Shown here: piece after piece, positions 1-64,000 of the stretch
How the letters are laid out: every line of letters starts with the position of its first letter
Position numbering within the stretch: position 1 is the stretch's first letter
Source: a bacterium
Lineage (GTDB): Bacteria; UBP6; UBA1177; JAKLFG01
Reading direction: 5' to 3'
DNA: 64,000 nucleotides
Assembly: GCA_022709425.1 (NCBI GenBank)
Contig: JAKLIW010000005.1
Coordinates: 1,422 to 65,421, forward strand
The notes under the pieces: generated by a model
The model's input: only the letters and a program-made list of their open reading frames with translations
Databases searched by the model: none
Told to the model about the DNA's origin: nothing
Made by a program: the position numbers and the translations under genes

Positions 1-567
1 GTTTAGAACGGTAACAATACAGTCGGTATTTATGTAGCCAGAATTTGTCCATATTTTGCCCATGTCGCCGGTCGTTGTTCCTATGACGTATATGTTGTTT
101 TTGTTGTCGATAGCAAACGCGCCCGTGACGATTTCTTGCCTATCGGTGCCCCATTGGTAAGTTTTTACTTTTTTATTATCGGTGATGATCTTCAAATACA
201 TGTCTGCATCGGTTGAATGGTCAAATCTGAAATTGAGAGTACCGCCCACATAAATCCTGTTGTTATGATATTTGGTCCATAACGGTGTGTCTGCGGCGGC
301 GGTGCCCCACTGATAGTATTTAAGAATGCCGTCTTTTGCCCACGGGATATCTTCTTCTTCGCTGATGGTCCACTGAGGCGGGTGTCCAACTGCGGCATCG
401 CTATCGTCAATGAAAATGTCGTTGGTTTCGTTCTCGATGTTATTATCGATTACTTCGTTGTCAGTTGGTTGGCCATCATCTTTTTCTCCGTTAGCCTTTT
501 TAGAGCAAGAACAGGCAAAAATAAAAATAAAAAAGGGCAATAAAAAAACAAAGAAACGAGGCAACAT
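1..567 (-). CDS. Lipoprotein with beta-propeller (SBBP-like) repeat, C-terminally truncated by window edge
   Basis: Own reverse-complement translation runs from ATG at 567 to position 1 without stop: MLPRFFVFLLPFFIFIFACSCS... Signal peptide plus lipobox Cys. Motifs YVGGT and NNIYVIGTTTGDMG resemble SBBP beta-propeller repeats. GGAGG sits 7 nt upstream. Local GC is about 40%, well below the rest of the window. Confidence 0.55.
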   Translation of the reverse strand, partial: MLPRFFVFLLPFFIFIFACSCSKKANGEKDDGQPTDNEVIDNNIENETNDIFIDDSDAAVGHPPQWTISEEEDIPWAKDGILKYYQWGTAAADTPLWTKYHNNRIYVGGTLNFRFDHSTDADMYLKIITDNKKVKTYQWGTDRQEIVTGAFAIDNKNNIYVIGTTTGDMGKIWTNSGYINTDCIVTVLN

Positions 568-679
568 ATTTTCCTCCCATGAAAGAAACATGGCAATGAA
601 GATTTTTATTGATTTTTTTTTTTCAAATCAAGTTTTATTTCATTGTTGCGGGCGCACAATTTCATTTTGGAGGTTTATC

Positions 680-1090
680 ATGAAGAAGTTTTTCCTTGTT
701 TCCTTGTTTTTGTTTGGTTTTGTGACGGCACATGCCGTCGGAACGCCCAACATCGGCGAATGTACAAGAAATTCAGCCTGTACGAACTTTTACTGTTACT
801 GGTCTTCTGTGGGCGATGCCGATTACTATGAATGGAAAGCGGAAGTCAATGGGGTTAGTGGTTGCGGAACGTGGTGTCAAATGGATGAGGATGATACTAC
901 AGGGACGTCATTTTCTACTAACGATGTCTTTTTGGGTGCATATTCCACTTATTGGAAAGGTTCGGTTCGCTCTGTAGCATACATCCCGATACAGGTCTGG
1001 AACCCGATTACCAGAACTTGGTATATCACATGGGTACCGGGAGAATTTAGTTCATGGGACAGCTATCCTGTTAGCGTCGTAAATTGTTAA
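680..1090 (+). CDS. Small secreted Cys-rich protein (hypothetical)
   Basis: In-frame ATG at 680 inside track ORF 410..1090 gives MKKFFLVSLFLFGFVTAHA, a clean signal peptide, with GGAGG 6 nt upstream. The mature part is about 115 aa with 7 Cys and many aromatics. Low-GC region. Confidence 0.5.
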   Translation: MKKFFLVSLFLFGFVTAHAVGTPNIGECTRNSACTNFYCYWSSVGDADYYEWKAEVNGVSGCGTWCQMDEDDTTGTSFSTNDVFLGAYSTYWKGSVRSVAYIPIQVWNPITRTWYITWVPGEFSSWDSYPVSVVNC

Positions 1091-1151
1091 CAATTAAAAG
1101 TTGATATCGTGCGCCCGCATCGATCATATGTGCCAAGACAAGAGATGTCTT

Positions 1152-2027
1152 CTAGAACAGTATCCGCATCGTCAGTCCCGCCGGGAGCGCCGCTCCCGAC
1201 TCACCCGGAATATGCAACGATAGACTTTCCAATGACCGTACCGCGCCGAAGGTCCGTTTAAGTTCACTGCGAATGTCGGCCGCCTTGAGTGCCGAATCGT
1301 GGCAGGAAAAAAGTAAGAACAACGGTCTTTCCGACAGCAGTTCCTGCGCCGTTTTCAGCAGGTCGGGGAGATCGTCGGCCAGTTTCCACCGTTTGCCGTC
1401 GGGGCCGCGGCCGAAGGCGGGCGGGTCGAGGACGATGCCGTCGTAGCGGCGGTTCCGTTTCACCTCGCGCCGCAGGAAGGTCATCACATCGTCGACTATC
1501 CACCGGACCGGCGCGTCGGGACGGCCGTTGAGCGCCGTGTTGCGCCGCGCGGTGGCCACCGCGCTCTTCGCGCCGTCCAAATGGCAGAGGGACAGTGGGT
1601 GCGGCGTGAGGGCGGCGAGCATCGCCAGCGTCGAGCCGCCGGTGTAGCCGAAGGCGTTGATAAGGGTCAGTTCGCGGTCGGCCATCGCGATGACATCACG
1701 TAGCCAGCGCCAGTTGGCGAGCTGTTCGGGGAAGATTCCCACCTGTCCCTGCGGTGAGAGCGCCAGTTCAAACCGGATATCATCCACCGTCACCAGCCAC
1801 GGTTCCTCGATATGGTGGAATCGTTTCCAACTGCCGCCGGTCTCGTCCCGGGTGAAGCGGGCGAAAGCCTCCGGCCACAGATCGGGCGTCAGTTGCGGGC
1901 CGACCGCCTGCGGGGCGGGGCGGTCGAGTATGATGCCGCCGAACGATTCGAGCCTGCGGCCGTCGCCGTGGTCAAGCAGGCGATAACGCTCACGGTCGGG
2001 TGTACTGCTGTTCGGTGTGGTCGTCAT
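1152..2027 (-). CDS. Class I SAM-dependent (rRNA) methyltransferase, RlmI/YccW-like without PUA domain
   Basis: 291 aa. Rossmann SAM-binding region FGYTGGSTLAM and DPPAFGRG catalytic-type motif, typical of the RlmI/RlmK family. Confidence 0.6.
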   Translation of the reverse strand: MTTTPNSSTPDRERYRLLDHGDGRRLESFGGIILDRPAPQAVGPQLTPDLWPEAFARFTRDETGGSWKRFHHIEEPWLVTVDDIRFELALSPQGQVGIFPEQLANWRWLRDVIAMADRELTLINAFGYTGGSTLAMLAALTPHPLSLCHLDGAKSAVATARRNTALNGRPDAPVRWIVDDVMTFLRREVKRNRRYDGIVLDPPAFGRGPDGKRWKLADDLPDLLKTAQELLSERPLFLLFSCHDSALKAADIRSELKRTFGAVRSLESLSLHIPGESGAALPAGLTMRILF

Positions 2028-2095
2028 GCCTCTGTGCCGCCGTTACGGATTGATGGAGTATATCTGAGAAGCGGGGAGAGGTCAAGATTGTGGGT

Positions 2096-5000
2096 TCAGC
2101 GGCCGCTCCATTCCTTTAGCGCCTTTCCGGTGGCAGAAGCGGCGTCACGCATCAGTTCCCACGGGGTGCCGGTGAACAGGAGTTTCCCACCGTCGGGACC
2201 GCCGCCGGGGCCGAGGTCGATCACCGTGTCGGCCGCCGCGATGAGCGGTTCGCTGTGGGTCGCCATGAGAATGGTCGAACCGTGGCGCGCGATGTCGCTG
2301 AAAAGCGCGCAAAGTTCCGCGATGTCGGCCGGGTGGAGCCCCGCCTCCGGTTCGTCGAGGAGGTAGAGCACCTGCTCTTTCCCCTTGCCGGCGATGAGCC
2401 GCGCCGCGAGGTGAAGCCGCTGGAGTTCGCCCGCCGAACAGCGGTCGGTCGCCTGTCCCATGGTGAGATAGCCGAGCCCCGCCTTCTCGAGTATCGCCAG
2501 CCCGTGCGCCATTACTTTATCGCCGCTGAACAGCGTTGTGCCGTCGCGCACCGTCAGTGTGTGGATGTCGGCGATACTCTTTTCGTGCAGGCGGACGGTC
2601 AGCACCTCGGGGTTGAAGCGCGCGCCGTTGCAGGCGGGACAGGGCGCCTCGACATCGGGAAGGAAGTCGAGCGCCACCGTTTCGCGGCCGCTCCCTTTGC
2701 AGGTCTCGCACCGTCCCGATGCCGTCAGAAAACTGAAATGGCTCTTGGTGAAGCCGCGTTCTTTTGCTTCGGGCGTCGCCGCGAAAAGATTCCGCAGACG
2801 GTCGGCGAGCCCCGTGGCGGTCAGCAGGGTGCTCATGACCGACGCGGTGTGGCGCATCCGTTCGAGCGACAGGATATCGCTGAACCGGTCGAGTCCGGCG
2901 ATGGCGGCGCATTCCTGCGGATGGCCCGCCGCACCGCTCGCGGCGATGACCGCGAACAAAAGCGACGATTTGCCGCTCCCCGACCGGCCGGTCAGCGCGA
3001 CGACCGCCGGGACCGGGATATCGAGCGTCAAACTTTTAAGATTATGAGCGTCTGCTTTTTCGATGTGGATGACCGCCTCCGGTGCATTGCTTTTTCTCTC
3101 CGGCACCGTACCGTGCAGATGATCGCCGGTGAGCGTTACGCCGGGACGGAGCAGTTCGTCGGGCGTTCCCGCGGCGGTGATGCGTCCCCCTTCCGAACCG
3201 GCGCCGGGGCCCAGTTCGACCATCCGGTCGGCCATCCGCATGAGCTGCGGCGCATGATCGACCGTGATGAGGGTGTTCCCGGCGGCGGGGACCTCACGGA
3301 GCAGTTTCCCCAGTTCGGCGCGGTCGGCCGGATGGAGTCCGCGTCCCGGTTCGTCTATCACATAGCAGACGCCGGTGAGGCCGTTGAAGAGTATCGCTGC
3401 GATGCCGAGCCGCCGGTATTCGCCGCCCGAAAGCGACATCGTTTTGCGGTCGGGCGACAGGTAGCCGAGTCCGACGCGGACAAGCGCTTCGAGGCGGGGG
3501 ATGAGGGCGTCGACGATCGTCCGTTCCTCCGGTTTCATGGCTGAAATTCCGCTAAAGAATTTGAGCGCGGCGGCGGCGGGAAGCGCCGAGAGTTGGTCTA
3601 TCGTCGTGCCGAACACCGTGACAGACCGGGCGATGGCGTTGAGTCCGCTCGCGGTGCAGGCGGCGCAGGGGATATCGCTCATCACCATCTCGATCGTCTT
3701 GCCGCGGGTGTTGTCGTGCCGCAGCAGGTACTCCTCCTCGACGAGCGGCAAGAGTCCTTTCCAGACGCTGGTGAACCGATGCGCTCCGTCGCGGGCGCCC
3801 CGCTTGAAATGCCAGTCGACCGCGTAGACCGTGTCGCCGGCGCCGTTCAGTATCAGGTCGCGCGCCGCGTCGGAGAGGGCGTTGTAGGGTTGCGTCAGGT
3901 CGATGCCGTGGACGGCGCACATCGCCTGCAGCATCGCGATGGTCTTGCCGTCGGGTTCGCCGTAGGAGCGGCCGGTCGGCGTTCCGTCGAGCGCTCCGGC
4001 GATGAGCGGCCGGTCGGGATGCGATATCAGTTTAAGGGGATCGGTCTTGCGCAGGAAGCCGAGCCCGCGGCACTCGGGGCAGGCGCCCTCTTCATGGTTC
4101 GGCGAGAACTGCGCCGCGCGCCAACCGGCCCCGGCACTACGGGCGAAGAGGAGCCGGTAGTGATCCTGAATATCGGTCACGGTGCCGACGGTCGAGCGCG
4201 GATGGCCCCGGTCGGTGTCCTGTGCGCCGATCCCGACGGCCGGGAGCAGTCCGCTCCACGAACCGGCCTCCGCGCCGCCCGGCGTATCGAGGCGACTGCG
4301 CAGATAGCTCGGAAAGGTCTCCAGATAACTGTTGCGGCCGATGGCGTAGAGCGTGTCGAAGACGAGCGACGACTTGCCGCTTCCCGATCGGCCGGTCACC
4401 ATCGTCCAGCGGTTCTCGGGGAACGAGACAGTGACCTGCTTGAGATTGTTGGTGGTGACGGCATTAAGCGTGAGCGGCATTTCATGGGGGGCAGACTTCT
4501 CACCGCCGACGAAGGATTCCCCACCGGCGCAGAAGGCCCGAAGTGCAGCGGCGGTGAGACTGTCGGGATGGTTCAGTACCTCGGCGGGCGTGCCGGTCGC
4601 GACGACCTTCCCGCCGTGGTGGCCGCTTCCCGGTCCCATGTCGATAAGATGATCGGCGGCGTGGATGAGCCGCAGATCGTGGGTCACCGCGACGACGGTG
4701 TTGCCGCGCCGCACCAGATCGTTCAGCGCTTTGGCAAGGAGCGCGGTATCGGCCGGATGGAGTCCGACGGTCGGTTCGTCGAAGATGTAGAGGTCGTTGC
4801 CTCCCTCTTTCTTGCCGAGCGCGGCAGCCAGTTTCAGCCGCTGCGCCTCGCCGCCCGAAAGGGTGGTCGCGGGCTGGCCGAGGGTGATATAGCCGAGTCC
4901 GAGCGAACACAAGATATCGAGGAATCGCCCGATGGGACGGTCGTCGGCGAAGAAGAGCAATGCTTCGGCGATGGAGAGATCGAGCACTGCGGCGATGTTC

Positions 5001-6928
5001 CTGCCGCCCAGTTCCACCTCCTGTACCGCCGCGCTGAACCGCTTGCCGTCGCAGGCCTCGCACACCACCTCGGAGCGGCCGAGGAAGTGGAGCCCGAGTT
5101 CGCGCACCCCGGCCCCTTCGCATGCCTCGCAACGCCCTCCCGGCACATTGAACGAGAAGTGACTCGCGGTGAGGCCGCGCTCGACTGCCGTCGGTAGCGC
5201 CGCGAACCGTTTGCGGATATCGTCGAAGAGTTTGGTATAGGTGGCGGGATTGCTGCGCGGATTGCGGCCGATGGGCGACTGGTCGGTGAAGCGGACGGAC
5301 CCGACCGTTCGTTCGGCCGCAGGCATAGTCTCCAACTGTTCGACGAGACATTCCACGAGCGTTGACTTCCCGGCGCCGCTTACCCCGGTCACGACGGTGA
5401 GTCCTTTGTGCAAGAACGCCGCATCGACGCGCTGCAGGTTGTTCTTCGTCGCGCCGCGTACCCACAGATAGTTCGCATTGATCGGTACCGTTGCGTTCGG
5501 CTTAGGAGAGCCCTCTTTTTCCTGCACCAGCGTCCGCGCCGTCGCGCTCTTTGCGTGGTACTCCGGCCGCAGGATGTCGGCGGGCGTTCCGGCGAAGACC
5601 ACCTCGCCGCCCGCATCGCCGGGGCCGGGACCGATGTCGATGAGATGGTCGGCGTGCCGCGCCGCCGCGAGGTTATGGTCGACCGCAATGACGGTGTTCC
5701 CGGTGTCGCGCAGGCTCTTGAGAAGCGTTATCAGCCGCCGGTGATCGGCCGGATGGAGCCCCGCCGACGGCTCGTCGAGGATGTAGAGCATCCCGCGTAT
5801 CCGGTTCTCGAGTTGTGTGGCTAACCGCAGGCGCTGGAGTTCGCCGCCCGAGAGCGTTTCGGCGCCGCGCGCCACCGGCAGGTAGTCGATCCCGAGCGCC
5901 GCGCAGTGCGCCGCCTGCCGTCCGACCGCCGCCGCGATGGAACTGAGCGGTCCGCTTTTCCGTGCCGCCGCGACCTCCGCCACCCACGCCGCGAGTTCGG
6001 CGATGGGGAGCGCAGAGGCGTCGGTTATCGTCCGGCCCGCTATCGTGACGCTCCGGGCGCGGTCGTTCAGCCGCGTGCCGCCGCAGGACTTGCACGGGAC
6101 GCTGCGGACGAAGCGGAGGATATTCTTGTTGCGGTCGCGTTTCAGGATCTCCTCCATCACCGGGAGGATGCCGCGATAGTAACCCTCTTCGCGCGGTTTG
6201 GCCTTGATGCCGGTCCATTTCATCCGGCTTTCGAGCGGGTGTTTGCCGTAGGGTATCAGTATCTTTTCCGAGCCGTAGAGGACGATGTGTTTCTGTTCTT
6301 CGGTGAGGTCGCGCCACGCGATGTCGACCGAGAAACCGTGGGCGCGGCATACCTCGTCGAGGACCGCCATCGTCACCTGCGAATACATGATGTAGCCCGA
6401 CGGGGTGGTGATGGCAAAGGCGCCGTCGCGCAGGGTACGCGCCGGGTCGGCGATGAGTTTATCGAGGTCGAGCGAATCTTCCACCCCGAGCCCGCCGCAG
6501 GCGGGGCAGGCGCCATCGGGTGTATTGAACGAGAAAAGCGAGCGGTTCGGTTTCACTCCCTCCGGTGCAACACCAAAGCGGGCGAACATCAGCCGCAGGA
6601 GGTCATAGAGTCCCGAGAGCGTCCCGACGGTCGAGCGCGGGCTGGTGACGCCGGTGCGCTGGTCGACCGATACGGCGGGGAGAAGCCCCGTCATCTCCTT
6701 CACCTCGGGGCGGTGGACCTTGCGGAGGTACTGGCGGGTGTAGGTCGAGAAGGTCCCCATGAAACGGCGCATGCTCTCGTGGAATATCGTGTCGTAGACG
6801 AGCGACGACTTGCCGCTGCCCGAGACGCCGGTGACGACGGTGAAGGCGTTGTGCGGGATGGTGACATCAATGTGTTTGAGGTTATGTTCCGCGGCGCCGC
6901 GTATCTCGATCGCCTTCCGACCGCTCAT
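2096..6928 (-). CDS. UvrA-like ABC ATPase, tandem-fused double unit (1610 aa, four ABC modules)
   Basis: Four Walker A motifs at residues about 34, 505, 810 and 1275 (GVSGSGKSSL, GVSGAGKSTL, GRSGSGKSSL, GRSGSGKSSL). Four LSGGE-type signatures (LSGGELQRL, LSGGEAQRL, LSGGEYRRL, SAGELQRL). Cys-pair zinc modules (CPAC, CKSC, CEAC, CPEC, CAAC, CETC). Each half is about 800 aa, roughly 140 aa shorter than canonical UvrA. Confidence 0.8.
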   Translation of the reverse strand: MSGRKAIEIRGAAEHNLKHIDVTIPHNAFTVVTGVSGSGKSSLVYDTIFHESMRRFMGTFSTYTRQYLRKVHRPEVKEMTGLLPAVSVDQRTGVTSPRSTVGTLSGLYDLLRLMFARFGVAPEGVKPNRSLFSFNTPDGACPACGGLGVEDSLDLDKLIADPARTLRDGAFAITTPSGYIMYSQVTMAVLDEVCRAHGFSVDIAWRDLTEEQKHIVLYGSEKILIPYGKHPLESRMKWTGIKAKPREEGYYRGILPVMEEILKRDRNKNILRFVRSVPCKSCGGTRLNDRARSVTIAGRTITDASALPIAELAAWVAEVAAARKSGPLSSIAAAVGRQAAHCAALGIDYLPVARGAETLSGGELQRLRLATQLENRIRGMLYILDEPSAGLHPADHRRLITLLKSLRDTGNTVIAVDHNLAAARHADHLIDIGPGPGDAGGEVVFAGTPADILRPEYHAKSATARTLVQEKEGSPKPNATVPINANYLWVRGATKNNLQRVDAAFLHKGLTVVTGVSGAGKSTLVECLVEQLETMPAAERTVGSVRFTDQSPIGRNPRSNPATYTKLFDDIRKRFAALPTAVERGLTASHFSFNVPGGRCEACEGAGVRELGLHFLGRSEVVCEACDGKRFSAAVQEVELGGRNIAAVLDLSIAEALLFFADDRPIGRFLDILCSLGLGYITLGQPATTLSGGEAQRLKLAAALGKKEGGNDLYIFDEPTVGLHPADTALLAKALNDLVRRGNTVVAVTHDLRLIHAADHLIDMGPGSGHHGGKVVATGTPAEVLNHPDSLTAAALRAFCAGGESFVGGEKSAPHEMPLTLNAVTTNNLKQVTVSFPENRWTMVTGRSGSGKSSLVFDTLYAIGRNSYLETFPSYLRSRLDTPGGAEAGSWSGLLPAVGIGAQDTDRGHPRSTVGTVTDIQDHYRLLFARSAGAGWRAAQFSPNHEEGACPECRGLGFLRKTDPLKLISHPDRPLIAGALDGTPTGRSYGEPDGKTIAMLQAMCAVHGIDLTQPYNALSDAARDLILNGAGDTVYAVDWHFKRGARDGAHRFTSVWKGLLPLVEEEYLLRHDNTRGKTIEMVMSDIPCAACTASGLNAIARSVTVFGTTIDQLSALPAAAALKFFSGISAMKPEERTIVDALIPRLEALVRVGLGYLSPDRKTMSLSGGEYRRLGIAAILFNGLTGVCYVIDEPGRGLHPADRAELGKLLREVPAAGNTLITVDHAPQLMRMADRMVELGPGAGSEGGRITAAGTPDELLRPGVTLTGDHLHGTVPERKSNAPEAVIHIEKADAHNLKSLTLDIPVPAVVALTGRSGSGKSSLLFAVIAASGAAGHPQECAAIAGLDRFSDILSLERMRHTASVMSTLLTATGLADRLRNLFAATPEAKERGFTKSHFSFLTASGRCETCKGSGRETVALDFLPDVEAPCPACNGARFNPEVLTVRLHEKSIADIHTLTVRDGTTLFSGDKVMAHGLAILEKAGLGYLTMGQATDRCSAGELQRLHLAARLIAGKGKEQVLYLLDEPEAGLHPADIAELCALFSDIARHGSTILMATHSEPLIAAADTVIDLGPGGGPDGGKLLFTGTPWELMRDAASATGKALKEWSGR

Positions 6929-7138
6929 CGGGTCTCCGTATCACTGCCGCTCGCAGGGTAAAACAACCACCCGAAAAGTCAAAAAAGAGGAGGCTTCTTG
7001 CAGTGTCCATATACTGTTTTTGTCCTTGTCACTTTCTCGAGATCGGATAACCGGCGTTTAAAGTCCGGTATTTAAAGCGGTCGAAGAAGAGTAAGTTCCA
7101 AAAAAATCTTTGAATTTTTCTTGCGTTTTAACCTACAA

Positions 7139-7174
7139 GTGGTATTTTGTGGTATCGAAGTTCTCTCAAGTGGG
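7139..7174 (+). promoter_or_regulatory. Putative MraZ operator: GTGGT-N5-GTGGT direct repeats plus downstream GTGGG
   Basis: GTGGT at 7139-7143 and 7149-7153 with 10-bp periodicity, and GTGGG at 7170-7174, immediately upstream of the mraZ start. MraZ family regulators are known to bind GTGGG-like direct repeats at their own promoter. Confidence 0.35.
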
Positions 7175-7179
7175 AGCAC

Positions 7180-7662
7180 ATGGACACAAAACGCCACTTT
7201 CAAGGCCGTAATCAGTACAAGGTCGACATGAAGGGTCGCATTCCCTTCCCGGCCCACTGGTTCGCCCCGCTCGACCTGAAGCGCGACGAGACGCTCATCG
7301 CCGCCCGCGGTATGAGTCCCGACGCGAAATTCCTCGAACTCTATTCGCCCGCCGGCTGGGCCGCCCGCGTCGAACTGATCGAACGTGCTTTCCCCGAAGG
7401 GAAACTGCGTGAGACCTTCATCCGCTGGTATGTATCGACGGCCGAACCGGTGGAACTCGACACGCAGAACCGTATCCGTATCCCGCGCCACCTGATGGAA
7501 CACGCCCGCATCGATAAAGAGATGGTGCTCCTCGGCTGTATCGACCACATCGAGGCATGGGCGAAGGAGAATCTGGAGAAGAGCGAGACGATGGAACCGG
7601 CCGCTTTCGAGCAGATCTACGATATCCTCAACAAGGCGAAGAACACCGAACAGAAGGGGTAA
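7180..7662 (+). CDS. mraZ: Transcriptional regulator MraZ
   Basis: MDTKRHFQGRNQYKVDMKGRIPFP... has the duplicated MraZ/SpoVT-AbrB architecture. First gene of the dcw cluster. Start moved to the internal ATG at 7180 (GGGAG 5 nt upstream). Confidence 0.85.
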   Translation: MDTKRHFQGRNQYKVDMKGRIPFPAHWFAPLDLKRDETLIAARGMSPDAKFLELYSPAGWAARVELIERAFPEGKLRETFIRWYVSTAEPVELDTQNRIRIPRHLMEHARIDKEMVLLGCIDHIEAWAKENLEKSETMEPAAFEQIYDILNKAKNTEQKG

Positions 7663-7666
7663 ACGC

Positions 7667-8578
7667 ATGTCGACACTATACCGGGGCCATCGGCCGGTGC
7701 TTCTCGCGGAGTTCGCGCGGACGGCACCTGAGCGGCTGTCGGTATATGTGGACCTGACGGCGGGCGGCGGCGGACACGCCGAGCAGATAGTGCGGCGCTA
7801 TCCCGCGGCGCGTCTGGTTCTGATCGACCGCGACCGCGCGGCGGTGGACCGGCTCAAAGAGAAATTCGCCGGGATGGAGCGGGTCACCGTGGTGCACGGC
7901 CGCGCCGGTGAAGTGGATAAAATTCTTTTCCTGCTGAAACTCCGCAAAGCCGATTATATCTTCGCCGATCTGGGCGTCAGCAGTTATCAGCTCGACGATC
8001 CGGAGCGCGGCTTCGGCTTCAAGGGCGACGGGCCGCTCGATATGCGGATGGACGATACCAAGGGGATGACGGCGCTCGATCTGGTTCGCCGCTCGACCGA
8101 ACAAGAACTGCAGGAGATCCTGTCGAAGTTCGGCGAGGAACGCGAATCGAAGACGGTGGCAAAAGCGCTCAAGAAAGCGGCGGCGGCCGGTCTTACGACG
8201 ACCAAGCAGTTCCGCGACGCCATCGTGGCGGCCAAGCGGTTCAAGGCGGGCCGCATCGATCCGGCGACGCAGAGCTTCATGGCGCTGCGCATCGCGGTCA
8301 ACGAAGAACTGGCCGAAGTCGAGCGGATGCTGGAGCGGGCCTACATATCGCTGTCGCCCGAAGGGGTGCTGGGCGTCATTACGTTCCATTCGCTCGAGGA
8401 CCGCATCGTGAAGCATTTCTTCACTGACCGCCGTCAGGGGATGCCGCTGCCCGAACCGTTCGGCGACAGCGCGCCGCGCCCGGTGACGCTGGTCAAGGCG
8501 GTCGCGCCCGAAGAGGCGGAGGTGGAGATAAATCCACGGTCGCGCAGCGCGAAACTCAGAGTGCTTATCAAGAACTGA
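7667..8578 (+). CDS. rsmH: 16S rRNA (cytosine1402-N4)-methyltransferase RsmH (MraW)
   Basis: HRPVLL, DLTAGGGGH, DLGVSSYQLD, GPLDMRMD and FHSLEDRIVK motifs. Position 2 of the dcw cluster. Confidence 0.95.
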   Translation: MSTLYRGHRPVLLAEFARTAPERLSVYVDLTAGGGGHAEQIVRRYPAARLVLIDRDRAAVDRLKEKFAGMERVTVVHGRAGEVDKILFLLKLRKADYIFADLGVSSYQLDDPERGFGFKGDGPLDMRMDDTKGMTALDLVRRSTEQELQEILSKFGEERESKTVAKALKKAAAAGLTTTKQFRDAIVAAKRFKAGRIDPATQSFMALRIAVNEELAEVERMLERAYISLSPEGVLGVITFHSLEDRIVKHFFTDRRQGMPLPEPFGDSAPRPVTLVKAVAPEEAEVEINPRSRSAKLRVLIKN

Positions 8579-8598
8579 ATAGAATAAGGGGGTGTGTC

Positions 8599-8949
8599 AT
8601 GTCGGGTGTAGCACAAGTACGAGGCAAACGGGACGCGGCGGTGCCGGTGATCCTCGAGATGCGCAAGGTGCGGGCGAAGCTGGAGCTCTTTTCTCCCGCC
8701 GTTCTGCTGTTCGCTGCGTTCATCACGGTGGTGTCGGTCTTTCTGACGGTCGATTCCTATCTCAAGAGTTATCGCAATTCTCAACTGGTTCATATCAGTT
8801 CATCGGTAGACTCGATGCGGTTCGACAACTTCAAAAAGACCGATCTCGAATCGCAGTATCTGCGGCTCATATCGGCTCCGGCGCTGATGAGTCGGGCCCG
8901 CGGGCTGGATCTGCGGCCGGCGACCAAGGACAGACTCCTGATAAACTGA
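8599..8949 (+). CDS. ftsL: Cell division protein FtsL-like (single-pass membrane protein)
   Basis: 116 aa with one TM helix (LLFAAFITVVSVFLTV) and a coiled-coil-like tail, in the position between rsmH and ftsI. Confidence 0.65.
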   Translation: MSGVAQVRGKRDAAVPVILEMRKVRAKLELFSPAVLLFAAFITVVSVFLTVDSYLKSYRNSQLVHISSSVDSMRFDNFKKTDLESQYLRLISAPALMSRARGLDLRPATKDRLLIN

Positions 8950-8958
8950 TGTGTCCGT

Positions 8959-11052
8959 ATGAAACGGGAAAAGAGGATATTCGGCGCCATCGCGGCGTTC
9001 GTGATGATCTTCTTCCTTATCATCCTCTATAGACTCTACGACATCCAGATACTGCGTCACGAGGAGCTCGACCGTTATTCCTCGTCGTCCGAGATAATAA
9101 AGACCATCAAGGCGCGCCGCGGGGCGATATACGACCGCAACGGCGAGGTGCTCGCGATCTCCGAACCGCGGGTCGATCTGGCGGTCGATCCCAACGGCAT
9201 CAAGGACAAGCGGGGAATCGCGGCGCTTCTGGCGTCGGCGGCTGGATTTGACGCCGAAGAGGTCTTCCGCACCCTTTCCCGGAAAGGCAATTTCCGTTAT
9301 CTCAAGAAAGATGTCGGATATGAGACGGTACGGGCGATACAGCAGGAACGGGAAACGGCGCTGGTCCGCCTGCGCGAACTCGAACGGAAGCGCGGCCTTG
9401 ATGATGCGAATGAGCATGATCGCAAACGGCTGGCCCAGCTGGCGAGCGATCTCAATTATGTCATTTTCGTGGACGGCTTCAAGCGCATCTACCCGCAGGG
9501 GAAACTGCTCGCCAACGTGATCGGCTGGGTGTCGCAGCACGACGGTGAGGGGCTCGGCGGACTGGAACTCTCATTCAACAAACATCTCTCGGGCGGCGAG
9601 GTCAAGATCCGGCGCCTCTACATACCTGGGAGCGGAGAGGGTGCGCTTGAGATAGAAAAAGAGATGGGCGCTACGCAGGCCGGCGATCTCCACTTGACCA
9701 TCGATGCCGCGATACAGGCGATCGCCGAGGAGGAACTCGACAAGATGGTCGAGAAGACCAAGGCGAAATGGGGCGGCGTGGTGGTGATGGACCCGGCGAG
9801 CGGCCGCATTCTCGCGATGGCGAACAATCCGAGTTTCCTGCCCGAGGAATACCGGCGTTATCCGCTGGAAAAACGGCGTAATCATACCGTATCGGACCTG
9901 TTCGAACCCGGTTCGACCATGAAGGTCTTCTCGATACTCGCCGCAATGAACGAAAACCTGATGCGGCCGGGCGAATTGGTCAACGGCCATAACGGCGTCT
10001 TCAAGTTCGGCGGTCGGCTCATTCATGACACGCACGGCAAAGGGCTGATGACGCTCGAGGAGGTGGTGGTCCATTCGTCGAATATCGGCACGGTGCAGAT
10101 CGTCGATAGGCTCTCCTCGGAGAAACTCTACGACTACTTCGGCCGATTCGGCTTCGGCAAACGGTCGGGGTTGCAACTGCCGGGAGAATCGACGCGAGAG
10201 GTGCGGAACTACAAGAAATGGTACCCGATAGACAAGGCGAACCTCAGTTTCGGCCAAGGGCTGTCGGTCAACATGGTGCAGATGGTCCGCGCACTTTCGG
10301 TGCTGTACAACGGCGGCGTGCTGTGGCAGCCGACGATCGTCGACCGGGTGATCGATCCGGTCGGCGGGCGGACGCTCTTCGAGACGGTGCCGTCGCTCAC
10401 GCGGCTCGAGTTCAAATACACTGTCGACAAAAAGATGATCGGTATGATGGATACGGTCGTCGCCAAAGGGACCGCACTACAGGCGGCGCTCAAAGGGGTG
10501 AAGGTGGGCGGCAAGACCGGCACGAGCCAGAAGTACGATCCGGTGAAGAAGAAATACAGCTGGGACGAGGTGGTCTGTTCCTTCGTCGGCGCGGTCCCTT
10601 CCGACAATCCGAAACTGGTGATGATGGTCGTTATCGACGAACCGCAGGGTAAGGAGTATGGCGGCACGGTCGCGGCGCCGGTTTTCCGCGAGATAGCGCG
10701 GCGATCGTTACCGTTTTTCGGCGTGTATGTCGAGAAGGATGCCAAGGAGATCACTCCGATACCCGAGATGGCGGCCGAGGATATGACCGCGCCGATCGAG
10801 GGGGGTATCGAAGGGAAAGAGGTGAGCGCGGTCGATGTGGTGGTCGTGCCTCAGCTCGAAGGGTTGGGGGTGAGCCGCGCCGCCTACGCGGTCAATCAGG
10901 CGGGACTTGATGTGGTCATATCGGGGGCGTCGTCGGGTGTGGTGAAGAAGCAGTCGCCCGCGGCCGGCGAGATAGTTCCCTACGGCACCGCCGTGATCAT
11001 CGAGAGCGAAGAAGAAAAAGAAGAGCCCAATCCGACAGAGGGAGGGGAGTGA
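8959..11052 (+). CDS. ftsI: Peptidoglycan D,D-transpeptidase FtsI (class B PBP) with C-terminal PASTA domain
   Basis: N-terminal TM anchor. Transpeptidase motifs STMK, SSN and KTGT. C-terminal PASTA-like segment VVVVPQLEGLGVSRAAYAVNQAGLDVVISGA...PYGTAVIIE. Confidence 0.9.
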   Translation: MKREKRIFGAIAAFVMIFFLIILYRLYDIQILRHEELDRYSSSSEIIKTIKARRGAIYDRNGEVLAISEPRVDLAVDPNGIKDKRGIAALLASAAGFDAEEVFRTLSRKGNFRYLKKDVGYETVRAIQQERETALVRLRELERKRGLDDANEHDRKRLAQLASDLNYVIFVDGFKRIYPQGKLLANVIGWVSQHDGEGLGGLELSFNKHLSGGEVKIRRLYIPGSGEGALEIEKEMGATQAGDLHLTIDAAIQAIAEEELDKMVEKTKAKWGGVVVMDPASGRILAMANNPSFLPEEYRRYPLEKRRNHTVSDLFEPGSTMKVFSILAAMNENLMRPGELVNGHNGVFKFGGRLIHDTHGKGLMTLEEVVVHSSNIGTVQIVDRLSSEKLYDYFGRFGFGKRSGLQLPGESTREVRNYKKWYPIDKANLSFGQGLSVNMVQMVRALSVLYNGGVLWQPTIVDRVIDPVGGRTLFETVPSLTRLEFKYTVDKKMIGMMDTVVAKGTALQAALKGVKVGGKTGTSQKYDPVKKKYSWDEVVCSFVGAVPSDNPKLVMMVVIDEPQGKEYGGTVAAPVFREIARRSLPFFGVYVEKDAKEITPIPEMAAEDMTAPIEGGIEGKEVSAVDVVVVPQLEGLGVSRAAYAVNQAGLDVVISGASSGVVKKQSPAAGEIVPYGTAVIIESEEEKEEPNPTEGGE

Positions 11053-12503
11053 TGCGACTAGTGGAACTCAAGCGCCGAATAGCGTACGAGATACTTGCCG
11101 ACAACGCGCCCGACGATGACATCGAGGTGCGCGACATCGTCGTCGACAGCCGTCGGGTGACGCCGGGATGTCTCTTTTTCGCGGTGCGCGGCGAAAAGGC
11201 CGACGGTCACGATTTCATCGAGCAGGCGCTTCTGCAGGGTGCCGCCGCTGCCTTCGGTGTGCGCGATCTGACGTTTCCCGGCTATGTGCGCGTCGCCGAT
11301 ATCCATGAAACGCTGCGCGCCGTATCGCCGGCGGTATATGGCGACCCGCAGAAGGCGATGCATTTCATCGGGGTGACCGGCACCAACGGTAAAACGACTA
11401 CGACCCACATCATCGAGAAGATACTGTCGGGCGTGTCGCCCACTGGGCTGATCGGGACGCTCGGTTGCCGCTGGGGCGGCCGTACCGTGGCTCCCGAGAA
11501 TACGACCCCCTTCCCCTGGACGTGGTACCGGACCCTCGCCGCGATGCGTCACGAGGGCGTTCGGTTCGTAGTGAGCGAGGTCAGTTCGCATGCGCTCGAT
11601 CAGGAACGGATCGCCGGGACCCAGTTCGACGCGGCGCTTTTCACCAACTTCACGCGCGATCATCTCGATTATCATAAGACCGAGGAGGCGTACTTCGCCG
11701 CGAAAAAACGGCTCTTTGACGAATATCTCCGCAACGACGGGCTTGCGGTGGTGAACCTCGATGATCCGAAGGGGCGGGAACTTACTCGTCTGCTCGACGG
11801 CAAGCGGCCGCTTGCGACCTTCTCCCTCACCGACCGGAGCGCCGATCTGTGGGTGAAGCATATGATGGCGCGCGGCGCCGGTTACGAACTGCTTCTATCC
11901 TACCGTGGCGACGATATCGCGGCGCGGCTCGATCTGCCGGGTCGTTTCAACATCTCGAACCTGCTTGGCGCGCTCCTTGCCGTGTCGCCGTGGATGGAAC
12001 CGGCGCAGGCATCTGCGCTCGCGGCGGGCGCCGTGGTGCCGGGCCGCATGGAGCGGGTGGGAACGCGCGGCCGGATATTCGTCGATTACGCTCATTCGCC
12101 CGATGCGCTGGAAAAGGTGCTCGCGGCGGCCAAGGAATTCGGCGGTGGCGTTAAGCTCATCGTCGTGTTCGGTGCGGGCGGCGACCGCGACAAAGGGAAA
12201 CGGCCGCTTATGGGAGAAGTGGCGGCGAAGTATGCCGACACCGTCATCGTCACCTCCGACAATCCGCGCACCGAAAAGCCCGACGCGATCATCGCCGATA
12301 TCGTCGGCGGCATCAAACGGAAGGAAGGGCTGGAAGTGATACCTGATCGCAGCGCCGCGATAGAACGGGCGCTCAAACTCATGCGTGACGAGGATGTGGT
12401 CATCGTCGCGGGCAAAGGGGCCGAGGATTACCAGATCATCGGGACCGAGAAGCGGCACTTCTCGGACCACGAAGAGATACGCAGACACTTGGGAGAATCA
12501 TGA
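11049..12503 (+). CDS. murE: UDP-N-acetylmuramoyl-L-alanyl-D-glutamate--2,6-diaminopimelate ligase MurE
   Basis: Mur ligase P-loop GVTGTNGKTTTTHI. DNPR motif (DNPRTE) specific for meso-DAP-adding MurE. ATGA overlap with ftsI. Confidence 0.92.
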   Translation: MMRLVELKRRIAYEILADNAPDDDIEVRDIVVDSRRVTPGCLFFAVRGEKADGHDFIEQALLQGAAAAFGVRDLTFPGYVRVADIHETLRAVSPAVYGDPQKAMHFIGVTGTNGKTTTTHIIEKILSGVSPTGLIGTLGCRWGGRTVAPENTTPFPWTWYRTLAAMRHEGVRFVVSEVSSHALDQERIAGTQFDAALFTNFTRDHLDYHKTEEAYFAAKKRLFDEYLRNDGLAVVNLDDPKGRELTRLLDGKRPLATFSLTDRSADLWVKHMMARGAGYELLLSYRGDDIAARLDLPGRFNISNLLGALLAVSPWMEPAQASALAAGAVVPGRMERVGTRGRIFVDYAHSPDALEKVLAAAKEFGGGVKLIVVFGAGGDRDKGKRPLMGEVAAKYADTVIVTSDNPRTEKPDAIIADIVGGIKRKEGLEVIPDRSAAIERALKLMRDEDVVIVAGKGAEDYQIIGTEKRHFSDHEEIRRHLGES

Positions 12504-13840
12504 TGCTGGACCACACGATGGTCAACGAGGCGCTCGCGCGGTGCGGATCGACGGCGCGGGTCGACGCAACGCTCTTCGGCGCGGTCACGATCGACAGCCG
12601 CACGGCGCGGCGCGGCGATATCTTCTGCGCGTTCAAAGGCGAAAAGGTCGACGGTCACTCCTTCGTCGCGGCGCTCGTGGCGCAGGGAGTGTTTTGCGTC
12701 GGCAGCGATCAGATGGGCATTGCGGGGTATGTGCAGGTCGCCGATGTGGTGCAGTTCCTCGCGGTATTGGCGCGGCTCCGGCGCGACGCGCAGAATTCGC
12801 AGGTCATCGCCATCACCGGTTCGTCGGGAAAAACGACCACGCGTGAATTCACCGCGCGGATGCTGACGCTGTGCGGCAAAAGCGTTTACGGCACGAGCGG
12901 CAACCTCAACAATCACCTCGGTCTGCCGCTGACGCTGCTCAACGCGCCCGACGACCGCGATTTCATCGTGCTCGAGATGGGGATGAACCATGCCGGGGAG
13001 ATCGCCCATCTCTGCGCGGCGGCCGATCCCGACGCGGTCCTCATCACCAACATCGGTTTCGCCCACATCGGGAATTTCAATTCGCGCGACGAACTGGCGC
13101 AGGCGAAACTCGAGATATTCGATCATTCGCGCGGCCGCATCGCCGCCGATATCGACGATCCGTACATCGCGGGGTGGATCGCCGCTCATCCCGGACGCGC
13201 CGCGACGACCTATTCGACCGCAGGGAACAAGGCCGATCTCACGGTGCGGAATACTGATGAGGGCCATATCGTTCTAAGATGGCAGGGGCGTGAATATGCC
13301 GCGCAGATGCCCGACCTGCCCAACTACATGGTGCAGAATTTCGCGGCCGCTGCGGCGTTGGTGTTGCCCTACACCGGATCGCCCGAGTCGCTTTTTGCGG
13401 TCTTTGAGGGACTGAAGCTCCCGAAATATCGAGGGGAAGAGGTGAAGATGGGGGATCGGGTAATCGTAGCCGACTGCTACAACGCAAATCCTGATAGCAT
13501 GTTGAGATCAATAGAGAATTTCATCAGAAAGGAGGGCTCCGGAGTGGCCGACGGGCGCTATCTGGTGCTCGGTGATATGGCCGAACTGGGTAAATTTGCA
13601 GAAAAATTTCATAGAGAACTTGTAAAATATATCAAAACCCTTACAGTGGTAAACAAGAGTTTTTTGATAGGCGAGGAGTTCGAAAAGATCCGCGACGAAT
13701 TCATCGATGACGAGCGAGTGGTCTTTTTCGGCTCTATGGATGATCTTTCGGCGGCGTTGCCGTCGCGCGGGCGTTTCCTACTAAAAGGGTCGCGCCGCAA
13801 CCGATTGGAGTTGCTCTTCGACAGGACAGGAGGTCAGTGA
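12500..13840 (+). CDS. murF: UDP-N-acetylmuramoyl-tripeptide--D-alanyl-D-alanine ligase MurF
   Basis: ITGSSGKTTTRE P-loop and Mur ligase domains. Overlaps the murE stop. Confidence 0.9.
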   Translation: MMLDHTMVNEALARCGSTARVDATLFGAVTIDSRTARRGDIFCAFKGEKVDGHSFVAALVAQGVFCVGSDQMGIAGYVQVADVVQFLAVLARLRRDAQNSQVIAITGSSGKTTTREFTARMLTLCGKSVYGTSGNLNNHLGLPLTLLNAPDDRDFIVLEMGMNHAGEIAHLCAAADPDAVLITNIGFAHIGNFNSRDELAQAKLEIFDHSRGRIAADIDDPYIAGWIAAHPGRAATTYSTAGNKADLTVRNTDEGHIVLRWQGREYAAQMPDLPNYMVQNFAAAAALVLPYTGSPESLFAVFEGLKLPKYRGEEVKMGDRVIVADCYNANPDSMLRSIENFIRKEGSGVADGRYLVLGDMAELGKFAEKFHRELVKYIKTLTVVNKSFLIGEEFEKIRDEFIDDERVVFFGSMDDLSAALPSRGRFLLKGSRRNRLELLFDRTGGQ

Positions 13841-13841
13841 A

Positions 13842-14924
13842 ATGTTGCTTTACCTCAAACTCTGGTACCTGCAGTCGGTGCCGCAGTTCAATGTACTCAC
13901 CTATATCACGTTCCGTACCTTCATGGCGGTCTTCACCGGCTTTATCCTCTCTCTCATTGTCTACCCCTATTTCATCGCATATCTCAAACGCATCAAGATG
14001 GAGCAGGCGATACGGACCGACGGACCGCAGGCCCATCTGGCCAAGGCGGGAACCCCGGCGATGGGCGGCGTCATCATACTCTTGTCGGTTCTCGTCAACA
14101 TATTCCTGTGGACCGATTTCCTGAAGAACTTCTGGATACAGTCCATGACCCTGCTGATCGTGCTCTTCGGCCTCATCGGCTATCTCGACGACTGGCTGAA
14201 GGTCTCGAAACGCAACCCGCAGGGGCTCGCTTCGCGCTGGAAGTTCCTGATGCAGGTGGTATTCGCGACCGCCTTTATGTTGTTGCTCTATTATCATAAG
14301 GGCTTCGAGCCGACGCTGGTGGTGCCGATATTCAAATCGCTCACCTTCGACATCGGCTGGTGGTACATACCCTTCGGCGTGCTGGTGATCGTCGGCACTT
14401 CCAACGGACTCAATTTCACCGACGGCATGGACGGTCTGGCCATCGTGCCGACGATGATATCGATGTTGCTGCTGGCGATCATCGTGTATCTGGTCGGTCA
14501 CGCGGCCTTCGCTAATTATCTCCATATGCCGCTGGTACGGGGCGCGGGCGAGCTGGCCATCATCGGCGGCGCCACCATCGGCGCGGCGCTCGCATTCCTG
14601 TGGTTCAACAGCTATCCCGCCTCGATATTCATGGGCGACACCGGCGCGCTCTCACTCGGCGCGATGATCGGCGCCTTCACGGTCGTCACCAAGACCGAAC
14701 TTCTTTCGCTCATATTCAACGGCCTGTTCGTGGTCGAGGTGCTGTCGGTCATCCTGCAGGTCGCCTTCTTCAAAACGACGGGACGCCGCATATTCCGCAT
14801 GGCGCCGATACACCACCATTTCGAGTTGGGCGGCAATGCGACCGAACCGAAGCTCATCGTCCGCTTCTGGATACTTTCGATACTGCTTGCGCTCCTTTCC
14901 ATCGCGACGATCAAGGTGAGGTAG
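13842..14924 (+). CDS. mraY: Phospho-N-acetylmuramoyl-pentapeptide transferase MraY
   Basis: Polytopic membrane protein with FMGDTGALSLGAMIGA and PIHHHFEL motifs. Confidence 0.95.
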   Translation: MLLYLKLWYLQSVPQFNVLTYITFRTFMAVFTGFILSLIVYPYFIAYLKRIKMEQAIRTDGPQAHLAKAGTPAMGGVIILLSVLVNIFLWTDFLKNFWIQSMTLLIVLFGLIGYLDDWLKVSKRNPQGLASRWKFLMQVVFATAFMLLLYYHKGFEPTLVVPIFKSLTFDIGWWYIPFGVLVIVGTSNGLNFTDGMDGLAIVPTMISMLLLAIIVYLVGHAAFANYLHMPLVRGAGELAIIGGATIGAALAFLWFNSYPASIFMGDTGALSLGAMIGAFTVVTKTELLSLIFNGLFVVEVLSVILQVAFFKTTGRRIFRMAPIHHHFELGGNATEPKLIVRFWILSILLALLSIATIKVR

Positions 14925-14928
14925 CACT

Positions 14929-16233
14929 ATGAAAAAGGCGCTCATACTCGGGCTCGGCATATCGGGCGTCGAAACGGCGAAGTTCCTCGCCGCGAAGAAG
15001 TGGGAGGTCGTCGTCCACGACGACAATGCGGCGAAGCTGGCAGAGGCGGTGAAAGGCTTTGCGACGCTCACCGACGGAGCGTTGCCGAAAGAACTCGATC
15101 TGCTGGTCATCAGCCCCGGGGTGCCGCAGAGCCATCCGCTGGTCGCCGCCGCCACGCAGCGCGGCATCGATATCGCCGGCGAGATGGAGGTGGCGGCGCG
15201 GTTCATCACCAACGAAACGGTCATCGCGGTCACCGGCACCAACGGAAAAAGCACGACCGTGACGCTCATTCACGAGATGCTGATCGCCGACGGCCGCAAG
15301 AGTGCGCTGACCGGCAACATCGGCGCGCCGATCATATCGTTCGTGGAGAAAGGGTACGAGTTCCTCGTGGTCGAGGTATCGAGTTTCCAGATAGAGACGC
15401 TTCGCGCGATGCATCCCGACGCGGCGCTGATACTCAATGTGAGTCCCGATCATCTCGATCGCTACGCGAGTTACGACGACTACCTGATGACCAAGGTGAA
15501 GCTCGGCCGGCTGGCGAAAGAGGAAGGCTTCGTCGTGGTCAACGGCGGCGACGAGCCGCTCTGCGCCGCGGCGTCGGGTATCGCCCGCCGCGCCGTCTAT
15601 TTCTCGGCGACGGGAAAAAGCGACGCGATATGGGACGGTCGGACCGTTTCCTACTACGGTGTCGCGGTGGAGCTGCAGAAGACGAGATTGCGCGGCGAAC
15701 ATAATGTCGAGAATCTCATGGCGGCGATGATCGCCGCCGCCCCCTTCATGAAAAAACCGGCGTTCATGGCCGCCGCCGCTTATGCATTCAAGCCGCTACC
15801 GCACCGCATGGCGCCCGCCGGGATCATCGGCGCGGTTGAGTTCATCGATGACTCGAAGGGGACCAATGTCGGCGCGGTCGAGAAATCGCTTGCCGGTTTC
15901 GCCGATCGTTCGGTCGTTCTTATCCTCGGCGGGGTCGACAAGGGGGGGAGTTATCAGCCGCTACGCGAGCTGGCCGATCGGAAGTGCCGCGGCGTGGTGG
16001 TGATGGGGCAGGCGGCGCCCAAGATACTTGCCGATTTCGAAGGCTATCTGCCGCTCGAAAAAGCCGATTTGATGGCCGACGCGGTGGAAAAAGCATACCG
16101 GTTCGCGGCGGGTGAGGCGACCGTCCTGTTCTCGCCCGCCTGTTCGAGTTTCGATATGTACGAGAACTATAAGAAGCGGGGCGACGATTTCGTGAAGAAG
16201 GTGGCGGAACTGAAAAAACGGGTAGAGGGCTGA
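14929..16233 (+). CDS. murD: UDP-N-acetylmuramoylalanine--D-glutamate ligase MurD
   Basis: GTNGKSTT P-loop and Mur ligase family architecture. Conserved position in the cluster. Confidence 0.9.
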   Translation: MKKALILGLGISGVETAKFLAAKKWEVVVHDDNAAKLAEAVKGFATLTDGALPKELDLLVISPGVPQSHPLVAAATQRGIDIAGEMEVAARFITNETVIAVTGTNGKSTTVTLIHEMLIADGRKSALTGNIGAPIISFVEKGYEFLVVEVSSFQIETLRAMHPDAALILNVSPDHLDRYASYDDYLMTKVKLGRLAKEEGFVVVNGGDEPLCAAASGIARRAVYFSATGKSDAIWDGRTVSYYGVAVELQKTRLRGEHNVENLMAAMIAAAPFMKKPAFMAAAAYAFKPLPHRMAPAGIIGAVEFIDDSKGTNVGAVEKSLAGFADRSVVLILGGVDKGGSYQPLRELADRKCRGVVVMGQAAPKILADFEGYLPLEKADLMADAVEKAYRFAAGEATVLFSPACSSFDMYENYKKRGDDFVKKVAELKKRVEG

Positions 16234-16236
16234 GCG

Positions 16237-17325
16237 ATGCCGCGTTCGGTGAAATTCTACTTCGCACTTTTCTTCCTGCTGGTGATGTTCGGCATGGTCA
16301 TGGTCTTCAACATCAAGGTTTTCGTCGTCAACCGTCCCGATGCACAGGTCTTGTCGATACTGCGCGGTCAGATATTGAATCTCTGCATCGCGGGGGCCGG
16401 CTTCATCGCCGCCTATCTGATGAACATCGACGTGGTCCGCAGTTGGATAAAATACCTGCTCCTGTTCATCATCCTGCTGCTGCTTGCCACCTTCGTCATC
16501 GGGACCGAGGTGAACGGTTCTACCCGTTGGATAAACCTCCACTTCATGATGATCCAACCGTCGGAATTCGCCAAGCTCGTCGTCATTTTCTATCTCGCCG
16601 AGGTCATCTGCAACAAACGCGAACGGATGGGCCTATGGCAGGAACTCGTCTATCCATTCGGCCTCGTTTCGGCGCTGGTGCTGGTCATCGCGGTCGAGGA
16701 TCTCGGCACGGCGCTCATCATTTTCGCGACCTCGCTGACGCTCATGCTTATGGGAGGTATGCGCTTCAAATACTTCGCGGCGCTCATCGCTCTGTCGCTG
16801 CTGGTGGTGACGATACTGATACTCATGAAGCCCTACCGGCTCGAACGGATCAAGGTGTGGCGCGATCCGTGGAAATACAAACAGGCGCAAGGATACCAGC
16901 AGGTGCAGTCCGAAATAGCGCTGGGCCGCGGCGGCGCTACGGGCGTCGGCTTCGGCAACAGTCAGCGGAAACTCCGCTATCTGCCCGAGGCATCGACCGA
17001 CTTCATCTTCGCCATCGTCGGCGAGGAGTTCGGGTTCGTCGGTGCCGCGCTGTTCATCATCGCCCTCATCGTCCTGTTCATCACGGGGGTCTATTTCGCC
17101 TTGTCGCGCGGCGACCCGTTCTCGCTCTACCTCGCGGCGGGCATCGTACTGATACTCGGGATACAGGCGGCGGTGAATCTCGGCGTGGTCACTTCGACCC
17201 TGCCGAACAAAGGGGTGCCGTTGCCGTTCATCAGCTACGGTGGCTCATCGTTGCTTTCGTCGTGTCTCATGATCGGGTTCCTGCTCAACGTCGTGGTGAC
17301 CGACAGCCGGTCGCAATATCAGTGA
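16237..17325 (+). CDS. ftsW: SEDS-family peptidoglycan glycosyltransferase FtsW
   Basis: 10-TM SEDS protein. PFISYGGSS-type motif (PLPFISYGGSSLL). Confidence 0.9.
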   Translation: MPRSVKFYFALFFLLVMFGMVMVFNIKVFVVNRPDAQVLSILRGQILNLCIAGAGFIAAYLMNIDVVRSWIKYLLLFIILLLLATFVIGTEVNGSTRWINLHFMMIQPSEFAKLVVIFYLAEVICNKRERMGLWQELVYPFGLVSALVLVIAVEDLGTALIIFATSLTLMLMGGMRFKYFAALIALSLLVVTILILMKPYRLERIKVWRDPWKYKQAQGYQQVQSEIALGRGGATGVGFGNSQRKLRYLPEASTDFIFAIVGEEFGFVGAALFIIALIVLFITGVYFALSRGDPFSLYLAAGIVLILGIQAAVNLGVVTSTLPNKGVPLPFISYGGSSLLSSCLMIGFLLNVVVTDSRSQYQ

Positions 17326-17329
17326 GGAT

Positions 17330-18427
17330 GTGATGACAACGGCGGAGAAGACCATTCTTATCGCGGGCGGCAAGACGGGGGGACACCTCTTTCCCGGCAT
17401 CGCCGTGGCCGAGGTTCTCCGTCAGCGCGGCCTCACGGTGGTCTTTGTCGGTTCACGCGGCGGACTTGAGGAAAAGGAACTGCCGGCGCGCGGTTTCACA
17501 CTCGAATTCGTGACGGTGGGCGGCTTGAAAGGAAAGAACATCATAGAAACGATAAAGAATCTCGCGGTCCTGCCGATCGCATTGCTACAGGCGTTGCGTC
17601 TCATCGGGAAACACCGTGCCGACGCGGTCGTATCTCTCGGCGGTTTCGCGGCGGGGCCGGTGGCGCTCGCGGCATGGTTGCGGCGCCGTGCGGTCTATGC
17701 GATGGAACAGAATTCGATCCCCGGTATCACCAATCGTATCGTCGGCCGTTTCGCCGACCGTATATTCATGAGTTTCCCCGATGTGCGGGGCCGCTTCCCG
17801 GCCGGCCGCACACTGCTGACCGGTAATCCGGTGCGGCGCGAGGTCATCGACTGCGCCCGCAAGCGGCTCGATACCGACCGGCCGGTGCTCGCGGTCTTTG
17901 GCGGTTCGCAGGGCGCCGCGTCGCTCAACGAACTCATGATGCGACTGGTCGCCGATCATCCCGCCGTTGCGAACGGGTTCTATATCATCCATCAGACCGG
18001 GGAACGCGATCTTGCCGCTGTTCGCGCACATTATGCGGCGCATGGCGTCGAGGCGGAGATCCAGCCTTTTGTCCGCGATATCGGCAGTTACTACAAGGCG
18101 GCCGACATCATCGTCTGCCGCGCCGGAGCGACCACCATCGCCGAGCTCGCGGCGCTCGGGAAGCCGGCGATCTATGTGCCCTTTCCCCATGCCGCCGACA
18201 ACCACCAGTACTACAATGCCCGCTCGGTGGTCGAGCAGGGCGGCGGGATCGTCGTTGAGGATGCGGGGCCGGTCGCCGAAAAGGCGGCGAAGCTCGCGGC
18301 GGCGCTCGATCAATTTGCAAAGAATCGTGAGGTGTGGCGTTCCCGCATGACTGCTTTGACCGAGAACCGCGCCGATGTCGTCATCGCCGACGCGATACTT
18401 TCCGGTATCGGGGGAGGGGCCGCATGA
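17330..18427 (+). CDS. murG: UDP-N-acetylglucosamine--N-acetylmuramyl-(pentapeptide) pyrophosphoryl-undecaprenol GlcNAc transferase MurG
   Basis: N-terminal GGKTGGHLFPGIAVAE. GT28 fold. Confidence 0.92.
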   Translation: MMTTAEKTILIAGGKTGGHLFPGIAVAEVLRQRGLTVVFVGSRGGLEEKELPARGFTLEFVTVGGLKGKNIIETIKNLAVLPIALLQALRLIGKHRADAVVSLGGFAAGPVALAAWLRRRAVYAMEQNSIPGITNRIVGRFADRIFMSFPDVRGRFPAGRTLLTGNPVRREVIDCARKRLDTDRPVLAVFGGSQGAASLNELMMRLVADHPAVANGFYIIHQTGERDLAAVRAHYAAHGVEAEIQPFVRDIGSYYKAADIIVCRAGATTIAELAALGKPAIYVPFPHAADNHQYYNARSVVEQGGGIVVEDAGPVAEKAAKLAAALDQFAKNREVWRSRMTALTENRADVVIADAILSGIGGGAA

Positions 18428-19773
18428 GGATACATTTCATGGGTGCCGGCGGCAGCGGTGTGAGTGGGCTCATGCTCATCGCAAAGGCTCAGGGATATAC
18501 CGTCAATGGTTGTGACGAGCGGCGCACCGCCTATACCGAGATGCTGGAGAAACGGGGGATACCGGTCGCTCTCGGTCACGACACGGCCCATCTGGACCAC
18601 GCCGATGTCCTCGTACGCACTTCGGCCGTTTGCGATGATATCGAAGAGGTGATCGCGGCACGGGCGATCAATCTGCCGATCCTGACCCGCGGCGAATTTC
18701 TCGCCGAACTGCTTGCCAAAAACACCGTCATCGGTATCGCCGGCGCGCACGGCAAGACCTCGACCACGTGGTTGACGTGGCAGTTCCTGCGGCACTTCGG
18801 TGTTGCCGCTTCGATATACGCCGGCGGCAAACTGGACGGCGTGAACGCGGTGGCGGCGGGTGACCCGTGGGTGGTCGAACTGGACGAATCGGACGGTTCG
18901 ATATTCCGTATGCGGCCCAAGGTGCTCGTCCTCACCAATCTAGAACTCGAACATGTTGATTACTACGGCACCGATGCCGAAATGTTGCGTCGGTTCCGCG
19001 AATATATGACGCTCGTCGGCCATCGCCGGTTCGTCGTCGGTCGCGGATATCCGCTCTCCGACCGGCTGTTCGAGGATTTCGGCGGGCTGACCTTCCCGAC
19101 ACGCGCCGAGGTGGCCCAGAAAAAAGCGGTGAAGGGCGGTCCCGCCTGCAACTTCACCTGCGAGACGGGCCGTTGGATAGTTGAATTCCACGGGGTACGC
19201 AGCGATCTGGGATCGGCCAATGAACCGGCTTACGTCATCCAGAACCGCGCCGCGGCGCTGCTGGCCGCCTATACCCATATTCGAGAGCTTCACCGTGAGT
19301 ATGAACCGATACCCCCCGATTTCTGGATGAACATCCGCGGTGTCGAGCGTCGTTTCGAGAAGAAAAAGGTCTGGCGCGGGATCGCGCTCATCGACGACTA
19401 TGCGCATCACCCCTCGGAGGTGCAGGCGGTGATGGACCGCGCCACGGCATCGTACGGCCGTTATGTGCTGGTATTCCAGCCGCACCGGCATACCCGATTC
19501 GACCGTTTTTTCGACGATTTTGCGCAGGTGCTCAAGGCGGCCCCCGCTCTCATCATCCTCCCGGTGTTCGGCGCGGGCGAATCGGCGGGGAAGCGGGATA
19601 CGCGCGAACTGCAGGAACAGCTCAAGAAAAACGGCATGAACACCGCATACTACTGCGAGAATATCGGCGAGGCGGGCGTACTGCTCTCGTCGGGCGCCCT
19701 CGAATGGGTCCGCGCCATCATAACGGCGGGAGCGGGTGATGTGAACGAACTTTTCGGATTGCTGGAGGAGTGA
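18424..19773 (+). CDS. murC: UDP-N-acetylmuramate--L-alanine ligase MurC
   Basis: MRIHFMGAGGSGVSGLM and IGIAGAHGKTSTTW. Start set to the in-frame ATG at 18424 (ATGA overlap with murG); the track ORF starts upstream at 18334. Confidence 0.9.
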   Translation: MRIHFMGAGGSGVSGLMLIAKAQGYTVNGCDERRTAYTEMLEKRGIPVALGHDTAHLDHADVLVRTSAVCDDIEEVIAARAINLPILTRGEFLAELLAKNTVIGIAGAHGKTSTTWLTWQFLRHFGVAASIYAGGKLDGVNAVAAGDPWVVELDESDGSIFRMRPKVLVLTNLELEHVDYYGTDAEMLRRFREYMTLVGHRRFVVGRGYPLSDRLFEDFGGLTFPTRAEVAQKKAVKGGPACNFTCETGRWIVEFHGVRSDLGSANEPAYVIQNRAAALLAAYTHIRELHREYEPIPPDFWMNIRGVERRFEKKKVWRGIALIDDYAHHPSEVQAVMDRATASYGRYVLVFQPHRHTRFDRFFDDFAQVLKAAPALIILPVFGAGESAGKRDTRELQEQLKKNGMNTAYYCENIGEAGVLLSSGALEWVRAIITAGAGDVNELFGLLEE

Positions 19774-20612
19774 TGAAGCTCAAGAAGCGCGCCACACTCA
19801 GCAAGTTCCTTACGATACGACCACAGGATGCGGTGTGCGATCTCTATTTCCCCGAATCGGTCGACGATATCGTCCGTTTCACGGTGCTCGAGCGCGATTA
19901 TCATCTGCTCGGCGGCGGCTCGAATGTCATCGCCGGGGCGGTGAGAAAGCCGGTCATTACGCTCGCTCTTCTGGAGGGGCGTAGCGCCACCGAGGATATC
20001 GACAACCGGCAGGTCGCCGTTTCGATGCCGGCGTGGGTCCGCGTCGCGCCGCTTATCGACTATCTCATCGCCAACGGCCTGACGGGTCTCGAATTCATGG
20101 CGGGTATCCCCGGTACCGTCGGCGGCGCCATCGTCGGCAACGCCGCGCCGAAGGGACATAGTTGGGACGGGATCGTCCGTTCGGTCGTTTATGTGAAGGA
20201 GGGGAGCGTCATGACCGCCTCCCCGCGATTCGGGTACCGGCGTATTCTCGACATGCCCGAACCGCCCTATATCCTGCTTGCCGCCGAACTCATCCTAGCT
20301 AAGGATACGGCCGCGAAGATAAAAGAGCGGGTGCGCGGGTTCATGAAGGAACGCATCACGATACCCTATCCGTCGGCCGGATCGCTGTTCAGGAATCCCG
20401 ACGGGGCATCGGCGGGAAAACTGCTCGAAGAGGCGGGCTGCAAGGGGCTGGCAATGGGCGATGCGGCGCTCTACGAAAAGCATGCGAACATCGTGGTGAA
20501 CAAGGGTAACGCCCGCTCGGCCGACTTCGTGGCGCTCCGCGAAGAGGCGATCGCACGCGTTCAGAAAAAGCACGGTATCCATCTGGAACCGGAAGTGAGA
20601 TTCTGGCAGTAA
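19770..20612 (+). CDS. murB: UDP-N-acetylenolpyruvoylglucosamine reductase MurB
   Basis: FAD-binding PCMH-type N-domain (LGGGSNV) and MurB C-domain. ATGA overlap with murC. Confidence 0.88.
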   Translation: MMKLKKRATLSKFLTIRPQDAVCDLYFPESVDDIVRFTVLERDYHLLGGGSNVIAGAVRKPVITLALLEGRSATEDIDNRQVAVSMPAWVRVAPLIDYLIANGLTGLEFMAGIPGTVGGAIVGNAAPKGHSWDGIVRSVVYVKEGSVMTASPRFGYRRILDMPEPPYILLAAELILAKDTAAKIKERVRGFMKERITIPYPSAGSLFRNPDGASAGKLLEEAGCKGLAMGDAALYEKHANIVVNKGNARSADFVALREEAIARVQKKHGIHLEPEVRFWQ

Positions 20613-20625
20613 AGGAGTTGACGAT

Positions 20626-21528
20626 ATGGAACTGACGAAGAACACCCGCATCGCGGTCGTGATGGGCGGCCTGTCGGACGAACGGGAGATCAGCCTGCAG
20701 TCGGGCGGTCTCATCGCCGATGCGCTCGTGAAAGGCGGATACACCGCCGTGACGAAGGTCGACATGGGCCGCGACATAGACACCGTTCTGCGCTCGCTCA
20801 AACCCGATGTCGTATTCAACGCCCTCCACGGCACGTGGGGCGAGGACGGCCGGATACAGGGACTGCTTGACATCATCGGCATCCCCTACACCGGATCGGG
20901 GGTCGCCGCATCGGCGGTCGGGATGAACAAGATACTGACCAAGATGGTGATGCGCCGCTTGGGCATCCCGGCGGCCGACGACCGGGTGGTCGAAGCGGTC
21001 TCCGGCATGATCGCGCCGATGCCCTACCCCTTCGTCTTCAAGGATCCCGAGAACGGATCGAGCAAGGGGGTCTTCATCGTCCGCGACCAGATCGGCTGGC
21101 GTGAAGCGCTTGCGCAGACCGTCGGCAAGCGGATGCTCGTCGAAGAGTATGTCAAAGGGCGCGAGATCACGGTGGCGGTCCTCGGCGATACGGTGCTGGG
21201 CGATGTCGAGATCGTACCGGCCAAGGAGTTCTACGACTATGAAGCGAAATATTTCGACGACCATACCCGCTATGTCGCCGATCCCGACTATGATCCGGTG
21301 GTGCGCGAGGCGATGCGCCGCGAAGCGCTCGATCTGCACCGGGCGCTCGGCTGCCGCGGGGCGACCCGTAGCGACTTCATCGTGACGCCTTCGCGCCACA
21401 TCATGCTCGAGATAAACACCCTGCCCGGGATGACCGGTCATTCGCTCGTCCCGATGGCGGCGGCGCGGCGCGGCATCGATTATCTGACCCTCATCGAACG
21501 GCTGCTTGAGGAGGCGCTCGCGGCATGA
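20626..21528 (+). CDS. ddl: D-alanine--D-alanine ligase Ddl
   Basis: ATP-grasp fold. LHGTWGEDGRIQGLLDIIGIPYTGSG motif region. Confidence 0.92.
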   Translation: MELTKNTRIAVVMGGLSDEREISLQSGGLIADALVKGGYTAVTKVDMGRDIDTVLRSLKPDVVFNALHGTWGEDGRIQGLLDIIGIPYTGSGVAASAVGMNKILTKMVMRRLGIPAADDRVVEAVSGMIAPMPYPFVFKDPENGSSKGVFIVRDQIGWREALAQTVGKRMLVEEYVKGREITVAVLGDTVLGDVEIVPAKEFYDYEAKYFDDHTRYVADPDYDPVVREAMRREALDLHRALGCRGATRSDFIVTPSRHIMLEINTLPGMTGHSLVPMAAARRGIDYLTLIERLLEEALAA

Positions 21529-22355
21529 GAAAAGCGCTCTCGATCATCGTTATGACCGGGCTCATGCTTTTCGTCTGGATGACCGCCGGGGTCTTCACCG
21601 CCTTTTTCGTTCATACCGAACGGTACGCCGGAAAGGTCCGTTCCAGCGACGAATTCGCCGTGACGCCCGAGAAGGTGACGGTCGAGGGGATTGCTCACCT
21701 GACGCGCGATGAGGTGCTGCTACTCGCGGGTTTCGATCGCCGCATGAGCTGGTTCGACGTTGACGAACATCGCGCGGCGCTGTTCATCCGTTCCAACGGC
21801 TGGATAAAGGAATGCGAGGTGCAGACGATATTCCCCGACCGCGTCCGCATCCGCGTCACCGAATATGAACCGGCGATAGTGGTCAATCGCCGCGAAACGG
21901 AAGGAGAGCGCGGCGAAGGGCTCTACAGCATATGGTTCGCCGATCGCGACGGCGTCATCTTCAAAAAAGCGTTCCCGCGCGAGGGGCGTACCGATCTGCC
22001 GCTTTTTTTCATCGAAAATGAGGCGGGCGCGGAAGTGCGGCCTGATCTTATCAAGCAGGCGATCGCCATCGCCGCCGAGTGGCGGCGGCATGCCGACCTC
22101 TGTTCCCTGCGGAGCATCGGGTACGACGCCTTCGACGGTTTTTCGCTCGAATGCGAGTTCCCGAAACGGCGGACCGCCCGTATCTATCTGGGTGATCCGG
22201 GTGTCGGGGACGATATCATCAAGCGGCGCGGCGGCATTTTCCGCGATGCGGCGCTGCGTCTGCGCGATAAACGGCTCTTCGCCGGCGAGTTCCAGTTCGA
22301 TGCGCGCCGTAGCGGCGATGCGCTCATAGCAGGTCAGGTCGTTCACTATAAGTAG
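21525..22355 (+). CDS. ftsQ: Cell division protein FtsQ (POTRA domain)
   Basis: N-terminal TM followed by a POTRA-like segment (VEGIAHLTRDEVLLLAGF). Position between ddl and ftsA. Confidence 0.8.
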   Translation: MRKALSIIVMTGLMLFVWMTAGVFTAFFVHTERYAGKVRSSDEFAVTPEKVTVEGIAHLTRDEVLLLAGFDRRMSWFDVDEHRAALFIRSNGWIKECEVQTIFPDRVRIRVTEYEPAIVVNRRETEGERGEGLYSIWFADRDGVIFKKAFPREGRTDLPLFFIENEAGAEVRPDLIKQAIAIAAEWRRHADLCSLRSIGYDAFDGFSLECEFPKRRTARIYLGDPGVGDDIIKRRGGIFRDAALRLRDKRLFAGEFQFDARRSGDALIAGQVVHYK

Positions 22356-22364
22356 AGGGATATA

Positions 22365-23591
22365 ATGTCGAAGAACGAAAATGTCATTACCGCGCTGGAT
22401 GTGGGAACGGGAAAGGTCACCACGCTGGTCGCCACTGTCTCTCCCGACGGTCGCGTGCAGTTCGTCGGGAAAGGGGTCGCGAAGAACCCCGACGGCATGA
22501 TAAACGGGAATGTCGTCAATATGGAAGCGACGACCCGCGCGATCAACGAGTCGGTCACCGAGGCCGACAAGATCTGCGATGTGCACATCAAGTCGGTCAT
22601 CCTTGGTTTGTCGGGCGAACACATTAGTTCGATCAACAGCCATGGGGTGGTGACCGTGCGTGGCCGCGAGGTTGCGCAGACCGACATGGACCGCGTGGTG
22701 GAGCAGGCGAAGAACATCAGCCTGCCGGCCGACCGGCGCATCGTCGGGGTCGAAGTGGGCGAATATGTTGTCGACGATCAGAGCGGCATCAAGAATCCGC
22801 GCGGTATGGCGGGCAAACGGCTCGAGGTCAAGACCCACGTGGTCACCGCGAGCATCGCGATGATACAGAATCTCGTCAAAAGCGTGACCGATGCCGGTCT
22901 GCAGGTGGAGGATATCGTGGTGGCCGGTCTTGCGTCGAGCGACTCGGTCCTGCAGGAGGATGAGAAACAGCTGGGGGTCGCGGTGGTGGACATCGGCGAC
23001 GGCACCGCCGACATCATCGTCTATAAGCAGGGACGTCTTGCCTATACGGCAGTCGTGCCGATGGGGGGCCGCTATATCACGCGTGACATATCGATCGCGC
23101 TGCGGATGCCGCCCGCCGAGGCGGAACGGATAAAATGCCGCTACGGGTGCGCGGTGCCCGCGTCGGTCAGTCCCGAGGAAGAGATCGAGGTCTGCTGTAT
23201 CGGCGACGAGGAGAAGAAGGTCATTAAATCGCATATCCTTGCCCGCGTCATCGAACCGCGGGTCGAGGAGATCATGGTGAATGTGCGCAAAAAGATACAC
23301 GAGGACATCAAGGAAAGCTTCATCTCCTCCGGTATCGTACTCACGGGCGGTACGGCGAATCTCCGGTATATCAAGGGACTCGCCGAAGAGGTCATCGGAC
23401 TGCCGGTGCGTATCGGCCGGCCGGTCATCACCGACGACAATATGGGGTTCGCGGAGCTTCTGCGCGATCCCGCCTTCGCCACGGCGGTCGGGATGGTGCG
23501 CTACCATCTCCGCAACGGCCGCGTTTCGAAGGAATCGGGCGACGGGCTGTTCGCCCGGATCGGGAAATGGATAGAGAAATTTTTTCAATAG
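22365..23591 (+). CDS. ftsA: Cell division protein FtsA (actin-like ATPase)
   Basis: ALDVGTGKVTTLVA phosphate-1 motif. DIGDGTADIIVY and VLTGGTANL motifs. Confidence 0.95.
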   Translation: MSKNENVITALDVGTGKVTTLVATVSPDGRVQFVGKGVAKNPDGMINGNVVNMEATTRAINESVTEADKICDVHIKSVILGLSGEHISSINSHGVVTVRGREVAQTDMDRVVEQAKNISLPADRRIVGVEVGEYVVDDQSGIKNPRGMAGKRLEVKTHVVTASIAMIQNLVKSVTDAGLQVEDIVVAGLASSDSVLQEDEKQLGVAVVDIGDGTADIIVYKQGRLAYTAVVPMGGRYITRDISIALRMPPAEAERIKCRYGCAVPASVSPEEEIEVCCIGDEEKKVIKSHILARVIEPRVEEIMVNVRKKIHEDIKESFISSGIVLTGGTANLRYIKGLAEEVIGLPVRIGRPVITDDNMGFAELLRDPAFATAVGMVRYHLRNGRVSKESGDGLFARIGKWIEKFFQ

Positions 23592-23603
23592 AGGGAGGAC
23601 GGC

Positions 23604-25064
23604 ATGAACGCGAGAAATGGGAACCCGCTCGTGAGGATCGGCGTCATGGGGGTCGGCGGCGCCGGCGGCAACGCCGTCAACCGGATCGTGCAGGAGCGCG
23701 ATGTCTGCAATGAGGGCGGCGCCAACAGCGTCTTCAACGACATCGTGATACTCGCGGCCAACACCGATACGCAGGATCTCGAGAAGTCGAAGGCCGAAAG
23801 CCGGATACAGCTCGGGGCCAACCGCACCTGCGGTTGGGGCGCCGGTGCGCACCCCGAGGTGGGCCGCGAATCGGCCGAGGAGAGCCGCGTGGAGATCGCC
23901 AACAACATCGACGGTCTCGATATGCTCTTCATCACCGCCGGCATGGGCGGCGGCACCGGCACCGGCGCATCGCCGGTCGTCGCGGAGGTGGCCAAGCAGG
24001 CGGGGATACTGACGGTCGGCGTGGTGACCACCCCCTTCTGTTTCGAGGGGCGCAAGAAGATGCGGATCGCGCAGGAGGGGCTCGAACAGCTCCGGGCGCA
24101 GGTCGATACGCTGGTGGTCATCCCCAACGAGAAGCTCGTCGCCATCGCCGAAGAGCGGGCGAGCTATACCGAGATGTTCAAGCGCTCCGACGATGTGCTT
24201 ACCAACGCGGTGCGGTCGCTGTCGGTACTTATCGCCAACAAGTCGCTGGTCAATGTCGATTTCGCCGATGTCCGCACCACCATGGTCGGCATGGGTACCG
24301 CGATGATCGGGATCGGCGCGGCGGCGGGTGAAAGCGCTGCGGTGAACGCCGTCAAGGAGGCGCTCAACAATCCGCTCCTGTCGGACGTTTCGATAAAGGG
24401 GGCGCGGCGCGCCCTTCTGCACCTCGGCGGCATGAGCATACCGATCCGCGAACTCGACGAGGCGGCGAAGTATATATCGGAACAGCTCCATGAGGATGCC
24501 GATTTCATCTGGGGCGTTTCGGTCGACGAAACGGCCGATAAGGTGTATGCGCTGGTCGTCGCGGAGGCGTCGCAGACCGCCCGTCCGCCGATGCAGAATT
24601 TTACCGCGGCGGCCACCGGACTGCGCGGCGTCACGAAGGATTCGCAGATATCCATGTTCGATATGACCGCGACCTCACCCGCCGCCAAGGCCGAAACGGT
24701 CAAACAGAACACACCGGTCCATGCCGAACCGCAATTAGTCCCCGAGCCGGTCCGGACCGCCGCACAGGCGGGATCGGTGTCGCCGGTGGCGGTGCTGAGG
24801 GATTCGACCAACAAGGTCGATTTCTCCTCCGAGAAGGTGCTGTTCCAGCTTCCCGAGGATATTTCCACCGATCCCAACGATCCCAATGTCCCGGCCATCT
24901 ACCGCCAGAAGAATCAGCAAAAGAATGCCGACGCGGCCCCATCGGCCGTCGCCGCTCCGGTGCCGCCCGTCCATAAAGAGCCGGCGGCAAAACGGATCGA
25001 TGAACGGCAGACGACGCTCCTGACGGTGAATGCCGCCGTCAAGAACGGCCATAATCAGCAGTGA
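23604..25064 (+). CDS. ftsZ: Cell division GTPase FtsZ with long Pro/Ala-rich C-terminal linker
   Basis: GGGTGTGASPVVA tubulin signature, T7 loop region. About 170-aa disordered linker, then conserved C-terminal peptide. Confidence 0.97.
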   Translation: MNARNGNPLVRIGVMGVGGAGGNAVNRIVQERDVCNEGGANSVFNDIVILAANTDTQDLEKSKAESRIQLGANRTCGWGAGAHPEVGRESAEESRVEIANNIDGLDMLFITAGMGGGTGTGASPVVAEVAKQAGILTVGVVTTPFCFEGRKKMRIAQEGLEQLRAQVDTLVVIPNEKLVAIAEERASYTEMFKRSDDVLTNAVRSLSVLIANKSLVNVDFADVRTTMVGMGTAMIGIGAAAGESAAVNAVKEALNNPLLSDVSIKGARRALLHLGGMSIPIRELDEAAKYISEQLHEDADFIWGVSVDETADKVYALVVAEASQTARPPMQNFTAAATGLRGVTKDSQISMFDMTATSPAAKAETVKQNTPVHAEPQLVPEPVRTAAQAGSVSPVAVLRDSTNKVDFSSEKVLFQLPEDISTDPNDPNVPAIYRQKNQQKNADAAPSAVAAPVPPVHKEPAAKRIDERQTTLLTVNAAVKNGHNQQ

Positions 25065-26437
25065 GGCGCGCAGGGGTAGCCTACCTATTCCCTGCGCAGC
25101 GGCGCGTCGCCCTCTCCAATCTCGCCCCGCACTATTTTTTCGGCGCCTTCCGTGAAAGCCACGGACTCGACCTATTGTTCGACGGCGAGGAGCGATCGCT
25201 TCTCGACCGGCGGCGTCCCGGCGAATTCGCCGTCATCTTCGCGGGGCTTTCCTACGAGCCGTCGTATCTGACCTTCGTCCGCTACCTCGTGACCCACGGC
25301 ATACCGGTACTCAAGAGCGACCGGCCCGCCGGAAAATTCCCGCTCATCATCGCGGGGGGCGTCGCGCCGTCGCTGAACCCCCAGCCGCTTCTCGACATCT
25401 GCGACGCGGTCCTCTGCGGCGAGGCGGAGCCGATGCACGACGATCTCACGGCGCTGCTCGACGATCCCGCGACGACGCTTGAACTCATCGCCGAACTTCA
25501 GTACGCCGCGAAGCCCGGCAGGAAGCCCCATATCATACAGGCGGCGGCCGGGTCCTTCGCCGTCCACAGCCACCCGGACCTCGTGGCCGAAGGGAACGAA
25601 TTCGGTGGTCGCACGGTGCTGGAACTTGACCGCGGCTGTGTCGGCAAGTGTTTCTTCTGTGCGGCGCGGCACCTCTACGGCGAAAGCCGCGAGGCCGACC
25701 GCCACTTGATAACCCACGCGGCGGAAGAGGCCTTCCGGCGCGGCGAGGATATCGCTCTGCTCGGCACCGGACTTGAAAGCGTCTCCTACTTCGACGACCT
25801 GCTTGACCGCGCGATAGCGGCGGGACGCACTGTGTCGCTCTCGTCGGTCCGCATCGCCGGGTTCACGCCGGATCGGGCATCGCGGCTCGCGGCGGCCGGG
25901 GTCAAAACGGTGACGCTCGCCCCCGAAAGCATGGTCGGGGCGACCCGGTCACGCATCGGCAAACCGCTCGCCGACGACGAACTCTTCGCCGCATTCGAGA
26001 TAGCGAAAGAGCATCACTTCAAGGTGAAACTCTACCTCATGGCGGGACTCCCCGGCGGCGATAGCGCGGCGGAGGCGCAGGCGCTCATCGCATTCTTCGC
26101 CGAACTCAAAAAACGGAAACTCACCGTGCCGCTCTCGCTCTCGGTATCGCCCTTCTGTCCCAAACCGGGGACGCCGTTCCACGGCAAGGCGCTGATGCCG
26201 AAAAAGGAGTATGAACGCCTCCGCGCGGCGGTGATGCGCGGCCTCGACAAGCTGATGCCGCAGATGCCGGTCGAATGGTTCTCGTGGCGCGAGTCGCTCC
26301 TGCAGACCGCCTTCGACCGGATGGACGCCGCCGACGGCGCCGCGTTCCTCGCCGCCTACGCCGACACCGCCAACCTCCGCACCGCCGAAAAACGCTCCGG
26401 CATCCGACTGGAAGACACGGCCGGTCTTGTCGGCTGA
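25061..26437 (+). CDS. B12-binding-domain radical SAM protein
   Basis: CVGKCFFC (CxxxCxxC) radical SAM cluster motif at about residue 195. It is preceded by a Rossmann-like segment (PLIIAGGVAPSLNP...DAVLCGEAE) typical of class B radical SAM enzymes. GTG at 25061 overlaps the ftsZ stop. Exact start uncertain. Confidence 0.6.
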   Translation: MRRAGVAYLFPAQRRVALSNLAPHYFFGAFRESHGLDLLFDGEERSLLDRRRPGEFAVIFAGLSYEPSYLTFVRYLVTHGIPVLKSDRPAGKFPLIIAGGVAPSLNPQPLLDICDAVLCGEAEPMHDDLTALLDDPATTLELIAELQYAAKPGRKPHIIQAAAGSFAVHSHPDLVAEGNEFGGRTVLELDRGCVGKCFFCAARHLYGESREADRHLITHAAEEAFRRGEDIALLGTGLESVSYFDDLLDRAIAAGRTVSLSSVRIAGFTPDRASRLAAAGVKTVTLAPESMVGATRSRIGKPLADDELFAAFEIAKEHHFKVKLYLMAGLPGGDSAAEAQALIAFFAELKKRKLTVPLSLSVSPFCPKPGTPFHGKALMPKKEYERLRAAVMRGLDKLMPQMPVEWFSWRESLLQTAFDRMDAADGAAFLAAYADTANLRTAEKRSGIRLEDTAGLVG

Positions 26438-26552
26438 AAAACCCTGTAAATCCGTGTTGCTATCAAAAATTACTGTCTTTTCCCGGCCGGTTATGATAAA
26501 AACCGGTCTGCGGCGGTACTATAGAGGCGTGTTTTTTGACAGGGAGGCAGAT

Positions 26553-29500
26553 ATGAAGGCAAGACATTTCACTTATGTTATCATGGTATTGCTCGCGGCG
26601 ATATTCTTCGCGTCCTGCGAGAACAACAGCAACGATCCCGGGAATGTCGTCCCTGACGATACCGGTGCTATCGAGGTGACCGACGAAGGGGAATTCGTGA
26701 CCGCCGGCAACGGCAAGAACAGCAACAATTACGGCGAGGATGCCGCCGCCACCGACGAAGCGGGGGCCCCCAGCAACGAGGACGACAGGGGGGGCGATGC
26801 CTCCCGCGAGATCGTCGAGGCCGATATCTATAAGGTAGAGGGAAGCATCCTTTATGTGCTCAACCAATACCGCGGACTGATCGCGATCGATGTGACCGAC
26901 CCGACGGCGCTCAAGATCGTCGGCCGCACCTCGTTCAAGGGTATGCCTTTCGAGATGTACGTTCAGGAAGGACGCGCCTATGTCATGGTGACCGGCCTGC
27001 GTTATAACCCCGACGAAGAGGGCGGCGAGGATGGCTACTACGATGCGTCGCGGACCTTTAGCGAACTGATCGTGGTCGATGTCGCCGACCCGGCGAAGCA
27101 GAAGATACTCGGCCGCCACATGATGGAAGGGACCATCATCGATTCGCGGCAGGTGGGCGATGTCCTCTATGTCGCGGCGAGCGAGAACGAATATTATTGG
27201 TATTACTGCGACCATTCGGAGATGCGTGGGAACAATCAGATCACCCTCATGTCGCTCAATATCGCCGACCCGGCCGACATCTATCAGGCAGATGTGGAGC
27301 ATCTTGAGGGTACCGGCTACGCGCTCTATGTGACCGATCACAGCATCTATGTCGCCGAGACCAACTATTCCTACTGGGAACAGGGCTACTACACCGACGG
27401 CGTCCCGGTGCACTATTTCGATATCAGCGATCCCGACGGCACGATCGTCAAGAAGAGCGAATTCAAGACGCGCGGATATATCGGCGATCGCTGGAAGATG
27501 CACGAGAAGGATGGCATCTTCTTCGCGGTGACCACCACCAGCCAGTGGAGCAACGGTGAGACCACCGTCGAGGCGTTCGACGTGACCGATCCGGCCGCCC
27601 CGGCGAAGATATCCGACTTCACCTTCATGCAGGACCAGCAACTCTACGGCGCGCGGTTCGACGGGAACCGGCTCTATGCCGTCACCTATTTCCGGCAGGA
27701 CCCGCTCCATGTCATCGACATCACCGATCCGGCCAAGATGAGCGAACTCGGTCAGCTGGCGGTCCCCGGCTGGTCGACCCATATCGAGATCCGCGGCACC
27801 AAACTGCTCACCGTCGGCATCGACGATCAGGACGGCTGGGCAGCCAAGGTGTCGATGTATGATGTGACCGACCCGGCCAATCCGACTGAAATGACCACCG
27901 TATCGCTGGGCGGCAGTGAGAACGGCTATTCGTGGAGCGAAGCGACGAGCGACTGGAAGGCGTTCAAGATCTATGACGCCATCGGCCTCATTCTCGTTCC
28001 GACCACCGAATGGAACTACGAATCCTACCGCGATGTCAATAAGCTTCACCTTATCGATTTCGATCTGGAGAAGGGGCTCACCAAGCGCGGTTCGGTCGAG
28101 AGTCCCGGTTATGTGCGGCGCGGCGTGGTGGTGGGCGACTACATCGCCAGCGTCGGCGATACCACCGTCATGATGGTTGAATACAGCGACCGCGACAAAC
28201 CGGAGATCCTTTCCAGTCTGCCGGTCGCCTATCCGGTCGAGAATCTCTTCGCCTGCGCCGGAAAACTCTGCGGCACCAAGGGGAACTCGTGGTACGACAG
28301 CGACATTCGCTTGGCTACCTACGATGCGGCCAAGGATTATCCGGTGAACTGGACTTCCGACCGCATCCGCGGCCAGTATATCTATTCAATGCAGAACACC
28401 GCCAAGGCGGTCACGATGTTCAGCTACGACTACGGCTACCGCACCCTTGAGGACGGTTCGCAGCAGTATCAGGAGGGGGTCTACGCGACCCGCTTCAACC
28501 TCGCGGCGGGCAAGAACCCCGCCTTCGCCGGATCGGTCGCGCTCGAGATGCCCCCGCAGGAAGAGACCGACGGCGACTACTGGTACTGGTACGGCCGCGC
28601 CTTCGCGGTGGCCGAGAGCAAGGCGGCCGGGATGATGAGCTCCCGCTACGACTACTACTGCCTTGAGGATGGCATGCCGATGGAGTGCGCCAGCGACGGG
28701 GCCTACGACAACTATTACTATTACAACAAATCGAAGCTGGCGGTCTACGATCTCACCGACATGAGCGGGGATTCGGTCGCGCCGGTCATCATCGACAAGG
28801 AGTTCCGCGCCGTTTCCTACGACAATAACATTATCGCCCGCGGCGACAAACTGTGGCTCACCGACTGCAAACTGCACGCGTGGGATAGCGAAGGACGTGA
28901 ACTGCTCATCTGCTATGCGCAGGCGGTCGATGTGTCCGATCCCGCCAAACCGGTGCTTGCCGAGAAGTACAATATCCCGGGCGAACTGGTCGGTATGAGC
29001 GACGACGGCACCATCTTCTACACCCTGATGCGCACGTGGATCAAGACCGACGAGAACGGCAAACGCGACGGTTACTACTACAACAGCAGCTACCTGTACC
29101 ACATGAACATCCTCAAGAAGAGCGCCGACGGCAAAAAGCTCCAGATCGTCAAGGTGATCCCGTATCACGAAGAGTACACCTACACCGAGAACACCTCGGA
29201 GTACCTCTGGAGCAGTTACATTATTCAGGATAAAACCCTCTTCTTCAACACCATGAAGCAGGTCTATCACTGGGAGGAGACGCAGTGTTCCTACTACTCA
29301 TCGACCATGGAGCGCACCTCGACGGTGGTCGCGTATAACGGCGTGACCGGCGCCAAATTGATGGAAGATGTGATAGCGGACGGCGTGGGTATCGCCAATG
29401 TCGACGGCGGCGGCATACTCGTCCTGCGTCAACCCAACGACGGGTACTACTACTATTACTACGGGTCGGCCTCCAACGAGTACACCTATGTCGCGCAGGA

Positions 29501-29651
29501 CGGCACGATGACCGAGATCACCCTGCCCGAAGCGTCGTACTACGCCGACGATTACTACTACTACAACGGCAACAAGGCGGTGAAGGATGGCGACAACCTG
29601 ATCATCGCGCGCGGGTGGGAAGGGCTCACCACCGTTTCCCTCAAACCGTAA
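26553..29651 (+). CDS. Large lipoprotein with LVIVD-type beta-propeller repeats and Tyr-rich clusters
   Basis: Start set to the ATG at 26553 (AGGGAGG upstream), inside track ORF 26427..29651, giving a lipoprotein signal (LLAAIFFASC). Recurrent (V/I)DV(T/S)DP(A/T)xP motifs (IDVTDPTALK, VDVADPAKQK, FDVTDPAAPAK, IDITDPAKM, YDVTDPANPT, VDVSDPAKPV) match the LVIVD repeat consensus. Oligo-Tyr runs (YYYYYYG, DDYYYYNGNK, DNYYYYNKSK). Confidence 0.7.
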   Translation: MKARHFTYVIMVLLAAIFFASCENNSNDPGNVVPDDTGAIEVTDEGEFVTAGNGKNSNNYGEDAAATDEAGAPSNEDDRGGDASREIVEADIYKVEGSILYVLNQYRGLIAIDVTDPTALKIVGRTSFKGMPFEMYVQEGRAYVMVTGLRYNPDEEGGEDGYYDASRTFSELIVVDVADPAKQKILGRHMMEGTIIDSRQVGDVLYVAASENEYYWYYCDHSEMRGNNQITLMSLNIADPADIYQADVEHLEGTGYALYVTDHSIYVAETNYSYWEQGYYTDGVPVHYFDISDPDGTIVKKSEFKTRGYIGDRWKMHEKDGIFFAVTTTSQWSNGETTVEAFDVTDPAAPAKISDFTFMQDQQLYGARFDGNRLYAVTYFRQDPLHVIDITDPAKMSELGQLAVPGWSTHIEIRGTKLLTVGIDDQDGWAAKVSMYDVTDPANPTEMTTVSLGGSENGYSWSEATSDWKAFKIYDAIGLILVPTTEWNYESYRDVNKLHLIDFDLEKGLTKRGSVESPGYVRRGVVVGDYIASVGDTTVMMVEYSDRDKPEILSSLPVAYPVENLFACAGKLCGTKGNSWYDSDIRLATYDAAKDYPVNWTSDRIRGQYIYSMQNTAKAVTMFSYDYGYRTLEDGSQQYQEGVYATRFNLAAGKNPAFAGSVALEMPPQEETDGDYWYWYGRAFAVAESKAAGMMSSRYDYYCLEDGMPMECASDGAYDNYYYYNKSKLAVYDLTDMSGDSVAPVIIDKEFRAVSYDNNIIARGDKLWLTDCKLHAWDSEGRELLICYAQAVDVSDPAKPVLAEKYNIPGELVGMSDDGTIFYTLMRTWIKTDENGKRDGYYYNSSYLYHMNILKKSADGKKLQIVKVIPYHEEYTYTENTSEYLWSSYIIQDKTLFFNTMKQVYHWEETQCSYYSSTMERTSTVVAYNGVTGAKLMEDVIADGVGIANVDGGGILVLRQPNDGYYYYYYGSASNEYTYVAQDGTMTEITLPEASYYADDYYYYNGNKAVKDGDNLIIARGWEGLTTVSLKP

Positions 29652-29679
29652 TTCTCAAGAAAGTTCTGGCAAGAGCGAT

Positions 29680-29707
29680 GGGGGACCTGCGGGTCCCCCG
29701 TTTTTTT
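29680..29707 (+). terminator. Rho-independent terminator between convergent genes
   Basis: GGGGGACC-tgcg-GGTCCCCC perfect 8-bp GC stem followed by TTTTTTT, 29 nt after the lipoprotein stop. mltG ends 3 nt further on the opposite strand. Confidence 0.8.
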
Positions 29708-29709
29708 GG

Positions 29710-30744
29710 CTACTTCTTCCAGACGAAGGGGGTGCGAAGCCCCTTGACCTGATAGTGTTCGACCGCCGCGGTGTGTTCTGCGTAGGTCTTCGAGAAATGG
29801 TGCCGTCCTTCGCCGGTGGCGACGAAGAAGATATCTTCGCTCTGCATCGGTTCGACGACGCTGCGGATGGCGTTCTCGCCGGGGAAGCAGATGGGCGTCG
29901 CCGGAAGTCCCTGCCGCGTGTAGGTGCTGTGGGGGTGGTCGGTCTCAAGGTGTTTCCGGGTGATATTGCCGTCGAAGTCGGGGAGCAGTCCGTAGATGAC
30001 CGTCGGGTCGGACTGAAGCTTGATCCCCTGTTTCAACCGGTTCAGGAAGGCCGCCGCGATGTGCGGCTGTTCGTCGCGAACGCCTGACTCTTTCTCAATG
30101 ACCGAGGCGAGGGTGAGCGCCTGCATAGGGGTGAATCCCGCCTTCTTGATCTCCGTCCGGTACTTCGCAAGTACCTCCTGCATACGTTTGTCCATGGCGC
30201 TGATGACCTCTTCAACCGGGACATTGCGCGGGAACTTGTAGGTCGACGGGAACAAAAGGCCCTCGCAGGTGACCGCCTCGGGAATGCCCAATTCGCGCAG
30301 GATGCGCGGCGCGTCGCAATATTTCAGGAATTCGCCGCCGTTGCGGACCCAATCGAGCCGCGCCAGAAGCGCCGCCAGATCGTATTTGTTGAACCCTTCG
30401 GGGATGGTGACGGTATAGAGTTTGACCTTGCCGTCGATGATGCTTTGGGCGATCTCCTCCGGGAGCAGGTTCCCCTGGAATTCGAATTCGCCCGTCTGGA
30501 GCTTCTTGCCCAGCTCCTTTTCCTTTATCATGTAGTAGAAGTAGCGTTCGCTGGTGATGAGCTTCGCCTCGGCCAAACGCGCGGAGACCTGTTTCCACGA
30601 GGTCCCTTTCTCGATGATCACCGTCACCGGGTCCTGCACCTCGACCGGCGTCTGTTTGAAATCCTGATATTGTTTGTACTTGAAGAAGAAGTAGCCGCCG
30701 ACCAGCAGCAGCAACACCAGATTGACGATCAGTATCATCCGCAT
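29710..30744 (-). CDS. mltG: Endolytic murein transglycosylase MltG (YceG-like)
   Basis: N-terminal TM helix then YceG-like domain (LPATPICFPGENAI, YHFS... region). Start chosen at the ATG at 30744 just before the TM segment; the track ORF extends to 30852. Confidence 0.8.
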   Translation of the reverse strand: MRMILIVNLVLLLLVGGYFFFKYKQYQDFKQTPVEVQDPVTVIIEKGTSWKQVSARLAEAKLITSERYFYYMIKEKELGKKLQTGEFEFQGNLLPEEIAQSIIDGKVKLYTVTIPEGFNKYDLAALLARLDWVRNGGEFLKYCDAPRILRELGIPEAVTCEGLLFPSTYKFPRNVPVEEVISAMDKRMQEVLAKYRTEIKKAGFTPMQALTLASVIEKESGVRDEQPHIAAAFLNRLKQGIKLQSDPTVIYGLLPDFDGNITRKHLETDHPHSTYTRQGLPATPICFPGENAIRSVVEPMQSEDIFFVATGEGRHHFSKTYAEHTAAVEHYQVKGLRTPFVWKK

Positions 30745-30896
30745 GGGACACCCCCCGTACAGGTTCGCAAACACCGCCGCCATTATAGAATTCTTTCGGC
30801 GAAATTCAAAAGAAATCGTCACCGCCCCTCGACTTGATTTTCGCGCCGCCATCCGATACTATCGACAGGTCGTTATTTTCTAGCGGAGGGAAGCCC

Positions 30897-31277
30897 ATGA
30901 AACGGATGATACAGACCCCCGACGCTCCCAAAGCGATCGGTCCCTATTCGCAGGCGGTCTGGGCGGGCGATATGCTTTTCATATCGGGCCAGATAGCGCT
31001 CGACCCGGCGACGGGGAACATGGTCGGCGCGACGGCGGCCGAACAGACGGCGCAGGTGTTCAAGAACATCGGGGCGATACTGAAGGCGGCGGGGCTCGAC
31101 TTTACCCATGTCGTCAAGATGACGGTGCTGCTGACCGACATGAAGGAGTTCGCGGCGGTCAACGAGGTCTACGCGAAGCACTTCACCGGCGACTTCCCGG
31201 CGCGCGCCGCCTATCAGGTCGTTGCCTTACCGAAAGGTGCGCTCGTCGAGATAGAAACCATCGCCTACCGGGGTTGA
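30897..31277 (+). CDS. ridA: RidA family enamine/imine deaminase (YjgF/TdcF-like)
   Basis: PKAIGPYSQAV...GDMLFISGQIALDP conserved YjgF/chorismate-mutase-like fold signature. GGAGGG 5 nt upstream of the ATG at 30897. Confidence 0.85.
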   Translation: MKRMIQTPDAPKAIGPYSQAVWAGDMLFISGQIALDPATGNMVGATAAEQTAQVFKNIGAILKAAGLDFTHVVKMTVLLTDMKEFAAVNEVYAKHFTGDFPARAAYQVVALPKGALVEIETIAYRG

Positions 31278-31278
31278 T

Positions 31279-31980
31279 ATGAGATATCTTGCGCCGATCT
31301 TCGTATTGATCTTTGTCGTTGTTGCCTGCAAAAAGGATGATAACGCCTTCTTCACGAAGGGGAAGAAGGTCGAATCGGGGCTCATCTGGGAGAAGAGCCC
31401 GGTGACGGCCGACAGCATCCTTGCCGGGAAGAAGGTGACGCCGCTTTTCAGCGATACCTTCGACCGCCCCGATCTCGGGCCCAACTGGCAGGTACAGGGG
31501 GGCGATTGGCGCCTTGAGGAGGGCGTGGTCCAGTCAATGAAGGCGAATAATCTCAATCTCGTCCTGACCGGCACGGCGCTGCCCGACAATGCGGTGATCG
31601 AACTGACGATGTGGAGCGAGTCGGACTTCGTCGACATCAAGTTCAACGCGTGGGGCGACGGCAAACCGCACGAACACGGCGACGGCTACAGCTTCATACT
31701 CGGCGGCTGGAAGAACCGCGTGTCGGTCATCGCGAAACTCCACGAACACGAAAAGAACCGCGTCGAGGACCGCGCCACGCGGCTCGAACAGTCGAAGCGC
31801 TATCAGGTGAAGATCATCCGTATCGGCGGGAAGATCTGGTGGTTCGTCGACGACGCGATATTCCTCGCCTATAACGATCCGCAGCCGCTCACGGCCGCCG
31901 GTGGTTACAAGTACCTCAGTTTCGCCAACTGGGAAAGCATGGCCTATTTCGATGGCCTGAAGATATCAACGATAGAATAG
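31279..31980 (+). CDS. Lipoprotein with concanavalin/LamG-like jelly-roll domain (DUF1080-like)
   Basis: Signal plus lipobox (VVVAC). Trp/Gly pattern NWQVQGGDWRLEEGV...GYSFILGGWKNRVSV...KIWWFVDD is reminiscent of DUF1080/3-keto-disaccharide-hydrolase-type beta-sandwiches. Confidence 0.4.
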   Translation: MRYLAPIFVLIFVVVACKKDDNAFFTKGKKVESGLIWEKSPVTADSILAGKKVTPLFSDTFDRPDLGPNWQVQGGDWRLEEGVVQSMKANNLNLVLTGTALPDNAVIELTMWSESDFVDIKFNAWGDGKPHEHGDGYSFILGGWKNRVSVIAKLHEHEKNRVEDRATRLEQSKRYQVKIIRIGGKIWWFVDDAIFLAYNDPQPLTAAGGYKYLSFANWESMAYFDGLKISTIE

Positions 31981-31989
31981 GGGAACGGG

Positions 31990-32595
31990 ATGTTTATCGC
32001 GGTTGAAGGGATAGACGGTTCGGGGAAATCGACCACCATCGCCGAACTGGAGAAGTTCCTCGTGGCACGAGGCTACACGGTGCACCGGACCGCCGAACCG
32101 ACGAAACTCGATACCGGCCGCGCCATCCGCGAACTGCTCGGACTCAAGAGCGAACGGCCCTACACCCGGCATGAACTGGCGCTCCTGTTCGCCGCCGACC
32201 GTCTGCGTCACCTCGAGGAGGAGGTGGAGCCGATGCTCGCCGCCGGGAAGACGGTACTCACCGACCGCTATCTCTTCTCGTCGCTGGCGTATCAGTCGGC
32301 CGACCTGCCGTATGAATGGGTGCGGGAACTCAACCGTTTTGCGCGGCTTCCCGATGTGGTCGTTTATATCGGCGTCGGCGTCGATACGGCGCTGTCGCGT
32401 ATTGCACGGTTTCGCCAGAATGCCGAGATATTCGAGACGCGCGGGTTCCTTGAGAAGCTCACCGCGACCTATGAACGGGTCCTGGCCGAGTATGCCGACC
32501 GGGTTACGGTCGCGCGGCTTAACGGCGAGGTGGCGATGGATGGCATCGCCGCCGACATCGAAAAAAGACTTTCCGGTATCTTTCCGAAGAGCTGA
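31990..32595 (+). CDS. tmk: Thymidylate kinase
   Basis: MFIAVEGIDGSGKSTT P-loop, DRY-like motif (TDRYLFSSLAYQ). Confidence 0.9.
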   Translation: MFIAVEGIDGSGKSTTIAELEKFLVARGYTVHRTAEPTKLDTGRAIRELLGLKSERPYTRHELALLFAADRLRHLEEEVEPMLAAGKTVLTDRYLFSSLAYQSADLPYEWVRELNRFARLPDVVVYIGVGVDTALSRIARFRQNAEIFETRGFLEKLTATYERVLAEYADRVTVARLNGEVAMDGIAADIEKRLSGIFPKS

Positions 32596-32610
32596 TCCGC
32601 CCCTTCGCCG

Positions 32611-34785
32611 TTACATCTGATACTCGTAACAGCCCATGTCGGCCGTCGTGGTGCCGATGACCGGCACGTTGACGCGGGCATTCCCTTCAAGGTCGGTGGT
32701 CGGCGCCGGCGTGTCATTGGCGGTATCGATGCAGGGACTGTAGGCGCTCCCGGCGATATCGACCTTCAGATGGAAATCGTTGCCTCCCGCATTGACGAAC
32801 AGCGGATCACCGTGGATGTTGCCGGTTCCGGCGAAATTGCTGTTGGTGGTCATCTCGATATCGCTGTAGGTCGCCGATATCGAACCGCCTCCTGTTTCGT
32901 CGTAGAGCTGACGCGTGTTGTTCCACGTGTTCGTTCCGGTGTTGCCGTAGAGGATGGAATTGACGATGGTGGTGTTGGTGGCGCCCATGTTCGCGATCGC
33001 GCCGCCGTTCTTACCGATGTTCTGCGAGAAGGTACTGTTGGTGACGGTGATGGTCGCGTCATTGGCGCGGATCGCGCCGCCGTTGGCCGTTCCCGAAGAG
33101 TTCAACGAGTTGTCGTAAAATAGGGTATTGGTAACGGTCAGGGTGCGGCCGTCGAAGACATTGACCGCCCCGCCGCTCGCTTCGGAGCTGGTCATGGTGG
33201 TCTGTGAAACGCTGTTGTCATGGAATACGCTGTTGGTGATATTCAGCGCTCCCGAGCCGGTTGCATAGATCGCGCCGCCGAATCCGGTGTCAGCGGTGCC
33301 GATGTTGACGATATTGTTGCTGAACAGGCAGCGTTCTATGGTTAGGGTGCCGCCGTTGATGGCGCTGATGGCACCGCCGCGATAATTGCTGACGCTTTGT
33401 GTGACCACGCTATTGTTGGTGAATGTTGAGTTGCGGAGGGTCATCGAAACGCCGTCAACATAGAGCGCGCCGCCTTCTACATAGTCGGTCATGCCGCTGC
33501 TGCTGCCGTTGATCGCCTTGCCGCCGGTGACGGTGAAGCCGTCGACCACCGCATTGGCGGCTCCCGTCAGCACATGCGACACCTGTGTGGCGCTTCCCGA
33601 CGACTGGTGGCCGTCGATGGTGGTCACGTTCGTGGTCCAGTTACGGCCGTCACGAAGCCACTCGGTTCCGGCGAATCCGCCGTAGAGGGGGACTTTACCG
33701 CGCAACTGAATGGTGTTGCCGGTGCCGGTCTTGTAGATATAGTAGGTGCCGGCGGCGACCCAGACCTCGCAGGTGGCCGCGCTCGATCCGTTGGCCGAGT
33801 CTATTGCCGCCTGTATGTCGGAATAGGCGGCGGCCCACGAAAGGCCGGTGGGTGAACCGGCGCTTACCGGTTTTACGAACCGGACGCAGATCTCGCAGTC
33901 GGCGCCCGCGAAACCGCTGTCGCAACATTTGCCCTGCGTTTCGCTACAGACATAGTTTCCGCAGGGATTTCCGGGATGATCGCTACATTTGCCGCTGTTG
34001 TTGCAGGTCTCGGCGCCGTTGCAGAAAGAGCCGTCTTCGCAGGAGTCGCCGCTTTCCCAGTAACCGGGATCGCAGGCGCCGTTACCGTCGCAGGCATCGG
34101 CGTCATCGCAGGGGGCGCTCGTCTGATCGCCGCAGGGGGTGGCGATCGGTTCGAACTCGTCGGGTGGACAGGTCGGGCTTGATCCGGTACAGGTCTCAGC
34201 GATATCGCACTCCGCGTCGACCGCCGGGCGGCAGACAGTGCCGGAGCGGAAATGACAGCCGTCACAACAGGCGCCGGTGGTGCACTGACAGGTATCGACA
34301 TCGGCATCGGAGGTGGTCGCGTCGTCGGTCACCACCGCACCGTCGTCGGTCACCACTGCGCCGTCGTCGGTCGTTACCGCGCCATCGTCGGTCGTTATGG
34401 CGCCGTCATCGGTGACGGTGTCATCGGTCACCACATCGTCGGTCACCACATCGTCGGTCACCACATCGTCGGTTACGGTGTCATCGGTTACCACATCATC
34501 GGTCACGGTGCCGTCGGTCGCGCTATCGTCATCGAGCAGGGGAAGGTCCCCGTCCAGCGGCTCGGTGTCGCCCTGCGCACTGTCCTCGTCGGTCGTGATG
34601 CCGTCGGCCAACGGATCATCCGTGTCGTCGATCAGACCATCGTTGATGAGCGGGTCGTCATTATTGCCGTTATCGTCGGTATCGGTGTTGCCCGTCCCGT
34701 TATCACGCGGAGGATATATCCGACGGGAGCCATCCTCGCATGCGAGGATGACTACAAACAGCAACGCCGACACAAGCCATCTCAT
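32611..34785 (-). CDS. Lipoprotein: D/T pentapeptide-repeat linker, Cys-rich module, then right-handed parallel beta-helix domain
   Basis: Real start is the ATG at 34785 (GGGAGG upstream; MRWLVSALLFVVILAC lipobox). The upstream part of track ORF 32611..36111 is antisense to purF. Has a (V/A)TDD(T/V)V tandem repeat array, an about 130-aa segment with 27 Cys, and beta-helix coils (NSTFTNNS, ERCLFSNN, ITNSVFHDNS, VTNTLFYDNS, VTNSTFSQN, IVNSILYGN). Confidence 0.7.
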   Translation of the reverse strand: MRWLVSALLFVVILACEDGSRRIYPPRDNGTGNTDTDDNGNNDDPLINDGLIDDTDDPLADGITTDEDSAQGDTEPLDGDLPLLDDDSATDGTVTDDVVTDDTVTDDVVTDDVVTDDVVTDDTVTDDGAITTDDGAVTTDDGAVVTDDGAVVTDDATTSDADVDTCQCTTGACCDGCHFRSGTVCRPAVDAECDIAETCTGSSPTCPPDEFEPIATPCGDQTSAPCDDADACDGNGACDPGYWESGDSCEDGSFCNGAETCNNSGKCSDHPGNPCGNYVCSETQGKCCDSGFAGADCEICVRFVKPVSAGSPTGLSWAAAYSDIQAAIDSANGSSAATCEVWVAAGTYYIYKTGTGNTIQLRGKVPLYGGFAGTEWLRDGRNWTTNVTTIDGHQSSGSATQVSHVLTGAANAVVDGFTVTGGKAINGSSSGMTDYVEGGALYVDGVSMTLRNSTFTNNSVVTQSVSNYRGGAISAINGGTLTIERCLFSNNIVNIGTADTGFGGAIYATGSGALNITNSVFHDNSVSQTTMTSSEASGGAVNVFDGRTLTVTNTLFYDNSLNSSGTANGGAIRANDATITVTNSTFSQNIGKNGGAIANMGATNTTIVNSILYGNTGTNTWNNTRQLYDETGGGSISATYSDIEMTTNSNFAGTGNIHGDPLFVNAGGNDFHLKVDIAGSAYSPCIDTANDTPAPTTDLEGNARVNVPVIGTTTADMGCYEYQM
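34316..34520 (-). repeat. In-frame 15-nt tandem repeat array encoding (V/A)TDD(T/A/V) pentapeptide repeats
   Basis: About 13 consecutive 15-nt units, three of them identical (gtcaccacatcgtcg), inside the beta-helix lipoprotein gene. Confidence 0.85.
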
Positions 34786-34938
34786 GATATCCTCCCTCAC
34801 GGTGTGTACACAACTGAAAACAGGATGCATTATATCCTCGCGTGCGCGGGGAGTCAACCTAAATCTCCGGCCTGTTCCCTTGCTTTTTCCGGTCGTTCTG
34901 TTATAACTGCGGCGTGCGAAGCATCTAAGGAGTCCATC

Positions 34939-36369
34939 GTGTGCGGAATCGCCGGAATTTTCAATGTCCCGGGGGCGGAACGGTATGTCGCCGACCTCCT
35001 GTTCTCGATACAGCACCGCGGTCAGGAGTCGTGCGGCATCTCGGTGCGGCGCGACAACGGCAGCGTGCTTACCTACAAGAACATGGGGCTGGTCAAGCAG
35101 GTGCTGACGCTCGACATCCTTGACCGTCACACCGGCAAGACCGCCATCGGCCATGTCCGCTATCCGACCGCCGGGTCGAGTAACGCGCTCAACAGCCAGC
35201 CACACACCATCGAGTTGGTGCAGGGCTCGGTCATGTCGATATGCAGCAACGGCGATATCGTCAACTACTCGGAACTGCGGCAGAAACTCGAAAAAGAACA
35301 GGGCTTCGTCTTTACCAGCGACAACGACGGCGAACTGATCGGCCGGCTGATCGCCTACCACCATCACTCGGCCTCCGAGCGGCTTCCCATCGAACAGGCC
35401 ATCGCGGCGACCCAGAACGAACTCAAGGGGGCCTTTTCGGCGCTGCTCATCTACCGCGACACGATGTACGCCTTCCGCGATCCGCACGGCTTTCGCCCCT
35501 ATGTCATGGGTCATCTGACGTGGCAAGGCGTCGGCGAGATGCCCTCCGAAGGTACCTGTTTCGCCTCCGAATCGTGCGCCTTCGGCATCATCGGCGCCCG
35601 GTTCGTCCGTGAACTGAAGCCGGGCGAGATACTGAAACTCGAGAAGAACCGTCCGCTGACCGTCGTCGCGGTCAACGCCAAACAGCCGCGGCACTGCGTG
35701 TTCGAACTCATCTACTTCTCGCGTCCCGATACCATCACCTTCGGCGAGTCGGTCTACCGCACCCGCCAGCATATCGGCGCAACGCTCGCCCAGCGCGACG
35801 GCGACATTCCCAACGGCGACGACCTGACCGTCATGGCGGTCCCCGATTCGTCGAACTTCGTGGCGCTGGGCTATGCCGCCGAGAAAAAGGCGTCGTTCGA
35901 CATGGGACTCATCCGCAACCACTATGTCGGCCGCACCTTCCTGCGCCCGTTGCAGGATGCCCGCGACGAAGGGGTCAAGCAGAAATTCAACCCGCTTCCC
36001 GGATTCTTCACCGATAAGCGCGTGGTGCTGGTCGACGATTCCATCGTCCGCGGCACGACCCTGCGCAAGATAGTCCGCATGATAAAGGGGGCCGGCGCGA
36101 AGGAGGTCCATGTCCGCATCGGTTCACCGCGTGTCATCGGATCGTGCTTCTACGGCATCGATACGCCGACCCGGTCGGAACTCATCGCGAACAACAAGAC
36201 GGTCGAAGAGACGCGCGACTACCTCAACGCCGACTCGCTCCGTTACCTTGAAATACCCGATTTTCAGCACCTGTTGAAAAAGCCGGGCGACTTCTGCACC
36301 GCCTGTTTCAGCAACGACTATATCTACGTCCCGCCGTCGTTCGTCAAAACGAACGCCCCCGGCTGCTGA
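34939..36369 (+). CDS. purF: Amidophosphoribosyltransferase PurF
   Basis: GTG start followed by the catalytic Cys (V/M-CGIAGIF). Ntn-type glutamine amidotransferase domain plus PRTase motif VVLVDDSIVRGTT. AAGGAG RBS 7 nt upstream. The track ORF 34252..36369 N-terminal extension is antisense noise. Confidence 0.9.
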   Translation: MCGIAGIFNVPGAERYVADLLFSIQHRGQESCGISVRRDNGSVLTYKNMGLVKQVLTLDILDRHTGKTAIGHVRYPTAGSSNALNSQPHTIELVQGSVMSICSNGDIVNYSELRQKLEKEQGFVFTSDNDGELIGRLIAYHHHSASERLPIEQAIAATQNELKGAFSALLIYRDTMYAFRDPHGFRPYVMGHLTWQGVGEMPSEGTCFASESCAFGIIGARFVRELKPGEILKLEKNRPLTVVAVNAKQPRHCVFELIYFSRPDTITFGESVYRTRQHIGATLAQRDGDIPNGDDLTVMAVPDSSNFVALGYAAEKKASFDMGLIRNHYVGRTFLRPLQDARDEGVKQKFNPLPGFFTDKRVVLVDDSIVRGTTLRKIVRMIKGAGAKEVHVRIGSPRVIGSCFYGIDTPTRSELIANNKTVEETRDYLNADSLRYLEIPDFQHLLKKPGDFCTACFSNDYIYVPPSFVKTNAPGC

Positions 36370-36376
36370 CATTCCC

Positions 36377-37153
36377 ATGACCTCACCGCACGGCATTGAA
36401 CGGCTCACGGCGATCATGGCGACCCTGCGCGGCCCGAACGGCTGTCCGTGGGACCGCAAACAGTCGATCCCGTCGCTCAAGCCCTATATCATTGAAGAGG
36501 CTTACGAAGTGGTCGAGGCGATCGATCAGGGGACCGACGAACTGCAGGACGAACTGGGCGATCTCCTGTTGCAGATAGTCTTCGTGTCGCAGATGGCGCA
36601 GGAGCAGGGACTGTTCGATTTCGATTCGGTCGCCGAACGGATATCGGACAAACTGGTGCGCCGTCATCCCCATGTCTTCGGCGATACGCAGGTGAAGGAT
36701 GCCGACGAAGTGGTGCAGAACTGGAACCAGATAAAGAAGGACAAAGAGGCGAAGAAATATCTCCTTGACGGCATCCCCACCGCGATGCCTGCGACCCTGC
36801 TCACCCAGCGCTACGCCGACCGCGCCGCGTCGGTCGGGTTCGACTGGGGCAAATGGGAGGACACCCTCGCCAAGATAGCGGAAGAGACGGACGAACTGAA
36901 AGAGGCGGTCGCTTCGGGCGACGCCGATAAGACCTTCCACGAGATGGGCGACCTGCTCGCGGCGGTGGTGAACCTGTCGCGCAAACTCGGCATCAACCCC
37001 GAGGACTCCCTGCGCCACTGCGCACTCCGGTTCCGTGAACGGTTCAATATGATGGAAGAACTCGACCCCACCGCCACCGACGGCAAACATTCGCTCGACG
37101 ATCTCGAAGCGCTCTGGCAGAAGGCGAAGAAGGAATTAGCGAAGAAAAAGTAA
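36377..37153 (+). CDS. mazG: Nucleoside triphosphate pyrophosphohydrolase MazG
   Basis: Tandem MazG domains. EExxE-type motifs (IIEEAYEVVEAI, IAEETDELKEAV). CPWD(R/K)KQ motif (GCPWDRKQS). Confidence 0.88.
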   Translation: MTSPHGIERLTAIMATLRGPNGCPWDRKQSIPSLKPYIIEEAYEVVEAIDQGTDELQDELGDLLLQIVFVSQMAQEQGLFDFDSVAERISDKLVRRHPHVFGDTQVKDADEVVQNWNQIKKDKEAKKYLLDGIPTAMPATLLTQRYADRAASVGFDWGKWEDTLAKIAEETDELKEAVASGDADKTFHEMGDLLAAVVNLSRKLGINPEDSLRHCALRFRERFNMMEELDPTATDGKHSLDDLEALWQKAKKELAKKK

Positions 37154-37171
37154 AGAAAGAGGAGGGGAGAA

Positions 37172-37498
37172 ATGAACGGACCTTTTCTTCTTGAAGCGAA
37201 AACGATCGCGCGCGAAATGAACCGTATGCTTCCCGGCTGTTTCCTGCTGTGCGACGTTGCTAAAGTCGTGCGGTCCGTCGGTCGCGCCGAAAGGGAATTG
37301 CCGACCGATCTTCTGGCGCGTGTGGGCGGGAAGGATGCGGTGTGGTTCTATTACGAATATACGCAGAACGCCAAACAGGCTTTTGAATTGGAGTGCCAGT
37401 ACTATCATCGTCATTTTTCCACCTTGACCAAAAGATTCCATCCGAAACGGCCGGAAGGGAAAGATTGGACCTGTTCCGTCGGCTGCGGGTACAAATAA
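37172..37498 (+). CDS. Hypothetical small protein (108 aa)
   Basis: Strong RBS GAGGAGGGG 6 nt upstream of ATG. No recognisable family. Has Cys pairs (CFLLC, CSVGC). Confidence 0.45.
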   Translation: MNGPFLLEAKTIAREMNRMLPGCFLLCDVAKVVRSVGRAERELPTDLLARVGGKDAVWFYYEYTQNAKQAFELECQYYHRHFSTLTKRFHPKRPEGKDWTCSVGCGYK

Positions 37499-37550
37499 AA
37501 AAAAGGATCCTTTTTCCGCGAACAGGTATCTAATGAGGTGAAAGATGCGC

Positions 37551-37578
37551 TTGATTACCGGGCGCGTTGGCATATAAT
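37551..37578 (+). promoter_or_regulatory. Sigma70-like promoter (TTGATT-16-TATAAT) for the downstream lipoprotein gene
   Basis: -35 TTGATT at 37551-37556 and -10 TATAAT at 37573-37578, about 30 nt upstream of the GAGGAGGGGG RBS and the ATG at 37610. Confidence 0.5.
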
Positions 37579-37609
37579 GCGGCGAAACTTTCGCAGAGGA
37601 GGGGGCGTC

Positions 37610-38341
37610 ATGGCCAAATACTTCGTGTTCATCGCGGCGGCGGTATTCTTCATCGCGTGCGGCGAGGAGAAGGCGACGGCCGACAATGATACGGCGGTGC
37701 CGGACAACGAGAGTTGCGGCAAGGACCGGAATGTGTGCGCCACCGACTGGCATCATGTGCTCCGCTGTTCCGCCGGGACATGGATCGTGCTGGAAGATTG
37801 CGGCGAGAATTTGTGCGAGATAAAGGAGGGGGTGGGGGTATGCGCCACCACGACCGACGAGATCCAGACGCCGGGTGACGAGGATGCGGTGAACGACGAC
37901 GACGCGCTCGGGCCGGGTTATACGCTGACCGATGTGGTCTACACCGATCTGCTGGAACATACGCCGGGGTCGTTGCCGTTCGACTACAAACGCTACGAGG
38001 TGTTCCGCGATGAAACGGCGTTCGGGCTGTTCTTTACCTCGCTCGATTTGGGGATAGATGCGCCGGTGGTGGATTTCGAGAAGGATATGGTCATCGCGCT
38101 GTTCAACGGGATGTGGCCGGACCTGCGTCCCATGTATCAGGTCGACAGCATCAAGAAGTTGGTGCCGGACGATCCCGAGGATATCCACGACAAGGTGCTG
38201 ATGGTCGAGACATCGACGCATTACTACAGCGACAAATTACCTGCCGATCAGATGTTCTACTATCCGCTTCAACTCATCAAGGTCGAGAAGGCCGACCTCG
38301 TGAATTTCAATGACCGGTTCGTGCTGGAGAGGAGTTATTGA
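37610..38341 (+). CDS. Hypothetical lipoprotein (243 aa)
   Basis: Start at the ATG at 37610 (inside track ORF 37538..38341) gives MAKYFVFIAAAVFFIAC. Has a Cys-rich N-module and acidic linker. No family recognised. Confidence 0.6.
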   Translation: MAKYFVFIAAAVFFIACGEEKATADNDTAVPDNESCGKDRNVCATDWHHVLRCSAGTWIVLEDCGENLCEIKEGVGVCATTTDEIQTPGDEDAVNDDDALGPGYTLTDVVYTDLLEHTPGSLPFDYKRYEVFRDETAFGLFFTSLDLGIDAPVVDFEKDMVIALFNGMWPDLRPMYQVDSIKKLVPDDPEDIHDKVLMVETSTHYYSDKLPADQMFYYPLQLIKVEKADLVNFNDRFVLERSY

Positions 38342-38513
38342 TCAAATATATCGTTTCAACGCCCTGACCCCAATGGTCGCTCTGTTCCCAATATTCTGAC
38401 CTCAATATGTCTTCAGATGTCCCGGTCGTTATTTCTCTTGACTTTTTCGTAGCTAAAAACATAACATCGACACGCTATTTAACTTTAGAATTAGATGGAA
38501 GGGAGCATAAGCG

Positions 38514-38954
38514 GTGAGAAAAATAGTGATTGGCGTAATCCTATGTTCATTGATGTCCGTGTTTTTGGCGACCTCCTGCGTTGGTCTTTATGCGGGCGCT
38601 ATGTCGGAAAGCACTTCCTATGAGGGAGCGTACTCTTGGAAAAGCCCCGGTAAAATGAGTGACGAGGAGACCTTCGACTTGATAATGAAAAGTGCAGAAG
38701 AACAGGGCTATCATTTGGCGAAAGATTCGAGGGACGAGGATAATACCATCCATTTTACCTCGTCAAGTTCAGGTGCGAATACAACTTTCACCGGAAGAAG
38801 TCAAAGAGTCCTGTTGTGGTTCAAAGTGAACCACGGCAAGATACGGATTAAGACGATGCTGACGGGAAACTACAGCTTCGGTTCGAAGGAAAATTCCGAT
38901 GAGCTGATTGAACAATTCAAGAGAAAAATGAAAGAAATTAGGAAAAAAGATTAA
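38514..38954 (+). CDS. Hypothetical lipoprotein in AT-rich islet
   Basis: GTG start, signal plus lipobox (LATSC). GC is about 40% against about 65% for the flanks. Confidence 0.5.
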   Translation: MRKIVIGVILCSLMSVFLATSCVGLYAGAMSESTSYEGAYSWKSPGKMSDEETFDLIMKSAEEQGYHLAKDSRDEDNTIHFTSSSSGANTTFTGRSQRVLLWFKVNHGKIRIKTMLTGNYSFGSKENSDELIEQFKRKMKEIRKKD

Positions 38955-39034
38955 GGAGCCTCTCAGGTTAAGGCATTAAAGTAGTCATTAAAGTAGTCAG
39001 AGGGGTCAGGGCGTTTATGGTATAGTTAATTATT

Positions 39035-39274
39035 TCACGATTCCCGGTCTTGATCTTTCCGCTTCCGGCGGGCGAGTAGCGCCCCGAACCGGTCCATGAA
39101 CACCATCGCGCTCAACTCGAAGAGCCCATACAGCGGGAACGCCAGCGCCATCACCCCGACGAACACGATGAACGCCACCGCCAGCGCGAACCCCATATCC
39201 TGCCCGACCAGCACCAGCACCCCGAGCACCGCCGCCGCCAGCCCCGCGCCAACCCCGAGAAGAATTTTGATCAT
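39035..39274 (-). CDS. Small two-TM membrane protein (hypothetical)
   Basis: MIKILLGVGAGLAAAVLGVLVLV...AVAFIVFVGVMALAF. The start could also be the upstream ATG at 39373. Confidence 0.4.
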   Translation of the reverse strand: MIKILLGVGAGLAAAVLGVLVLVGQDMGFALAVAFIVFVGVMALAFPLYGLFELSAMVFMDRFGALLARRKRKDQDRES

Positions 39275-39496
39275 ACCGCCCCGCTCTTCACCGATGAACC
39301 CGCCACACTGTATATAATAAGGGATTCCGGTCAAGCGTTTTTTTGCTGATATGGCAATGTTGTCTAAATGCAACTAACTAAATAGAATGGATAATTACAA
39401 GAAAACTTGATTTTACTCACCATCCTGAGTATTTTTACTCAGTGTCCTGAGTAGTTTTGCTCGGGGCATTGAAGAAACTTCCGGAAGGAGGAGCCG

Positions 39497-40684
39497 ATGT
39501 ACCGCAGAGCGATGTTCGACACGGTCCGCGACCGCCTGACCGAACCGAGAAAATTCATACAGGTACTCGCCGGTCCCCGTCAGGTCGGCAAAACGACGCT
39601 CATCACCCAACTCCTCGAAACGCTCGACCTGCCGCACGCCTACGCGTCGGCCGACGGCGCCGAGCGGCCGATCTGGATAGAACAGCAGTGGCAGGCGGCG
39701 CGTGTCCGGCTTGCCGAGTCGCCGCGCAAGGAATTCCTGCTCGTCCTCGACGAGATCCAGAAAGTGAACGGATGGACCGATGCCGTCAAACGGTTGTGGG
39801 ACGAGGACACGCGGGAGAAGCGGGCGCTCAAACTGGTCATCCTCGGCTCGTCGCCGCTACTCATCAGGAGCGGCCTGAACGAAAGTCTGGGCGGCCGGTT
39901 CGAACTCATCCGCTGTACCCATTGGAGTTTCGCCGAGATGCGCGACGCCTTCGGCTTCGATACCGACCGGTATCTCTTCTTCGGCGGCTATCCCGGAACG
40001 GCCGGGCTGACCGGCGATGAGAAGCGGTGGCGCGGATATGTCCGCGAGTCGCTCATAGAAACGACCATCTCGAAGGATGTCCTGCTGATGAACCGGATCG
40101 ACAAACCGGCGTTGTTGCGCACGCTGTTCCTGCTTGGGGCCCGTTATTCGGGGCGGATCTTGTCCTACACGAAGATGCAGGGGCAGTTGCAGGATGCCGG
40201 GAATATCGTCACGCTGGCCCACTATCTGGAACTTCTCGACGGGGCGGGGATGCTTGCGGGACTTGAGAAATACGCGGGGGAGGAGGTGCGCCGCCGCGGG
40301 TCGAGTCCCAAGTTGCAGGTCTACAACAACGCCCTTTTCACCGCCGTGCGGGACGACGGGTTCGCCGAGGTGCGGCGCGAACCGGAACGCTGGGGACGCA
40401 TCGTCGAATCGGGGGTCGGCGCGTTCCTGCTGAACGAAGCGGTTTCGCGCGGTCTGAAACTGCTCTATTGGCGCGACGGCGGCGGCGAGGTCGATTTCGT
40501 GTTGATGAAAGGTGACCGCATCGTGGCGATCGAGGTGAAAAGTGGCGCGTCGCGGGAACGCCCGGCGGGTCTGGAGAAGTTCGTCGCCGGGACAACGGGA
40601 AAAAAGGTCAAACCCTATCTGGTCGGGAGCGGCGGTATCGCGCTCGATGAGTTCTTCTCGATGGATGTCGAGTCCTTGTTCTGA
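39497..40684 (+). CDS. AAA-family ATPase with DUF4143-type C-terminal domain
   Basis: Walker A GPRQVGKTT, Walker B LVLDEIQ. Overall architecture matches the widespread AAA_14 + DUF4143 ATP-binding protein family. AAGGAGGAG RBS. Confidence 0.75.
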   Translation: MYRRAMFDTVRDRLTEPRKFIQVLAGPRQVGKTTLITQLLETLDLPHAYASADGAERPIWIEQQWQAARVRLAESPRKEFLLVLDEIQKVNGWTDAVKRLWDEDTREKRALKLVILGSSPLLIRSGLNESLGGRFELIRCTHWSFAEMRDAFGFDTDRYLFFGGYPGTAGLTGDEKRWRGYVRESLIETTISKDVLLMNRIDKPALLRTLFLLGARYSGRILSYTKMQGQLQDAGNIVTLAHYLELLDGAGMLAGLEKYAGEEVRRRGSSPKLQVYNNALFTAVRDDGFAEVRREPERWGRIVESGVGAFLLNEAVSRGLKLLYWRDGGGEVDFVLMKGDRIVAIEVKSGASRERPAGLEKFVAGTTGKKVKPYLVGSGGIALDEFFSMDVESLF

Positions 40685-40761
40685 TCTAAAAGAAACCGGC
40701 CGGAATTACCCGGCCGGCATCGTGAGGTGGACAAAGAGCAGGGAACAAAGAGCGGGGGGAA

Positions 40762-40989
40762 TTACTTCTTCGCGCCGCAGTTGCACTTGCCCTTTTCGCC
40801 GCACTTGCAATCCTTGGCGCAGTTGCACTGCTTGCCTTCGTGGCAGCCGCACTTGCATTCCTTGCCGCAGGTGCATTCGGTGGTCTTGCCCTTCTGGCAG
40901 CCGCAACTACAGCCTTCGCCCGCCATCAGATTCGCCGTACCGAGGGTCATCGCCGTCAGCACCAGCGCCATCGCCAACATTTTCTTCAT
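40762..40989 (-). CDS. Secreted metallothionein-like Cys-rich mini-protein (75 aa precursor)
   Basis: ATG at 40989 with AAAGGAG RBS. Signal peptide MKKMLAMALVLTAMTLGTANLMA. Mature about 52 aa with 14 Cys in CxC/CxCGC/KCxC arrangement, Lys/Gly-rich, no aromatic residues. Confidence 0.7.
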   Translation of the reverse strand: MKKMLAMALVLTAMTLGTANLMAGEGCSCGCQKGKTTECTCGKECKCGCHEGKQCNCAKDCKCGEKGKCNCGAKK

Positions 40990-41033
40990 CGCTTCTTCTC
41001 CTTTCAAAGGTTACGAAACAGCGACCATACTAG

Positions 41034-41049
41034 AGCACGATGCGTGCCA
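41034..41049 (-). promoter_or_regulatory. Sigma54 (-24/-12) promoter upstream of the metallothionein-like gene
   Basis: The minus strand reads TTGGCACG-catc-GTGCT, against the consensus TGGCACG-N4-TTGCW. GG and GC are correctly spaced, and the site is about 46 nt upstream of the ATG. Confidence 0.7.
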
Positions 41050-41159
41050 ACGGCATGATGTTTTTTGTCTCTTGTAAAAACAATGAGTTGCGTTTCATTT
41101 CGGTGCTTCGGAAAAGAAAAGTGTAGACATTTCATCGTCACATTTGTAGAATAGTCTCC

Positions 41160-42536
41160 ATGATGGGGAGAAGATTACTCATAGCCGATGACGACGCGAG
41201 CTTCCGGGAGGTGATGTCGTTCACCCTCACCGAAGCGGGCTACACGGTCGACGCCGCGGCCGACGGGATGGCGGCGCTCGAACTCTTCCGCCGTCAGCGC
41301 CATCCGGTGGTCATCACCGATCTCAAGATGCCGGGGATGGACGGGATGGAGCTGACCAAACGGGTGAGCGCCCTTGCGCCGGGAACGCTGGTCATCGTGA
41401 TAACGGCCTTCGGCGAGGTCGATACCGCTGTGGCCGCGATGAAGGCGGGCGCCTTCGATTTCATACCCAAGCCGTGCGACCGCGACCATCTCAAGATAGT
41501 GGTGGGACGCGCCTTTGAACACGCGCGGCTCGCCGATGAGAACGCGGTGCTCAAGCGGACGCCGTCGAGCGAGGGGAAGGAACTCATCTACCGGTCGGCC
41601 GCGATGCAGACGGTGGTGACGGTCGCCGACCGCGTCGCCGAAAGCGATCCGACCCTGCTCATCACCGGCGAGAGCGGCACCGGTAAGGAACTGCTCGCCC
41701 GCCGCATTCACCGCCGGTCGACCCGTGCGTCGGGGCCGCTGGTAGTGGTCAACTGCGCCGCGATACCGGCCGAACTACTCGAAAGCGAACTTTTCGGTCA
41801 CCGCAAAGGATCGTTCACCGGCGCGGTGCGCGACGCCCGGGGAAAGTTCGAACTGGCCCACGGCGGGACGCTCTTTCTCGATGAGGTGGCCGAACTGCCG
41901 CTTAATCTTCAGCCGCGTCTTCTGCGCGCCCTGCAGGAGTCGGCGATAGATGTGGTCGGCGGCGAGGAACCGGTGCCGGTCGATGTCCGGGTCATCGCGG
42001 CGACCAACCGCGATCTGGCGAAACTCGTCGACGAAGGGAAGTTCCGGCTCGATCTTTTTTACCGGCTCAATGTCATCGTCCTCCACATACCGCCGCTGCG
42101 GGAGAGGAGCGAGGATATCGCGCCGCTCGCCAAACATTTCCTCGCGGTCTACGGCGGCGGCCGGCCGTTCGATCTGGGCGACGAGGCGTTGCGGCGGATG
42201 CGGCAGTACCGGTGGCCCGGCAATATCCGCGAACTGGAGAACATCTGCCAGCGGGTGACGCTCCTTGCCGACGGCGGGGTGGTGCCGCTGGAACTGATAC
42301 CCGAAACGACGCCCGAGACGGAGGGGATGGTGGTGAGCGCGGCGGGGCGCATCCAACTGCCCGCCGGGGGGATATCGCTCACGGAACTCGAGAAAGAGGT
42401 GATCGTGCAAGCGCTGGAACGGAGCGGCGGGAACAAGGCGCAGGCGGCGCGGCTGCTGCGTATCCCGCGGCACATCCTGCTCTACCGTCTCGAACAGCAC
42501 GGCATCACCGGGAAGGGGAACGATGAGAAAGGGTAA
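41160..42536 (+). CDS. Sigma54-dependent response regulator (NtrC family: REC + AAA+ + Fis-type HTH)
   Basis: Receiver domain with phospho-acceptor Asp (VVITDLKMPGMDG). AAA+ sigma54 activator domain with GESGTGKE Walker A and GSFTGA (GAFTGA-type) motif. C-terminal HTH. Confidence 0.92.
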   Translation: MMGRRLLIADDDASFREVMSFTLTEAGYTVDAAADGMAALELFRRQRHPVVITDLKMPGMDGMELTKRVSALAPGTLVIVITAFGEVDTAVAAMKAGAFDFIPKPCDRDHLKIVVGRAFEHARLADENAVLKRTPSSEGKELIYRSAAMQTVVTVADRVAESDPTLLITGESGTGKELLARRIHRRSTRASGPLVVVNCAAIPAELLESELFGHRKGSFTGAVRDARGKFELAHGGTLFLDEVAELPLNLQPRLLRALQESAIDVVGGEEPVPVDVRVIAATNRDLAKLVDEGKFRLDLFYRLNVIVLHIPPLRERSEDIAPLAKHFLAVYGGGRPFDLGDEALRRMRQYRWPGNIRELENICQRVTLLADGGVVPLELIPETTPETEGMVVSAAGRIQLPAGGISLTELEKEVIVQALERSGGNKAQAARLLRIPRHILLYRLEQHGITGKGNDEKG

Positions 42537-43620
42537 GGAACTGCTCTCGCTCAAGGCGTGGGGACTCCTCTGGCTGCCGATACTCGCCATCACTATGGCC
42601 CATTTCACCACCGACGCCGAGATGGTGTGGGTCCACGACATCCTGCGGCGGCTCTACTACATCCCGATAGTGCTCGGCGCCTTCGGCTGGGGCCTGCACG
42701 GGGCGCTCGCGGCCTCCATCGCATCGTCGCTGGTCTATCTGCCGCACGCTTTTCAAATGTTCTTTCACCATTTCCACCACGATCCGGGGGGCTCGACCGA
42801 AAAGATACTGGAGATACTCCTCTTCAACATCATCGCCCTCATCGCCGGGGTGCTGGTGGAGCGCGAACGGCGCGAACGGCGGCGGCAGGAGGAGATCGCG
42901 CGGAAACTCTCCGAGACGCTCGACGAGATGAAACTGCTCGAAGAACAGCTCATCCGCGCCGGACGCCTGCAGGCGCTGGGCGAGCTGACCGCGGGGCTCG
43001 CCCACGAGATAAAGAACCCGCTCGCCTCGATAAAGGGGGCGGCCGAGATCGTGGCCGACGGCATACCGGCCGATTCGCCGCGCCGCCGGATGGTCGATAT
43101 CCAACGCGCCGAGATAGATCGGCTCACCGCGCTTCTCGAACGGTTCCTCGCCTTCGCGCGGCCCAAGGACTTCGTCGTGTCTCAGGTCGACATCGCCACG
43201 CTCATGAGCGACACCGTCGCCTTCATCGCGCCGCAGGCGGCGAAGAAGAAGGTGCGTTTTGATACGCGGTTTGAGCCGCTCACGGTCCCGGCCGACCGCG
43301 AGAAACTGACGCAACTGCTGCTCAACATCCTCCTCAACGCCGTCGATGCCTCGCCCGAAGGGGCGGCGGTGACCGTTACGACCGAACGGCGCCGCAAGGG
43401 AAAGGCCGACTACGCCTGTATCACCATCGCCGACCGCGGGGCGGGGATAGCGGCCGAACTGCGCGACAAGGTCTTCAATCCCTTCTACACCACCAAACCC
43501 GACGGAACGGGCCTCGGGCTTTCGATAGCGGCGCGCATCGCCGATCAGCACAAAGGATTCATCGAGGTGGGTTCGGCGCCGGAAGGGGGCGCGCTCTTTA
43601 CGGTCTATCTGCCGGTATAG
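42523..43620 (+). CDS. Sensor histidine kinase with four TM helices, no periplasmic domain, His-rich extracytoplasmic loop
   Basis: H-box LAHEIKNPLASI. N/G1/G2 boxes (LLNILLNAVDAS, DRGAGI, GTGLGLSI). N-terminal 110 aa has four hydrophobic helices with an FHHFHHDPGG loop. Overlaps the response-regulator gene end. Confidence 0.88.
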   Translation: MRKGKELLSLKAWGLLWLPILAITMAHFTTDAEMVWVHDILRRLYYIPIVLGAFGWGLHGALAASIASSLVYLPHAFQMFFHHFHHDPGGSTEKILEILLFNIIALIAGVLVERERRERRRQEEIARKLSETLDEMKLLEEQLIRAGRLQALGELTAGLAHEIKNPLASIKGAAEIVADGIPADSPRRRMVDIQRAEIDRLTALLERFLAFARPKDFVVSQVDIATLMSDTVAFIAPQAAKKKVRFDTRFEPLTVPADREKLTQLLLNILLNAVDASPEGAAVTVTTERRRKGKADYACITIADRGAGIAAELRDKVFNPFYTTKPDGTGLGLSIAARIADQHKGFIEVGSAPEGGALFTVYLPV

Positions 43621-44782
43621 TCTTCTCGATCACGTGGACATCGTCGTAGATGCGGTTGAACTGAGCGACGAAGCGTTCTTCGGTGCAGTGCGTTTCAACG
43701 AAAGTCATCCCGTTGCGGCCGAACTGTTCGCGCTTGGCGGGGTCGTCGATGAGTTCGGTCAGGCGGGCCGCCAAATCGGCCGTGTCGCCCGGTTTTGCCA
43801 GAAGTCCGTTGAACTGATGGATGAGCCATTCGCCGATGCCGCCGATCGAAAAACCGACCACGGGACGGCCGTGGGCGAAGGCCTCGATACCGACCATCGC
43901 GAACGGCTCGGGCCAGCGCGACGGCACCGCAACGATGTCGGCCCGTTCGAGGAAGAGGTCGGCGTTCTCCACCGCCCCTTCGAAGAGGATCTTGTCACCC
44001 AGCCCGTATCCCCGCGCTTTCTTTTTCAGGTCGGCCTCGAGCGGTCCGGTCCCGATGAAACGGAGGCGGAAGGGGCGGTCGATGAGACGCGCCGCATCGA
44101 GCAGGAGGTCGGGTCCCTTAGCGGCGATGAGCCGCCCGACGAACAGTATCTCGGTGAGGTCGCCACGGTCGGGGGCGGCGCCGGAGGGCGTTGCGTCGCC
44201 GACCACCGGCGGGTAGAGTTTCTCGATGCGTTGCTGCTTGAAGCCGTTTTTGCGCAGTTGGCCGGCCATGAATTCGCTCATGACGAGGAAGCGGCGCGAT
44301 CTTTTGACGAGCGTCATCAGTTCGCGGTGGCGCGCTATCGGGCGCGACCGTCCGCCGCCGGTGAAAAGGGAGCAGAGCGAACAGGCGACCGGCGAGAAGG
44401 GTATCGTGCAGGTCCGGTCGATCAGGGGGTAGCGTTTGTGGCGCGTCGGGCAGTACCAGTCGTGGTTGTGGATGAAGGTGATGAGTTTGAATTTCTCGGC
44501 CAGAAGCGCCGCGAGCAGGCGCGGTTCGGCCGCTTCGTGGACGAAGGCGACCGAGAAACCCTGCGACTTGAGTTCTTTTACCGCCGTGGCCGGGTCGATC
44601 GGGTCGATGTAGTGCATTTGGTCGAATGCCTCGGCGAAACGGTCGTCCGTCCGTCCGCGCTGTTCGAACAGGCCCACGATGCGATAGCGGTTCTTGCGGA
44701 GGATGCGGGCGGTATTGAAGATACGCCGCCCCATGCTTTCGGAAAGATCGGCGCTTCGGGTGACGAACAGGAGGTGCTTCAT
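43598..44782 (-). CDS. Glycosyltransferase family 4
   Basis: GT-B fold. C-terminal EGFG-like region (VPSRWPEPFAMVGIEAFAHGRPVVG). Confidence 0.8.
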   Translation of the reverse strand: MKHLLFVTRSADLSESMGRRIFNTARILRKNRYRIVGLFEQRGRTDDRFAEAFDQMHYIDPIDPATAVKELKSQGFSVAFVHEAAEPRLLAALLAEKFKLITFIHNHDWYCPTRHKRYPLIDRTCTIPFSPVACSLCSLFTGGGRSRPIARHRELMTLVKRSRRFLVMSEFMAGQLRKNGFKQQRIEKLYPPVVGDATPSGAAPDRGDLTEILFVGRLIAAKGPDLLLDAARLIDRPFRLRFIGTGPLEADLKKKARGYGLGDKILFEGAVENADLFLERADIVAVPSRWPEPFAMVGIEAFAHGRPVVGFSIGGIGEWLIHQFNGLLAKPGDTADLAARLTELIDDPAKREQFGRNGMTFVETHCTEERFVAQFNRIYDDVHVIEKTIPADRP

Positions 44783-44789
44783 GCGCCGG

Positions 44790-46115
44790 TCAGTTCCCCG
44801 TTTCTATTTTGACGGTGCCGGTGCCGAGTGGCTCTTTCTTAAGGCCGAGCACCACGCCCGTGGCGGTGGCGGCGCCGGCGATGACGGTGCCGGTGATGGT
44901 CCAGAACCACCACGTTTTATACCACGGCGTGGGCCGTTCCAGAACGGTCAGATTGCGGACATTGGCGGTTCCCGGCGCGACGTAGATGTCGGTCTGGTAG
45001 GGAAAATAATCGTCCTGATCGGCCATGACGCGCAGATTGTAGCGGCCCGGCACGAGATTCTCGGCGGCGAACTGGCTCTTCTCCAGCTTTCCCTTGGTGG
45101 GGCCGAACTGCAGATCGCCGTCGGCTACATTGAAGGTTATCGCGATGCTTCCCGGTTTGCTGGTGTAGTCGATGCCGGCGAGTTGGTAGGCGGCCAATTT
45201 CACGGCGTTCTTGAGCTCCTCGGCATCGCCCGCGAAACTTTCCAGCACGCGGTTCTCGACCTCGGCGCGGCGTGTGTCGATGAGCTGTATCGAGATTACA
45301 TAGGTGTCTTTCACCTTACCGACCGATCCGGTGACCAGTTTCGACAGGCCCAGCGATGCGCCGATCTCGACCACGCACTGCATGCTGTCGGTGCACTCGA
45401 CCGCCGAGTCCATCGATACTTTGGCGAGCATCGCCTTGATGTCGTCCTGACTGATGACGCTGATCCCTTTTATCTGGTTGAGTTGCGAGGAGAGTATCGA
45501 GGTGAGGGCGTCGGCCGTCGCGATCTCGACGCCGCGCGCCGAGAGGGGCATAACGGCGAGCTTGAGCTGTTCGCCCTCTTTCAGCTGGAACATCGGTTTT
45601 TCCTTGGCGAGGCCGAGCAATTTATCGATCGTTTCCTTTATCTTCGCTTTGATATCGTTGAGGTCGGTCCCCTGCACGTTGGTCCGCTTGCCGACGACCG
45701 AGTTGTTGACATCGACGGTGTTGAGCGAAAGGATGTATTCGTCGCCCATCTTCGCGATCTTCCCGGCGACCAGCGTATCGACCGCCAGTTTCTTCTGCAC
45801 CTCGATGACGCATTCGGCCGAATCGGCGCAGCCGAGTTCGACGCTCGTCTGGGCGTACTGGACCGTCGCGGTCATCTCGGCCGAGGTGACCACGGTGAAG
45901 CCTTCGCGCTTGCCGATATCGAGCACCAGCGCCTCCTCAATCGACTTCGCAAACGCCTCGTCGACATCGACCCCTTCGATCTTATCGACGAGCAGTTTGC
46001 GTGCCTCTGCGGGTGCGGCGGCCGGAGCCTCTTCTTTAGCCGGTTCAGCGGCCGAAAGCGCCGCGGTCAGAAAACAGACACACAGCATTCCCCGGAAAAG
46101 TTCTTTCCACATCAC
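44790..46115 (-). CDS. Secreted single-pass membrane protein with duplicated CxxxxC modules and PEGA-like domain
   Basis: Signal peptide. Two homologous about 100-aa modules (CADSAECVIEV...GDEYILSLNTVDV and CTDSMQCVVEI...KDTYVISIQLID). PEGA-like segment (PGRYNLRVMADQDDYFPYQTDIYV). C-terminal TM (WWFWTITGTVIAGAATATGVVLGL). Confidence 0.55.
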   Translation of the reverse strand: MMWKELFRGMLCVCFLTAALSAAEPAKEEAPAAAPAEARKLLVDKIEGVDVDEAFAKSIEEALVLDIGKREGFTVVTSAEMTATVQYAQTSVELGCADSAECVIEVQKKLAVDTLVAGKIAKMGDEYILSLNTVDVNNSVVGKRTNVQGTDLNDIKAKIKETIDKLLGLAKEKPMFQLKEGEQLKLAVMPLSARGVEIATADALTSILSSQLNQIKGISVISQDDIKAMLAKVSMDSAVECTDSMQCVVEIGASLGLSKLVTGSVGKVKDTYVISIQLIDTRRAEVENRVLESFAGDAEELKNAVKLAAYQLAGIDYTSKPGSIAITFNVADGDLQFGPTKGKLEKSQFAAENLVPGRYNLRVMADQDDYFPYQTDIYVAPGTANVRNLTVLERPTPWYKTWWFWTITGTVIAGAATATGVVLGLKKEPLGTGTVKIETGN

Positions 46116-46717
46116 TTTCCCCCGATCAACTTCTCGATGACCTTCTCAATGTCACCTATGTTTTTGGTCTTCTCCCCTTGCAGTTTCTTAACCATCGTGC
46201 CGTTCGCGTCGAAGATGACGACCGTCGGCAGTATCGCCTTGGAGCCCATGTAGACCAGTTGATTGCGGCTGGTGAAGCGGTCGAAAAGGATGGGGTAGGT
46301 TATCTTCTTATCCTTCATGATCTTCACCGTCTCGGCGAGCACCGCGTCGGGATTCTCGTTCTCGTTGCGGAAGTTGACGCCGATGAACTGCACCTCCTTC
46401 GCGCCGTATTTCTCGGAGAGTTTCTGCAGAAGCGGCATCTCGGCGAGACAGGGTTTGCACCAGTTGGCGTAGAAATTCATCACGAGCGCCTTCTTGCGCG
46501 GCGCCGGGGTGCTGTTCGCCTTGCCGGCGGGCGGCTCACCCACGAAATCGGTCAGCCAGACGAGGCTTTTAAGTTTGCCGCTCTCCAGATCGACGGTCCT
46601 CATACCGAAATCGACGAGTTTCGAGCCCTGAGACAGTCCCTCGGCATCGAGTGCTTTGTCGGCGGCACACAGCGAAAACGATAGGAACGACAGGAAAAAG
46701 AAAGAGAGAATTCTCAT
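46112..46717 (-). CDS. TlpA-like thiol-disulfide oxidoreductase (thioredoxin fold, secreted)
   Basis: Signal peptide and WCKPC active site. Stop overlaps the start of the downstream gene. Confidence 0.85.
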   Translation of the reverse strand: MRILSFFFLSFLSFSLCAADKALDAEGLSQGSKLVDFGMRTVDLESGKLKSLVWLTDFVGEPPAGKANSTPAPRKKALVMNFYANWCKPCLAEMPLLQKLSEKYGAKEVQFIGVNFRNENENPDAVLAETVKIMKDKKITYPILFDRFTSRNQLVYMGSKAILPTVVIFDANGTMVKKLQGEKTKNIGDIEKVIEKLIGGK

Positions 46718-46790
46718 GGGTACCCCCGTTAACGGACGGGTAACTATAATAGGAACAGGAACAATTTTCCAGAAATTTTCACTGGTATCT

Positions 46791-47555
46791 TCAGCCGAGA
46801 TAGTCCTGACCGTCGGGATGGAAGTTGTCTCGACGGCCGAAAAGGTCGGTAAGATGGTTGGCGGCCCGTTTCACTGCGGCGGGAAGGAGCATCCCGGCGG
46901 CGAGGCCGCAGGCGATGGCGGTGGAGAAGCGGCATCCGGTACCGTGGACCGACCGGTCGGTCGGGATGAGCGTTATCGGTATCTCGGTCATGCCGCCCTG
47001 TTCGGCGATGAGGATAAGTGGTTGTTCGGTCTCGAAGGTGACCACGACCGTTGTTCCGGTGGCCGCACTCACCGCCCGCGCCGTCTTTTCGGGCGTTCCC
47101 GGCGCGATGCCGAGCGTCTCCGCGATAAGGGCCAGTTCGCGGGTGTTCGGCGTGATGACCGTTCCGGGACCGGAGATGAAGCGGATGAACGCATCGCCGG
47201 GGCGCATACCGCCGGTTGCGGCGGTCGCTTTGAGGACCGGGTCGATGACGATATGACGGCACCGTGACCGGATAAGCGGGCCGACCGCGTCGAGCCATAC
47301 GCCGTCGGTGAACGGGACCAGCCCTATCTTCGCGGTGTCGAAGGTGAATTCTTCGGTAAGTGCCGTCAGAGCACGGGCGATATAGGCCGCATCGACGGGA
47401 AGCGCCGCTTCAAAACGAAGCGAATTCTGCACGGTCAATGTCGTCGGTATGGTCAACGGATGACAACCGAGCGTCCGGGCCGTAACCGCGTCGGCGATGA
47501 GCCCCGCGCCGCCGGTCGGATCGAGTCCGGCAAGGACGAGGAGCGGCGATTTCAT
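46791..47555 (-). CDS. thiD: Hydroxymethylpyrimidine/phosphomethylpyrimidine kinase ThiD
   Basis: MKSPLLVLAGLDPTGGAGL N-terminus is typical of ThiD/PdxK ribokinase-like kinases. Start at the internal ATG at 47555 (ATGA overlap with the STAS gene). Confidence 0.8.
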   Translation of the reverse strand: MKSPLLVLAGLDPTGGAGLIADAVTARTLGCHPLTIPTTLTVQNSLRFEAALPVDAAYIARALTALTEEFTFDTAKIGLVPFTDGVWLDAVGPLIRSRCRHIVIDPVLKATAATGGMRPGDAFIRFISGPGTVITPNTRELALIAETLGIAPGTPEKTARAVSAATGTTVVVTFETEQPLILIAEQGGMTEIPITLIPTDRSVHGTGCRFSTAIACGLAAGMLLPAAVKRAANHLTDLFGRRDNFHPDGQDYLG

Positions 47556-47869
47556 GCGAGTTCGATGATCTTGTCGACCTTGAGTTTGGTCAGAAAATCC
47601 TTGATGGCGGGGGGACACGATTCGAACACGACGCGCCGTTTGTCGCGCTGGAGTTCCTTGGCGATGAAGATGATCTTGCCCAGCGCCGTCGAATCGATAA
47701 GCGTCGCCGAGGAGCAGTCGAAATACAGATCGCTCGCCGTCTCTTTGACCCCGGTCTCTATTTCCTGAAAGTATTCGCGCGACGACATACCGCGCAATAG
47801 CGGCGGTATCTTCACTTCCAATCCGCGATCGGTCCGTACCACTTCCATCATTCCCTCCTTAGCGATCAA
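47552..47869 (-). CDS. STAS-domain protein (anti-sigma factor antagonist-like)
   Basis: SpoIIAA-like STAS pattern LYFDCSSATLIDSTALGKIIFIAKEL. Start may be the downstream ATG near 47851. Confidence 0.7.
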   Translation of the reverse strand: MIAKEGMMEVVRTDRGLEVKIPPLLRGMSSREYFQEIETGVKETASDLYFDCSSATLIDSTALGKIIFIAKELQRDKRRVVFESCPPAIKDFLTKLKVDKIIELA

Positions 47870-47927
47870 AAACAGGCGACGGATACCGATTTACTGTAAC
47901 CGGAAAAAAGGAAAATGCAACCCTTTT

Positions 47928-49394
47928 TCATTTCCCGATCGCTGTTTCGAGCTTTGAAATGCCCTGTTCGAGACGGGCCAAACTCTCTTTTCGGCCGAGG
48001 ATGTGCGCTATCTCGATGCCGCCGCCGGGGGTGAATTCCTTGCCCGAGAGCGCCACGCGTAGCGGCCACAGGACGATGGCGTTCTTGACCGCCAGTTTTT
48101 CGACCAGTCCCATCAGCGCCGCATGAAGCGTCGGGTGATCCCAGCCGCTTTCGGGTATTGCATCAAGTGCCTCGCGGGCCGCCTTAAGGCTTGCCAGCGA
48201 CGATTCGAAGGTGGTCTTCGATTTTTTATGGATGAACATCTCGGGGGAGTAGTCGGGGAGCGCGTCGATGAAGTCGAGCTGGGGCGGGATGTCGGAGAGT
48301 TTCTCGGTCCGCTGCTGGAGCACCGCGGCGATGGTGGCAAAGGCGACATCCGCGCGCTTCACCGCCTGTTTGATGAAGGGGAGCGCCTTGGCGGTGAATT
48401 CCTGCGGGGTGAGGGCGCGGATATATTCGCCGTTGAGCCACGCCAGTTTCACCGGGTCGAAGATCGCGGGCGATTTCGATATGCCCGAGATGTCGAACGC
48501 CTCGGCGAGTTCGGCGAGCGTGAATTTCTCACGGTCGGTGCCGGGGTTCCAGCCCAGAAGCGCGAGGTAGTTCATCACCGCCTCGTTGAGGTAGCCCTTA
48601 TCGATGAAGTCCTGATAGCTCGCGTCGCCGTCCCGTTTCGAGAGTTTCCGCTGGGCGTCGCGCATGACCGGCGGGCAGTGGACATACTTCGGGATGTCCC
48701 AGCCGAAGGCCTGATAGAGCAGGTTGTATTTCGGCGACGAGGAGAGGTACTCCATGCCGCGGATGACATGGCTGATACCCATCAAATGATCGTCCACGAC
48801 ATTGGCAAAGTTGTAGGTGGGCAGGCCGTCGGACTTGAGGAGCACATTGTCGTCGAGCGTGTCGTTCTCGACCGTTATCTCGCCGAAGACCTCGTCCTTG
48901 AAGGTCGTCGTGCCGCCGTCGGGTATCCGCTGGCGGATGACCCACGGCTTGCCTGCGGCGATGAGCTTTTCGCGTTCGTCGCGCGGCAGGGTGCGGCAGT
49001 GGCCGTCGTATTTCGGCTGTTTTCCCTCGGCCTCCTGCCGTTTCCGCATGAGGTCGAGCCGTTCCTTGTCGCAGAAGCAGTAATAGGCGTGACCGCCGTC
49101 GACCAGCATATCGGCGTGTTCCCGGTATATCGGTTTGCGTTCGCTCTGGACGTAGGGTCCGCACGGGCCGCCCTTGTCGGGGCCCTCGTCCCACAGGAGT
49201 CCGGTCTGACGCAGGGTGCTGTAGATGATATCGACCGCCCCCGCGACCTCGCGTTCCTGATCGGTGTCCTCGATGCGCAGGATGAAGGTGCCGCCGTGTT
49301 TGCGGGCGAGCAGATAGGCGTAGAGCGCGGTGCGCAGATTGCCGACATGCATGTAGCCGGTCGGGCTCGGGGCGAAACGGGTGCGTACGTTCAT
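47928..49394 (-). CDS. gltX: Glutamate--tRNA ligase GltX
   Basis: HIGH-type motif (PSPTGYMHVGNLRTAL) and KLSKR motif. Class I aaRS. Confidence 0.95.
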   Translation of the reverse strand: MNVRTRFAPSPTGYMHVGNLRTALYAYLLARKHGGTFILRIEDTDQEREVAGAVDIIYSTLRQTGLLWDEGPDKGGPCGPYVQSERKPIYREHADMLVDGGHAYYCFCDKERLDLMRKRQEAEGKQPKYDGHCRTLPRDEREKLIAAGKPWVIRQRIPDGGTTTFKDEVFGEITVENDTLDDNVLLKSDGLPTYNFANVVDDHLMGISHVIRGMEYLSSSPKYNLLYQAFGWDIPKYVHCPPVMRDAQRKLSKRDGDASYQDFIDKGYLNEAVMNYLALLGWNPGTDREKFTLAELAEAFDISGISKSPAIFDPVKLAWLNGEYIRALTPQEFTAKALPFIKQAVKRADVAFATIAAVLQQRTEKLSDIPPQLDFIDALPDYSPEMFIHKKSKTTFESSLASLKAAREALDAIPESGWDHPTLHAALMGLVEKLAVKNAIVLWPLRVALSGKEFTPGGGIEIAHILGRKESLARLEQGISKLETAIGK

Positions 49395-50017
49395 GCATCT
49401 TCTCCGTCGTCGTCGGGGTCATAATACTCAGGTTCCGGTTTGGGGCGCAGGGTCTTTATGGCCAGCAGGATATTGCCGATGAACAGTATGAAAAGCAGGG
49501 CGAATACCACGACCGCCGTCGTGTCTGAGCCCGGGATTTTCCCGCCGCGTATGAACCAGCCCTCTTCAGCCATCGTGATGGCGTAGCGCTTGTCGAAGAA
49601 GTCGCGATTCTTGGCCGCCGCGCCGTTCGTTTTGAAGTTGTAGGCACGACCGGTGACGGTAACATAGACCCCGCCGACATTCTCTTCCTCTTTTTCCGCC
49701 ATCGGTTCGAGTGCGAGGAACTTGGGCGATCCGAGGAAGAAATAGAGCATGTGTTTCTTTTTGGAAAAACCCTCTTCTATAACGCCGCCCTGCAGCGAAC
49801 GGATGCCGCGTATCTTGACATAGTCGCCGTCCTTCAGTTTCGCGAGCGCTTCGTTATTCGGTTCCAGTGCTGTTCCGAGATCGACCGGCGGCTCTTTATG
49901 GAAATAAAAGCGGAAGTCGTCGAAATAGGTGTAGATGCCATAGAGCAGGACCGCCATCGAGATGATGAAGAGGTAGAGATTCTTCGTGCCGAGCACGAAC
50001 CGGATCGGCAGTGCCAT
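49391..50017 (-). CDS. Hypothetical membrane protein (two TM helices, acidic C-tail)
   Basis: TM helices at both ends (LYLFIISMAVLLYGIY; VVVFALLFILFIGNILLAI). Translationally coupled to gltX (ATGA overlap). No family recognised. Confidence 0.5.
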   Translation of the reverse strand: MALPIRFVLGTKNLYLFIISMAVLLYGIYTYFDDFRFYFHKEPPVDLGTALEPNNEALAKLKDGDYVKIRGIRSLQGGVIEEGFSKKKHMLYFFLGSPKFLALEPMAEKEEENVGGVYVTVTGRAYNFKTNGAAAKNRDFFDKRYAITMAEEGWFIRGGKIPGSDTTAVVVFALLFILFIGNILLAIKTLRPKPEPEYYDPDDDGEDA

Positions 50018-50018
50018 G

Positions 50019-50504
50019 TTATCCCTCCCGCTCTATCAGTACGATCGCCTGCGCCGCGATACCCTCGCCGCGCCCGGTGAAACCCAGCTTCTCGCTCGTC
50101 TTTCCCTTGACCATGACGCAGGTCTGGTCGATATTCATGAGTTGCGCGAGCGACACCCGTATCGCTTCCCGGTGCGGCAGTATCTTCGGCTCCTCGCACA
50201 CCAGCACCGCGTCGCAGTTGATGATGCGCCAGCCGGCGGCCGTCAGCCGCCTCATCGCTTCCTCGAAAAGCACCGTACTGCGGATCCCCTTGTAGCGCGG
50301 GTCGCTGTCGGGGAAGAGCTCCCCGATGTCGCCCAGCCCCGCCGCCCCGAGCAGGGCGTCGGTCACCGCGTGGAGCAGTACATCGGCGTCGGAGTGGCCG
50401 AGCAAGCCCCGCCCGTGCGGTATCTTCACCCCGCCGAGGTAGAGATCGCGCCCCTCGGCGAACCGGTGCACATCGAACCCGATACCCGTTCTGAACATGG
50501 TCAC
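50019..50504 (-). CDS. ispF: 2-C-methyl-D-erythritol 2,4-cyclodiphosphate synthase IspF
   Basis: GIGFDVHRF...GHSDADVLLHAVTDALLGA zinc-binding motif set of IspF. Confidence 0.95.
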   Translation of the reverse strand: MTMFRTGIGFDVHRFAEGRDLYLGGVKIPHGRGLLGHSDADVLLHAVTDALLGAAGLGDIGELFPDSDPRYKGIRSTVLFEEAMRRLTAAGWRIINCDAVLVCEEPKILPHREAIRVSLAQLMNIDQTCVMVKGKTSEKLGFTGRGEGIAAQAIVLIEREG

Positions 50505-50508
50505 CTCC

Positions 50509-51417
50509 CTACGCTCCGCCGCCGACCGGCAGGAGGAGCACGATGGAAAGCACGAGGTAGAGCAGGAACACCAGCGCCGCCCGTCGCCCCGGCAGGTCGG
50601 TGACGACCCGTATCCCCTTGACGATAAGGACGCTCCGCCAGATGAAGGCGATAAGCCACCCGACCACCGGTATAGCGTAGAATATGTCGAACGCGGCGGT
50701 GAAGCCGGCGAGCCGGTAGAAATGCTGAAGTTTCGTGTCGGCGCCGAACAGCACCGAAAAGCCGAACAGCATGAACGAGGCGACCACGATATTGACGATG
50801 GGAGAGAGGAGTATTTGGGCCATGATGTCGGCGGTCCCCATCTTCATGAACGATTCGAGGAGCATCGGCGGGATGTATGCCTCGACCAGCGGGCGGTGGT
50901 TATGGACGATCCAGAGCATCCAGAAAAGGTTGAACGCCGCTCCCGCGATGCCGATGAGGATGCCGTAGAAGGGGATGAACTTCCCCGCGGGCACCGCCTT
51001 CATCTCGGTGAAGAACTTCTCGGGGGCGGTGACCAGATCGCGGGTGGTGCCGAATATCGCCTCGATGAAGCCGAGTTCGCCGACCCGGTCCCACGCGACG
51101 CCCAAGGTCCCTTTCACCGTCGCGGCGCGGTCGCTCGTTTGCGCCTGCCGTATCGGGTCGGGTTTCTCGTCGCGCGCCGTGGCTCCTTCGGCCGGCTCCA
51201 CCTCGTCGCTCTCCCACTCGTCGCCCTCTTCGTCCTCGGCGGGCGGTTTGGGCGGGGGCGGGGCGACATGGGCCTCGATGACGCGGTTCTCCTCGTCGCG
51301 CAGGGGGTTGCCGATCTCGATGATGGAGCCGCACTTCTTACAGGCGTGGCGGCCCGGCATCGGGACCGACAGCAGGGTCTGGCATTTGGGGCAGGTGGTG
51401 ATCACCGGTTCCTCCAT
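50509..51417 (-). CDS. Zinc-ribbon + Yip1-family membrane protein
   Basis: N-terminal CPKC...CKKC zinc ribbon and acidic Pro-rich linker. C-terminal five-TM Yip1-like domain. Confidence 0.6.
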   Translation of the reverse strand: MEEPVITTCPKCQTLLSVPMPGRHACKKCGSIIEIGNPLRDEENRVIEAHVAPPPPKPPAEDEEGDEWESDEVEPAEGATARDEKPDPIRQAQTSDRAATVKGTLGVAWDRVGELGFIEAIFGTTRDLVTAPEKFFTEMKAVPAGKFIPFYGILIGIAGAAFNLFWMLWIVHNHRPLVEAYIPPMLLESFMKMGTADIMAQILLSPIVNIVVASFMLFGFSVLFGADTKLQHFYRLAGFTAAFDIFYAIPVVGWLIAFIWRSVLIVKGIRVVTDLPGRRAALVFLLYLVLSIVLLLPVGGGA

Positions 51418-51531
51418 CGTACGGGGTCCCTATACCATAATATATATAAGTACGCAAGGGGGAAAAGAAGTCCGCGCCGCGCAGGGGGCCGATTTCTTTG
51501 CTTCTCCGCCGCGCGGCGGTGTTTCAAGAAA

Positions 51532-52125
51532 TCATTCGGCGGTATGCACCGCGCCCGTTGCCGAGATGCAGAGCCGTCGAAGTCCCGCCGGGATGAGCGT
51601 CGTGTCCTCGGCGATGAGCGCCGCCACGCAGGCGGGGTCGGTGCGGTACTGATACCGGTAGAGCAGAGCGACCGGGACGGCGACCGATATCGGCAACAGA
51701 TCGCCGCGCGCCTTTTCGGGACCTTCGGCGTAGGCGCCGGTCCGTTCCCGTTCCCGCTCCTGCCGCGCCCGGAGCATGTCGAGCACTTTCGCCGTGTCGC
51801 CGCGTAGTTTTTCAGGGAAAGCGGGCGAAGAGAGATAGCTGGCGTAGGTCTTCATCGCGGTGGTCGCCGGCCGTTTCCACGAATAGTTTATCCCGTAGTC
51901 GGTACTGCCCCGCTCTTCGAGGCACATCCGGACGATATCGTCGCCCGAGGGATAGGTGCGGCCGGTATAGTAATAACGGAGTGCGTTGTTGCCGAAGTAG
52001 AGCGGCCGATCATAGCGGACGCCGGTGTCGGTCAGCCAGAAGTGGGTCAGGTAGTGCCATAGAAAAAGGGCGAATACCGCCACGGTAGCGGCTGCAAGCC
52101 CGATGATGATGCGTTTCAGGGTCAC
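51532..52125 (-). CDS. Hypothetical membrane-anchored protein
   Basis: GTG start at 52125 with GGAGAGGA RBS 4 nt upstream. N-terminal signal-anchor TLKRIIIGLAAATVAVFALFLW. The track ORF extends to 52239 without RBS support. Confidence 0.45.
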   Translation of the reverse strand: MTLKRIIIGLAAATVAVFALFLWHYLTHFWLTDTGVRYDRPLYFGNNALRYYYTGRTYPSGDDIVRMCLEERGSTDYGINYSWKRPATTAMKTYASYLSSPAFPEKLRGDTAKVLDMLRARQERERERTGAYAEGPEKARGDLLPISVAVPVALLYRYQYRTDPACVAALIAEDTTLIPAGLRRLCISATGAVHTAE

Positions 52126-52312
52126 CTGTTCCTCTCCGTTCTGCGGAGGCTCTATAGCATAACTTCCTTCCCGATGCAAATCCTCCGATGGCGGCGATGA
52201 TCGGAGATGCCTGCCAGATTTATTTACGATCCGTTTCAAGATATGCTTGCTATTTTTTTATCTTGACGCTACTCTCTGTTGGGGGATGTTCATTTCGAAG
52301 GGGAGAACAACC

Positions 52313-52861
52313 ATGGCGCAACATCTTACCGAAGAGAATTTGGCAGGATATCTGCCGGCTATTTTTCCGGGGGCGGTCTTTGTCCATAACCGAGTGGTCC
52401 CCGAAACCGGAACCCGACTCCGCCCCGCCTATCGTTGTGTGGAGATGCGGTTGGTGGTCGAGTTCGACGGGCCGACCCACTACACCAAACCGTCGGTCAT
52501 CCTCAAGGACGACCAGTATCGGCGCGTGTTCGTCGAGGCGGGCTATGAGGTGGTGCGAATTCCCTATTTCGTTCAGCTCTCGACCGAGGTCATCGCGCGG
52601 CTCTTCGGGACGAGCCGTCAGTTCAAGCAGCGTTATCCGCATGGATTCGTAGGAGAAAAGATCGTTCTGCCGGCCGAATTCTGCTGTCTGGGTGTCGAGC
52701 GGTTCATCGCCGATCTCGATCGGTTCTCGTTCCTCCGCGATGAGATACTACGGTCGCTTGAACAGAAACGGGCGACGTTGCACGACGAACAGTTGGTCTA
52801 TCCGGTCAACAAAAAGATGTTCCTGAAACGACTTGAAAAAGGGTGTTTTTTCGCTTCTTGA
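52313..52861 (+). CDS. DUF559-like endonuclease-fold protein (Vsr/restriction-endonuclease-like)
   Basis: ATG at 52313 with AGGGGAGAA RBS. Motif block RCVEMRLVVEFDGPTHY...DQYR...GYEVVRIPY is characteristic of DUF559. Confidence 0.6.
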   Translation: MAQHLTEENLAGYLPAIFPGAVFVHNRVVPETGTRLRPAYRCVEMRLVVEFDGPTHYTKPSVILKDDQYRRVFVEAGYEVVRIPYFVQLSTEVIARLFGTSRQFKQRYPHGFVGEKIVLPAEFCCLGVERFIADLDRFSFLRDEILRSLEQKRATLHDEQLVYPVNKKMFLKRLEKGCFFAS

Positions 52862-52926
52862 CATTTCTTGCCTGTTCCCCTAGACTGCACACCGGGAGTA
52901 TGATGAACCACGGGGAGGATATCCTG

Positions 52927-54450
52927 ATGAATAAGTTCGGCGTATGGATGCTCTTGACGGCATTCGCGGTGCTTTTTTCCGCTTGCGGCGACGACAAGAA
53001 AACGGCCACCGATGCGGATGGGACACCCGATGAAGCGACGACCGATCAAGCCGTCACCGACGATACGGTCACCGATACCGCCGTTACCGATACCGCCGGT
53101 ACCGATGATGCGGTCGCCGACGAGGCCGTGACCGATGAGGCGGCGACCGACGATATCGTCACCGACGATGCGCAGACCGATGAACAGATCGGTGACGATA
53201 CAACGATCAACACCGACTACGACATCGTCTATCCCGATGATATCGCGATGAGCCCGGTCGATCCCTACGACGGCACCTACGGCTGGGAGATCATGAAAGA
53301 GGGGTATCCGGTGAACGATACCTGGGATGCCCTGTCGTTCGAATGGGACTACTTCATGATCCATAACGAGGATGATTCCTTCAGCGGTTCGGTCGGCTAT
53401 CTGGTCGCCAATCCGCGCGGCAAGCAGATACTCGGCGGCATGCTCGGCAAACTGGTCCCGGGCGGCGGGAACATCGCCATCGCGGGGCAGTTCGACAAGG
53501 ACCTTCCGCCGGTCGCCGACTACGAGAATTTCGATCCCGACAACGGTCACACCACCACCCTCTCGGGAACGGAGCGGTCGCTGTGGGTCGAGAACACCGA
53601 CAAAGGCTACTGGGGCCGGATGACGCCCGATCCGATCGACAATTCGATGTTGCTTGAGGGGAAGACCGGCAACTTCGAATGGGAACTGACGGTTCGTCAG
53701 GATTGGACGGTGCTCACCACCGGCGCCGACACCTTCGTCAAGGTGACCGACGATCAGATAGACACCAAGATCATGGGCATTGCCGCGGTCCAGCAGTGGA
53801 ATGTCCACATGTTCTGGCCGCGCACCAAGATCACCGGCTGGATAAAGGATCTGCGCGACGGCACCGAATATCCGATAGATGCCCACGGCTACCGCGAAAA
53901 TTCGTGGGGTCGCTGGGCCTTCAATCAGGGAGGCTGGGATTTCGGGACCCACTCCGATGCCCGCTCGAAGGTGATGTTCGGTTGGCAGAGCTACCATTTC
54001 AACTCGACGCGGCTCGACTATCTCGATATGGGTTTCATCGACAACGGCGAGTATAAACTGGTCAACTTCCGCGCCGATCAGGGACAACTCGGCTGGAAAC
54101 ACGATCTCTGGTCGTTCGATCCGGTCGCCCGGCAGTGCGTCCCGCGCGACACCACGCTCATCGCCAAGAACGCGAACTACCGCGTCGACACCTACATCAC
54201 CATCGGGCAGGGGCAGGTGGCGATGCTCTCCGAGGCGACCGCCACGGTCAAGAAGTATGTCATCATGATACAGATACCGTGGTTCAAGGGGACCATCACG
54301 CGGCTGTCGGACAACACCGTCATCGCCACCTTCGAAGGGCGCGGCGGCGGCGAGTTCTCGACCGAACGGGCCGCCGAAGGGACCACCACCATGACCGACG
54401 CCGACTGCGCCGCGTGGGGCGCGAAATTCTCGGTACCGTTCCCGCAGTAG
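52927..54450 (+). CDS. Lipoprotein with (V/A)TD(D/E)(T/A)V repeat linker and unknown about 400-aa domain
   Basis: ATG at 52927 (GGGGAGGA RBS). Lipobox LFSAC. Has 15-nt-periodic repeats at 53040-53170 encoding AVTDDTVTDTAVTDTAGTDDAVADEAVTDEAATDDIVTDD. Confidence 0.65.
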   Translation: MNKFGVWMLLTAFAVLFSACGDDKKTATDADGTPDEATTDQAVTDDTVTDTAVTDTAGTDDAVADEAVTDEAATDDIVTDDAQTDEQIGDDTTINTDYDIVYPDDIAMSPVDPYDGTYGWEIMKEGYPVNDTWDALSFEWDYFMIHNEDDSFSGSVGYLVANPRGKQILGGMLGKLVPGGGNIAIAGQFDKDLPPVADYENFDPDNGHTTTLSGTERSLWVENTDKGYWGRMTPDPIDNSMLLEGKTGNFEWELTVRQDWTVLTTGADTFVKVTDDQIDTKIMGIAAVQQWNVHMFWPRTKITGWIKDLRDGTEYPIDAHGYRENSWGRWAFNQGGWDFGTHSDARSKVMFGWQSYHFNSTRLDYLDMGFIDNGEYKLVNFRADQGQLGWKHDLWSFDPVARQCVPRDTTLIAKNANYRVDTYITIGQGQVAMLSEATATVKKYVIMIQIPWFKGTITRLSDNTVIATFEGRGGGEFSTERAAEGTTTMTDADCAAWGAKFSVPFPQ

Positions 54451-54504
54451 TTCCCACCGCCTCCTTCCTTGACAGGACGCCCCTTCGGTAGTAGATTGCC
54501 CCCC

Positions 54505-55296
54505 ATGAAAGGAAGAGCGATCGACATACTCGCGCGATACCGCATCATTATATTCACGGTGGCGGCCGGCGTGCTCGTCGCGGCGGCGTGGCATGCGGTC
54601 CGCGGCGGTACGATATTCAATTTTCATGAGTACTGTCCCCTTTCTCCCGTCTGCATTTTCTTCGCGATGCCCCAGAGCGGTCTTATCTGGCCGTGGGGCC
54701 TCTTTTTCTTCGGAGTGCTCCTCATTACGGCGCTTTTTTTGCGCCGCGCTTTCTGCGGCTGGCTCTGCCCCGTCGGGTTGGCGCAGGATCTACTCTATCT
54801 GCCCCGGCGACTTTTGAAGGCGATACCGGCGCGGCCGGCCACCGCGGGCCGTCGGCGTGCATCGTTCACGGCGCGTGTCATCGTGCTGTTCGGCACGCTT
54901 TTCATCCCGTTCGTCACCGGTTCGATGTTCTTCGCCAGCCTCTGCCCGATGATACGGATCGGCGATGTCATATACCGTACCGATCTGGTGGCGGCGCTCC
55001 TGACGCTCGGCCTGATAACGATCCTCTCGATCATCATGGAGCGTTTCTTCTGCCGGTTCATCTGTCCGCTGGGTCTGCTCTTCGGCTGGACCGGTATCAT
55101 CGGCGCGAAGCTGTTCCCGACCTTTACGATAACCCGTGCCTGCAAGGCGGGCGACAAATGCGGAAAATGCGGCGGAGCCTGCCCGGCGAAGATAGATCTG
55201 TGCGCCGTTACAGATGCGATCAACGATAGCGAATGCATCTTGTGTCTGTCGTGCGTGCGGCAATGCCGTTGCTATATGTTGGAGATCAGGAAATGA
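54505..55296 (+). CDS. Membrane-bound polyferredoxin (NapH/MauN-like 4Fe-4S protein)
   Basis: CxxCP-type motifs inside TM region (FCGWLCPVG, FCRFICPLG). C-terminal CGKCGGACP / CILCLSCVRQC ferredoxin Cys clusters. Start uncertain: no strong RBS. Confidence 0.6.
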   Translation: MKGRAIDILARYRIIIFTVAAGVLVAAAWHAVRGGTIFNFHEYCPLSPVCIFFAMPQSGLIWPWGLFFFGVLLITALFLRRAFCGWLCPVGLAQDLLYLPRRLLKAIPARPATAGRRRASFTARVIVLFGTLFIPFVTGSMFFASLCPMIRIGDVIYRTDLVAALLTLGLITILSIIMERFFCRFICPLGLLFGWTGIIGAKLFPTFTITRACKAGDKCGKCGGACPAKIDLCAVTDAINDSECILCLSCVRQCRCYMLEIRK

Positions 55297-55300
55297 CGAT

Positions 55301-55834
55301 ATGTTGAAACGGGGGAAGCTCATGGCCACCAAAAAAATGAAAAAGGCGCAGAAGAAAAAGCTCGGCCTTCATAAGACCAAGCCGGTGACGCTCTCCCATG
55401 TCGACCCGCGCGGCAAGGCGCGGATGGTCGATGTCGGCGACAAAGAGGTGGTGCGGCGCAGTGCTACGGCGCGCGGGTTCATCCACCTGTCGAAAGAGAC
55501 GGTGACGTTGGTGCGCGAGAACGGTCTCAAAAAAGGAGATGTCCTTTCGGTCGCTCAAGTGGCGGGGATCATGGCGGCGAAATTGACCCCGCAGATAGTG
55601 CCGCTGTGCCATCCGCTCGAATTGACGCAGATACTCGTGACGCCCCAGCTCATGCCAGACGGCGTCGAAGTGACCGCCACGGTACGCTGCGTCGGGCGGA
55701 CCGGCGTCGAGATGGAGGCGCTCACGGCGGTGTCCGGCGCGCTCCTTGCCGTTTACGATATGTGCAAAAAGGTCGATCGCCGCATGGCCTTTGAACGGAT
55801 AGAGCTCGTTGAAAAGACGAAGGAGGCGCTGTGA
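55301..55834 (+). CDS. moaC: Cyclic pyranopterin monophosphate synthase MoaC with Lys-rich N-terminal extension
   Basis: ARMVDVGDK...LCHPLEL...VEMEALTAVSGALLAVYDMCK is MoaC. It is preceded by about 25 extra Lys-rich residues (MATKKMKKAQKKKLGLHKTK). The start could be the ATG at 55322. Confidence 0.8.
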   Translation: MLKRGKLMATKKMKKAQKKKLGLHKTKPVTLSHVDPRGKARMVDVGDKEVVRRSATARGFIHLSKETVTLVRENGLKKGDVLSVAQVAGIMAAKLTPQIVPLCHPLELTQILVTPQLMPDGVEVTATVRCVGRTGVEMEALTAVSGALLAVYDMCKKVDRRMAFERIELVEKTKEAL

Positions 55835-56757
55835 AAGGGCATGTCGTCGGACTACATCTCTCTGAGAAGAAAGGGACCATCAAGACGGCGGTCGGCGCCG
55901 CCGAGTTCACCGCGCTGGGTATCGCGGGCGACGCCCACGCCGGGAACTGGCACCGGCAGGTGAGTCTGCTCGACGCGGAGGCGGCCAATCGTTTCACCGA
56001 GGCGGCCGGTATCGTGGTCGCGCCGGGAGAATTCGCCGAGAATGTCCTGCTGGAAGGGATCGATCTTGCGCAGGCCGCGTTGCTTGACCGTCTTATCATC
56101 GGCCCCGTGGAACTTGAGATAACGCAGATAGGCAAGGAGTGCCACGGCGCCGGGTGCACCGTTTTTCAGCGGGTCGGCGAGTGTCTCATGCCCAAACAGG
56201 GACTGTTCGCCCGGGTCATCACGCCGGGTATCGTGACGGTGGGGGACAAAGCCGAACTCATCCAGCGCACGCTTTCGGTCCATGTGGTGACGCTTTCGGA
56301 TCGCTGTTCGACGGGTGAGCACGAGGACCGCTCCGGTCCCCGCATCGCCGAGATGGTCACAGCCCATTTCGCCGGCACACGCTGGCATCTGGCCGTCGAC
56401 AGGACCGTCATCCCCGATGAACCGGAGATGCTGGAACAGATACTGGAACACGACCGCGACGAGATGACCGATATCGTCATCACGACCGGCGGCACCGGCA
56501 TCGGTCCGCGCGACATCACCCCCGAGGTGGTCATGGGGCTTGCCGATATCGAGATCCCCGGCATCATGGAATACATCCGCATCAAATACGGCGCCGACAA
56601 ACCGGCGGCGCTCTTGTCGCGCAGTATCGCCGTGGTCATGGACAACACGCTCGTCTATGCCCTCCCGGGAAGTCCCCGCGCCGTCGAGGAGTATATGACC
56701 GAGATACTCAAGAGCTTGGAACATACCCTCATGATGCGCCATGGTCTGGGACATTGA
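55831..56757 (+). CDS. MOSC-domain / MogA(MoaB) molybdopterin adenylyltransferase fusion protein
   Basis: N-terminal MOSC-like beta-barrel (about 150 aa, conserved Cys in ECHGAGC). C-terminal MogA/MoaB domain with ITTGGTGIGPRDITPE. Confidence 0.75.
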   Translation: MKGHVVGLHLSEKKGTIKTAVGAAEFTALGIAGDAHAGNWHRQVSLLDAEAANRFTEAAGIVVAPGEFAENVLLEGIDLAQAALLDRLIIGPVELEITQIGKECHGAGCTVFQRVGECLMPKQGLFARVITPGIVTVGDKAELIQRTLSVHVVTLSDRCSTGEHEDRSGPRIAEMVTAHFAGTRWHLAVDRTVIPDEPEMLEQILEHDRDEMTDIVITTGGTGIGPRDITPEVVMGLADIEIPGIMEYIRIKYGADKPAALLSRSIAVVMDNTLVYALPGSPRAVEEYMTEILKSLEHTLMMRHGLGH

Positions 56758-57283
56758 TCTGGGCGACCTTATCCGCCGGCTTATCGGTAAGCCGCGCGTT
56801 CTGAAAACCACCCCTGTGCCGCCCATGCCATCCGACTGGAAATTCACCTACGATGATCTGGTGGCCGAGATGAAGGCGGGGAAACGCGCCTCCGTCGGCC
56901 GCGCCGAGATGGAGTGGGCGAAGGAATACGAACGGAGTCTTATCCCCGCCGATATGCGTTTTCCGCAGAAAAGCGATCTCTACGAATCGCTCGCTGATCA
57001 AACGGTCGAATACATCACCGCGTGGGCGGCGCCCTACAGCGGCGGCGGCACTGGCACGCTTTTCAAAGGGGAGCAGGTGTGGATACATTCCGCGCCGCGT
57101 GATGAGAAGCCCATCGGCGAATATGCCCTGCCGGTCGAATACAGGAAGGTCGAGGAGCGGATGGTCCCCGAGCAGGAACGAACCTCGTCCAAGTACGGCG
57201 GCTTCTATTTCTACTTCACCACCATCGAACTCAACACCAACTTCAAACTCGTCGCCACCGGATTCAAGGGGAAGGGGCGGTAG
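56741..57283 (+). CDS. Hypothetical protein (180 aa)
   Basis: ORF overlaps the previous gene by 17 nt. No family recognised. Normal GC. Confidence 0.35.
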   Translation: MVWDIDLGDLIRRLIGKPRVLKTTPVPPMPSDWKFTYDDLVAEMKAGKRASVGRAEMEWAKEYERSLIPADMRFPQKSDLYESLADQTVEYITAWAAPYSGGGTGTLFKGEQVWIHSAPRDEKPIGEYALPVEYRKVEERMVPEQERTSSKYGGFYFYFTTIELNTNFKLVATGFKGKGR

Positions 57284-57384
57284 ACGGACACCCTCAGTCG
57301 GCTTTGCCGACAGCTCCCTGCGACAAGGAGCCAATATACCGGAAGGATGCGTGCCGCATATATATAATAAGGTATAGCGTTTTC

Positions 57385-57413
57385 TTGAACTGAAACAGGA
57401 TTTGGGATACAGT
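57385..57413 (+). promoter_or_regulatory. Sigma70-like promoter TTGAAC-17-TACAGT upstream of the Sel1-like gene
   Basis: -35 TTGAAC at 57385-57390 and -10 TACAGT at 57408-57413. AAGGAG RBS at 57430. Confidence 0.45.
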
Positions 57414-57441
57414 ACGCCATCTTTGAGGGTAAGGAGTCGCC

Positions 57442-59100
57442 ATGCGGAACATTCTGATTCTTCTGGTTGTCTTGGTTGTGAGCCTGTCGCTTTTCGCCGA
57501 AGAAAAGAAGGCTGTGTCAAAGAACGCCGTCGCGTCCGATATCGGCCAACAGGCTTTGGAAGAACCAAAGCTGGTTGCCCCCAAGGCGCTGGTCGAGAAA
57601 AAAAAGGAAGCGGCAGCGGTAAAGGAATTCAAGCCCGAAAGTGTGGTCGGCATCGATGTGAATGCCGATCTATTGGTTGCTTACGATGCGGCGGTAAAGG
57701 CCGACAAAGTGGGGCAGGAAAATCCGAAGGCGGCAATAACTGCATGGGGAAAGGTTCTTTCATTCAAGGAAAAGAATCCCTATCTGGCGACGGCAACCGA
57801 ACGCAAGACGGCATGGGAGCGGTTCATCCGCGTCAAAGACATCAACGAAAAATATGAAAAGACAGCGCGCATGGATCGTTACGGTAGCTTGTTTCCCGAT
57901 ATTGTCGTTAAAAATTGGGAGATAGTGGCGGCGCTCAAGGAAGACAACGCCTATCTGCAAATCGCCGAACAACGGATCGCTGAGTGGAAAGTATTCATCG
58001 CACAGGTCGACGATTATCAAGCGAAGAAAAAATTGTTCGCTGAACAGCGCGAAAAAGACCGCGCAACGCTTATCAAGATATTGCCGCTCGAAGTGGTTGG
58101 CCAAGATCAGAAACGAGAAATGTTGATCAAATACCTTGCGGTCTATGCGCCCTATTACGGCGTCGAAGACCTTGAAACGCTTTTCTCGGAACTCAAGAAC
58201 ATCATGCTTTCGAGCGCGTTCCGGCAACAAATATGGACACCGCAATACAAAGATACGCTTGAAAAAGAATGCGCCGCGAACAAACCGGCCTCTTGTTACC
58301 TTGCCGCCTCCATGACCGAAAAGGCCGATCCTCTGAAAGCGCAGGAACAATATCGTGTGGCTTGTAAGGGCAATGTGGTTACCTCCTGTTTGAAGGTTGG
58401 CGAACTGACGAAAGGGAAAGAGGACACCGTTGCCGTCGACTCCTATTGGACCGCCTGTGCGTGGGGAAGCAATGCGGGTTGTTACGAACTCGCTCAATTG
58501 GTTGAAAAGGGAGCGGGCACCGAAAAGTCGCTTTTCTTCGCGGCCAATCTTTATGAGAAAAGTTGCAAGTCGGGAGTTGCGGCGGCATGCGATATGGTAA
58601 AGAAGACGCGGGACGAGGGACGAGCCGAAAAAGAACGGCAGGCGCAACAACCGGCATCCACTGTAGTTGCTACGCCCGAGCCGGCGAAGGCGGCGGAACC
58701 GATACCTCCGGCTGGTCCCAGCTTCACCGCGAACCGTCCTTATTTCTGGTATGGTGTCGGTTTGGCGGCATTCGGACTGGCCAGCGTCGGCACCGGAGCC
58801 GGTATGTTCGGCATGGCCGCTAGTAGTTACGATAATTACAATAAAATGGTAACGCCTGAGGCACTAGCGGGAATTATTGGTTTGTCGGAGGAACGCAAAA
58901 AGAGCTACGTCGCAAAAGCGGACGGCTATAAAAAAGACGGTACCGCTTACAACAACGCCGGTATTGCCCTAACGGTGATCGGCGGTGCCGCTGTTGCGGG
59001 AGGAGTAGTGCTGATGGTCCTGACCGGGGAAGATGAACCGAAGGTGGGATTCTTCTTTGACGGTCGTTCGTTCATGGCCAGTTACCGTGTTAACTTCTGA
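57442..59100 (+). CDS. Secreted Sel1-like (Hcp-type Cys-bracketed) repeat protein with C-terminal membrane anchor
   Basis: Signal peptide. Four Cys-pair bracketed helical repeats (CAANKPASCYLAA, ACKGNVVTSCLKVG, ACAWGSNAGCYELA, SCKSGVAAACDMV), as in Sel1/HcpA-like repeats. Gly-rich TM segment near the C-terminus. GC is lower than the genome average. Confidence 0.6.
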   Translation: MRNILILLVVLVVSLSLFAEEKKAVSKNAVASDIGQQALEEPKLVAPKALVEKKKEAAAVKEFKPESVVGIDVNADLLVAYDAAVKADKVGQENPKAAITAWGKVLSFKEKNPYLATATERKTAWERFIRVKDINEKYEKTARMDRYGSLFPDIVVKNWEIVAALKEDNAYLQIAEQRIAEWKVFIAQVDDYQAKKKLFAEQREKDRATLIKILPLEVVGQDQKREMLIKYLAVYAPYYGVEDLETLFSELKNIMLSSAFRQQIWTPQYKDTLEKECAANKPASCYLAASMTEKADPLKAQEQYRVACKGNVVTSCLKVGELTKGKEDTVAVDSYWTACAWGSNAGCYELAQLVEKGAGTEKSLFFAANLYEKSCKSGVAAACDMVKKTRDEGRAEKERQAQQPASTVVATPEPAKAAEPIPPAGPSFTANRPYFWYGVGLAAFGLASVGTGAGMFGMAASSYDNYNKMVTPEALAGIIGLSEERKKSYVAKADGYKKDGTAYNNAGIALTVIGGAAVAGGVVLMVLTGEDEPKVGFFFDGRSFMASYRVNF

Positions 59101-59115
59101 GGGGGAGAATAGACC

Positions 59116-60354
59116 ATGAGAATGACGCTCTTTCTTACAGTCGTTCTGGCCGGATTCTTGTTCGTGGGCTGCGCCGAACCGAAAGCGGTTGATTGGAGTC
59201 AACTCTTCCCTGATAAAGACGGGGTGGTGGCGTCCGACACCGACGAATCGGTGAGCGATGATATCCAGACCGATGAAACGATGCCGGATGAAGCAACGGA
59301 CGAAGTGATTTCCGATGAGGCGGGCGACGAGGTGCAACCGGACGAAACCGATACGGTGGAGCCGGAAGAAGATGTCATTGAGCCAACGGACGACACGACC
59401 GAACCGCTGGACGATACGACCGAAACTGAGGATGATGCGCTGGTTGTTGACGACGAGACCCCCGATACGGTTGATGCAGATACCGTTGATATTGATATGA
59501 CCGAGACGGACACGGTGGATATTGATGTCGTGGATGTGGATACACTAGATATCGACATGGCAGATAATGATCTTGCCGATTTTGATGATGATTATGAGGT
59601 CGATACTCCAGAGGCCGATATAATTATACCAGACAGTGACGATAACATGATTTCTATTCCCGCGGGACAGTTCATGATGGGATGCAACACCTCTCTTGAC
59701 TCCAATTGTGCAAATGATGAAAAACCATACCACGCCGTTACCCTTTCAGGATATAAAATAGACAAGCATGAAGTAACTGCGGGAGAATTTGCGGTATGCG
59801 TGGCAGACGGTGCCTGTAATAACAGTGGTGATCGGCAATATTATGAGAATTCTGAGAATTCAAGCTGCAATTTAAATGCCTCAAATAAGGGGACACATCC
59901 GGTTAACTGCGTGACATGGTATGGAGCAAAGGCTTACTGTGTTTGGCTTGGGAAAAGGTTGCCCACAGAAGCGGAATGGGAAAAGGCGGCACGTGGTACA
60001 GAGGGTCAAGTCTATCCATGGGGCAACCAAACGGCGACTTGCGCTTTGGCAAACCTTAGTAGTTGTGGTAGTGGGACTGTGCCTGTCGAGAGTATTGAGG
60101 CGGGGAAAAGTCCTTACGGTATTTACGAATCTGCCGGCAATGTTGGTGAATGGGTTAATGATTATTATGACAGTGCATACTATGAAACATCGCCCAGTAA
60201 TGACCCGCAAGGGCCGGCATCGGGAACTAACCGGTCCTTAAGAGGAGCCTCGTGGGGAAGTGGCGCAGTTAATTTGAGGTCTTCGAACCGATATACCTAT
60301 CTGCCAACAAACTATAGTGTTTATGACGGGTTTCGTTGTGCAAAAAACAATTGA
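59116..60354 (+). CDS. Lipoprotein with acidic D/T/E repeat linker and formylglycine-generating-enzyme (FGE/SUMF1-type) domain
   Basis: Lipobox FLFVGC. About 150-aa acidic low-complexity region. C-terminal domain with HEVTAGEF, WYGAKAYCVWLGKRLPTEAEWEKAARG and RGASWGS motifs typical of the FGE-sulfatase fold. Confidence 0.75.
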   Translation: MRMTLFLTVVLAGFLFVGCAEPKAVDWSQLFPDKDGVVASDTDESVSDDIQTDETMPDEATDEVISDEAGDEVQPDETDTVEPEEDVIEPTDDTTEPLDDTTETEDDALVVDDETPDTVDADTVDIDMTETDTVDIDVVDVDTLDIDMADNDLADFDDDYEVDTPEADIIIPDSDDNMISIPAGQFMMGCNTSLDSNCANDEKPYHAVTLSGYKIDKHEVTAGEFAVCVADGACNNSGDRQYYENSENSSCNLNASNKGTHPVNCVTWYGAKAYCVWLGKRLPTEAEWEKAARGTEGQVYPWGNQTATCALANLSSCGSGTVPVESIEAGKSPYGIYESAGNVGEWVNDYYDSAYYETSPSNDPQGPASGTNRSLRGASWGSGAVNLRSSNRYTYLPTNYSVYDGFRCAKNN

Positions 60355-60363
60355 GAGTGGATC

Positions 60364-61095
60364 ATGTGTGAATACAACACGGAAAAAATAAACGAAGAAA
60401 TTTGTGAACTATGGAAGAGACATTTTGGTGATAATGAAAATGTCCATATGCCGATGCAGTATCCGGCTCTTAAAAAGGACGCGCTTCTTTTTGTCGGTCT
60501 TAATCCCAGCTTCAGCGATAAGTTTTTTTCCCAATTAGGAAAGAAAATGACATCTTGTCAAGGCATTGATCACGAAGAATTTTACGAGTGGCCAAGAAGT
60601 AAGAAATATGACCCACAAAAGGACTATGAGATAACAAAATTCGCAAAAGAAGAATATCCATATTCTCGAAAGTTCAGAGATATATCTAAGGAATTAGGCA
60701 TGGAATGGGAGCATATTGACTTGTTCTTCAATCGTTGCACCTCGCAAAAAGATTCCCAAAAAGAGTTTACACGACAGAAAAATAAAGAAGATATCGAACT
60801 GACAGAGTTTGCGCTTAAACAGATAGCGCTTTCGACTCGATTAATAAGCGAGATATGTCCCAAAATCATTGTTGTTGCCAATGCTCTTGCGTCAGATATA
60901 TATCTTCAATATATGAAGCCAGAGCCCGATGAATTGGCCGGGCATCATTTTACCAATATCAATGGAAAAAAAGTCCCTATTTTTTTAGCCTCGATGCTTA
61001 CCGGCCAAAGAGCGATGGATAAATATTCACTAGATAGGCTAACATGGCATATCAAAAGGGCATTCGGGTTGCATCCGGGGTCGTCGAGCGACTAG
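60364..61095 (+). CDS. Hypothetical protein in low-GC (about 37%) segment; possible UDG-superfamily-like fold
   Basis: No signal peptide. LLFVGLNPS near the N-terminus and LHPGSS at the extreme C-terminus resemble UDG-superfamily motif A (GxNPG) and motif B (HPS). Confidence 0.3.
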   Translation: MCEYNTEKINEEICELWKRHFGDNENVHMPMQYPALKKDALLFVGLNPSFSDKFFSQLGKKMTSCQGIDHEEFYEWPRSKKYDPQKDYEITKFAKEEYPYSRKFRDISKELGMEWEHIDLFFNRCTSQKDSQKEFTRQKNKEDIELTEFALKQIALSTRLISEICPKIIVVANALASDIYLQYMKPEPDELAGHHFTNINGKKVPIFLASMLTGQRAMDKYSLDRLTWHIKRAFGLHPGSSSD

Positions 61096-61129
61096 CCGGA
61101 GTCCGTCCTTCATTTTACGAATCCGCAGA

Positions 61130-61246
61130 CATTCATCATTGACCATTTATCAGTTGAGCGGGGAGTTGAGCGGGGAGTTGAGCGGCGGCAGGTCGCCTGT
61201 TGAGGGTTGAAAGGGGGAGAAGCGGCACCGCCGCTTGACAGATGCC
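61130..61246 (+). repeat. Copy A of an about 120-bp repetitive element (MITE/REP-like) ending in an outward TTGACA
   Basis: cattcatcattgaccattt...(gagttgagcgg)x3...GGCGACAGGTCGCC-type hairpin...GCGGCACCGCCGC hairpin...TTGACAgatgcc. Near-identical to copy C at 62430. Confidence 0.8.
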
Positions 61247-61635
61247 TAACGATTTCGTTTCTTTGATGCCGATATCGCTTTCTTCCGAGCGATTCCGCTG
61301 AGAGACTTCGGAACAGGAAGTTCCCGGCTATCTTGTTCCAGCAGGCGATGCTCACGACCGAGTTCCCGCGCAAGTTCCTCCTCGGTGGGCAAATAAAGCA
61401 TGTACTTGGAAGCGAAAAGGCGTTTACCCTCTTTCAGCACCGAGTATTTCGCTATGGTTTCATTCTTCTTGGCGCAGAGTATCAAGCCGATCGTCGGATT
61501 GTCGCCATCGACCTTGAACAGGTCTTCATACATACGGACATAACTGTCCATCTGCCCCACATCCTGATGGGTCAATGTTCCATCCGCAGGCAACGGCCTC
61601 TTCTTCGTAGCGAGGCGGGGGTCGGTCCTCGACAT
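61246..61635 (-). pseudogene. DUF1016/YhcG-type PDDEXK nuclease remnant (C-terminal about 130 aa only)
   Basis: DVGQMDSYVRMYEDLFKVDGDNPTIGLILCAKKNETIAKYSVL...FASKYMLYLPTEEELAREL matches the C-terminal hallmark of YhcG/DUF1016 proteins, which are about 340 aa. The N-terminal two-thirds are absent. The apparent 5' end of the track ORF is translated from repeat copy B. Confidence 0.6.
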
Positions 61636-61651
61636 TAGACATTTCTCTTTG

Positions 61652-61702
61652 CATTCATCATTGACCATTTAACATTTAACAGGGGATGGGGAGTTGAGCG
61701 GC
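61652..61702 (+). repeat. Copy B (5' portion only) of the repetitive element
   Basis: gcattcatcattgaccatttaacatttaacaggggatggggagttgagcgg matches the first about 50 nt of copies A and C. Confidence 0.75.
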
Positions 61703-61917
61703 TATTTTGTCTTTGACGAAGAACCGGCGATCTTTTTCACGATATTGGCGACCTTGGTCCCGGCATACAATTTCCGGCGGTCTTCGGTGTAGTCACCGGA
61801 GCCGGCATCGAGTTGCCGCATGAAGCGGATAAACCCGGCCACGCCCATCCGATCAAGGAGCGCCCGGTATCCGACCTCTCTCAATTTCGCATCGGTCATG
61901 GTTCTTACTTCACTCAT
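61702..61917 (-). CDS. Small protein (about 71 aa) overlapping the 3' end of the PIN gene; putative toxin-antitoxin partner
   Basis: MSEVRTMTDAKLREVGYRALLDRMGVAGFIRFMRQLDAGSGDYTEDRRKLY. Start at 61917 overlaps the PIN stop by 8 nt. Family not recognised. Confidence 0.4.
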   Translation of the reverse strand: MSEVRTMTDAKLREVGYRALLDRMGVAGFIRFMRQLDAGSGDYTEDRRKLYAGTKVANIVKKIAGSSSKTK

Positions 61918-62362
61918 ATATCTCCTCCGCCACAAAATTCATCGGGTTCATGATCGTCAAGGAAAGGATTGATGAAAGCTCGCCGCTTTTTTTCAGGATC
62001 GCCTGATCGGTCGTTATGAACACATCGCACCGCCGGTCGGCCGAGGCAAGATGCAAGGCGTCCATGCCGTGGATACCTTGTTTCTCCAGTTTCCCCGCAA
62101 GAGCGGCGACCTTCTCGTCGACGGAAATGATGTCGTCCGCCAGAGCCAGTATCTGTTCGACCTTCATCCGCTTTATCGGATCGGGCATGTTCGCTATCTC
62201 GTAGATGACCGCGTCGCTGAGAAGGAATTTGTATGTTCCTTTCTCGCAGCGGGCAAGAATGGCGACGACCGCTTCCGCCTCCAATCGTATCCGTTCGTGG
62301 GACTGGTCGTCAAATGGACGACACAACGAACACACATCGAGATAAATCGTCTTCTTGCGCAC
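61910..62362 (-). CDS. PIN-domain protein (VapC-like toxin)
   Basis: GTG start. Conserved acidic residues in IYLDVCSL (Asp near the N-terminus), GMDALHLASA and DVFITTD (C-terminal Asp). Confidence 0.75.
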   Translation of the reverse strand: MRKKTIYLDVCSLCRPFDDQSHERIRLEAEAVVAILARCEKGTYKFLLSDAVIYEIANMPDPIKRMKVEQILALADDIISVDEKVAALAGKLEKQGIHGMDALHLASADRRCDVFITTDQAILKKSGELSSILSLTIMNPMNFVAEEIYE

Positions 62363-62429
62363 GGCGACACCGCTACCAAGTTCAACGCACTATATCGGGA
62401 AAATGGAGCGATGTCAACCGGAGTCGTGT

Positions 62430-62551
62430 CATTTGTCATTTGCCATTTAGCATTTATCGGGGGATGGGGAGTTGAGCGGGGAGTTGAGCGGCGACAGGTC
62501 GCCTGTTGAGGGTTGAAAGGGGAGAAGCGGCACCGCCGCTTGACAGATGCC
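62430..62551 (+). repeat. Copy C of the repetitive element
   Basis: catttgtcatttgccatttagcatttatcgggggatggggagttgagcggggagttgagcggcgacaggtcgcctgttgagggttgaaaggggagaagcggcaccgccgcttgacagatgcc. Confidence 0.8.
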
Positions 62552-62568
62552 CGCCGTTAGGGTATCAT
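62540..62568 (+). promoter_or_regulatory. Sigma70-like promoter TTGACA-17-TATCAT; the -35 is supplied by repeat copy C
   Basis: -35 TTGACA at 62540-62545, 17-nt spacer, -10 TATCAT at 62563-62568. GAGGAGGAGG RBS at 62581-62590 and ATG at 62598. Confidence 0.6.
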
Positions 62569-62597
62569 GCCGGTGATTGTGAGGAGGAGGTAATAAA

Positions 62598-62837
62598 ATG
62601 TCCCCGCGCGTCGCAGAGGTCACGCCGAACGCCGACTACACGGTGACGATAGTGTTCACCAACGGCGAACGACGCATATTCGATGTGAAACCCTATCTCG
62701 ACAAGGGATTCTTCAAAGATCTGCGCGATGCCGCCCTTTTCCGGTCGGTCAAGCCGTTCCTCGGCAGTATTCAGTGGCAGGGCGGTCAAGATTTCTGTCC
62801 CGACACGCTGTACGCCGACTCGGTCCCGACAAGATAA
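62598..62837 (+). CDS. DUF2442-family small protein
   Basis: 79 aa. Pattern VTIVFTNGERRIFDVKPYL...IQWQGGQDFCPDTLY matches the DUF2442 consensus. Confidence 0.6.
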   Translation: MSPRVAEVTPNADYTVTIVFTNGERRIFDVKPYLDKGFFKDLRDAALFRSVKPFLGSIQWQGGQDFCPDTLYADSVPTR

Positions 62838-62847
62838 TTCTCTCCCA

Positions 62848-62875
62848 TTGACAACCAATCCGCCGTCGCTATAAC
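62848..62875 (+). promoter_or_regulatory. Sigma70-like promoter TTGACA-16-TATAAC upstream of the FmdB zinc-ribbon gene
   Basis: -35 TTGACA at 62848-62853, -10 TATAAC at 62870-62875. AGGAGG RBS at 62893-62898. ATG at 62905. Confidence 0.55.
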
Positions 62876-62904
62876 AAAGGCAGTGCTTTTTCAGGAGGAG
62901 CGCG

Positions 62905-63117
62905 ATGCCCATCTATGAATATCTGTGCGCCGATTGCGGCAAAAACTTCGAGGTGACGCAGAAGATGTCCGACGCCCCGCTCACCGTCTGTGAGTCATGC
63001 GGCGGCAAACTCGAAAAGCAGGTGTCGCTCGGCGCCATCGTCACCAAAGGCGATGCCCCCGCATGCCCCGCCGGTGCCAGATCCTGCTGTCCCGGCTGTA
63101 CCCACAACCACCACTAG
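62905..63117 (+). CDS. FmdB-family zinc-ribbon protein with Cys-rich tail
   Basis: MPIYEYLCADCGKNFEV...CESCGGKLEK is the canonical FmdB putative-regulatory zinc ribbon. Extra C-terminal CPAGARSCCPGCTHNHH. Confidence 0.75.
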   Translation: MPIYEYLCADCGKNFEVTQKMSDAPLTVCESCGGKLEKQVSLGAIVTKGDAPACPAGARSCCPGCTHNHH

Positions 63118-63176
63118 CCCATCCATCCGGTCCCTTGTCAAAGGGGCTTTGACGGGATTTGTAAAACGGGCGGGGT

Positions 63177-64000
63177 TTACCTATACCTGCTGTTTATACT
63201 GAAATTGTGAACGAGCCCCATGAGGATGCTGTTGGCCAGAAGCGCCGAGCCACCGTATGAGAAGAACGGGAGCGGTATGCCCACAACCGGCAGGACGCCG
63301 CTCACCATGCCGATATTGATGACCACCTGCAGCCATAACAGCGAGACGGTGCCGATGACCACCAGCGCCATGAATTTGTCGCGGACCAGCGGTATGATCT
63401 CGAGCGTTCGATAAAACAGCAACAGATACAGCCCCAGCAGCAGCATACAGCCTGAGAAGCCGAACTCCTCGGCGTAGACCGAGAAGATGAAATCGGTATG
63501 ATGCTCCGGGATGAAGCGGAGGATATTCTGCGTCCCGGCGTTGTATCCTTTGCCGGTGGTACGGCCCGATCCGACCGCGATCATCGATTGTTTGGTGTGG
63601 TACTGACTGGTGCGGCTTTCATCGCCGGTATCCTGCCACATCATCGTGACGATGGCGGTGACGCGCCGTTTCTGGTAGTCGGCCAGCACGAACTCCCACA
63701 GGAGGGGCGCCGATACGATCGCGATGAGGAACAGCGCGATAAGCCGTTTCCGGTTTATTTTGGTCGAGAAAATGATGATGAGCGATACCGCGCCGATGAG
63801 CAGGCTGGTGCCGAGATCGGGTTCGGCGTAGACCAGCATCATGCTGAGCAGAACGGCGACCGTTTCGGGGATGAGATCGCGCAGTTTATAGCCGTCCTGC
63901 AGCGTCGGTTTCTGGTTGAGCCGGTAAGAGAGGAAGAGAATGATAGCCACCTTGGCGAGTTCGGAGGGTTGGAAATTCATGAAGCCGAGGTCGAGCCACC
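63177..64000 (-). CDS. rodA: SEDS-family peptidoglycan glycosyltransferase RodA (partial, N-terminus beyond window)
   Basis: Polytopic membrane protein with the SEDS hallmark PLPFFSYGGSALL and QPSELAK motifs. The ORF remains open to the window end. Confidence 0.8.
   Translation of the reverse strand, partial: WLDLGFMNFQPSELAKVAIILFLSYRLNQKPTLQDGYKLRDLIPETVAVLLSMMLVYAEPDLGTSLLIGAVSLIIIFSTKINRKRLIALFLIAIVSAPLLWEFVLADYQKRRVTAIVTMMWQDTGDESRTSQYHTKQSMIAVGSGRTTGKGYNAGTQNILRFIPEHHTDFIFSVYAEEFGFSGCMLLLGLYLLLFYRTLEIIPLVRDKFMALVVIGTVSLLWLQVVINIGMVSGVLPVVGIPLPFFSYGGSALLANSILMGLVHNFSINSRYR

Follow-up and report, generated by a model that had tools for sequence, protein, structure and literature searches.

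UvrA works as a dimer that contacts DNA mainly through signature domain II, and the make-up of its proximal and distal ATP sites is established (PMC6486640, PMC12796330, PMC5128194). Class I UvrA, represented by the proteins of E. coli and G. stearothermophilus (PDB 2R6F), keeps a UvrB-binding domain and zinc module 1. Class II (IIa) UvrA, which includes D. radiodurans UvrA2 (DrUvrA2, PDB 2VF7), Ecm16 (PDB 7SH1) and DrrC, is a homodimer of ~800–850-aa chains, each with two ABC modules. The class II protein Ecm16 acts without the proteins of nucleotide excision repair (NER), requires its ATPase and its insertion domain, and does not complement a uvrA deletion (PMC9328131, PMC10192343). Class II UvrA-like genes located in actinomycete biosynthetic clusters serve in self-resistance (PMC10413001, PMC9328131). 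A longer form, the Chlamydia-type UvrA (NF001885, a 1809-position model), also holds two UvrA units in one chain.

Here we analysed a 64,000-nt stretch of bacterial DNA (hereafter the window) containing a gene for a 1610-aa UvrA-like protein. In contrast to the class II homodimer, this protein carries four ABC modules in one chain.

A single gene encoding two UvrA units

The gene was traced as one ORF with an ATG start and zero internal stops. The initial annotation had placed a 1610-aa ORF at exactly these coordinates, which we confirmed and assigned to the minus strand.

2096..6928 (including the stop codon), minus strand: whole gene, 1610-aa double UvrA-like protein; intact ORF with a TIGR00630 match
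6934..6937, minus strand: GGAG, Shine-Dalgarno-like, 5 nt 5′ of the ATG, read from the sequence
4538..6928, minus strand: N-terminal UvrA unit, residues 1–797; conserved, class II-like, 43% identical to E. coli UvrA
4475..4537, minus strand: inter-unit linker, residues ~798–818 (~20 residues); its sequence and length differ among family members
2096..4474, minus strand: C-terminal UvrA unit, residues 819–1610; more divergent, class II-like, 36% identical to E. coli UvrA

The exact protein (P0001) is present in NCBI/JGI/ENA. Because an identical 1610-aa protein is encoded on five contigs, and the same single-ORF architecture is found in relatives at 78–92% identity and in more than 100 relatives at 44–50%, an artefact is excluded, and the ORF is a genuine single gene free of frameshift or assembly error, rather than the two adjacent genes that the initial annotation had named as the outcome to guard against. 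An internal translation start at Met815 was considered and rejected, the ribosome-binding site there being unconvincing and the methionine not conserved. The NCBIfam model TIGR00630 (uvra) matched the full-length protein in four stretches with 1410 bits, which excludes chance similarity.

The four ABC ATPase modules are arranged as two UvrA units head to tail, and half 1 is 36.7% identical to half 2 over 809 aa (E 6e-134). Two complete UvrA-like halves in one ORF had been proposed at the outset, and E. coli UvrA indeed aligns end to end with both. The junction between them (reference residues 790–822) has 32 residues here and usually 29–45 residues, rich in P/A/S/G, among 120 homologues. The nucleotide-binding motifs were read directly from the protein, with G..G.GKS as the Walker A pattern.

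6806..6829, minus strand: Walker A of module 1, GVSGSGKS, residues 34–41; 99–100% conserved in the family
5363..5386, minus strand: Walker A of module 2, GVSGAGKS, residues 515–522; motif reading and family alignment
4370..4393, minus strand: Walker A of module 3, GRSGSGKS, residues 846–853; motif reading and family alignment
2966..2989, minus strand: Walker A of module 4, GRSGSGKS, residues 1314–1321; motif reading and family alignment
5840..5854, minus strand: ABC signature of module 1, LSGGE, residues 359–363; motif reading
4847..4861, minus strand: ABC signature of module 2, LSGGE, residues 690–694; motif reading
3419..3433, minus strand: ABC signature of module 3, LSGGE, residues 1166–1170; motif reading
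2426..2440, minus strand: degenerate signature of module 4, CSAGE, residues 1497–1501; motif reading

Walker B motifs (DEP) follow at residues ~385, 717, 1192 and 1525. The earlier count of four Walker A and four signature motifs stands for Walker A, but only three of the four signatures are canonical. The motifs of the UvrA superfamily were all found in the four modules except this degenerate fourth signature and the fourth Q-loop. By the geometry of UvrA sites, the CSAGE of module 4 completes the ATP site of the C unit that is termed 'proximal' (PMC6486640).

Both units lack the UvrB-binding domain

Class I UvrA shares its fold and motifs with the halves of the window protein, but its UvrB-binding domain and zinc module 1 are absent from both of them. 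In the alignment each half showed one clean gap over E. coli UvrA residues ~118–267, the segment formed by these two elements, and the Pfam model PF17760 (UvrB-binding) gave no match even at E ≤ 10 in residues 97–281 and 906–1090, compared with 132 bits for the E. coli UvrA positive control. [quoted passage not shown] A loss of the insertion domain had also been suggested, which the PF17755 matches contradict: both halves keep this domain, enclosed in zinc module 2.

6083..6508, minus strand: zinc module 2 with the enclosed insertion (DNA-binding) domain, N unit; CPAC 141 and CKSC 279, PF17755 51.8 bits
3656..4081, minus strand: zinc module 2 with the enclosed insertion domain, C unit; CPEC 950 and CAAC 1088, PF17755 43.6 bits
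5051..5131, minus strand: zinc module 3 (C-terminal zinc finger), N unit; CEAC 600 and CEAC 623
2630..2710, minus strand: zinc module 3 (C-terminal zinc finger), C unit; CETC 1407 and CPAC 1430

A DrUvrA2 control gave the same Pfam pattern, with the insertion domain kept and the UvrB-binding domain missing, and DrUvrA2, Ecm16 and DrrC have the same domain set as each half. The match to class II singles is collinear, at ~40% identity. The N unit matched DrUvrA2 (2vf7) in one stretch over residues 7–798, with a collinear match also to Ecm16 (7sh1), and in 923 plasmid records single UvrAs of class II type align collinearly with half 1.

These results bear on whether the protein could be the working NER damage sensor of the organism, replacing canonical UvrA as does the Chlamydia-type 1800-aa UvrA. 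Relatives are named 'excinuclease ABC subunit UvrA' in the source databases, double UvrAs with a UvrB-binding domain in one or both halves exist, and the full-length protein passes the equivalog cut-offs of both TIGR00630 and NF001503 (1398.5 bits against 1147 for the latter). However, the NF001503 cut-off is passed only because the scores of the two units add: alone, the N unit (a residues 1–812 construct) scored 795.6 and the C unit 610, both under 1147. With TIGR00630 (cut-off 729.8), the N unit alone passed with 779.5 and the C unit fell under with 637.8. The Chlamydia-type model NF001885 returned 937 bits, far from its cut-off of 3054, and the Chlamydia-type and other UvrB-binding doubles keep at least one UvrB-binding domain, whereas the window protein has none. 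Since neither half has a UvrB-binding domain, a part in UvrB-dependent NER is unlikely, as the initial annotation had anticipated, and, given also the failure of class II Ecm16 to replace UvrA, we regard a role as the NER sensor as improbable.

Genomic context

The gene is divergent from the mraZ/dcw cluster and co-directional with a methyltransferase gene that lies downstream, an arrangement confirmed from the initial annotation.

6929..7146, no strand: divergent intergenic region shared with mraZ; palindrome ACCGGCGTTTAAAGTCCGGT at 7050–7069
1152..2027, minus strand: SAM-dependent methyltransferase, 291 aa, downstream and co-directional; PF10672 42 bits

By-eye reading of the region upstream of the gene found no convincing LexA-type box. 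The window contains no second uvrA and likewise no uvrB or uvrC, and Rfam and tRNA scans of it returned nothing. Horizontal transfer was considered from the GC content of the gene (0.658, against ~0.60 for the window) and rejected, the value not being diagnostic because other genes in the window reach 0.66.

Given that class II UvrA-like genes protect actinomycete producers, the gene could likewise confer self-resistance on a producer of DNA intercalators, like DrrC, Ecm16 and MtrX. Yet Ecm16 and DrrC stand in an antibiotic-cluster context that the window gene lacks: inspection of the 64-kb window, and of the regions flanking seven loci (those of this protein and six homologues), turned up no genes for polyketide, non-ribosomal-peptide or other biosynthesis. 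The neighbours are housekeeping genes (the dcw cluster, NADH dehydrogenase, EF-G and others), and across 26 loci no neighbour gene was conserved beyond synteny within one lineage. A self-resistance role here is thus hardly to be expected, and with neither a conserved neighbour nor a nearby biosynthetic cluster, the context is silent on the substrate.

A large family of double class II UvrAs

The initial annotation had described fused double UvrAs as rare, a view overturned by the database searches. When sequences were clustered at 90% identity, the best 120 clusters were without exception long UvrAs, as were the best 150 at 50% identity, and coverage was 97–100% in 119 of the 120 best matches. 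By the class of their two halves, the sampled doubles comprised 35 I+I, 11 I+II, 16 II+I and 69 II+II proteins, so that at least 69 share the architecture of the window protein. Full-length collinear homologues at 44–50% identity were found in Acidobacteriota, Aminicenantes, Bacteroidales, Myxococcales, Deltaproteobacteria and Spirochaetales MAGs. Judged by its sequence, in which a single ORF encodes two units of class II type, and by its full-length collinearity, the protein is a double class II UvrA, a further and fairly ordinary member of a large, already annotated family. This database family of 1600–1700-aa proteins presumably corresponds to what Goosen and Moolenaar (2008, DNA Repair) termed 'class III' UvrA, in which class II is duplicated. 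None of the open-access papers searched describes a UvrA that is fused, tandem or of 'class III', and our literature search returned no experiments on double class II UvrA.

Neighbour-joining analysis placed the N-halves in one clade (100/100 bootstraps) and the C-halves in another (92/100), and the two halves of the window protein fall inside the respective clades. These separate clades indicate, at the level of sequence, one old fusion behind the II+II family. In a tree holding only four class II singles and one class I single, the four class II singles joined the N-halves in 92/100 bootstraps, and the C-halves grouped with class II singles in 0/100 bootstraps at F ≥ 0.95. The window protein belongs to a divergent branch, with nearest relatives outside it at ≤50% identity: the fourth signature is LSGGE in 96% of the family, whereas it is CSAGE in the window protein and its 90% relatives P0002 and P0003, and CSTGE in a 78% relative.

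A diverged C-terminal unit under purifying selection

The second departure of the C unit from the canonical motifs lies in the Q-loop of module 4.

2813..2875, minus strand: degenerate Q-loop and adjoining stretch of module 4, residues 1352–1372; LERMRHTASVMSTLLTATG replaces DQSPIGRTPRSNPATYTG

Family-wide, identity to E. coli over this stretch (E. coli residues 688–706) was 0.34 for C-halves, compared with 0.84 for N-halves and 0.86 for class II singles, and none of the four class II singles examined has the degenerate Q-loop and signature elements of the window C unit. In the window lineage, D or T also replaces the usual E before each H-loop histidine.

Such divergence could mean that the C unit is a decaying duplicate, with only the N unit functional, or that the ORF is an artefact of two fused genes. 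Apart from its degenerate Q-loop and signature, the C-half is the less conserved one, with a mean identity of 42% among C-halves against 49% among N-halves, and 95 against 154 columns that are at least 90% conserved. By contrast, the Walker A, Walker B and H-loop residues are 97–100% conserved in all four modules across the family, and dN/dS in the C-half (0.12 and 0.26) was the same as or below that in the N-half (0.17 and 0.26), compared with 0.43–0.48 in the linker. Both halves, the C-half included, are under purifying selection. An AlphaFold2 model, built for the C unit only, was confident (pLDDT 88.7, pTM 0.82) and predicts the complete three-dimensional fold of UvrA, with TM scores of 0.77–0.85 to UvrA chains and 0.79 to DrUvrA2 in Foldseek, and of 0.82–0.84 to class I UvrA chains. 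As the single-ORF architecture is moreover kept across phyla, which speaks against an artefact, both versions of this explanation appear very unlikely.

The adjacent methyltransferase

The initial annotation had called the downstream neighbour a putative rRNA methyltransferase, which its scores of ~40 bits with the RlmK/RlmI equivalog models (cut-offs 466–712) do not support. The two genes are adjacent only in relatives at 100% and 90% identity, not in the 78% relative nor in any distant homologue, and a promoter-like site lies between them at 2085–2057. With adjacency lost below 90% identity and a promoter-like site of its own, the methyltransferase was rejected as an operon partner and is probably not a functional partner of the double UvrA. 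A transposase and an AbiEii toxin are encoded a few kb past the methyltransferase.

That the pair, beside this mobile/defence islet, forms a methylation-linked defence module resembling MADS, as PADLOC matches to mad3 (418 bits, double UvrA) and mad2 (44 bits, methyltransferase) might suggest, is the least credible reading and is effectively refuted, since the control, E. coli UvrA, matched mad3 better (342 bits) than did either half (237 and 191 bits), the mad8 match of 167 bits is a generic ABC match (124 bits for E. coli UvrA), the methyltransferase is linked only in close relatives, and PADLOC detected no MAD6 or MAD7, whereas MAD6–8 are components required for a MADS call (10.1101/2023.03.30.534895).

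Discussion

Taking these observations together, we consider it rather likely, by analogy with characterised UvrAs, that the double class II UvrA acts independently of UvrB, as an asymmetric pseudo-dimer formed by one chain, and senses DNA that is distorted or has a ligand bound. Characterised UvrAs all work as head-to-head dimers that have four ATP sites and a single DNA groove. The double protein would therefore most likely fold back to form a covalent pseudo-dimer within its one chain, and would so dispense with ATP-modulated dimerisation. This pseudo-dimer would probably be asymmetric. The motifs of the N unit are canonical; the C unit keeps its Walker A lysines, Walker B Asp-Glu and H-loop histidines and appears to have lost the second Q-loop and the conserved stretch that follows it, with its second signature also altered in the window lineage. 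The C unit would accordingly bind ATP yet couple it to DNA differently, comparable to ABC proteins with one degenerate site.

Lacking a dock for UvrB, the protein would not load UvrB. Instead, it would most likely act in the manner of the class II proteins Ecm16 and DrrC, binding duplex DNA and recognising distorted or ligand-bound DNA through its insertion domains, whereupon ATP hydrolysis would remodel the DNA or release the ligand without UvrBC. The physiological role would then be tolerance of DNA-binding toxins or auxiliary handling of lesions in an uncultured bacterium, probably one related to Spirochaetota. Two kinds of unrelated protein offer a parallel. One is the heterodimeric ABC protein in which one of the ATP sites is degenerate. 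The other is the SSB of Deinococcus-Thermus, which carries two OB folds per chain so that a dimer replaces the tetramer, and which serves as an analogy only (PMC5128194). Both are fused or diverged copies of a symmetric oligomer, and the likeness lies in evolutionary logic and is not evidence for the mechanism.

Going further, we speculate that the II+II doubles as a whole might constitute an obligately asymmetric DNA-surveillance ATPase made of one chain, in which the N unit would read and grip the DNA and the C unit, having lost the stretch equivalent to E. coli 688–706, would serve as a regulatory element or latch. Such proteins would provide a UvrB-independent form of genome protection, distinct from NER and from self-resistance, and widespread in Acidobacteriota, Bacteroidota, Spirochaetota and their relatives. 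We put this forward tentatively, as a possibility with the odds against it.

The window gene itself carries minor weight: it is assembled correctly and belongs to a populous family that annotation pipelines already label UvrA. This label is probably misleading for the window protein, which without the UvrB dock would not be able to act as subunit A of the excinuclease. The II+II family is of more interest, being probably a natural covalent UvrA dimer whose halves have diverged, in which the four ATP sites and the two insertion domains could therefore be mutated singly, which is impossible in a symmetric homodimer. The family could thereby help to reveal how UvrA-type sensors couple ATP use to the recognition of distorted DNA, and which roles class II UvrAs play outside antibiotic producers.

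One intact gene encodes two UvrA units

The gene lies on the minus strand (window 2096..6928), a correction to the initial annotation, and forms a single ORF of 1610 codons with an ATG start, no internal stop and a GGAG 5 nt 5′ of the ATG.

Motifs found by motif scan of the encoded protein
Residues 34, 515, 846, 1314: four Walker A motifs
Four Walker B motifs (DEP)
Residues 359, 690, 1166: three canonical LSGGE signatures
Residue 1497: degenerate fourth signature, CSAGE
Four pairs of CxxC motifs

The four signature motifs previously proposed thus comprise three canonical copies and a fourth that departs from the consensus. Residues 1-812 (N-half) and 813-1610 (C-half) share 36.7% identity across 809 positions (E 6e-134), and NCBIfam UvrA equivalog models matched the full-length protein in four stretches at ~1400 bits, which, together with the motif set, places a real double UvrA far above chance and bears out the proposal of one ORF with two UvrA-like halves. 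A frameshift or assembly artefact is contradicted by the identical protein on five contigs from public assemblies and by the same single ORF in relatives at 92, 90, 81 and 78% identity.

Judged from dN/dS, purifying selection is similar on the two halves (0.17 for the N-half and 0.12 for the C-half against the 90% relative; 0.26 for both against the 78% relative). The linker between the units, rich in P/A/S/G and variable in sequence and length, evolves faster (dN/dS 0.43-0.48). In P0002, a 90% relative, a 10-residue insertion in the linker (residues ~800-840) consists of a tandem repeat, GLPAIASG x2, showing that the linker tolerates length change.

Each unit has a class II build

E. coli UvrA (sequence L001) aligned end to end with both halves (43% identity for the N-half, 36% for the C-half), each showing one clean gap opposite E. 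coli residues ~118-267, which comprise the UvrB-binding domain and zinc module 1. As a Pfam control, E. coli UvrA matched UvrA_inter (PF17760, 132 bits) and UvrA_DNA-bind (PF17755, 135 bits); in each half the equivalent segment matched PF17755 alone (51.8 bits for N, 43.6 bits for C), with no PF17760 match even at E<=10, and D. radiodurans UvrA2 (DrUvrA2) likewise matched PF17755 without PF17760. The predicted loss of the UvrB-binding domain therefore holds for both halves, and the insertion domain, whose loss had also been suggested, is retained in each. In a PDB sequence search, G. stearothermophilus UvrA was matched in two stretches that skipped its residues ~137-282, and DrUvrA2 (2vf7) in one stretch, residues 7-798. 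Scored alone, the N-half reached 779.5 on TIGR00630, barely above the cut-off of 729.8, and the C-half 637.8, below it; both fell below the NF001503 cut-off. The AlphaFold2 model of the C-half was confident (pLDDT 88.7, pTM 0.82) and superposed with a TM of 0.77-0.85 on UvrA chains, 0.79 on DrUvrA2 and, relative to target, 0.89 on Ecm16. Almost certainly, then, a single chain holds two complete UvrA units of class II, and selection acts on each of them.

Canonical UvrA was ruled out as an identity, since both halves lack the UvrB-binding domain and fall below the NF001503 cut-off, as was a Chlamydia-type long UvrA (937 bits; cut-off 3054). A component of the methylation-linked defence system MADS was rejected on a control of its mad3 model: PADLOC PDLC04135 (mad3) is essentially a UvrA-type ABC module model, on which housekeeping E. 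coli UvrA scores 342 bits and DrUvrA2 278 bits, so that a UvrA-like gene with an isolated mad3 match counts as a false positive for defence. Although both halves have a class II build and the whole probably works like a class II UvrA, the protein falls outside strict class II, because class II proper is a single two-module chain that homodimerises.

Double UvrAs form a populous family

The protein is a further member of a known double-UvrA family, and the initial description of such proteins as rare did not hold. The best 120 matches in a collection of 5.8 billion proteins were all 1610-1726 aa long, 119 of them with 97-100% query coverage, at 44-50% identity once two 90% relatives were set aside. 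Where the source gives a name it is 'excinuclease ABC subunit UvrA', and the hosts of named matches are Acidobacteriota, Aminicenantes, Bacteroidales and Myxococcales MAGs. HMMER run without filters, querying with 1200 residues across the junction, gave only long proteins (1032-2343 aa) as its 150 best representatives at 50% identity. The usable four-Walker-A proteins among those sampled were sorted by whether either half holds a UvrB-binding domain like that of E. coli: 69 had none (II+II, the present architecture), 35 had it in both halves (I+I), 11 in the N-half alone (I+II) and 16 in the C-half alone (II+I); the protein thus belongs to a populous II+II family. Some representatives (among P0121-P0269) are longer than 2300 aa, with 5-6 Walker A motifs. 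In GTDB species genomes, a pattern scan turned up full-length doubles in MAGs of Bacteroidales, Bacteroidota, Deltaproteobacteria and Spirochaetales, as well as a truncated match in one Chitinophagales MAG; at 90%, the closest species representative carries the label 'uncultured Spirochaetales bacterium'. Such double proteins are reportedly called class III in the 2008 review by Goosen and Moolenaar, and no description of II+II doubles was found in the open-access literature searched.

A neighbour-joining tree, computed from 723 well-occupied columns, covered 262 half-proteins, four class II singles encoded on plasmids (D. radiodurans, S. anulatus, Phaeobacter, Pantoea) and E. coli UvrA. The II+II N-halves and C-halves formed separate clades (100/100 and 92/100 bootstraps), which points to one old fusion followed by vertical diversification. 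The two clades were sisters in only 7/100 bootstraps, and in 92/100 the singles grouped with the N-halves; with so few singles, a neighbour-joining tree is weak evidence on whether the C-half arose by tandem duplication or derives from another paralogue. Within the II+II clades, three proteins (P0129, P0143, P0151) have a UvrB-binding-domain match in the N-half.

Genomic neighbourhood

As first described, the gene is divergent from the dcw cluster, which lies upstream (mraZ, rsmH, ftsI, murE and the rest) and co-directional with a methyltransferase gene.

Features around the gene
Minus strand, 68 nt beyond the gene: 291-aa SAM-dependent methyltransferase (PF10672)
Beyond the methyltransferase: low-GC gene without assigned function, transposase, AbiEii toxin
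Window 2057-2085, minus strand, in the 68-nt gap: promoter-like TTGACC-17-TATACT (10/12 matches)
Window 7050-7077, uvrA-like/mraZ divergent intergenic region: palindrome ACCGGCGTTTAAAGTCCGGT, candidate operator (MraZ or other regulator), also readable as direct repeat CCGG(C/T)(G/A)TTTAAAG x2, spacing 14 nt

The promoter-like site suggests that the methyltransferase may be transcribed alone. Its designation as an rRNA methyltransferase was not upheld, rRNA methyltransferase equivalogs giving only ~40 bits against cut-offs of 466-712. It recurs beside the gene only in a 90% relative, whose other flanks all differ, and does not occupy that position in the 78% relative; neighbours of distant homologues are unrelated housekeeping genes, and no conserved neighbour emerged across 26 loci. 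Neither biosynthetic genes near the gene nor another UvrA in the window were found.

GC drops to ~0.40-0.42, against 0.60 for the window, at window 1-1100 and past the window start (L002:16338-20506), where the ORFs lack a family match; outside the window follow genes for a Transposase_mut protein, an AbiEii toxin and a 208-aa protein without assigned function. This segment looks like a small mobile/defence islet adjoining the uvrA-like and methyltransferase pair. Low-GC ORFs at window 57442-61095 (GC 0.39-0.52; no Pfam match for 57442-59100) and 38514-38954 (GC 0.44) are possibly other foreign inserts.

Other large proteins in the window (Pfam)
Window 21720-24491, minus strand: 923 aa, no match
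Window 26427-29651, plus strand: 1074 aa, beta-propeller/LVIVD
Window 32611-36111, minus strand: 1166 aa, weak disintegrin-like match

In two Acidobacteria-like genomes (L006:6465-7948, L004:5366-7865), the double UvrA lies downstream of Crp-family regulator and ScdA/hemerythrin (iron-centre repair) genes, the latter directly upstream in L006 and separated by an oppositely oriented NlpC/P60 gene in L004; in a 90% relative, a rubrerythrin-like gene is directly upstream (L003:7471-7911). These genes might hint at an oxidative/nitrosative stress link, a pattern not conserved more widely.

Asymmetry of the two units and a proposed mode of action

The C unit is degenerate in defined elements. Across the II+II family, 154 columns are >=90% conserved in N-halves against 95 in C-halves, the loss falling mainly within part of the insertion domain and at E. 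coli 688-706 and 731-741, two segments that take in the Q-loop of ATP-binding domain II together with the 'PIGRTPRSNPATYTG...FSFN' stretch; the putative domain assignment of this stretch follows the boundaries reportedly set by Pakotiprapha et al. 2008. Identity to E. coli over 688-706 is 0.34 for C-halves, 0.84 for N-halves and 0.86 for class II singles. Among N-halves, 91% retain the Q-loop glutamine of module I and 77% that of module II, against 55% and 38% among C-halves; 4/4 class II singles retain both. The present C-half reads 'LERMRH...', without glutamine. Its second signature, CSAGE, is shared with the 90% relatives (CSTGE in the 78% relative). All four modules keep their Walker A lysines, Walker B Asp-Glu and H-loop histidines (97-100% conservation).

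In UvrA, the proximal site pairs ATP-binding domain I with signature domain II, and the distal site ATP-binding domain II with signature domain I (PMC6486640). On this geometry, the Q-loop and signature changes leave one non-canonical element in each ATP site of the C unit, both N-unit sites being canonical. In UvrA it is signature domain II that touches DNA most extensively (PMC12796330), so the C unit may contact DNA differently.

UvrA and UvrA2 work as dimers arranged head to head, with four ATP sites and a single DNA groove (PMC5128194). Protection against echinomycin by the class II protein Ecm16 is independent of UvrA, B, C and D but depends on ATP hydrolysis and on its insertion domain, and Ecm16 prefers drug-laden DNA for binding (PMC9328131, PMC10192343). 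We infer with moderate confidence an intramolecular dimer and its role: the fused protein would be a pseudo-dimer, covalent and asymmetric, sensing duplex DNA that is distorted or carries a ligand and working independently of UvrB. The conserved asymmetry is the sole feature of the family that a specialist might take further.

Follow-up and report, generated by a model that had tools for sequence, protein, structure and literature searches.

A predicted metal-stress module in an uncultured bacterium: a putatively exported metallothionein-like peptide beside a sigma-54-dependent two-component system

Described metal-binding proteins of the cell envelope

Several bacterial systems are known in which small proteins take up metal ions in or near the periplasm. 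For example, in Escherichia coli and Salmonella the response regulator ZraR drives divergent sigma-54 promoters for the zraSR genes and for zraP, which codes for a periplasmic Zn-binding protein (PMC4987338). A comparable arrangement is found in the stretch of DNA analysed here (64,000 nucleotides from a bacterium of the GTDB lineage UBP6; hereafter, the window). In this bacterium, the genes of an NtrC-family regulator and its histidine kinase lie divergent from a sigma-54 promoter, which would drive a single small protein predicted to be exported and to bind metals. The differences from ZraP/ZraSR are nevertheless considerable. ZraP is a His-rich, helical and oligomeric chaperone that shows no sequence relation to the window peptide (no Pfam match). 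In the window, the regulator gene precedes the kinase gene and the regulator promoter is seemingly of the sigma-70 type, unlike in zraSR, and the kinase lacks the periplasmic domain of ZraS. Furthermore, the window proteins reach 369 bits with the ZraR model and 194 bits with the ZraS model, against cutoffs of 760 and 479, respectively. Hence, the locus is arranged like ZraPSR but is not a member of that system.

Another point of comparison is offered by the bacterial metallothioneins (MTs) SmtA/BmtA and MymT, which are cytoplasmic (PMC7558416, PMC11672702). The window peptide resembles metallothioneins in its small size, its 27% of Cys, its CxC motifs, the absence of aromatic residues, the presence of Lys as counter-charge and the lack of an autonomous fold. 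However, it carries a predicted Sec signal peptide, in contrast to the cytoplasmic SmtA/BmtA (PF02069) and MymT, and it has a single, non-conserved His where SmtA has conserved His and a zinc-finger-like fold. An earlier note on this DNA had set the peptide apart from the SmtA/BmtA type, and in fact no homology to these proteins or to any other curated MT family was found. The one exported Cys-based copper store named in two reviews (2020 and 2024) is Csp1, a four-helix bundle exported through the Tat pathway (PMC7558416, PMC11672702). Csp1 and Csp2 of methanotrophs resemble the peptide in the role proposed for it, as exported periplasmic stores that hold multiple Cu(I) ions by Cys thiolates (PMC7558416). 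Nevertheless, Csp1 is a pre-folded tetramer of ~120 aa, whereas the window peptide has 52 aa, no predicted helices, a Sec-type signal without twin-arginine and no match in the PDB. In the literature set consulted, which is incomplete, no Sec-exported MT-like peptide, no periplasmic metallothionein and no case of a metallothionein-like protein coupled to a sigma-54 two-component system was found. Finally, PcoE and SilE are small disordered exported proteins that are induced by metal-responsive two-component systems and act as first-line periplasmic buffers of several ions, using Met and His ligands under regulation of the sigma-70/OmpR type. The sponge role proposed for the window peptide is alike, but the peptide has Cys as its only proposed ligand, is associated with sigma-54 and shares no sequence similarity with them.

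The peptide gene and its product

The peptide gene occupies positions 40762..40989 of the minus strand (ATG at 40989, TAA stop at 40764..40762) and codes for a 75-aa precursor, MKKMLAMALVLTAMTLGTANLMAGEGCSCGCQKGKTTECTCGKECKCGCHEGKQCNCAKDCKCGEKGKCNCGAKK. The earlier note had described 14 Cys in about 52 residues without aromatics, a CxC-, Lys- and Gly-rich composition and a preceding Sec signal peptide, and the translation gives exactly this. The mature peptide (52 aa; 40765..40920, minus strand) contains 14 Cys (27%), 11 Lys, 10 Gly, 5 Glu and 1 His, has neither F, W or Y nor I, L, V or M, and bears eight CxC motifs and a net charge of +5. Among stretches without stop codons, counted over all six frames, it has the highest Cys density of the window, with 14 Cys in 50 aa and 10 in the runner-up. 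The chain is made of ~8-residue C-x-C-G-K-[ED]-C-K units, and a weak 24-nt (8-residue) tandem unit, with 3.1 copies and 67% matches, is detected in the coding region. The window peptide is the long, 14-Cys variant of its family, most relatives having 10 Cys in 37-39 aa, and the long form differs from the short ones chiefly by a 12-aa insertion. Metal capacity therefore seems to evolve by gain and loss of repeats, as suggested by the tandem unit together with this insertion. The codon usage of the gene matches that of the host, its GC3 being 0.84 compared with 0.79-0.83 in neighbouring host genes. A search of the whole window against Rfam gave nothing at gathering thresholds.

The signal peptide comprises residues 1-23 (40921..40989, minus strand) and was called by inspection of the n-, h- and c-regions and by hydropathy. 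It consists of a charged n-region (MKK), a hydrophobic h-region (MLAMALVLTAMTLG) and a c-region (TANLMA) that follows the small-residue rule, with predicted cleavage between LMA and G. The cleavage-site sequence, (L/V)-M-A before and G-(D/E) after the predicted cut, is conserved across all homologs. The signal peptide has no twin-arginine motif, and no lipobox is found in the precursor, where D or E-G precedes the first Cys. By these n/h/c-region features the precursor classes as a Sec-dependent secretory protein, and its export is predicted.

The mature part has no counterpart among described families. The precursor matched no Pfam family at E<=1, the NCBIfam search was also empty, and a PDB sequence search with the peptide gave no significant match. 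A search with HMMs of the curated MT families, a check that the earlier note had proposed, matched no family, the best hit of the mature peptide being Metallothio_5 with 9 bits against a cutoff of 25. AlphaFold modelling of the precursor gave a low-confidence model (pLDDT 54), unsuitable for fold comparison, with no autonomous fold and no helix. Of 10 relatives, 8 have Gln at the position of the sole His of the mature peptide, so that this His is not conserved. The features by which MTs are operationally recognized (low mass, high Cys content, CxC motifs and absence of aromatics) are all present. The label "MT-like" rests on composition, since no curated MT family or solved structure matches. 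The peptide can thus be described as MT-like by operational criteria and outside every defined MT family, with metal binding as a prediction.

The gene is surrounded by expression signals, all facing the minus strand. A ribosome-binding site (AAGGAG, 40998..41003, minus strand) lies 8 nt 5' of the ATG and is kept in 10/10 aligned loci. At 41034..41049 (minus strand), the element TGGCACGCATCGTGCT shows GG at -24 and GC at -12 with the canonical 12-nt offset. It is the single match to the sigma-54 -24/-12 pattern in the 64-kb window, where 0.16 matches are expected; at least one match was seen in 15 of 100 shuffled windows. The element is located 58-59 nt 5' of the ATG in the loci of five GTDB species (L007-L011), and its distance to the ATG is fixed in six species. 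When the 170-nt intergenic regions of 10 loci are aligned, no variation is seen in TTGGC and TGCT and the spacer between them is variable, the other invariant columns being those of the ribosome-binding site and of a block adjoining the start codon of the regulator gene. This element has the features of a sigma-54-dependent promoter accompanied by its cognate enhancer-binding protein, by which its activation is predicted. A sigma-70-like promoter for the regulator gene (TAGACA-17-TAGAAT, 41124..41152, plus strand, 10/12 matches) falls in the most conserved intergenic block of all loci, and this block is a candidate regulator-binding region; a repeat search for a regulator-binding (enhancer) site in the intergenic region found none. 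On the 3' side of the peptide gene there is a strong intrinsic terminator (40685..40718, minus strand) with a 10-bp stem, of which 8 pairs are G-C, a 4-nt loop and a T-tract, and its stem is conserved in three related loci (L001, L005 and L006). The position of this terminator directly after the gene and the length of the homologs (60-75 aa) show that the peptide does not come from a larger repeat protein, a possibility that the earlier note had kept in view.

Relatives of the peptide were collected by protein search, by a genome scan of GTDB species (L007-L011) and by a DNA-pattern scan of metagenomes (L021-L024). The protein search, which was word-indexed, provided five close relatives. An exhaustive HMMER profile search over 1.84 billion representatives retrieved 19 proteins at E<=1e-3, two of them at E<=1e-10; the family is therefore narrow, and its core members all belong to uncultured bacteria of one small clade. 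Other phyla have CKCGC-repeat proteins, either secreted or lipoproteins, that form a looser set of uncertain homology; their contexts include genes for HSP20, a flavodoxin, a radical SAM enzyme and a BlaI/CopY-type repressor accompanied by an ECF sigma factor. The distant loci (L012, L013, L015, L016, L019 and L020) were considered as evidence for a metal function and rejected, given their heterogeneous contexts, in which no metal signal recurred; their proteins were not used as evidence because they are perhaps alike in composition only.

An antisense ORF of 116 aa (40727..41077, plus strand) overlaps the peptide gene, as the earlier note had pointed out while admitting that it could be the real gene. 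That this ORF is the true gene, or that the Cys-rich ORF is an artefact of non-coding DNA, has a next to negligible probability, being refuted by the stops given below. The antisense frame is indeed open for 116 codons in the window, and it shares its wobble positions with the peptide frame; for this reason third-codon-position variation cannot separate the two frames and was dropped as a test. Pairwise synonymous/nonsynonymous counts in the two frames (465/519 vs 442/660) separate them only weakly. The choice was based on ORF integrity and on the behaviour of the Cys codons. The peptide ORF is intact in 10/10 related loci and is therefore not a chance product, whereas stops interrupt the antisense frame twice in L001 and once in L006. 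The indels of the peptide ORF, of 3, 9 and 36 nt, are all multiples of three. Its 14 Cys columns are all invariant, six of them with synonymous TGC/TGT variation, so that the Cys codons change only synonymously in this frame; among the other mature-peptide columns, 18 of 39 vary. Moreover, the antisense ORF would have to cross the terminator, the ribosome-binding site and the sigma-54 promoter of the peptide gene, and it has no match in Pfam. As its conservation shows, this small gene is genuine and codes for an extremely Cys-rich peptide with a Sec-type N-terminus.

The two-component system and the alternative cargo of sister strains

The 3' neighbour of the peptide gene varies among loci, being MazG in L001, AAA_14/DUF4143 in the window and L005, and RhuM/Fic in L006; the variable 3' segment of other loci also carries lipoproteins. 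In the window, the neighbouring genes code for the regulator, the kinase, a glycosyltransferase, AAA_14/DUF4143 and MazG, and a secreted thioredoxin-fold protein with a WCKPC motif is encoded three genes past the kinase. Of all these neighbours, the genes of the regulator and the kinase alone are conserved; they are divergent from the peptide gene and syntenic in all related loci. As these upstream genes are constant and the intergenic promoter is conserved, the conserved unit is, from comparison of the loci, the peptide, the regulator and the kinase, with the peptide gene as a monocistronic, putative sigma-54 target.

The regulator (41160..42536, plus strand) is an NtrC-family sigma-54-dependent response regulator, with a receiver domain (Response_reg), an AAA+ domain (Sigma54_activat, 230 bits) that includes the GSFTGA loop, and a Fis-type helix-turn-helix (HTH_8). 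It scores below every NCBIfam equivalog cutoff (AtoC, NtrC, ZraR). The promoter, the regulator and the pairing of the two are demonstrated by sequence and conservation. The histidine kinase (42523..43620, plus strand; HisKA and HATPase_c) is syntenic with 81-92% identity. Its residues 1 to ~112 contain about four hydrophobic segments and no large periplasmic domain, and a DUF4118 match of 24.2 bits remains under the 28.4 cutoff. Between the predicted TM3 and TM4 there is a His-rich loop, PHAFQMFFHHFHHDPGGSTEK (residues 74-94; 42742..42804, plus strand), in which H75, H82, H83, H85, H86 and D87 are invariant in six species. The topology was derived from hydropathy and the positive-inside rule, and the loop is predicted to be periplasmic because the Lys/Arg-rich N-terminus and the ERERRERRR that follows the helices were taken as cytoplasmic. 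This loop is a candidate metal-sensing site. A search for the sensor domain elsewhere returned two fragments, the distant homologs P0024 and P0025, which share the scaffold (HD-x-LRRLYY, YLPHAF, DP-x-G) and are encoded next to sigma-54 regulators. The homologous loop is rich in His in P0024 and lacks this residue in P0025, and such variation on a common scaffold is suggestive of a ligand-specific loop.

A link to metals is provided by sister strains. The exhaustive HMMER search also returned P0015, which is homologous to the window peptide over its N-terminal ~31 residues, MKRMVMMMIVLAAMTLGTSALLAGEGCGCGC. This protein starts with a homologous signal peptide and the GEGCGCGC sequence, continues with an Ala/Pro-rich linker and ends in a C-terminal HMBD domain (PF19335, 45.3 bits vs a 23.6 cutoff). 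It is encoded in three loci (L017, L018 and L022), divergent from a regulator that is orthologous to that of the window (98.5-99% protein and 94.3% DNA identity), and its sigma-54 element, TGGCATACATTCTGCT, is of the same type, at the same position and at the same distance as the window promoter. However, P0015 is unrelated to the window peptide past residue ~31 and its gene is the first of an efflux operon, followed by those of an outer-membrane efflux protein (OEP, PF02321) and of a CusB-like membrane-fusion protein that carries HMBD, HlyD_D23 and the CusB hairpin domain HlyD_D4. The window peptide, in contrast, is monocistronic and its Cys-rich region is expanded. Within the regulator gene, the DNA identity to the window is 94.3% in the HMBD loci and 94-96% in the MT loci L001, L005, L006 and L008; in the intergenic region and the signal peptide, it drops to ~76% in the HMBD loci as compared with 86-99% in those MT loci. 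The similarity of the HMBD loci to the window vanishes beyond position 40897. From this drop of identity outside the regulator gene it follows that the regulator is orthologous and that the promoter-plus-cargo module has been exchanged. One allele would thus sequester metals and the other would export them behind an orthologous regulator, the link to metals coming from the sister strains. It is mainly because of their HMBD cargo and efflux genes that the two-component system is read as a heavy-metal sensor; no Cus/Czc efflux genes are present in this 64-kb window. Regarding the metal involved, HMBD and the CusB-like partner point to Cu(I)/Ag(I), and a sensor rich in His would be compatible with Zn, Ni or Cu(II) as well. 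The metal reading of the peptide was first guessed from composition, and it now has the independent support of its context, namely the conserved sigma-54 two-component partner and the HMBD/efflux slot of the sister strains.

Proposed function and alternative explanations

The explanation considered quite probable, although far from assured, is that the locus constitutes a three-gene metal-stress module whose output is an exported, metallothionein-like "sponge" that would bind metals as thiolates, with its binding, export and induction predicted from sequence. The kinase would sense a periplasmic metal ion, probably by means of the invariant His-rich loop, and would phosphorylate the NtrC-type regulator, which in turn would activate the sigma-54 promoter of the peptide gene. 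Sec would carry the unfolded precursor across the membrane, with cleavage after LMA. Lacking a hydrophobic core, the apo-peptide would acquire a fold solely by wrapping around soft metal ions, in thiolate clusters whose charge would be balanced by Lys; a Lys-rich composition is the usual counter-charge of anionic metal-thiolate clusters. In mammalian MTs, one domain uses 9 Cys for 3 divalent ions and the other 11 Cys for 4. By analogy, the 14-Cys long form might hold about 4-5 divalent ions (Zn/Cd), or more of Cu(I)/Ag(I), and the 10-Cys short forms one cluster of 3-4 ions. A thiol-rich exported peptide that forms such clusters would therefore buffer soft metals on their way to the cytoplasm, either in the periplasm or extracellularly, and it may feed back on the kinase by lowering the free metal. 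In an oxidising periplasm the 14 thiols would form disulfides; the titles of related MAGs are the one indication of the host's lifestyle, and they suggest an anaerobe.

Other roles can be imagined for a peptide of this kind. Its main role in the periplasm might be to assist its own two-component system or to regulate it by feedback, in the style of ZraP/ZraSR or CpxP/CpxAR, and by binding metal, the kinase loop or both it would adjust signalling instead of serving as a bulk sink. The peptide gene is, in fact, the sole sigma-54 target found beside the regulator and the kinase, with which it occurs in every MT-type locus, and ZraP is known both as a Zn-binding periplasmic protein and as a repressor of ZraSR (PMC4987338 and references therein). 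Besides, a partner protein could supply the sensing, since the kinase exposes short loops only. However, this role is regarded as unlikely, because the variation from 10 to 14 Cys by repeat gain or loss fits a capacity binder better than a specific interface, and because the slot holds in sister strains an efflux operon, which is an effector and not a regulator; in part, it also overlaps with the best explanation, the exported sponge. The same cargo bears on the possibility that the peptide scavenges arsenite/antimonite, oxidants or electrophiles outside the cytoplasm, or that it acts as an extracellular template for metal-sulfide precipitation. Fourteen exposed thiols would react with As(III), oxidants and electrophiles, and the secreted thioredoxin-fold protein encoded beyond the kinase is also in favour of this reading, but the HMBD protein and the CusB-like RND system point to cationic soft metals, the Lys-rich composition suits anionic metal-thiolate clusters, and no ars genes are found nearby, all of which makes such scavenging a decidedly improbable main function.

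A secreted, disulfide-rich cationic antimicrobial peptide or bacteriocin, of the defensin or knottin-like type and with up to seven disulfides, would also be small, Cys-rich, positively charged (here, +5) and preceded by a signal peptide, and many peptides with these properties are toxins. Such an activity is nonetheless very unlikely here, given that hydrophobic and aromatic residues, with which the peptide could contact a membrane or form a core, are lacking, the CxC spacing is poorly suited to disulfide knots, the AlphaFold model is not compact, the surroundings of the peptide gene include no gene for immunity, transport or processing, and the alternative cargo of the slot is a metal-binding protein with an efflux pump. 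Even lower is the probability that the peptide is the precursor of a RiPP, for instance a substrate for radical-SAM thioether formation like SCIFF/ranthipeptides. Short Cys-rich peptides are typical substrates of this kind, and the gene of a distant compositional relative (L016) adjoins a radical SAM gene; but the product of L016 is a secreted protein of 269 aa and not an ortholog, the peptide gene has no adjacent maturase, genes for a maturase, a protease or an ABC exporter are absent from the 10 core loci, and in place of a RiPP leader the N-terminus has a classical Sec signal peptide.

An uptake of toxic metals outside the cytoplasm, as proposed for the peptide, is described for no bacterial metallothionein. 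There are about even chances that the peptide represents the first Sec-exported bacterial MT family, with a minimal sigma-54 module that senses through a His loop, a slot that is interchangeable between MT and efflux cargo within one species-level group, and a Cys number, from 10 to 14, that tunes capacity. The case also matters for genome annotation, as the peptide gene is short and hidden behind a longer ORF on the opposite strand. The proposed circuit, consisting of a kinase, a regulator, a sigma-54 promoter and a 75-codon output, would be a very compact metal-sensing one, and it could serve in biosensors or in display for bioremediation. The exchange of cargo, by which sequestration or efflux would be placed behind the same regulator, would represent a natural experiment on alternative strategies of metal defence. 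Finally, a Sec-exported peptide of the MT type would extend MT chemistry to the bacterial envelope, and it would raise the question of how its thiols stay reduced there.

Surroundings of the peptide gene

The 3' untranslated part of the gene for the exported Cys-rich peptide (40762-40989, minus strand), which runs from the stop codon to the terminator (40685-40718, minus strand), contains a 14-nt tandem repeat, ACAAAGAGCAGGGA (40731-40757; 1.9 copies, 92% match). This repeat is conserved in the related locus L005 and only partial in a second one, L001. Beyond the terminator, the stretch that reaches as far as the MazG gene (36377-37153) looks like an insertion hot spot, because its gene content differs in every related locus. 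In the window, the AAA_14/DUF4143 gene (39497-40684) and the MazG gene flank a low-GC3 segment (37136-39400), with GC3 values of 0.53-0.57 versus about 0.8 for host genes. Adjoining MazG is the gene of a 1166-aa protein (32611-36111, minus strand), which is conserved at that place in related loci with 42-67% identity; this protein has a locally high Cys content and a Disintegrin-domain match that is sub-threshold (34.8 bits versus a cutoff of 35.1). Another large protein of the window, of 1074 aa (26427-29651, plus strand), combines a Beta_propel domain with LVIVD repeats and bears no relation to the peptide finding.

Cys motifs on other proteins

Motifs of the CKCGKDCKC type have been also found as tails on unrelated proteins. 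For example, the C-terminus ...DECDCGHHGEDHECKCGKDCKCSHKE belongs to a 455-aa ORF of a Bacillales MAG (locus L014, 4711-6078) that, judged by eye, looks like a histidyl-tRNA synthetase. In P0014, a 238-aa protein, the CKCGC repeats are N-terminal, and the region after them gives a GrpE match that is sub-threshold (22.1 bits versus 25.8). A 269-aa secreted protein of a Gastranaerophilales MAG (locus L016, 4937-6848) has the Cys-rich C-terminal tail CKCGVDCTCSPKCNCKNECKCGKDCNC..., and a radical SAM gene lies directly downstream. Finally, a secreted protein of 132 aa from a proteobacterial MAG (locus L013, 2010-4538) has CKCGK-type repeats that contain 26 Cys; its gene is flanked by those of an ECF sigma factor and a BlaI/CopY-family repressor, the latter paired with a gene having weak matches to M48/M56 (BlaR1-type) peptidases.

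The kinase and its neighborhood

Three genes past the histidine kinase lies the gene of a secreted thioredoxin-fold protein (46112-46717, minus strand), with Redoxin/AhpC-TSA matches, a WCKPC motif and an N-terminal signal-like segment, and this synteny is kept in the related loci L008 and L023. The protein could be a periplasmic reductant. As for the kinase itself (42523-43620, plus strand), it is devoid of a periplasmic domain, and its short loop at residues 74-94 (42742-42804, plus strand) carries the invariant His cluster PHAFQMFFHHFHHDPGGSTEK. Its membrane scaffold recurs in other sigma-54-linked kinases, where the loop is different. The His-cluster loop may represent an undescribed type of membrane-loop metal sensor.

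Follow-up and report, generated by a model that had tools for sequence, protein, structure and literature searches.

The closest analogue of the locus considered here is the zraP-zraSR region of E. coli (ZraR/HydG), in which the gene of a small exported protein related to stress or metals lies divergent from those of a histidine kinase and a sigma-54-dependent regulator of the NtrC family, with zraP itself transcribed from a sigma-54-dependent promoter. The zraP/zraSR spacer is the one high-affinity target of ZraR, implying autoregulation (PMC8249747). The same arrangement is found in the window (the whole stretch of 64,000 nt that was analysed), where a gene for a small secreted Cys-rich protein diverges from a regulator-kinase pair. 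The likeness is one of layout rather than of family. Against the ZraR equivalog the regulator scores 369 bits (cutoff 760) and against the ZraS equivalog the kinase scores 194 bits (cutoff 479), both far below threshold, and the target, 75 aa long, rich in Cys and without a family match, is not a CpxP-like ZraP; the locus is therefore not a member of the ZraSR/ZraP family. Gene order also differs, the regulator here preceding the kinase; the kinase lacks a large periplasmic domain and has only a DUF4118-like membrane domain; and the regulator operon appears to have a sigma-70-like rather than a sigma-54 promoter. Nor does the regulator reach the ntrC model (446 bits, cutoff 559), and the cutoff of the AtoC equivalog is likewise far from reached.

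Precedents for the individual control elements come from other systems. At the enteric glnAp2 promoter, as reportedly established by Reitzer and Magasanik, NtrC dyads lie about 100-140 bp upstream, where they overlap and repress the sigma-70 promoter glnAp1. The region described here resembles that arrangement in having two candidate dimer-binding dyads (centred at about -107 and -130) upstream of a -24/-12 promoter, together with an overlapping sigma-70-like promoter; however, its operator takes the form TGTAGA-N4-TCTACA rather than the TGCACC-N5-GGTGCA of NtrC, and the overlapped promoter serves the divergent regulator operon. A further likeness is to IHF-assisted promoters such as nifH and Pu, where an A/T-rich site of the WATCAANNNNTTR type likewise separates the -24 element from the activator sites, although the candidate IHF site here departs from that consensus by one mismatch. 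The part played by IHF at RpoN-dependent promoters has been summarised elsewhere (PMC7962754). Six loci in which sigma-54 two-component systems stand beside Cus/Czc-type efflux genes (L176, L177, L179, L002, L006 and L012) share with the present one homologous regulators (50-60% identity), an IPRHxLxYR helix, the same type of kinase membrane domain and TGTAGA-type dyads before sigma-54 promoters; their targets are efflux pumps, HMA or His-rich proteins, whereas the target here is a secreted Cys-rich peptide.

We interpret the intergenic region as a compact divergent control region that would combine a sigma-54 promoter, two activator dyads, an IHF-like bend and an overlapping regulator promoter, and would serve a probably metal-related target; we put the probability of this reading at roughly 0.7. 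Its architecture is ordinary for sigma-54 promoters, that of a textbook control region. What raises its elements above chance is their conservation in 11 orthologous regions and the recurrence of the TGTAGA dyad beside homologous regulators.

Genes and products of the divergent locus

The features of the locus are collected in Table 1. As translated, the small protein has a signal peptide and then a Cys-rich region of 51 residues, with 18 Cys residues arranged in CxC/CxCGC motifs, and sequence searches of Pfam, NCBIfam and PDB returned no match to it. The GAAAGGAG block at the Shine-Dalgarno of its gene is conserved in the ortholog alignment. Since a terminator-like hairpin and T run follow the coding sequence, the small gene would be monocistronic. 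An Rfam scan of the whole 64-kb window found no family and so lends no support to a conserved 5'-UTR RNA element in the gene.

On the opposite side of the gap, the AAA+ domain of the regulator is a Sigma54_activat match (1e-68 in Pfam). Its sigma-54 contact loop, GSFTGA, is intact and one substitution away from GAFTGA, and the recognition helix of its Fis-type domain reads IPRHILLYRL. The kinase gene overlaps the end of the regulator gene, and its translation contains a His-rich stretch, HHFHHD, inside the DUF4118-like membrane domain.

Table 1. Features of the divergent locus, in window coordinates, with mean column identities over eight divergent orthologous sequences where available
Feature	Position	Strand	Sequence or domains	Basis or remark	Mean column identity
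Intrinsic-terminator-like hairpin and T run, 3' of small gene	40695..40718	-		terminator scan	
Small Cys-rich gene (candidate target)	40762..40989	-		translation; orthologs found	
Intergenic gap between the two divergent units	40990-41159			170 nt	0.65-0.70 outside the elements below
Shine-Dalgarno of small gene	40998..41002	-	AGGAG	8 nt before ATG; read from sequence	
Predicted transcription start region of small gene	41022..41026	-		from standard -12 to +1 spacing	
Predicted sigma-54 promoter	41034..41050	-	-24 TTGGCAC (GG 41048-41047), -12 GTGCT (GC 41036-41035)		TTGGCA (-24) 1.00; TGC (-12) 1.00; spacer 0.70
Short palindrome	41072-41083		TTGT (41072-75)-AAAA-ACAA (41080-83)	about -55 to -66	
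IHF-like site (predicted)	41078..41090	+	AAACAATGAGTTG	1 mismatch to WATCAANNNNTTR; centre near -61	0.80
Candidate activator dyad, site 1	41122..41137		TGTAGA-catt-TCATCG	centre near -107	0.86
Sigma-70-like promoter for regulator-kinase operon	41124..41152	+	TAGACA-17-TAGAAT	10/12 match; promoter scan	
Candidate activator dyad, site 2	41145..41160		TGTAGA-atag-TCTCCA	centre near -130	0.93
NtrC-type response regulator gene	41160..42536	+	receiver, sigma-54 AAA+, Fis-type HTH (HTH_8)	Pfam	
Histidine kinase gene	42523..43620	+	HisKA, HATPase_c, DUF4118-like membrane domain	translation, Pfam	

Orthologous loci and conservation of the intergenic region

Only five relatives of the small protein were found among the 5.8 billion proteins searched. 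The regulator has close orthologs at 94, 81, 78 and 77% identity, the next relatives standing at ~60%. The contigs carrying the close regulator orthologs, together with two metagenome loci (L090 and L097) and one genome (L015), make up a set of n=11 distinct orthologous intergenic regions. A scan of the genome collection with the regulator gave 80 loci, among which the same architecture occurs only in L015, the others being paralog-level at <=56% identity. The corresponding scan of metagenomes with the small-protein alignment returned mostly unrelated proteins with a CGCQEGKECTC repeat; its new orthologs were L090 and L097 only, the matches L091 and L092 being contigs already present as L015 and L087.

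In all 11 regions the small Cys-rich gene is divergent to the regulator across a gap of ~170 nt, and the gaps align with almost no indels. The flanks outside the three genes vary among contigs (MazG, Fic, AbiEii, AAA_14), which identifies the three-gene module as the conserved unit. Within the gap, only the promoter cores are better conserved than the two dyad sites, both of which stand above the background (Table 1).

A conserved sigma-54-type promoter upstream of the small gene

The sequence-only reading had proposed a near-consensus sigma-54 promoter upstream of the small gene, and this proposal is supported by the position and orientation of the motif, by the intact NtrC-type activator and by cores that do not vary among the 11 orthologs. 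The minus strand from 41050 to 41034 reads TTGGCACGCATCGTGCT. Within it, TGGCACGcatcGTGCT (41034-41049, minus strand) departs from TGGCACG-N4-TTGCW at one position, and no other match with <=1 mismatch occurs in 64 kb; the GG and GC doublets are exactly 10 bp apart, in the consensus form TGGCAC-N5-TTGCW. By itself the motif is not significant, because 0.51 such matches are expected by chance per window and at least one arises in 39% of shuffles; for a match on the correct strand within the 170-nt gap, simple arithmetic from the shuffle result gives an expectation of ~7e-4. The distance from the motif to the ATG of the small gene (40989), previously counted as 46 nt, is in fact 44 intervening nt, while the ~110 nt allowed between the motif and the regulator ATG (41160) agrees with the 109 nt found. 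With C41035 taken as -12, transcription would start near 41023, giving a 5' UTR of ~34 nt (range 33-37).

All 11 orthologs have TTGGC and TGC unchanged and the same distance apart, and the spacer between them is free to change (GCATC, ATCCC, GGAAC, GCCGG); invariant cores about a free spacer are the pattern that a working -24/-12 promoter should show. This pattern weighs against a fortuitous match, with the small gene transcribed from a sigma-70-type promoter. Such an explanation could appeal to the chance expectation given above and to a weak sigma-70-like match found by the promoter scan on the minus strand (41007-40979). The latter, however, covers the Shine-Dalgarno and the ATG and is thus unable to drive the gene, and a fortuitous motif would not account for GG and GC cores held constant around a varying 5-nt spacer in 11 orthologs whose regulators range down to 77% identity (full-length orthologues), nor for the presence of a sigma-54 activator gene next to the small gene in every one of them. 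We regard this alternative as very improbable, and take the motif to be a sigma-54 promoter in what follows.

Two other kinds of candidate were set aside. The two further sigma-54-like matches, each with 2 mismatches (at 11966 on the plus and 45991 on the minus strand), fall within ORFs, and chance alone would be expected to give more of them. A terminator-like hairpin on the plus strand (41043-41057), lying over the -24 element, is not conserved, its stem being broken in L015, and there is no upstream plus-strand gene for it to terminate. A search for the RpoN box found none encoded in the 64-kb window, from which the rpoN and IHF genes are also absent; because these genes do not lie within the window, their presence in the organism is presumed.

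Paired TGTAGA dyads as candidate activator sites

Upstream of this promoter, the element TGTAGA-N17-TGTAGA had been pointed out earlier as a possible site for the activator, and it is indeed present, with copies at 41122-41127 and 41145-41150, 17 nt apart. As a repeat it is at chance level, since 92% of shuffles of the intergenic region contain a repeated 6-mer. We suggest that each hexamer is better understood as the left half of a degenerate 16-bp dyad of the form TGTAGA-N4-TCnnCA, the centres of the two dyads being 23 bp apart. Both dyads stand upstream of the sigma-54 promoter by 70 bp or more, and the last base of site 2 is the A of the regulator ATG. Site 2 is the only match in the window with <=1 mismatch to TGTAGA-N4-TCTACA (chance expectation 0.02), and agrees at 14/16 bases with a perfect dyad of L012. 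With its 3 half-site mismatches, site 1 of the window is not significant alone. The form TGTAGA-N4-TCnnCA is nevertheless retained at both sites in all orthologs, where site 1 has between 1 and 3 half-site mismatches, a single one in L085 and L097; L087 and L175 have TGTTGA as their first element.

The assignment is further supported by loci at which the regulator is more distantly related. At L012, where it is 50% identical, arrays of perfect TGTAGAatatTCTACA stand upstream of two sigma-54 promoters; at L176 (60% identical), a CusB/CzcB gene is preceded by the sigma-54 promoter TGGCACGCCCGTTGCT, and TGCAGAcattTCTACA stands ~111 nt before the start predicted for that promoter; and the dyad layout of L009 and L010 is similar to these two. 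L177 has two degenerate copies, AGTACAatatTCCACA and TGATCAatatTCTACA, which are 22 bp apart and precede by ~105-140 nt the TGGCACGGACCTTGCT that lies in front of CusB. Perfect TGTAGAATATTCTACA dyads are found upstream of sigma-54 promoters at loci whose homologous regulators have the IPRHxLxYR helix in common. On these grounds the two dyads of the window are likely to be activator sites for the adjoining regulator, which would bind there. The earlier proposal stands, then, in altered form, the TGTAGA elements being retained as half-sites of 16-bp dyads that recur beside homologous regulators. An 18-bp alternative, the dyad GAAAAGTnTAnACTTTTC with its centre on the first TGTAGA, was abandoned when L012 and L176 revealed the register TGTAGA-N4-TCTACA. 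A literature search for the TGTAGA-type operator motif found no paper describing it.

A sigma-70-like promoter overlapping the dyads

Facing the regulator operon, a sigma-70-like -35/-10 pair falls on the TGTAGA elements, a feature that the sequence-only reading did not mention. In the order TAGAAT-agtctcc-ATG, the -10 element ends 7 nt before the regulator ATG, with no Shine-Dalgarno in between, and the regulator-kinase mRNA may for this reason be leaderless. The -10 is invariant, and its spacing to the regulator ATG is identical, in 11/11 orthologs; in L087 and L175 the -35 becomes TTGAAA. On the other hand, the dyad consensus itself contains TAGAAT, and the -10 match may accordingly be a by-product of the dyad.

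This overlap raises the possibility that the TGTAGA elements are nothing other than the -35 and -10 of the regulator promoter, and that the true activator sites lie elsewhere, for example within the regulator coding sequence. The 10/12 match with a 17-nt spacer is consistent with that view, as is a -10 that never changes and always stands 7 nt from the ATG, and the TGTTGA of L087 and L175 improves the -35 while weakening the dyad. Yet before the sigma-54 promoters of homologous loci these hexamers belong to perfect 16-bp palindromes, which cannot all be sigma-70 elements, and the conserved right halves, TCnnCA, would be left unexplained. Moreover, the two functions are compatible and need not exclude one another. 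We consider it unlikely that the elements belong to a sigma-70 promoter only, and favor their dual use as activator dyads and promoter. Because the dyads cover the -35, the -10 and the start codon of the regulator, their occupancy should modulate the regulator-kinase operon, which is thus probably autoregulated.

A candidate IHF-type bend site between the dyads and the promoter

The remaining element put forward earlier as an activator site, a TTGT/ACAA palindrome, does exist, although the gap between its arms is 4 nt and not the 5 first reported. Inverted repeats with 4-nt arms occur in 90% of shuffles of the region, so that the repeat carries no weight alone. It overlaps an IHF-like site, which lies between the activator dyads and the -24 element, and the positions conserved across this block, YAA-N4-(T/C)TG-n-T-W, are complementary to the IHF consensus WATCAANNNNTTR. 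A match with <=2 mismatches is present 39-41 nt from TTGGC in 11/11 orthologs; the consensus is a loose one, and the window holds only 16 such matches on both strands. In L090 the palindrome is lost, while the IHF match is kept and acquires the A of the consensus (CAACTATCTGATA). In L012 a nearly identical block lies 10 bp, or one helical turn, nearer the promoter of that locus.

The notion that the palindrome itself binds the activator draws on its being a genuine short inverted repeat, and on L087, where it is preserved by a paired change (CTGT...ACAG). Its arms are nevertheless no longer than chance provides, it is broken in L090, L084 and L085, and the positions that are conserved fit YAA-N4-TTGnTW instead. 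It is also unlike the dyad seen near homologous regulators and, at only -55 to -66, nearer the promoter than usual; NtrC-type sites generally lie farther away. We hold this part of the earlier proposal to be very unlikely. The element near -61 is best read as a predicted IHF-type bend site.

Proposed mechanism and possible signal

From the conserved elements, their co-occurrence with homologous regulators and the domain content of the proteins, we infer a sequence of events that includes binding, looping, two sites of transcription initiation, a signal and autoregulation. The kinase would phosphorylate the NtrC-type regulator, which would bind the two imperfect 16-bp dyads near -107 and -130 and assemble into an active ring. 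A bend at the conserved IHF-like site near -61 would then deliver the ring to the RNA polymerase-sigma-54 parked at TTGGCAC-N5-TGCT, where ATP hydrolysis would open the promoter. The product would be a monocistronic mRNA for the secreted Cys-rich protein. At the same time, dyad occupancy would modulate the regulator-kinase operon, probably by repression.

As to the signal, a metal is the best guess, though no more than a guess, from three observations. The genes flanking homologous systems encode CDF proteins, CusB/CzcB with HMBD, an RND pump, OEP, HMA, YHS and DUF3347; the target motif CxCGCQEGKxCTC is also found fused to HMA domains and to ArsR-type regulators; and the kinase contains the HHFHHD stretch noted above. 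Going by the genes next to homologous systems, the signal and the role of the small protein are probably metal-related; the protein itself, small and Cys-rich, matched no metal-binding family but is probably metal-binding. A more specific and more tentative proposal is that the locus is a metal-defence unit, in which the membrane-embedded His-rich loop of the kinase (HHFHHD) senses metal, the exported CxC peptide is metallothionein-like, and the TGTAGAATATTCTACA-type operator defines a metal-linked subfamily of enhancer-binding proteins; we regard this as possible, with the odds somewhat against it. A literature search combining sigma-54 and metallothionein gave nothing helpful. If the proposal is true, the locus would provide a new kind of envelope metal buffer, namely an exported bacterial metallothionein controlled by sigma-54.

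Several consequences would follow from the broader interpretation. It would point to a family of small secreted Cys-rich proteins, seen only in an unclassified bacterial lineage, as an inducible, probably metal-responsive target, and would assign the operator TGTAGA-N4-TCTACA to sigma-54 activators of an uncharacterised subfamily, which in many uncultured bacteria neighbour genes for heavy-metal efflux. This assignment would in turn make the regulons of that metal-linked activator subfamily predictable. The region itself, with promoter, bend site, activator sites and overlapping promoter within 170 bp, could serve as a biosensor part if its signal were identified.

Distribution of the operator among related regulators

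The recognition helix (I/V)PRHxLxYR is common to the regulators of the window, of L001-L015 and of L176-L179, and is absent from the other 65 NtrC-type loci. The TGTAGA-type dyad is enriched in the group with this helix. With <=2 mismatches it is found in 9/15 loci with the IPRHxLxYR helix as against 9/65 of the others (Fisher p = 5e-4), and with <=1 mismatch in four of the 15 as against none of the 65 (p = 9e-4). The association is not uniform. In a forward test on three further loci (L177-L179), dyads with <=2 mismatches were found in 0/3, degenerate copies being present in L177 only, and the 8-mer half-site TGTRGAAT is missing from 7/17 loci with the IPRH-type helix, which argues that the operator varies across the subfamily. 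The TGTAGA-type operator is, in short, common but not universal among regulators with the IPRHxLxYR helix. Considered by density, TGTRGAAT half-sites are 4-fold enriched in the IPRHxLxYR group, at 1.63 per 10 kb against 0.40 in the others, and the dyads of that group also have a central ATAT in common.

The small Cys-rich target protein and its repeat

Beyond its signal peptide, the presumed product of the sigma-54 promoter comprises 51 residues, 18 of which are Cys, arranged as CxC and CxCGC motifs. The protein had no match in Pfam, NCBIfam or PDB, and a search among 5.8 billion proteins returned only five relatives, all of them from a single unclassified lineage. If this protein is indeed a metallothionein-like peptide, its export would be unusual.

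The repeat C-x-C-G-C-[QH]-E-G-K-x-C-T-C is widespread among the metagenome matches (loci L093-L169). In gut and rumen metagenomes it forms the sole motif of some small proteins, and is elsewhere fused to GrpE, HisRS, ArsR-type regulators, HMA domains or membrane proteins. The copy in the window, scanned within the 75-aa protein only, is covered by no Pfam family.

Kinase and homologous systems

The kinase lacks a periplasmic sensor domain; a His-rich stretch at about residues 70-90 (HAFQMFFHHFHHDPGG), lying inside a DUF4118-like membrane region, is a candidate metal-sensing loop.

Among the homologous regulator systems near metal-efflux genes, two Desulfuromonadales loci (L002 and L006) carry promoter-like sequences, TGGCATGcatcTTGAT and TGGCACGtacaTTGAT respectively, 3' of TGTAGA-type dyads. 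Both have GA rather than GC as the -12 doublet, which may represent an atypical -12 element. After the system at L012 comes a gene for a secreted protein rich in His and Asp (HHGDDDDHHGDDDHHGDD); this protein has no family match and is probably another metal-binding target. At L176, a segment of about 85 nt between the regulator and kinase genes is duplicated in direct orientation (GAATGAGCAACTCCAACAGG...GGCTGTGGAATGAGC), which yields a 29-aa ORF.

Genomic surroundings

The gene 3' of the small gene is not the same across orthologous contigs, encoding an AAA_14/DUF4143 ATPase, MazG, or a Fic/RhuM or AbiEii-like protein; the three-gene module therefore lies at a variable junction. Elsewhere in the window, a run of eight abutting ORFs in one orientation, MraY among them, resembles a dcw gene cluster for cell-wall synthesis and division.

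Coordinates of features, in the window unless a locus is named
Feature	Position	Strand	Remarks
Target protein gene	40762-40989	-	75 aa; Sec-type signal peptide, then Cys-rich part
Kinase gene	42523-43620	+	
Gene 3' of small gene	39497-40684	+	
Eight-ORF run	8959-19773	+	
MraY	13842-14924	+	
L002 promoter-like sequence	about 310-325		
L006 promoter-like sequence	about 1125-1140		
L012 secreted protein	1405-1785	-	126 aa
L176 duplication	3969-4058
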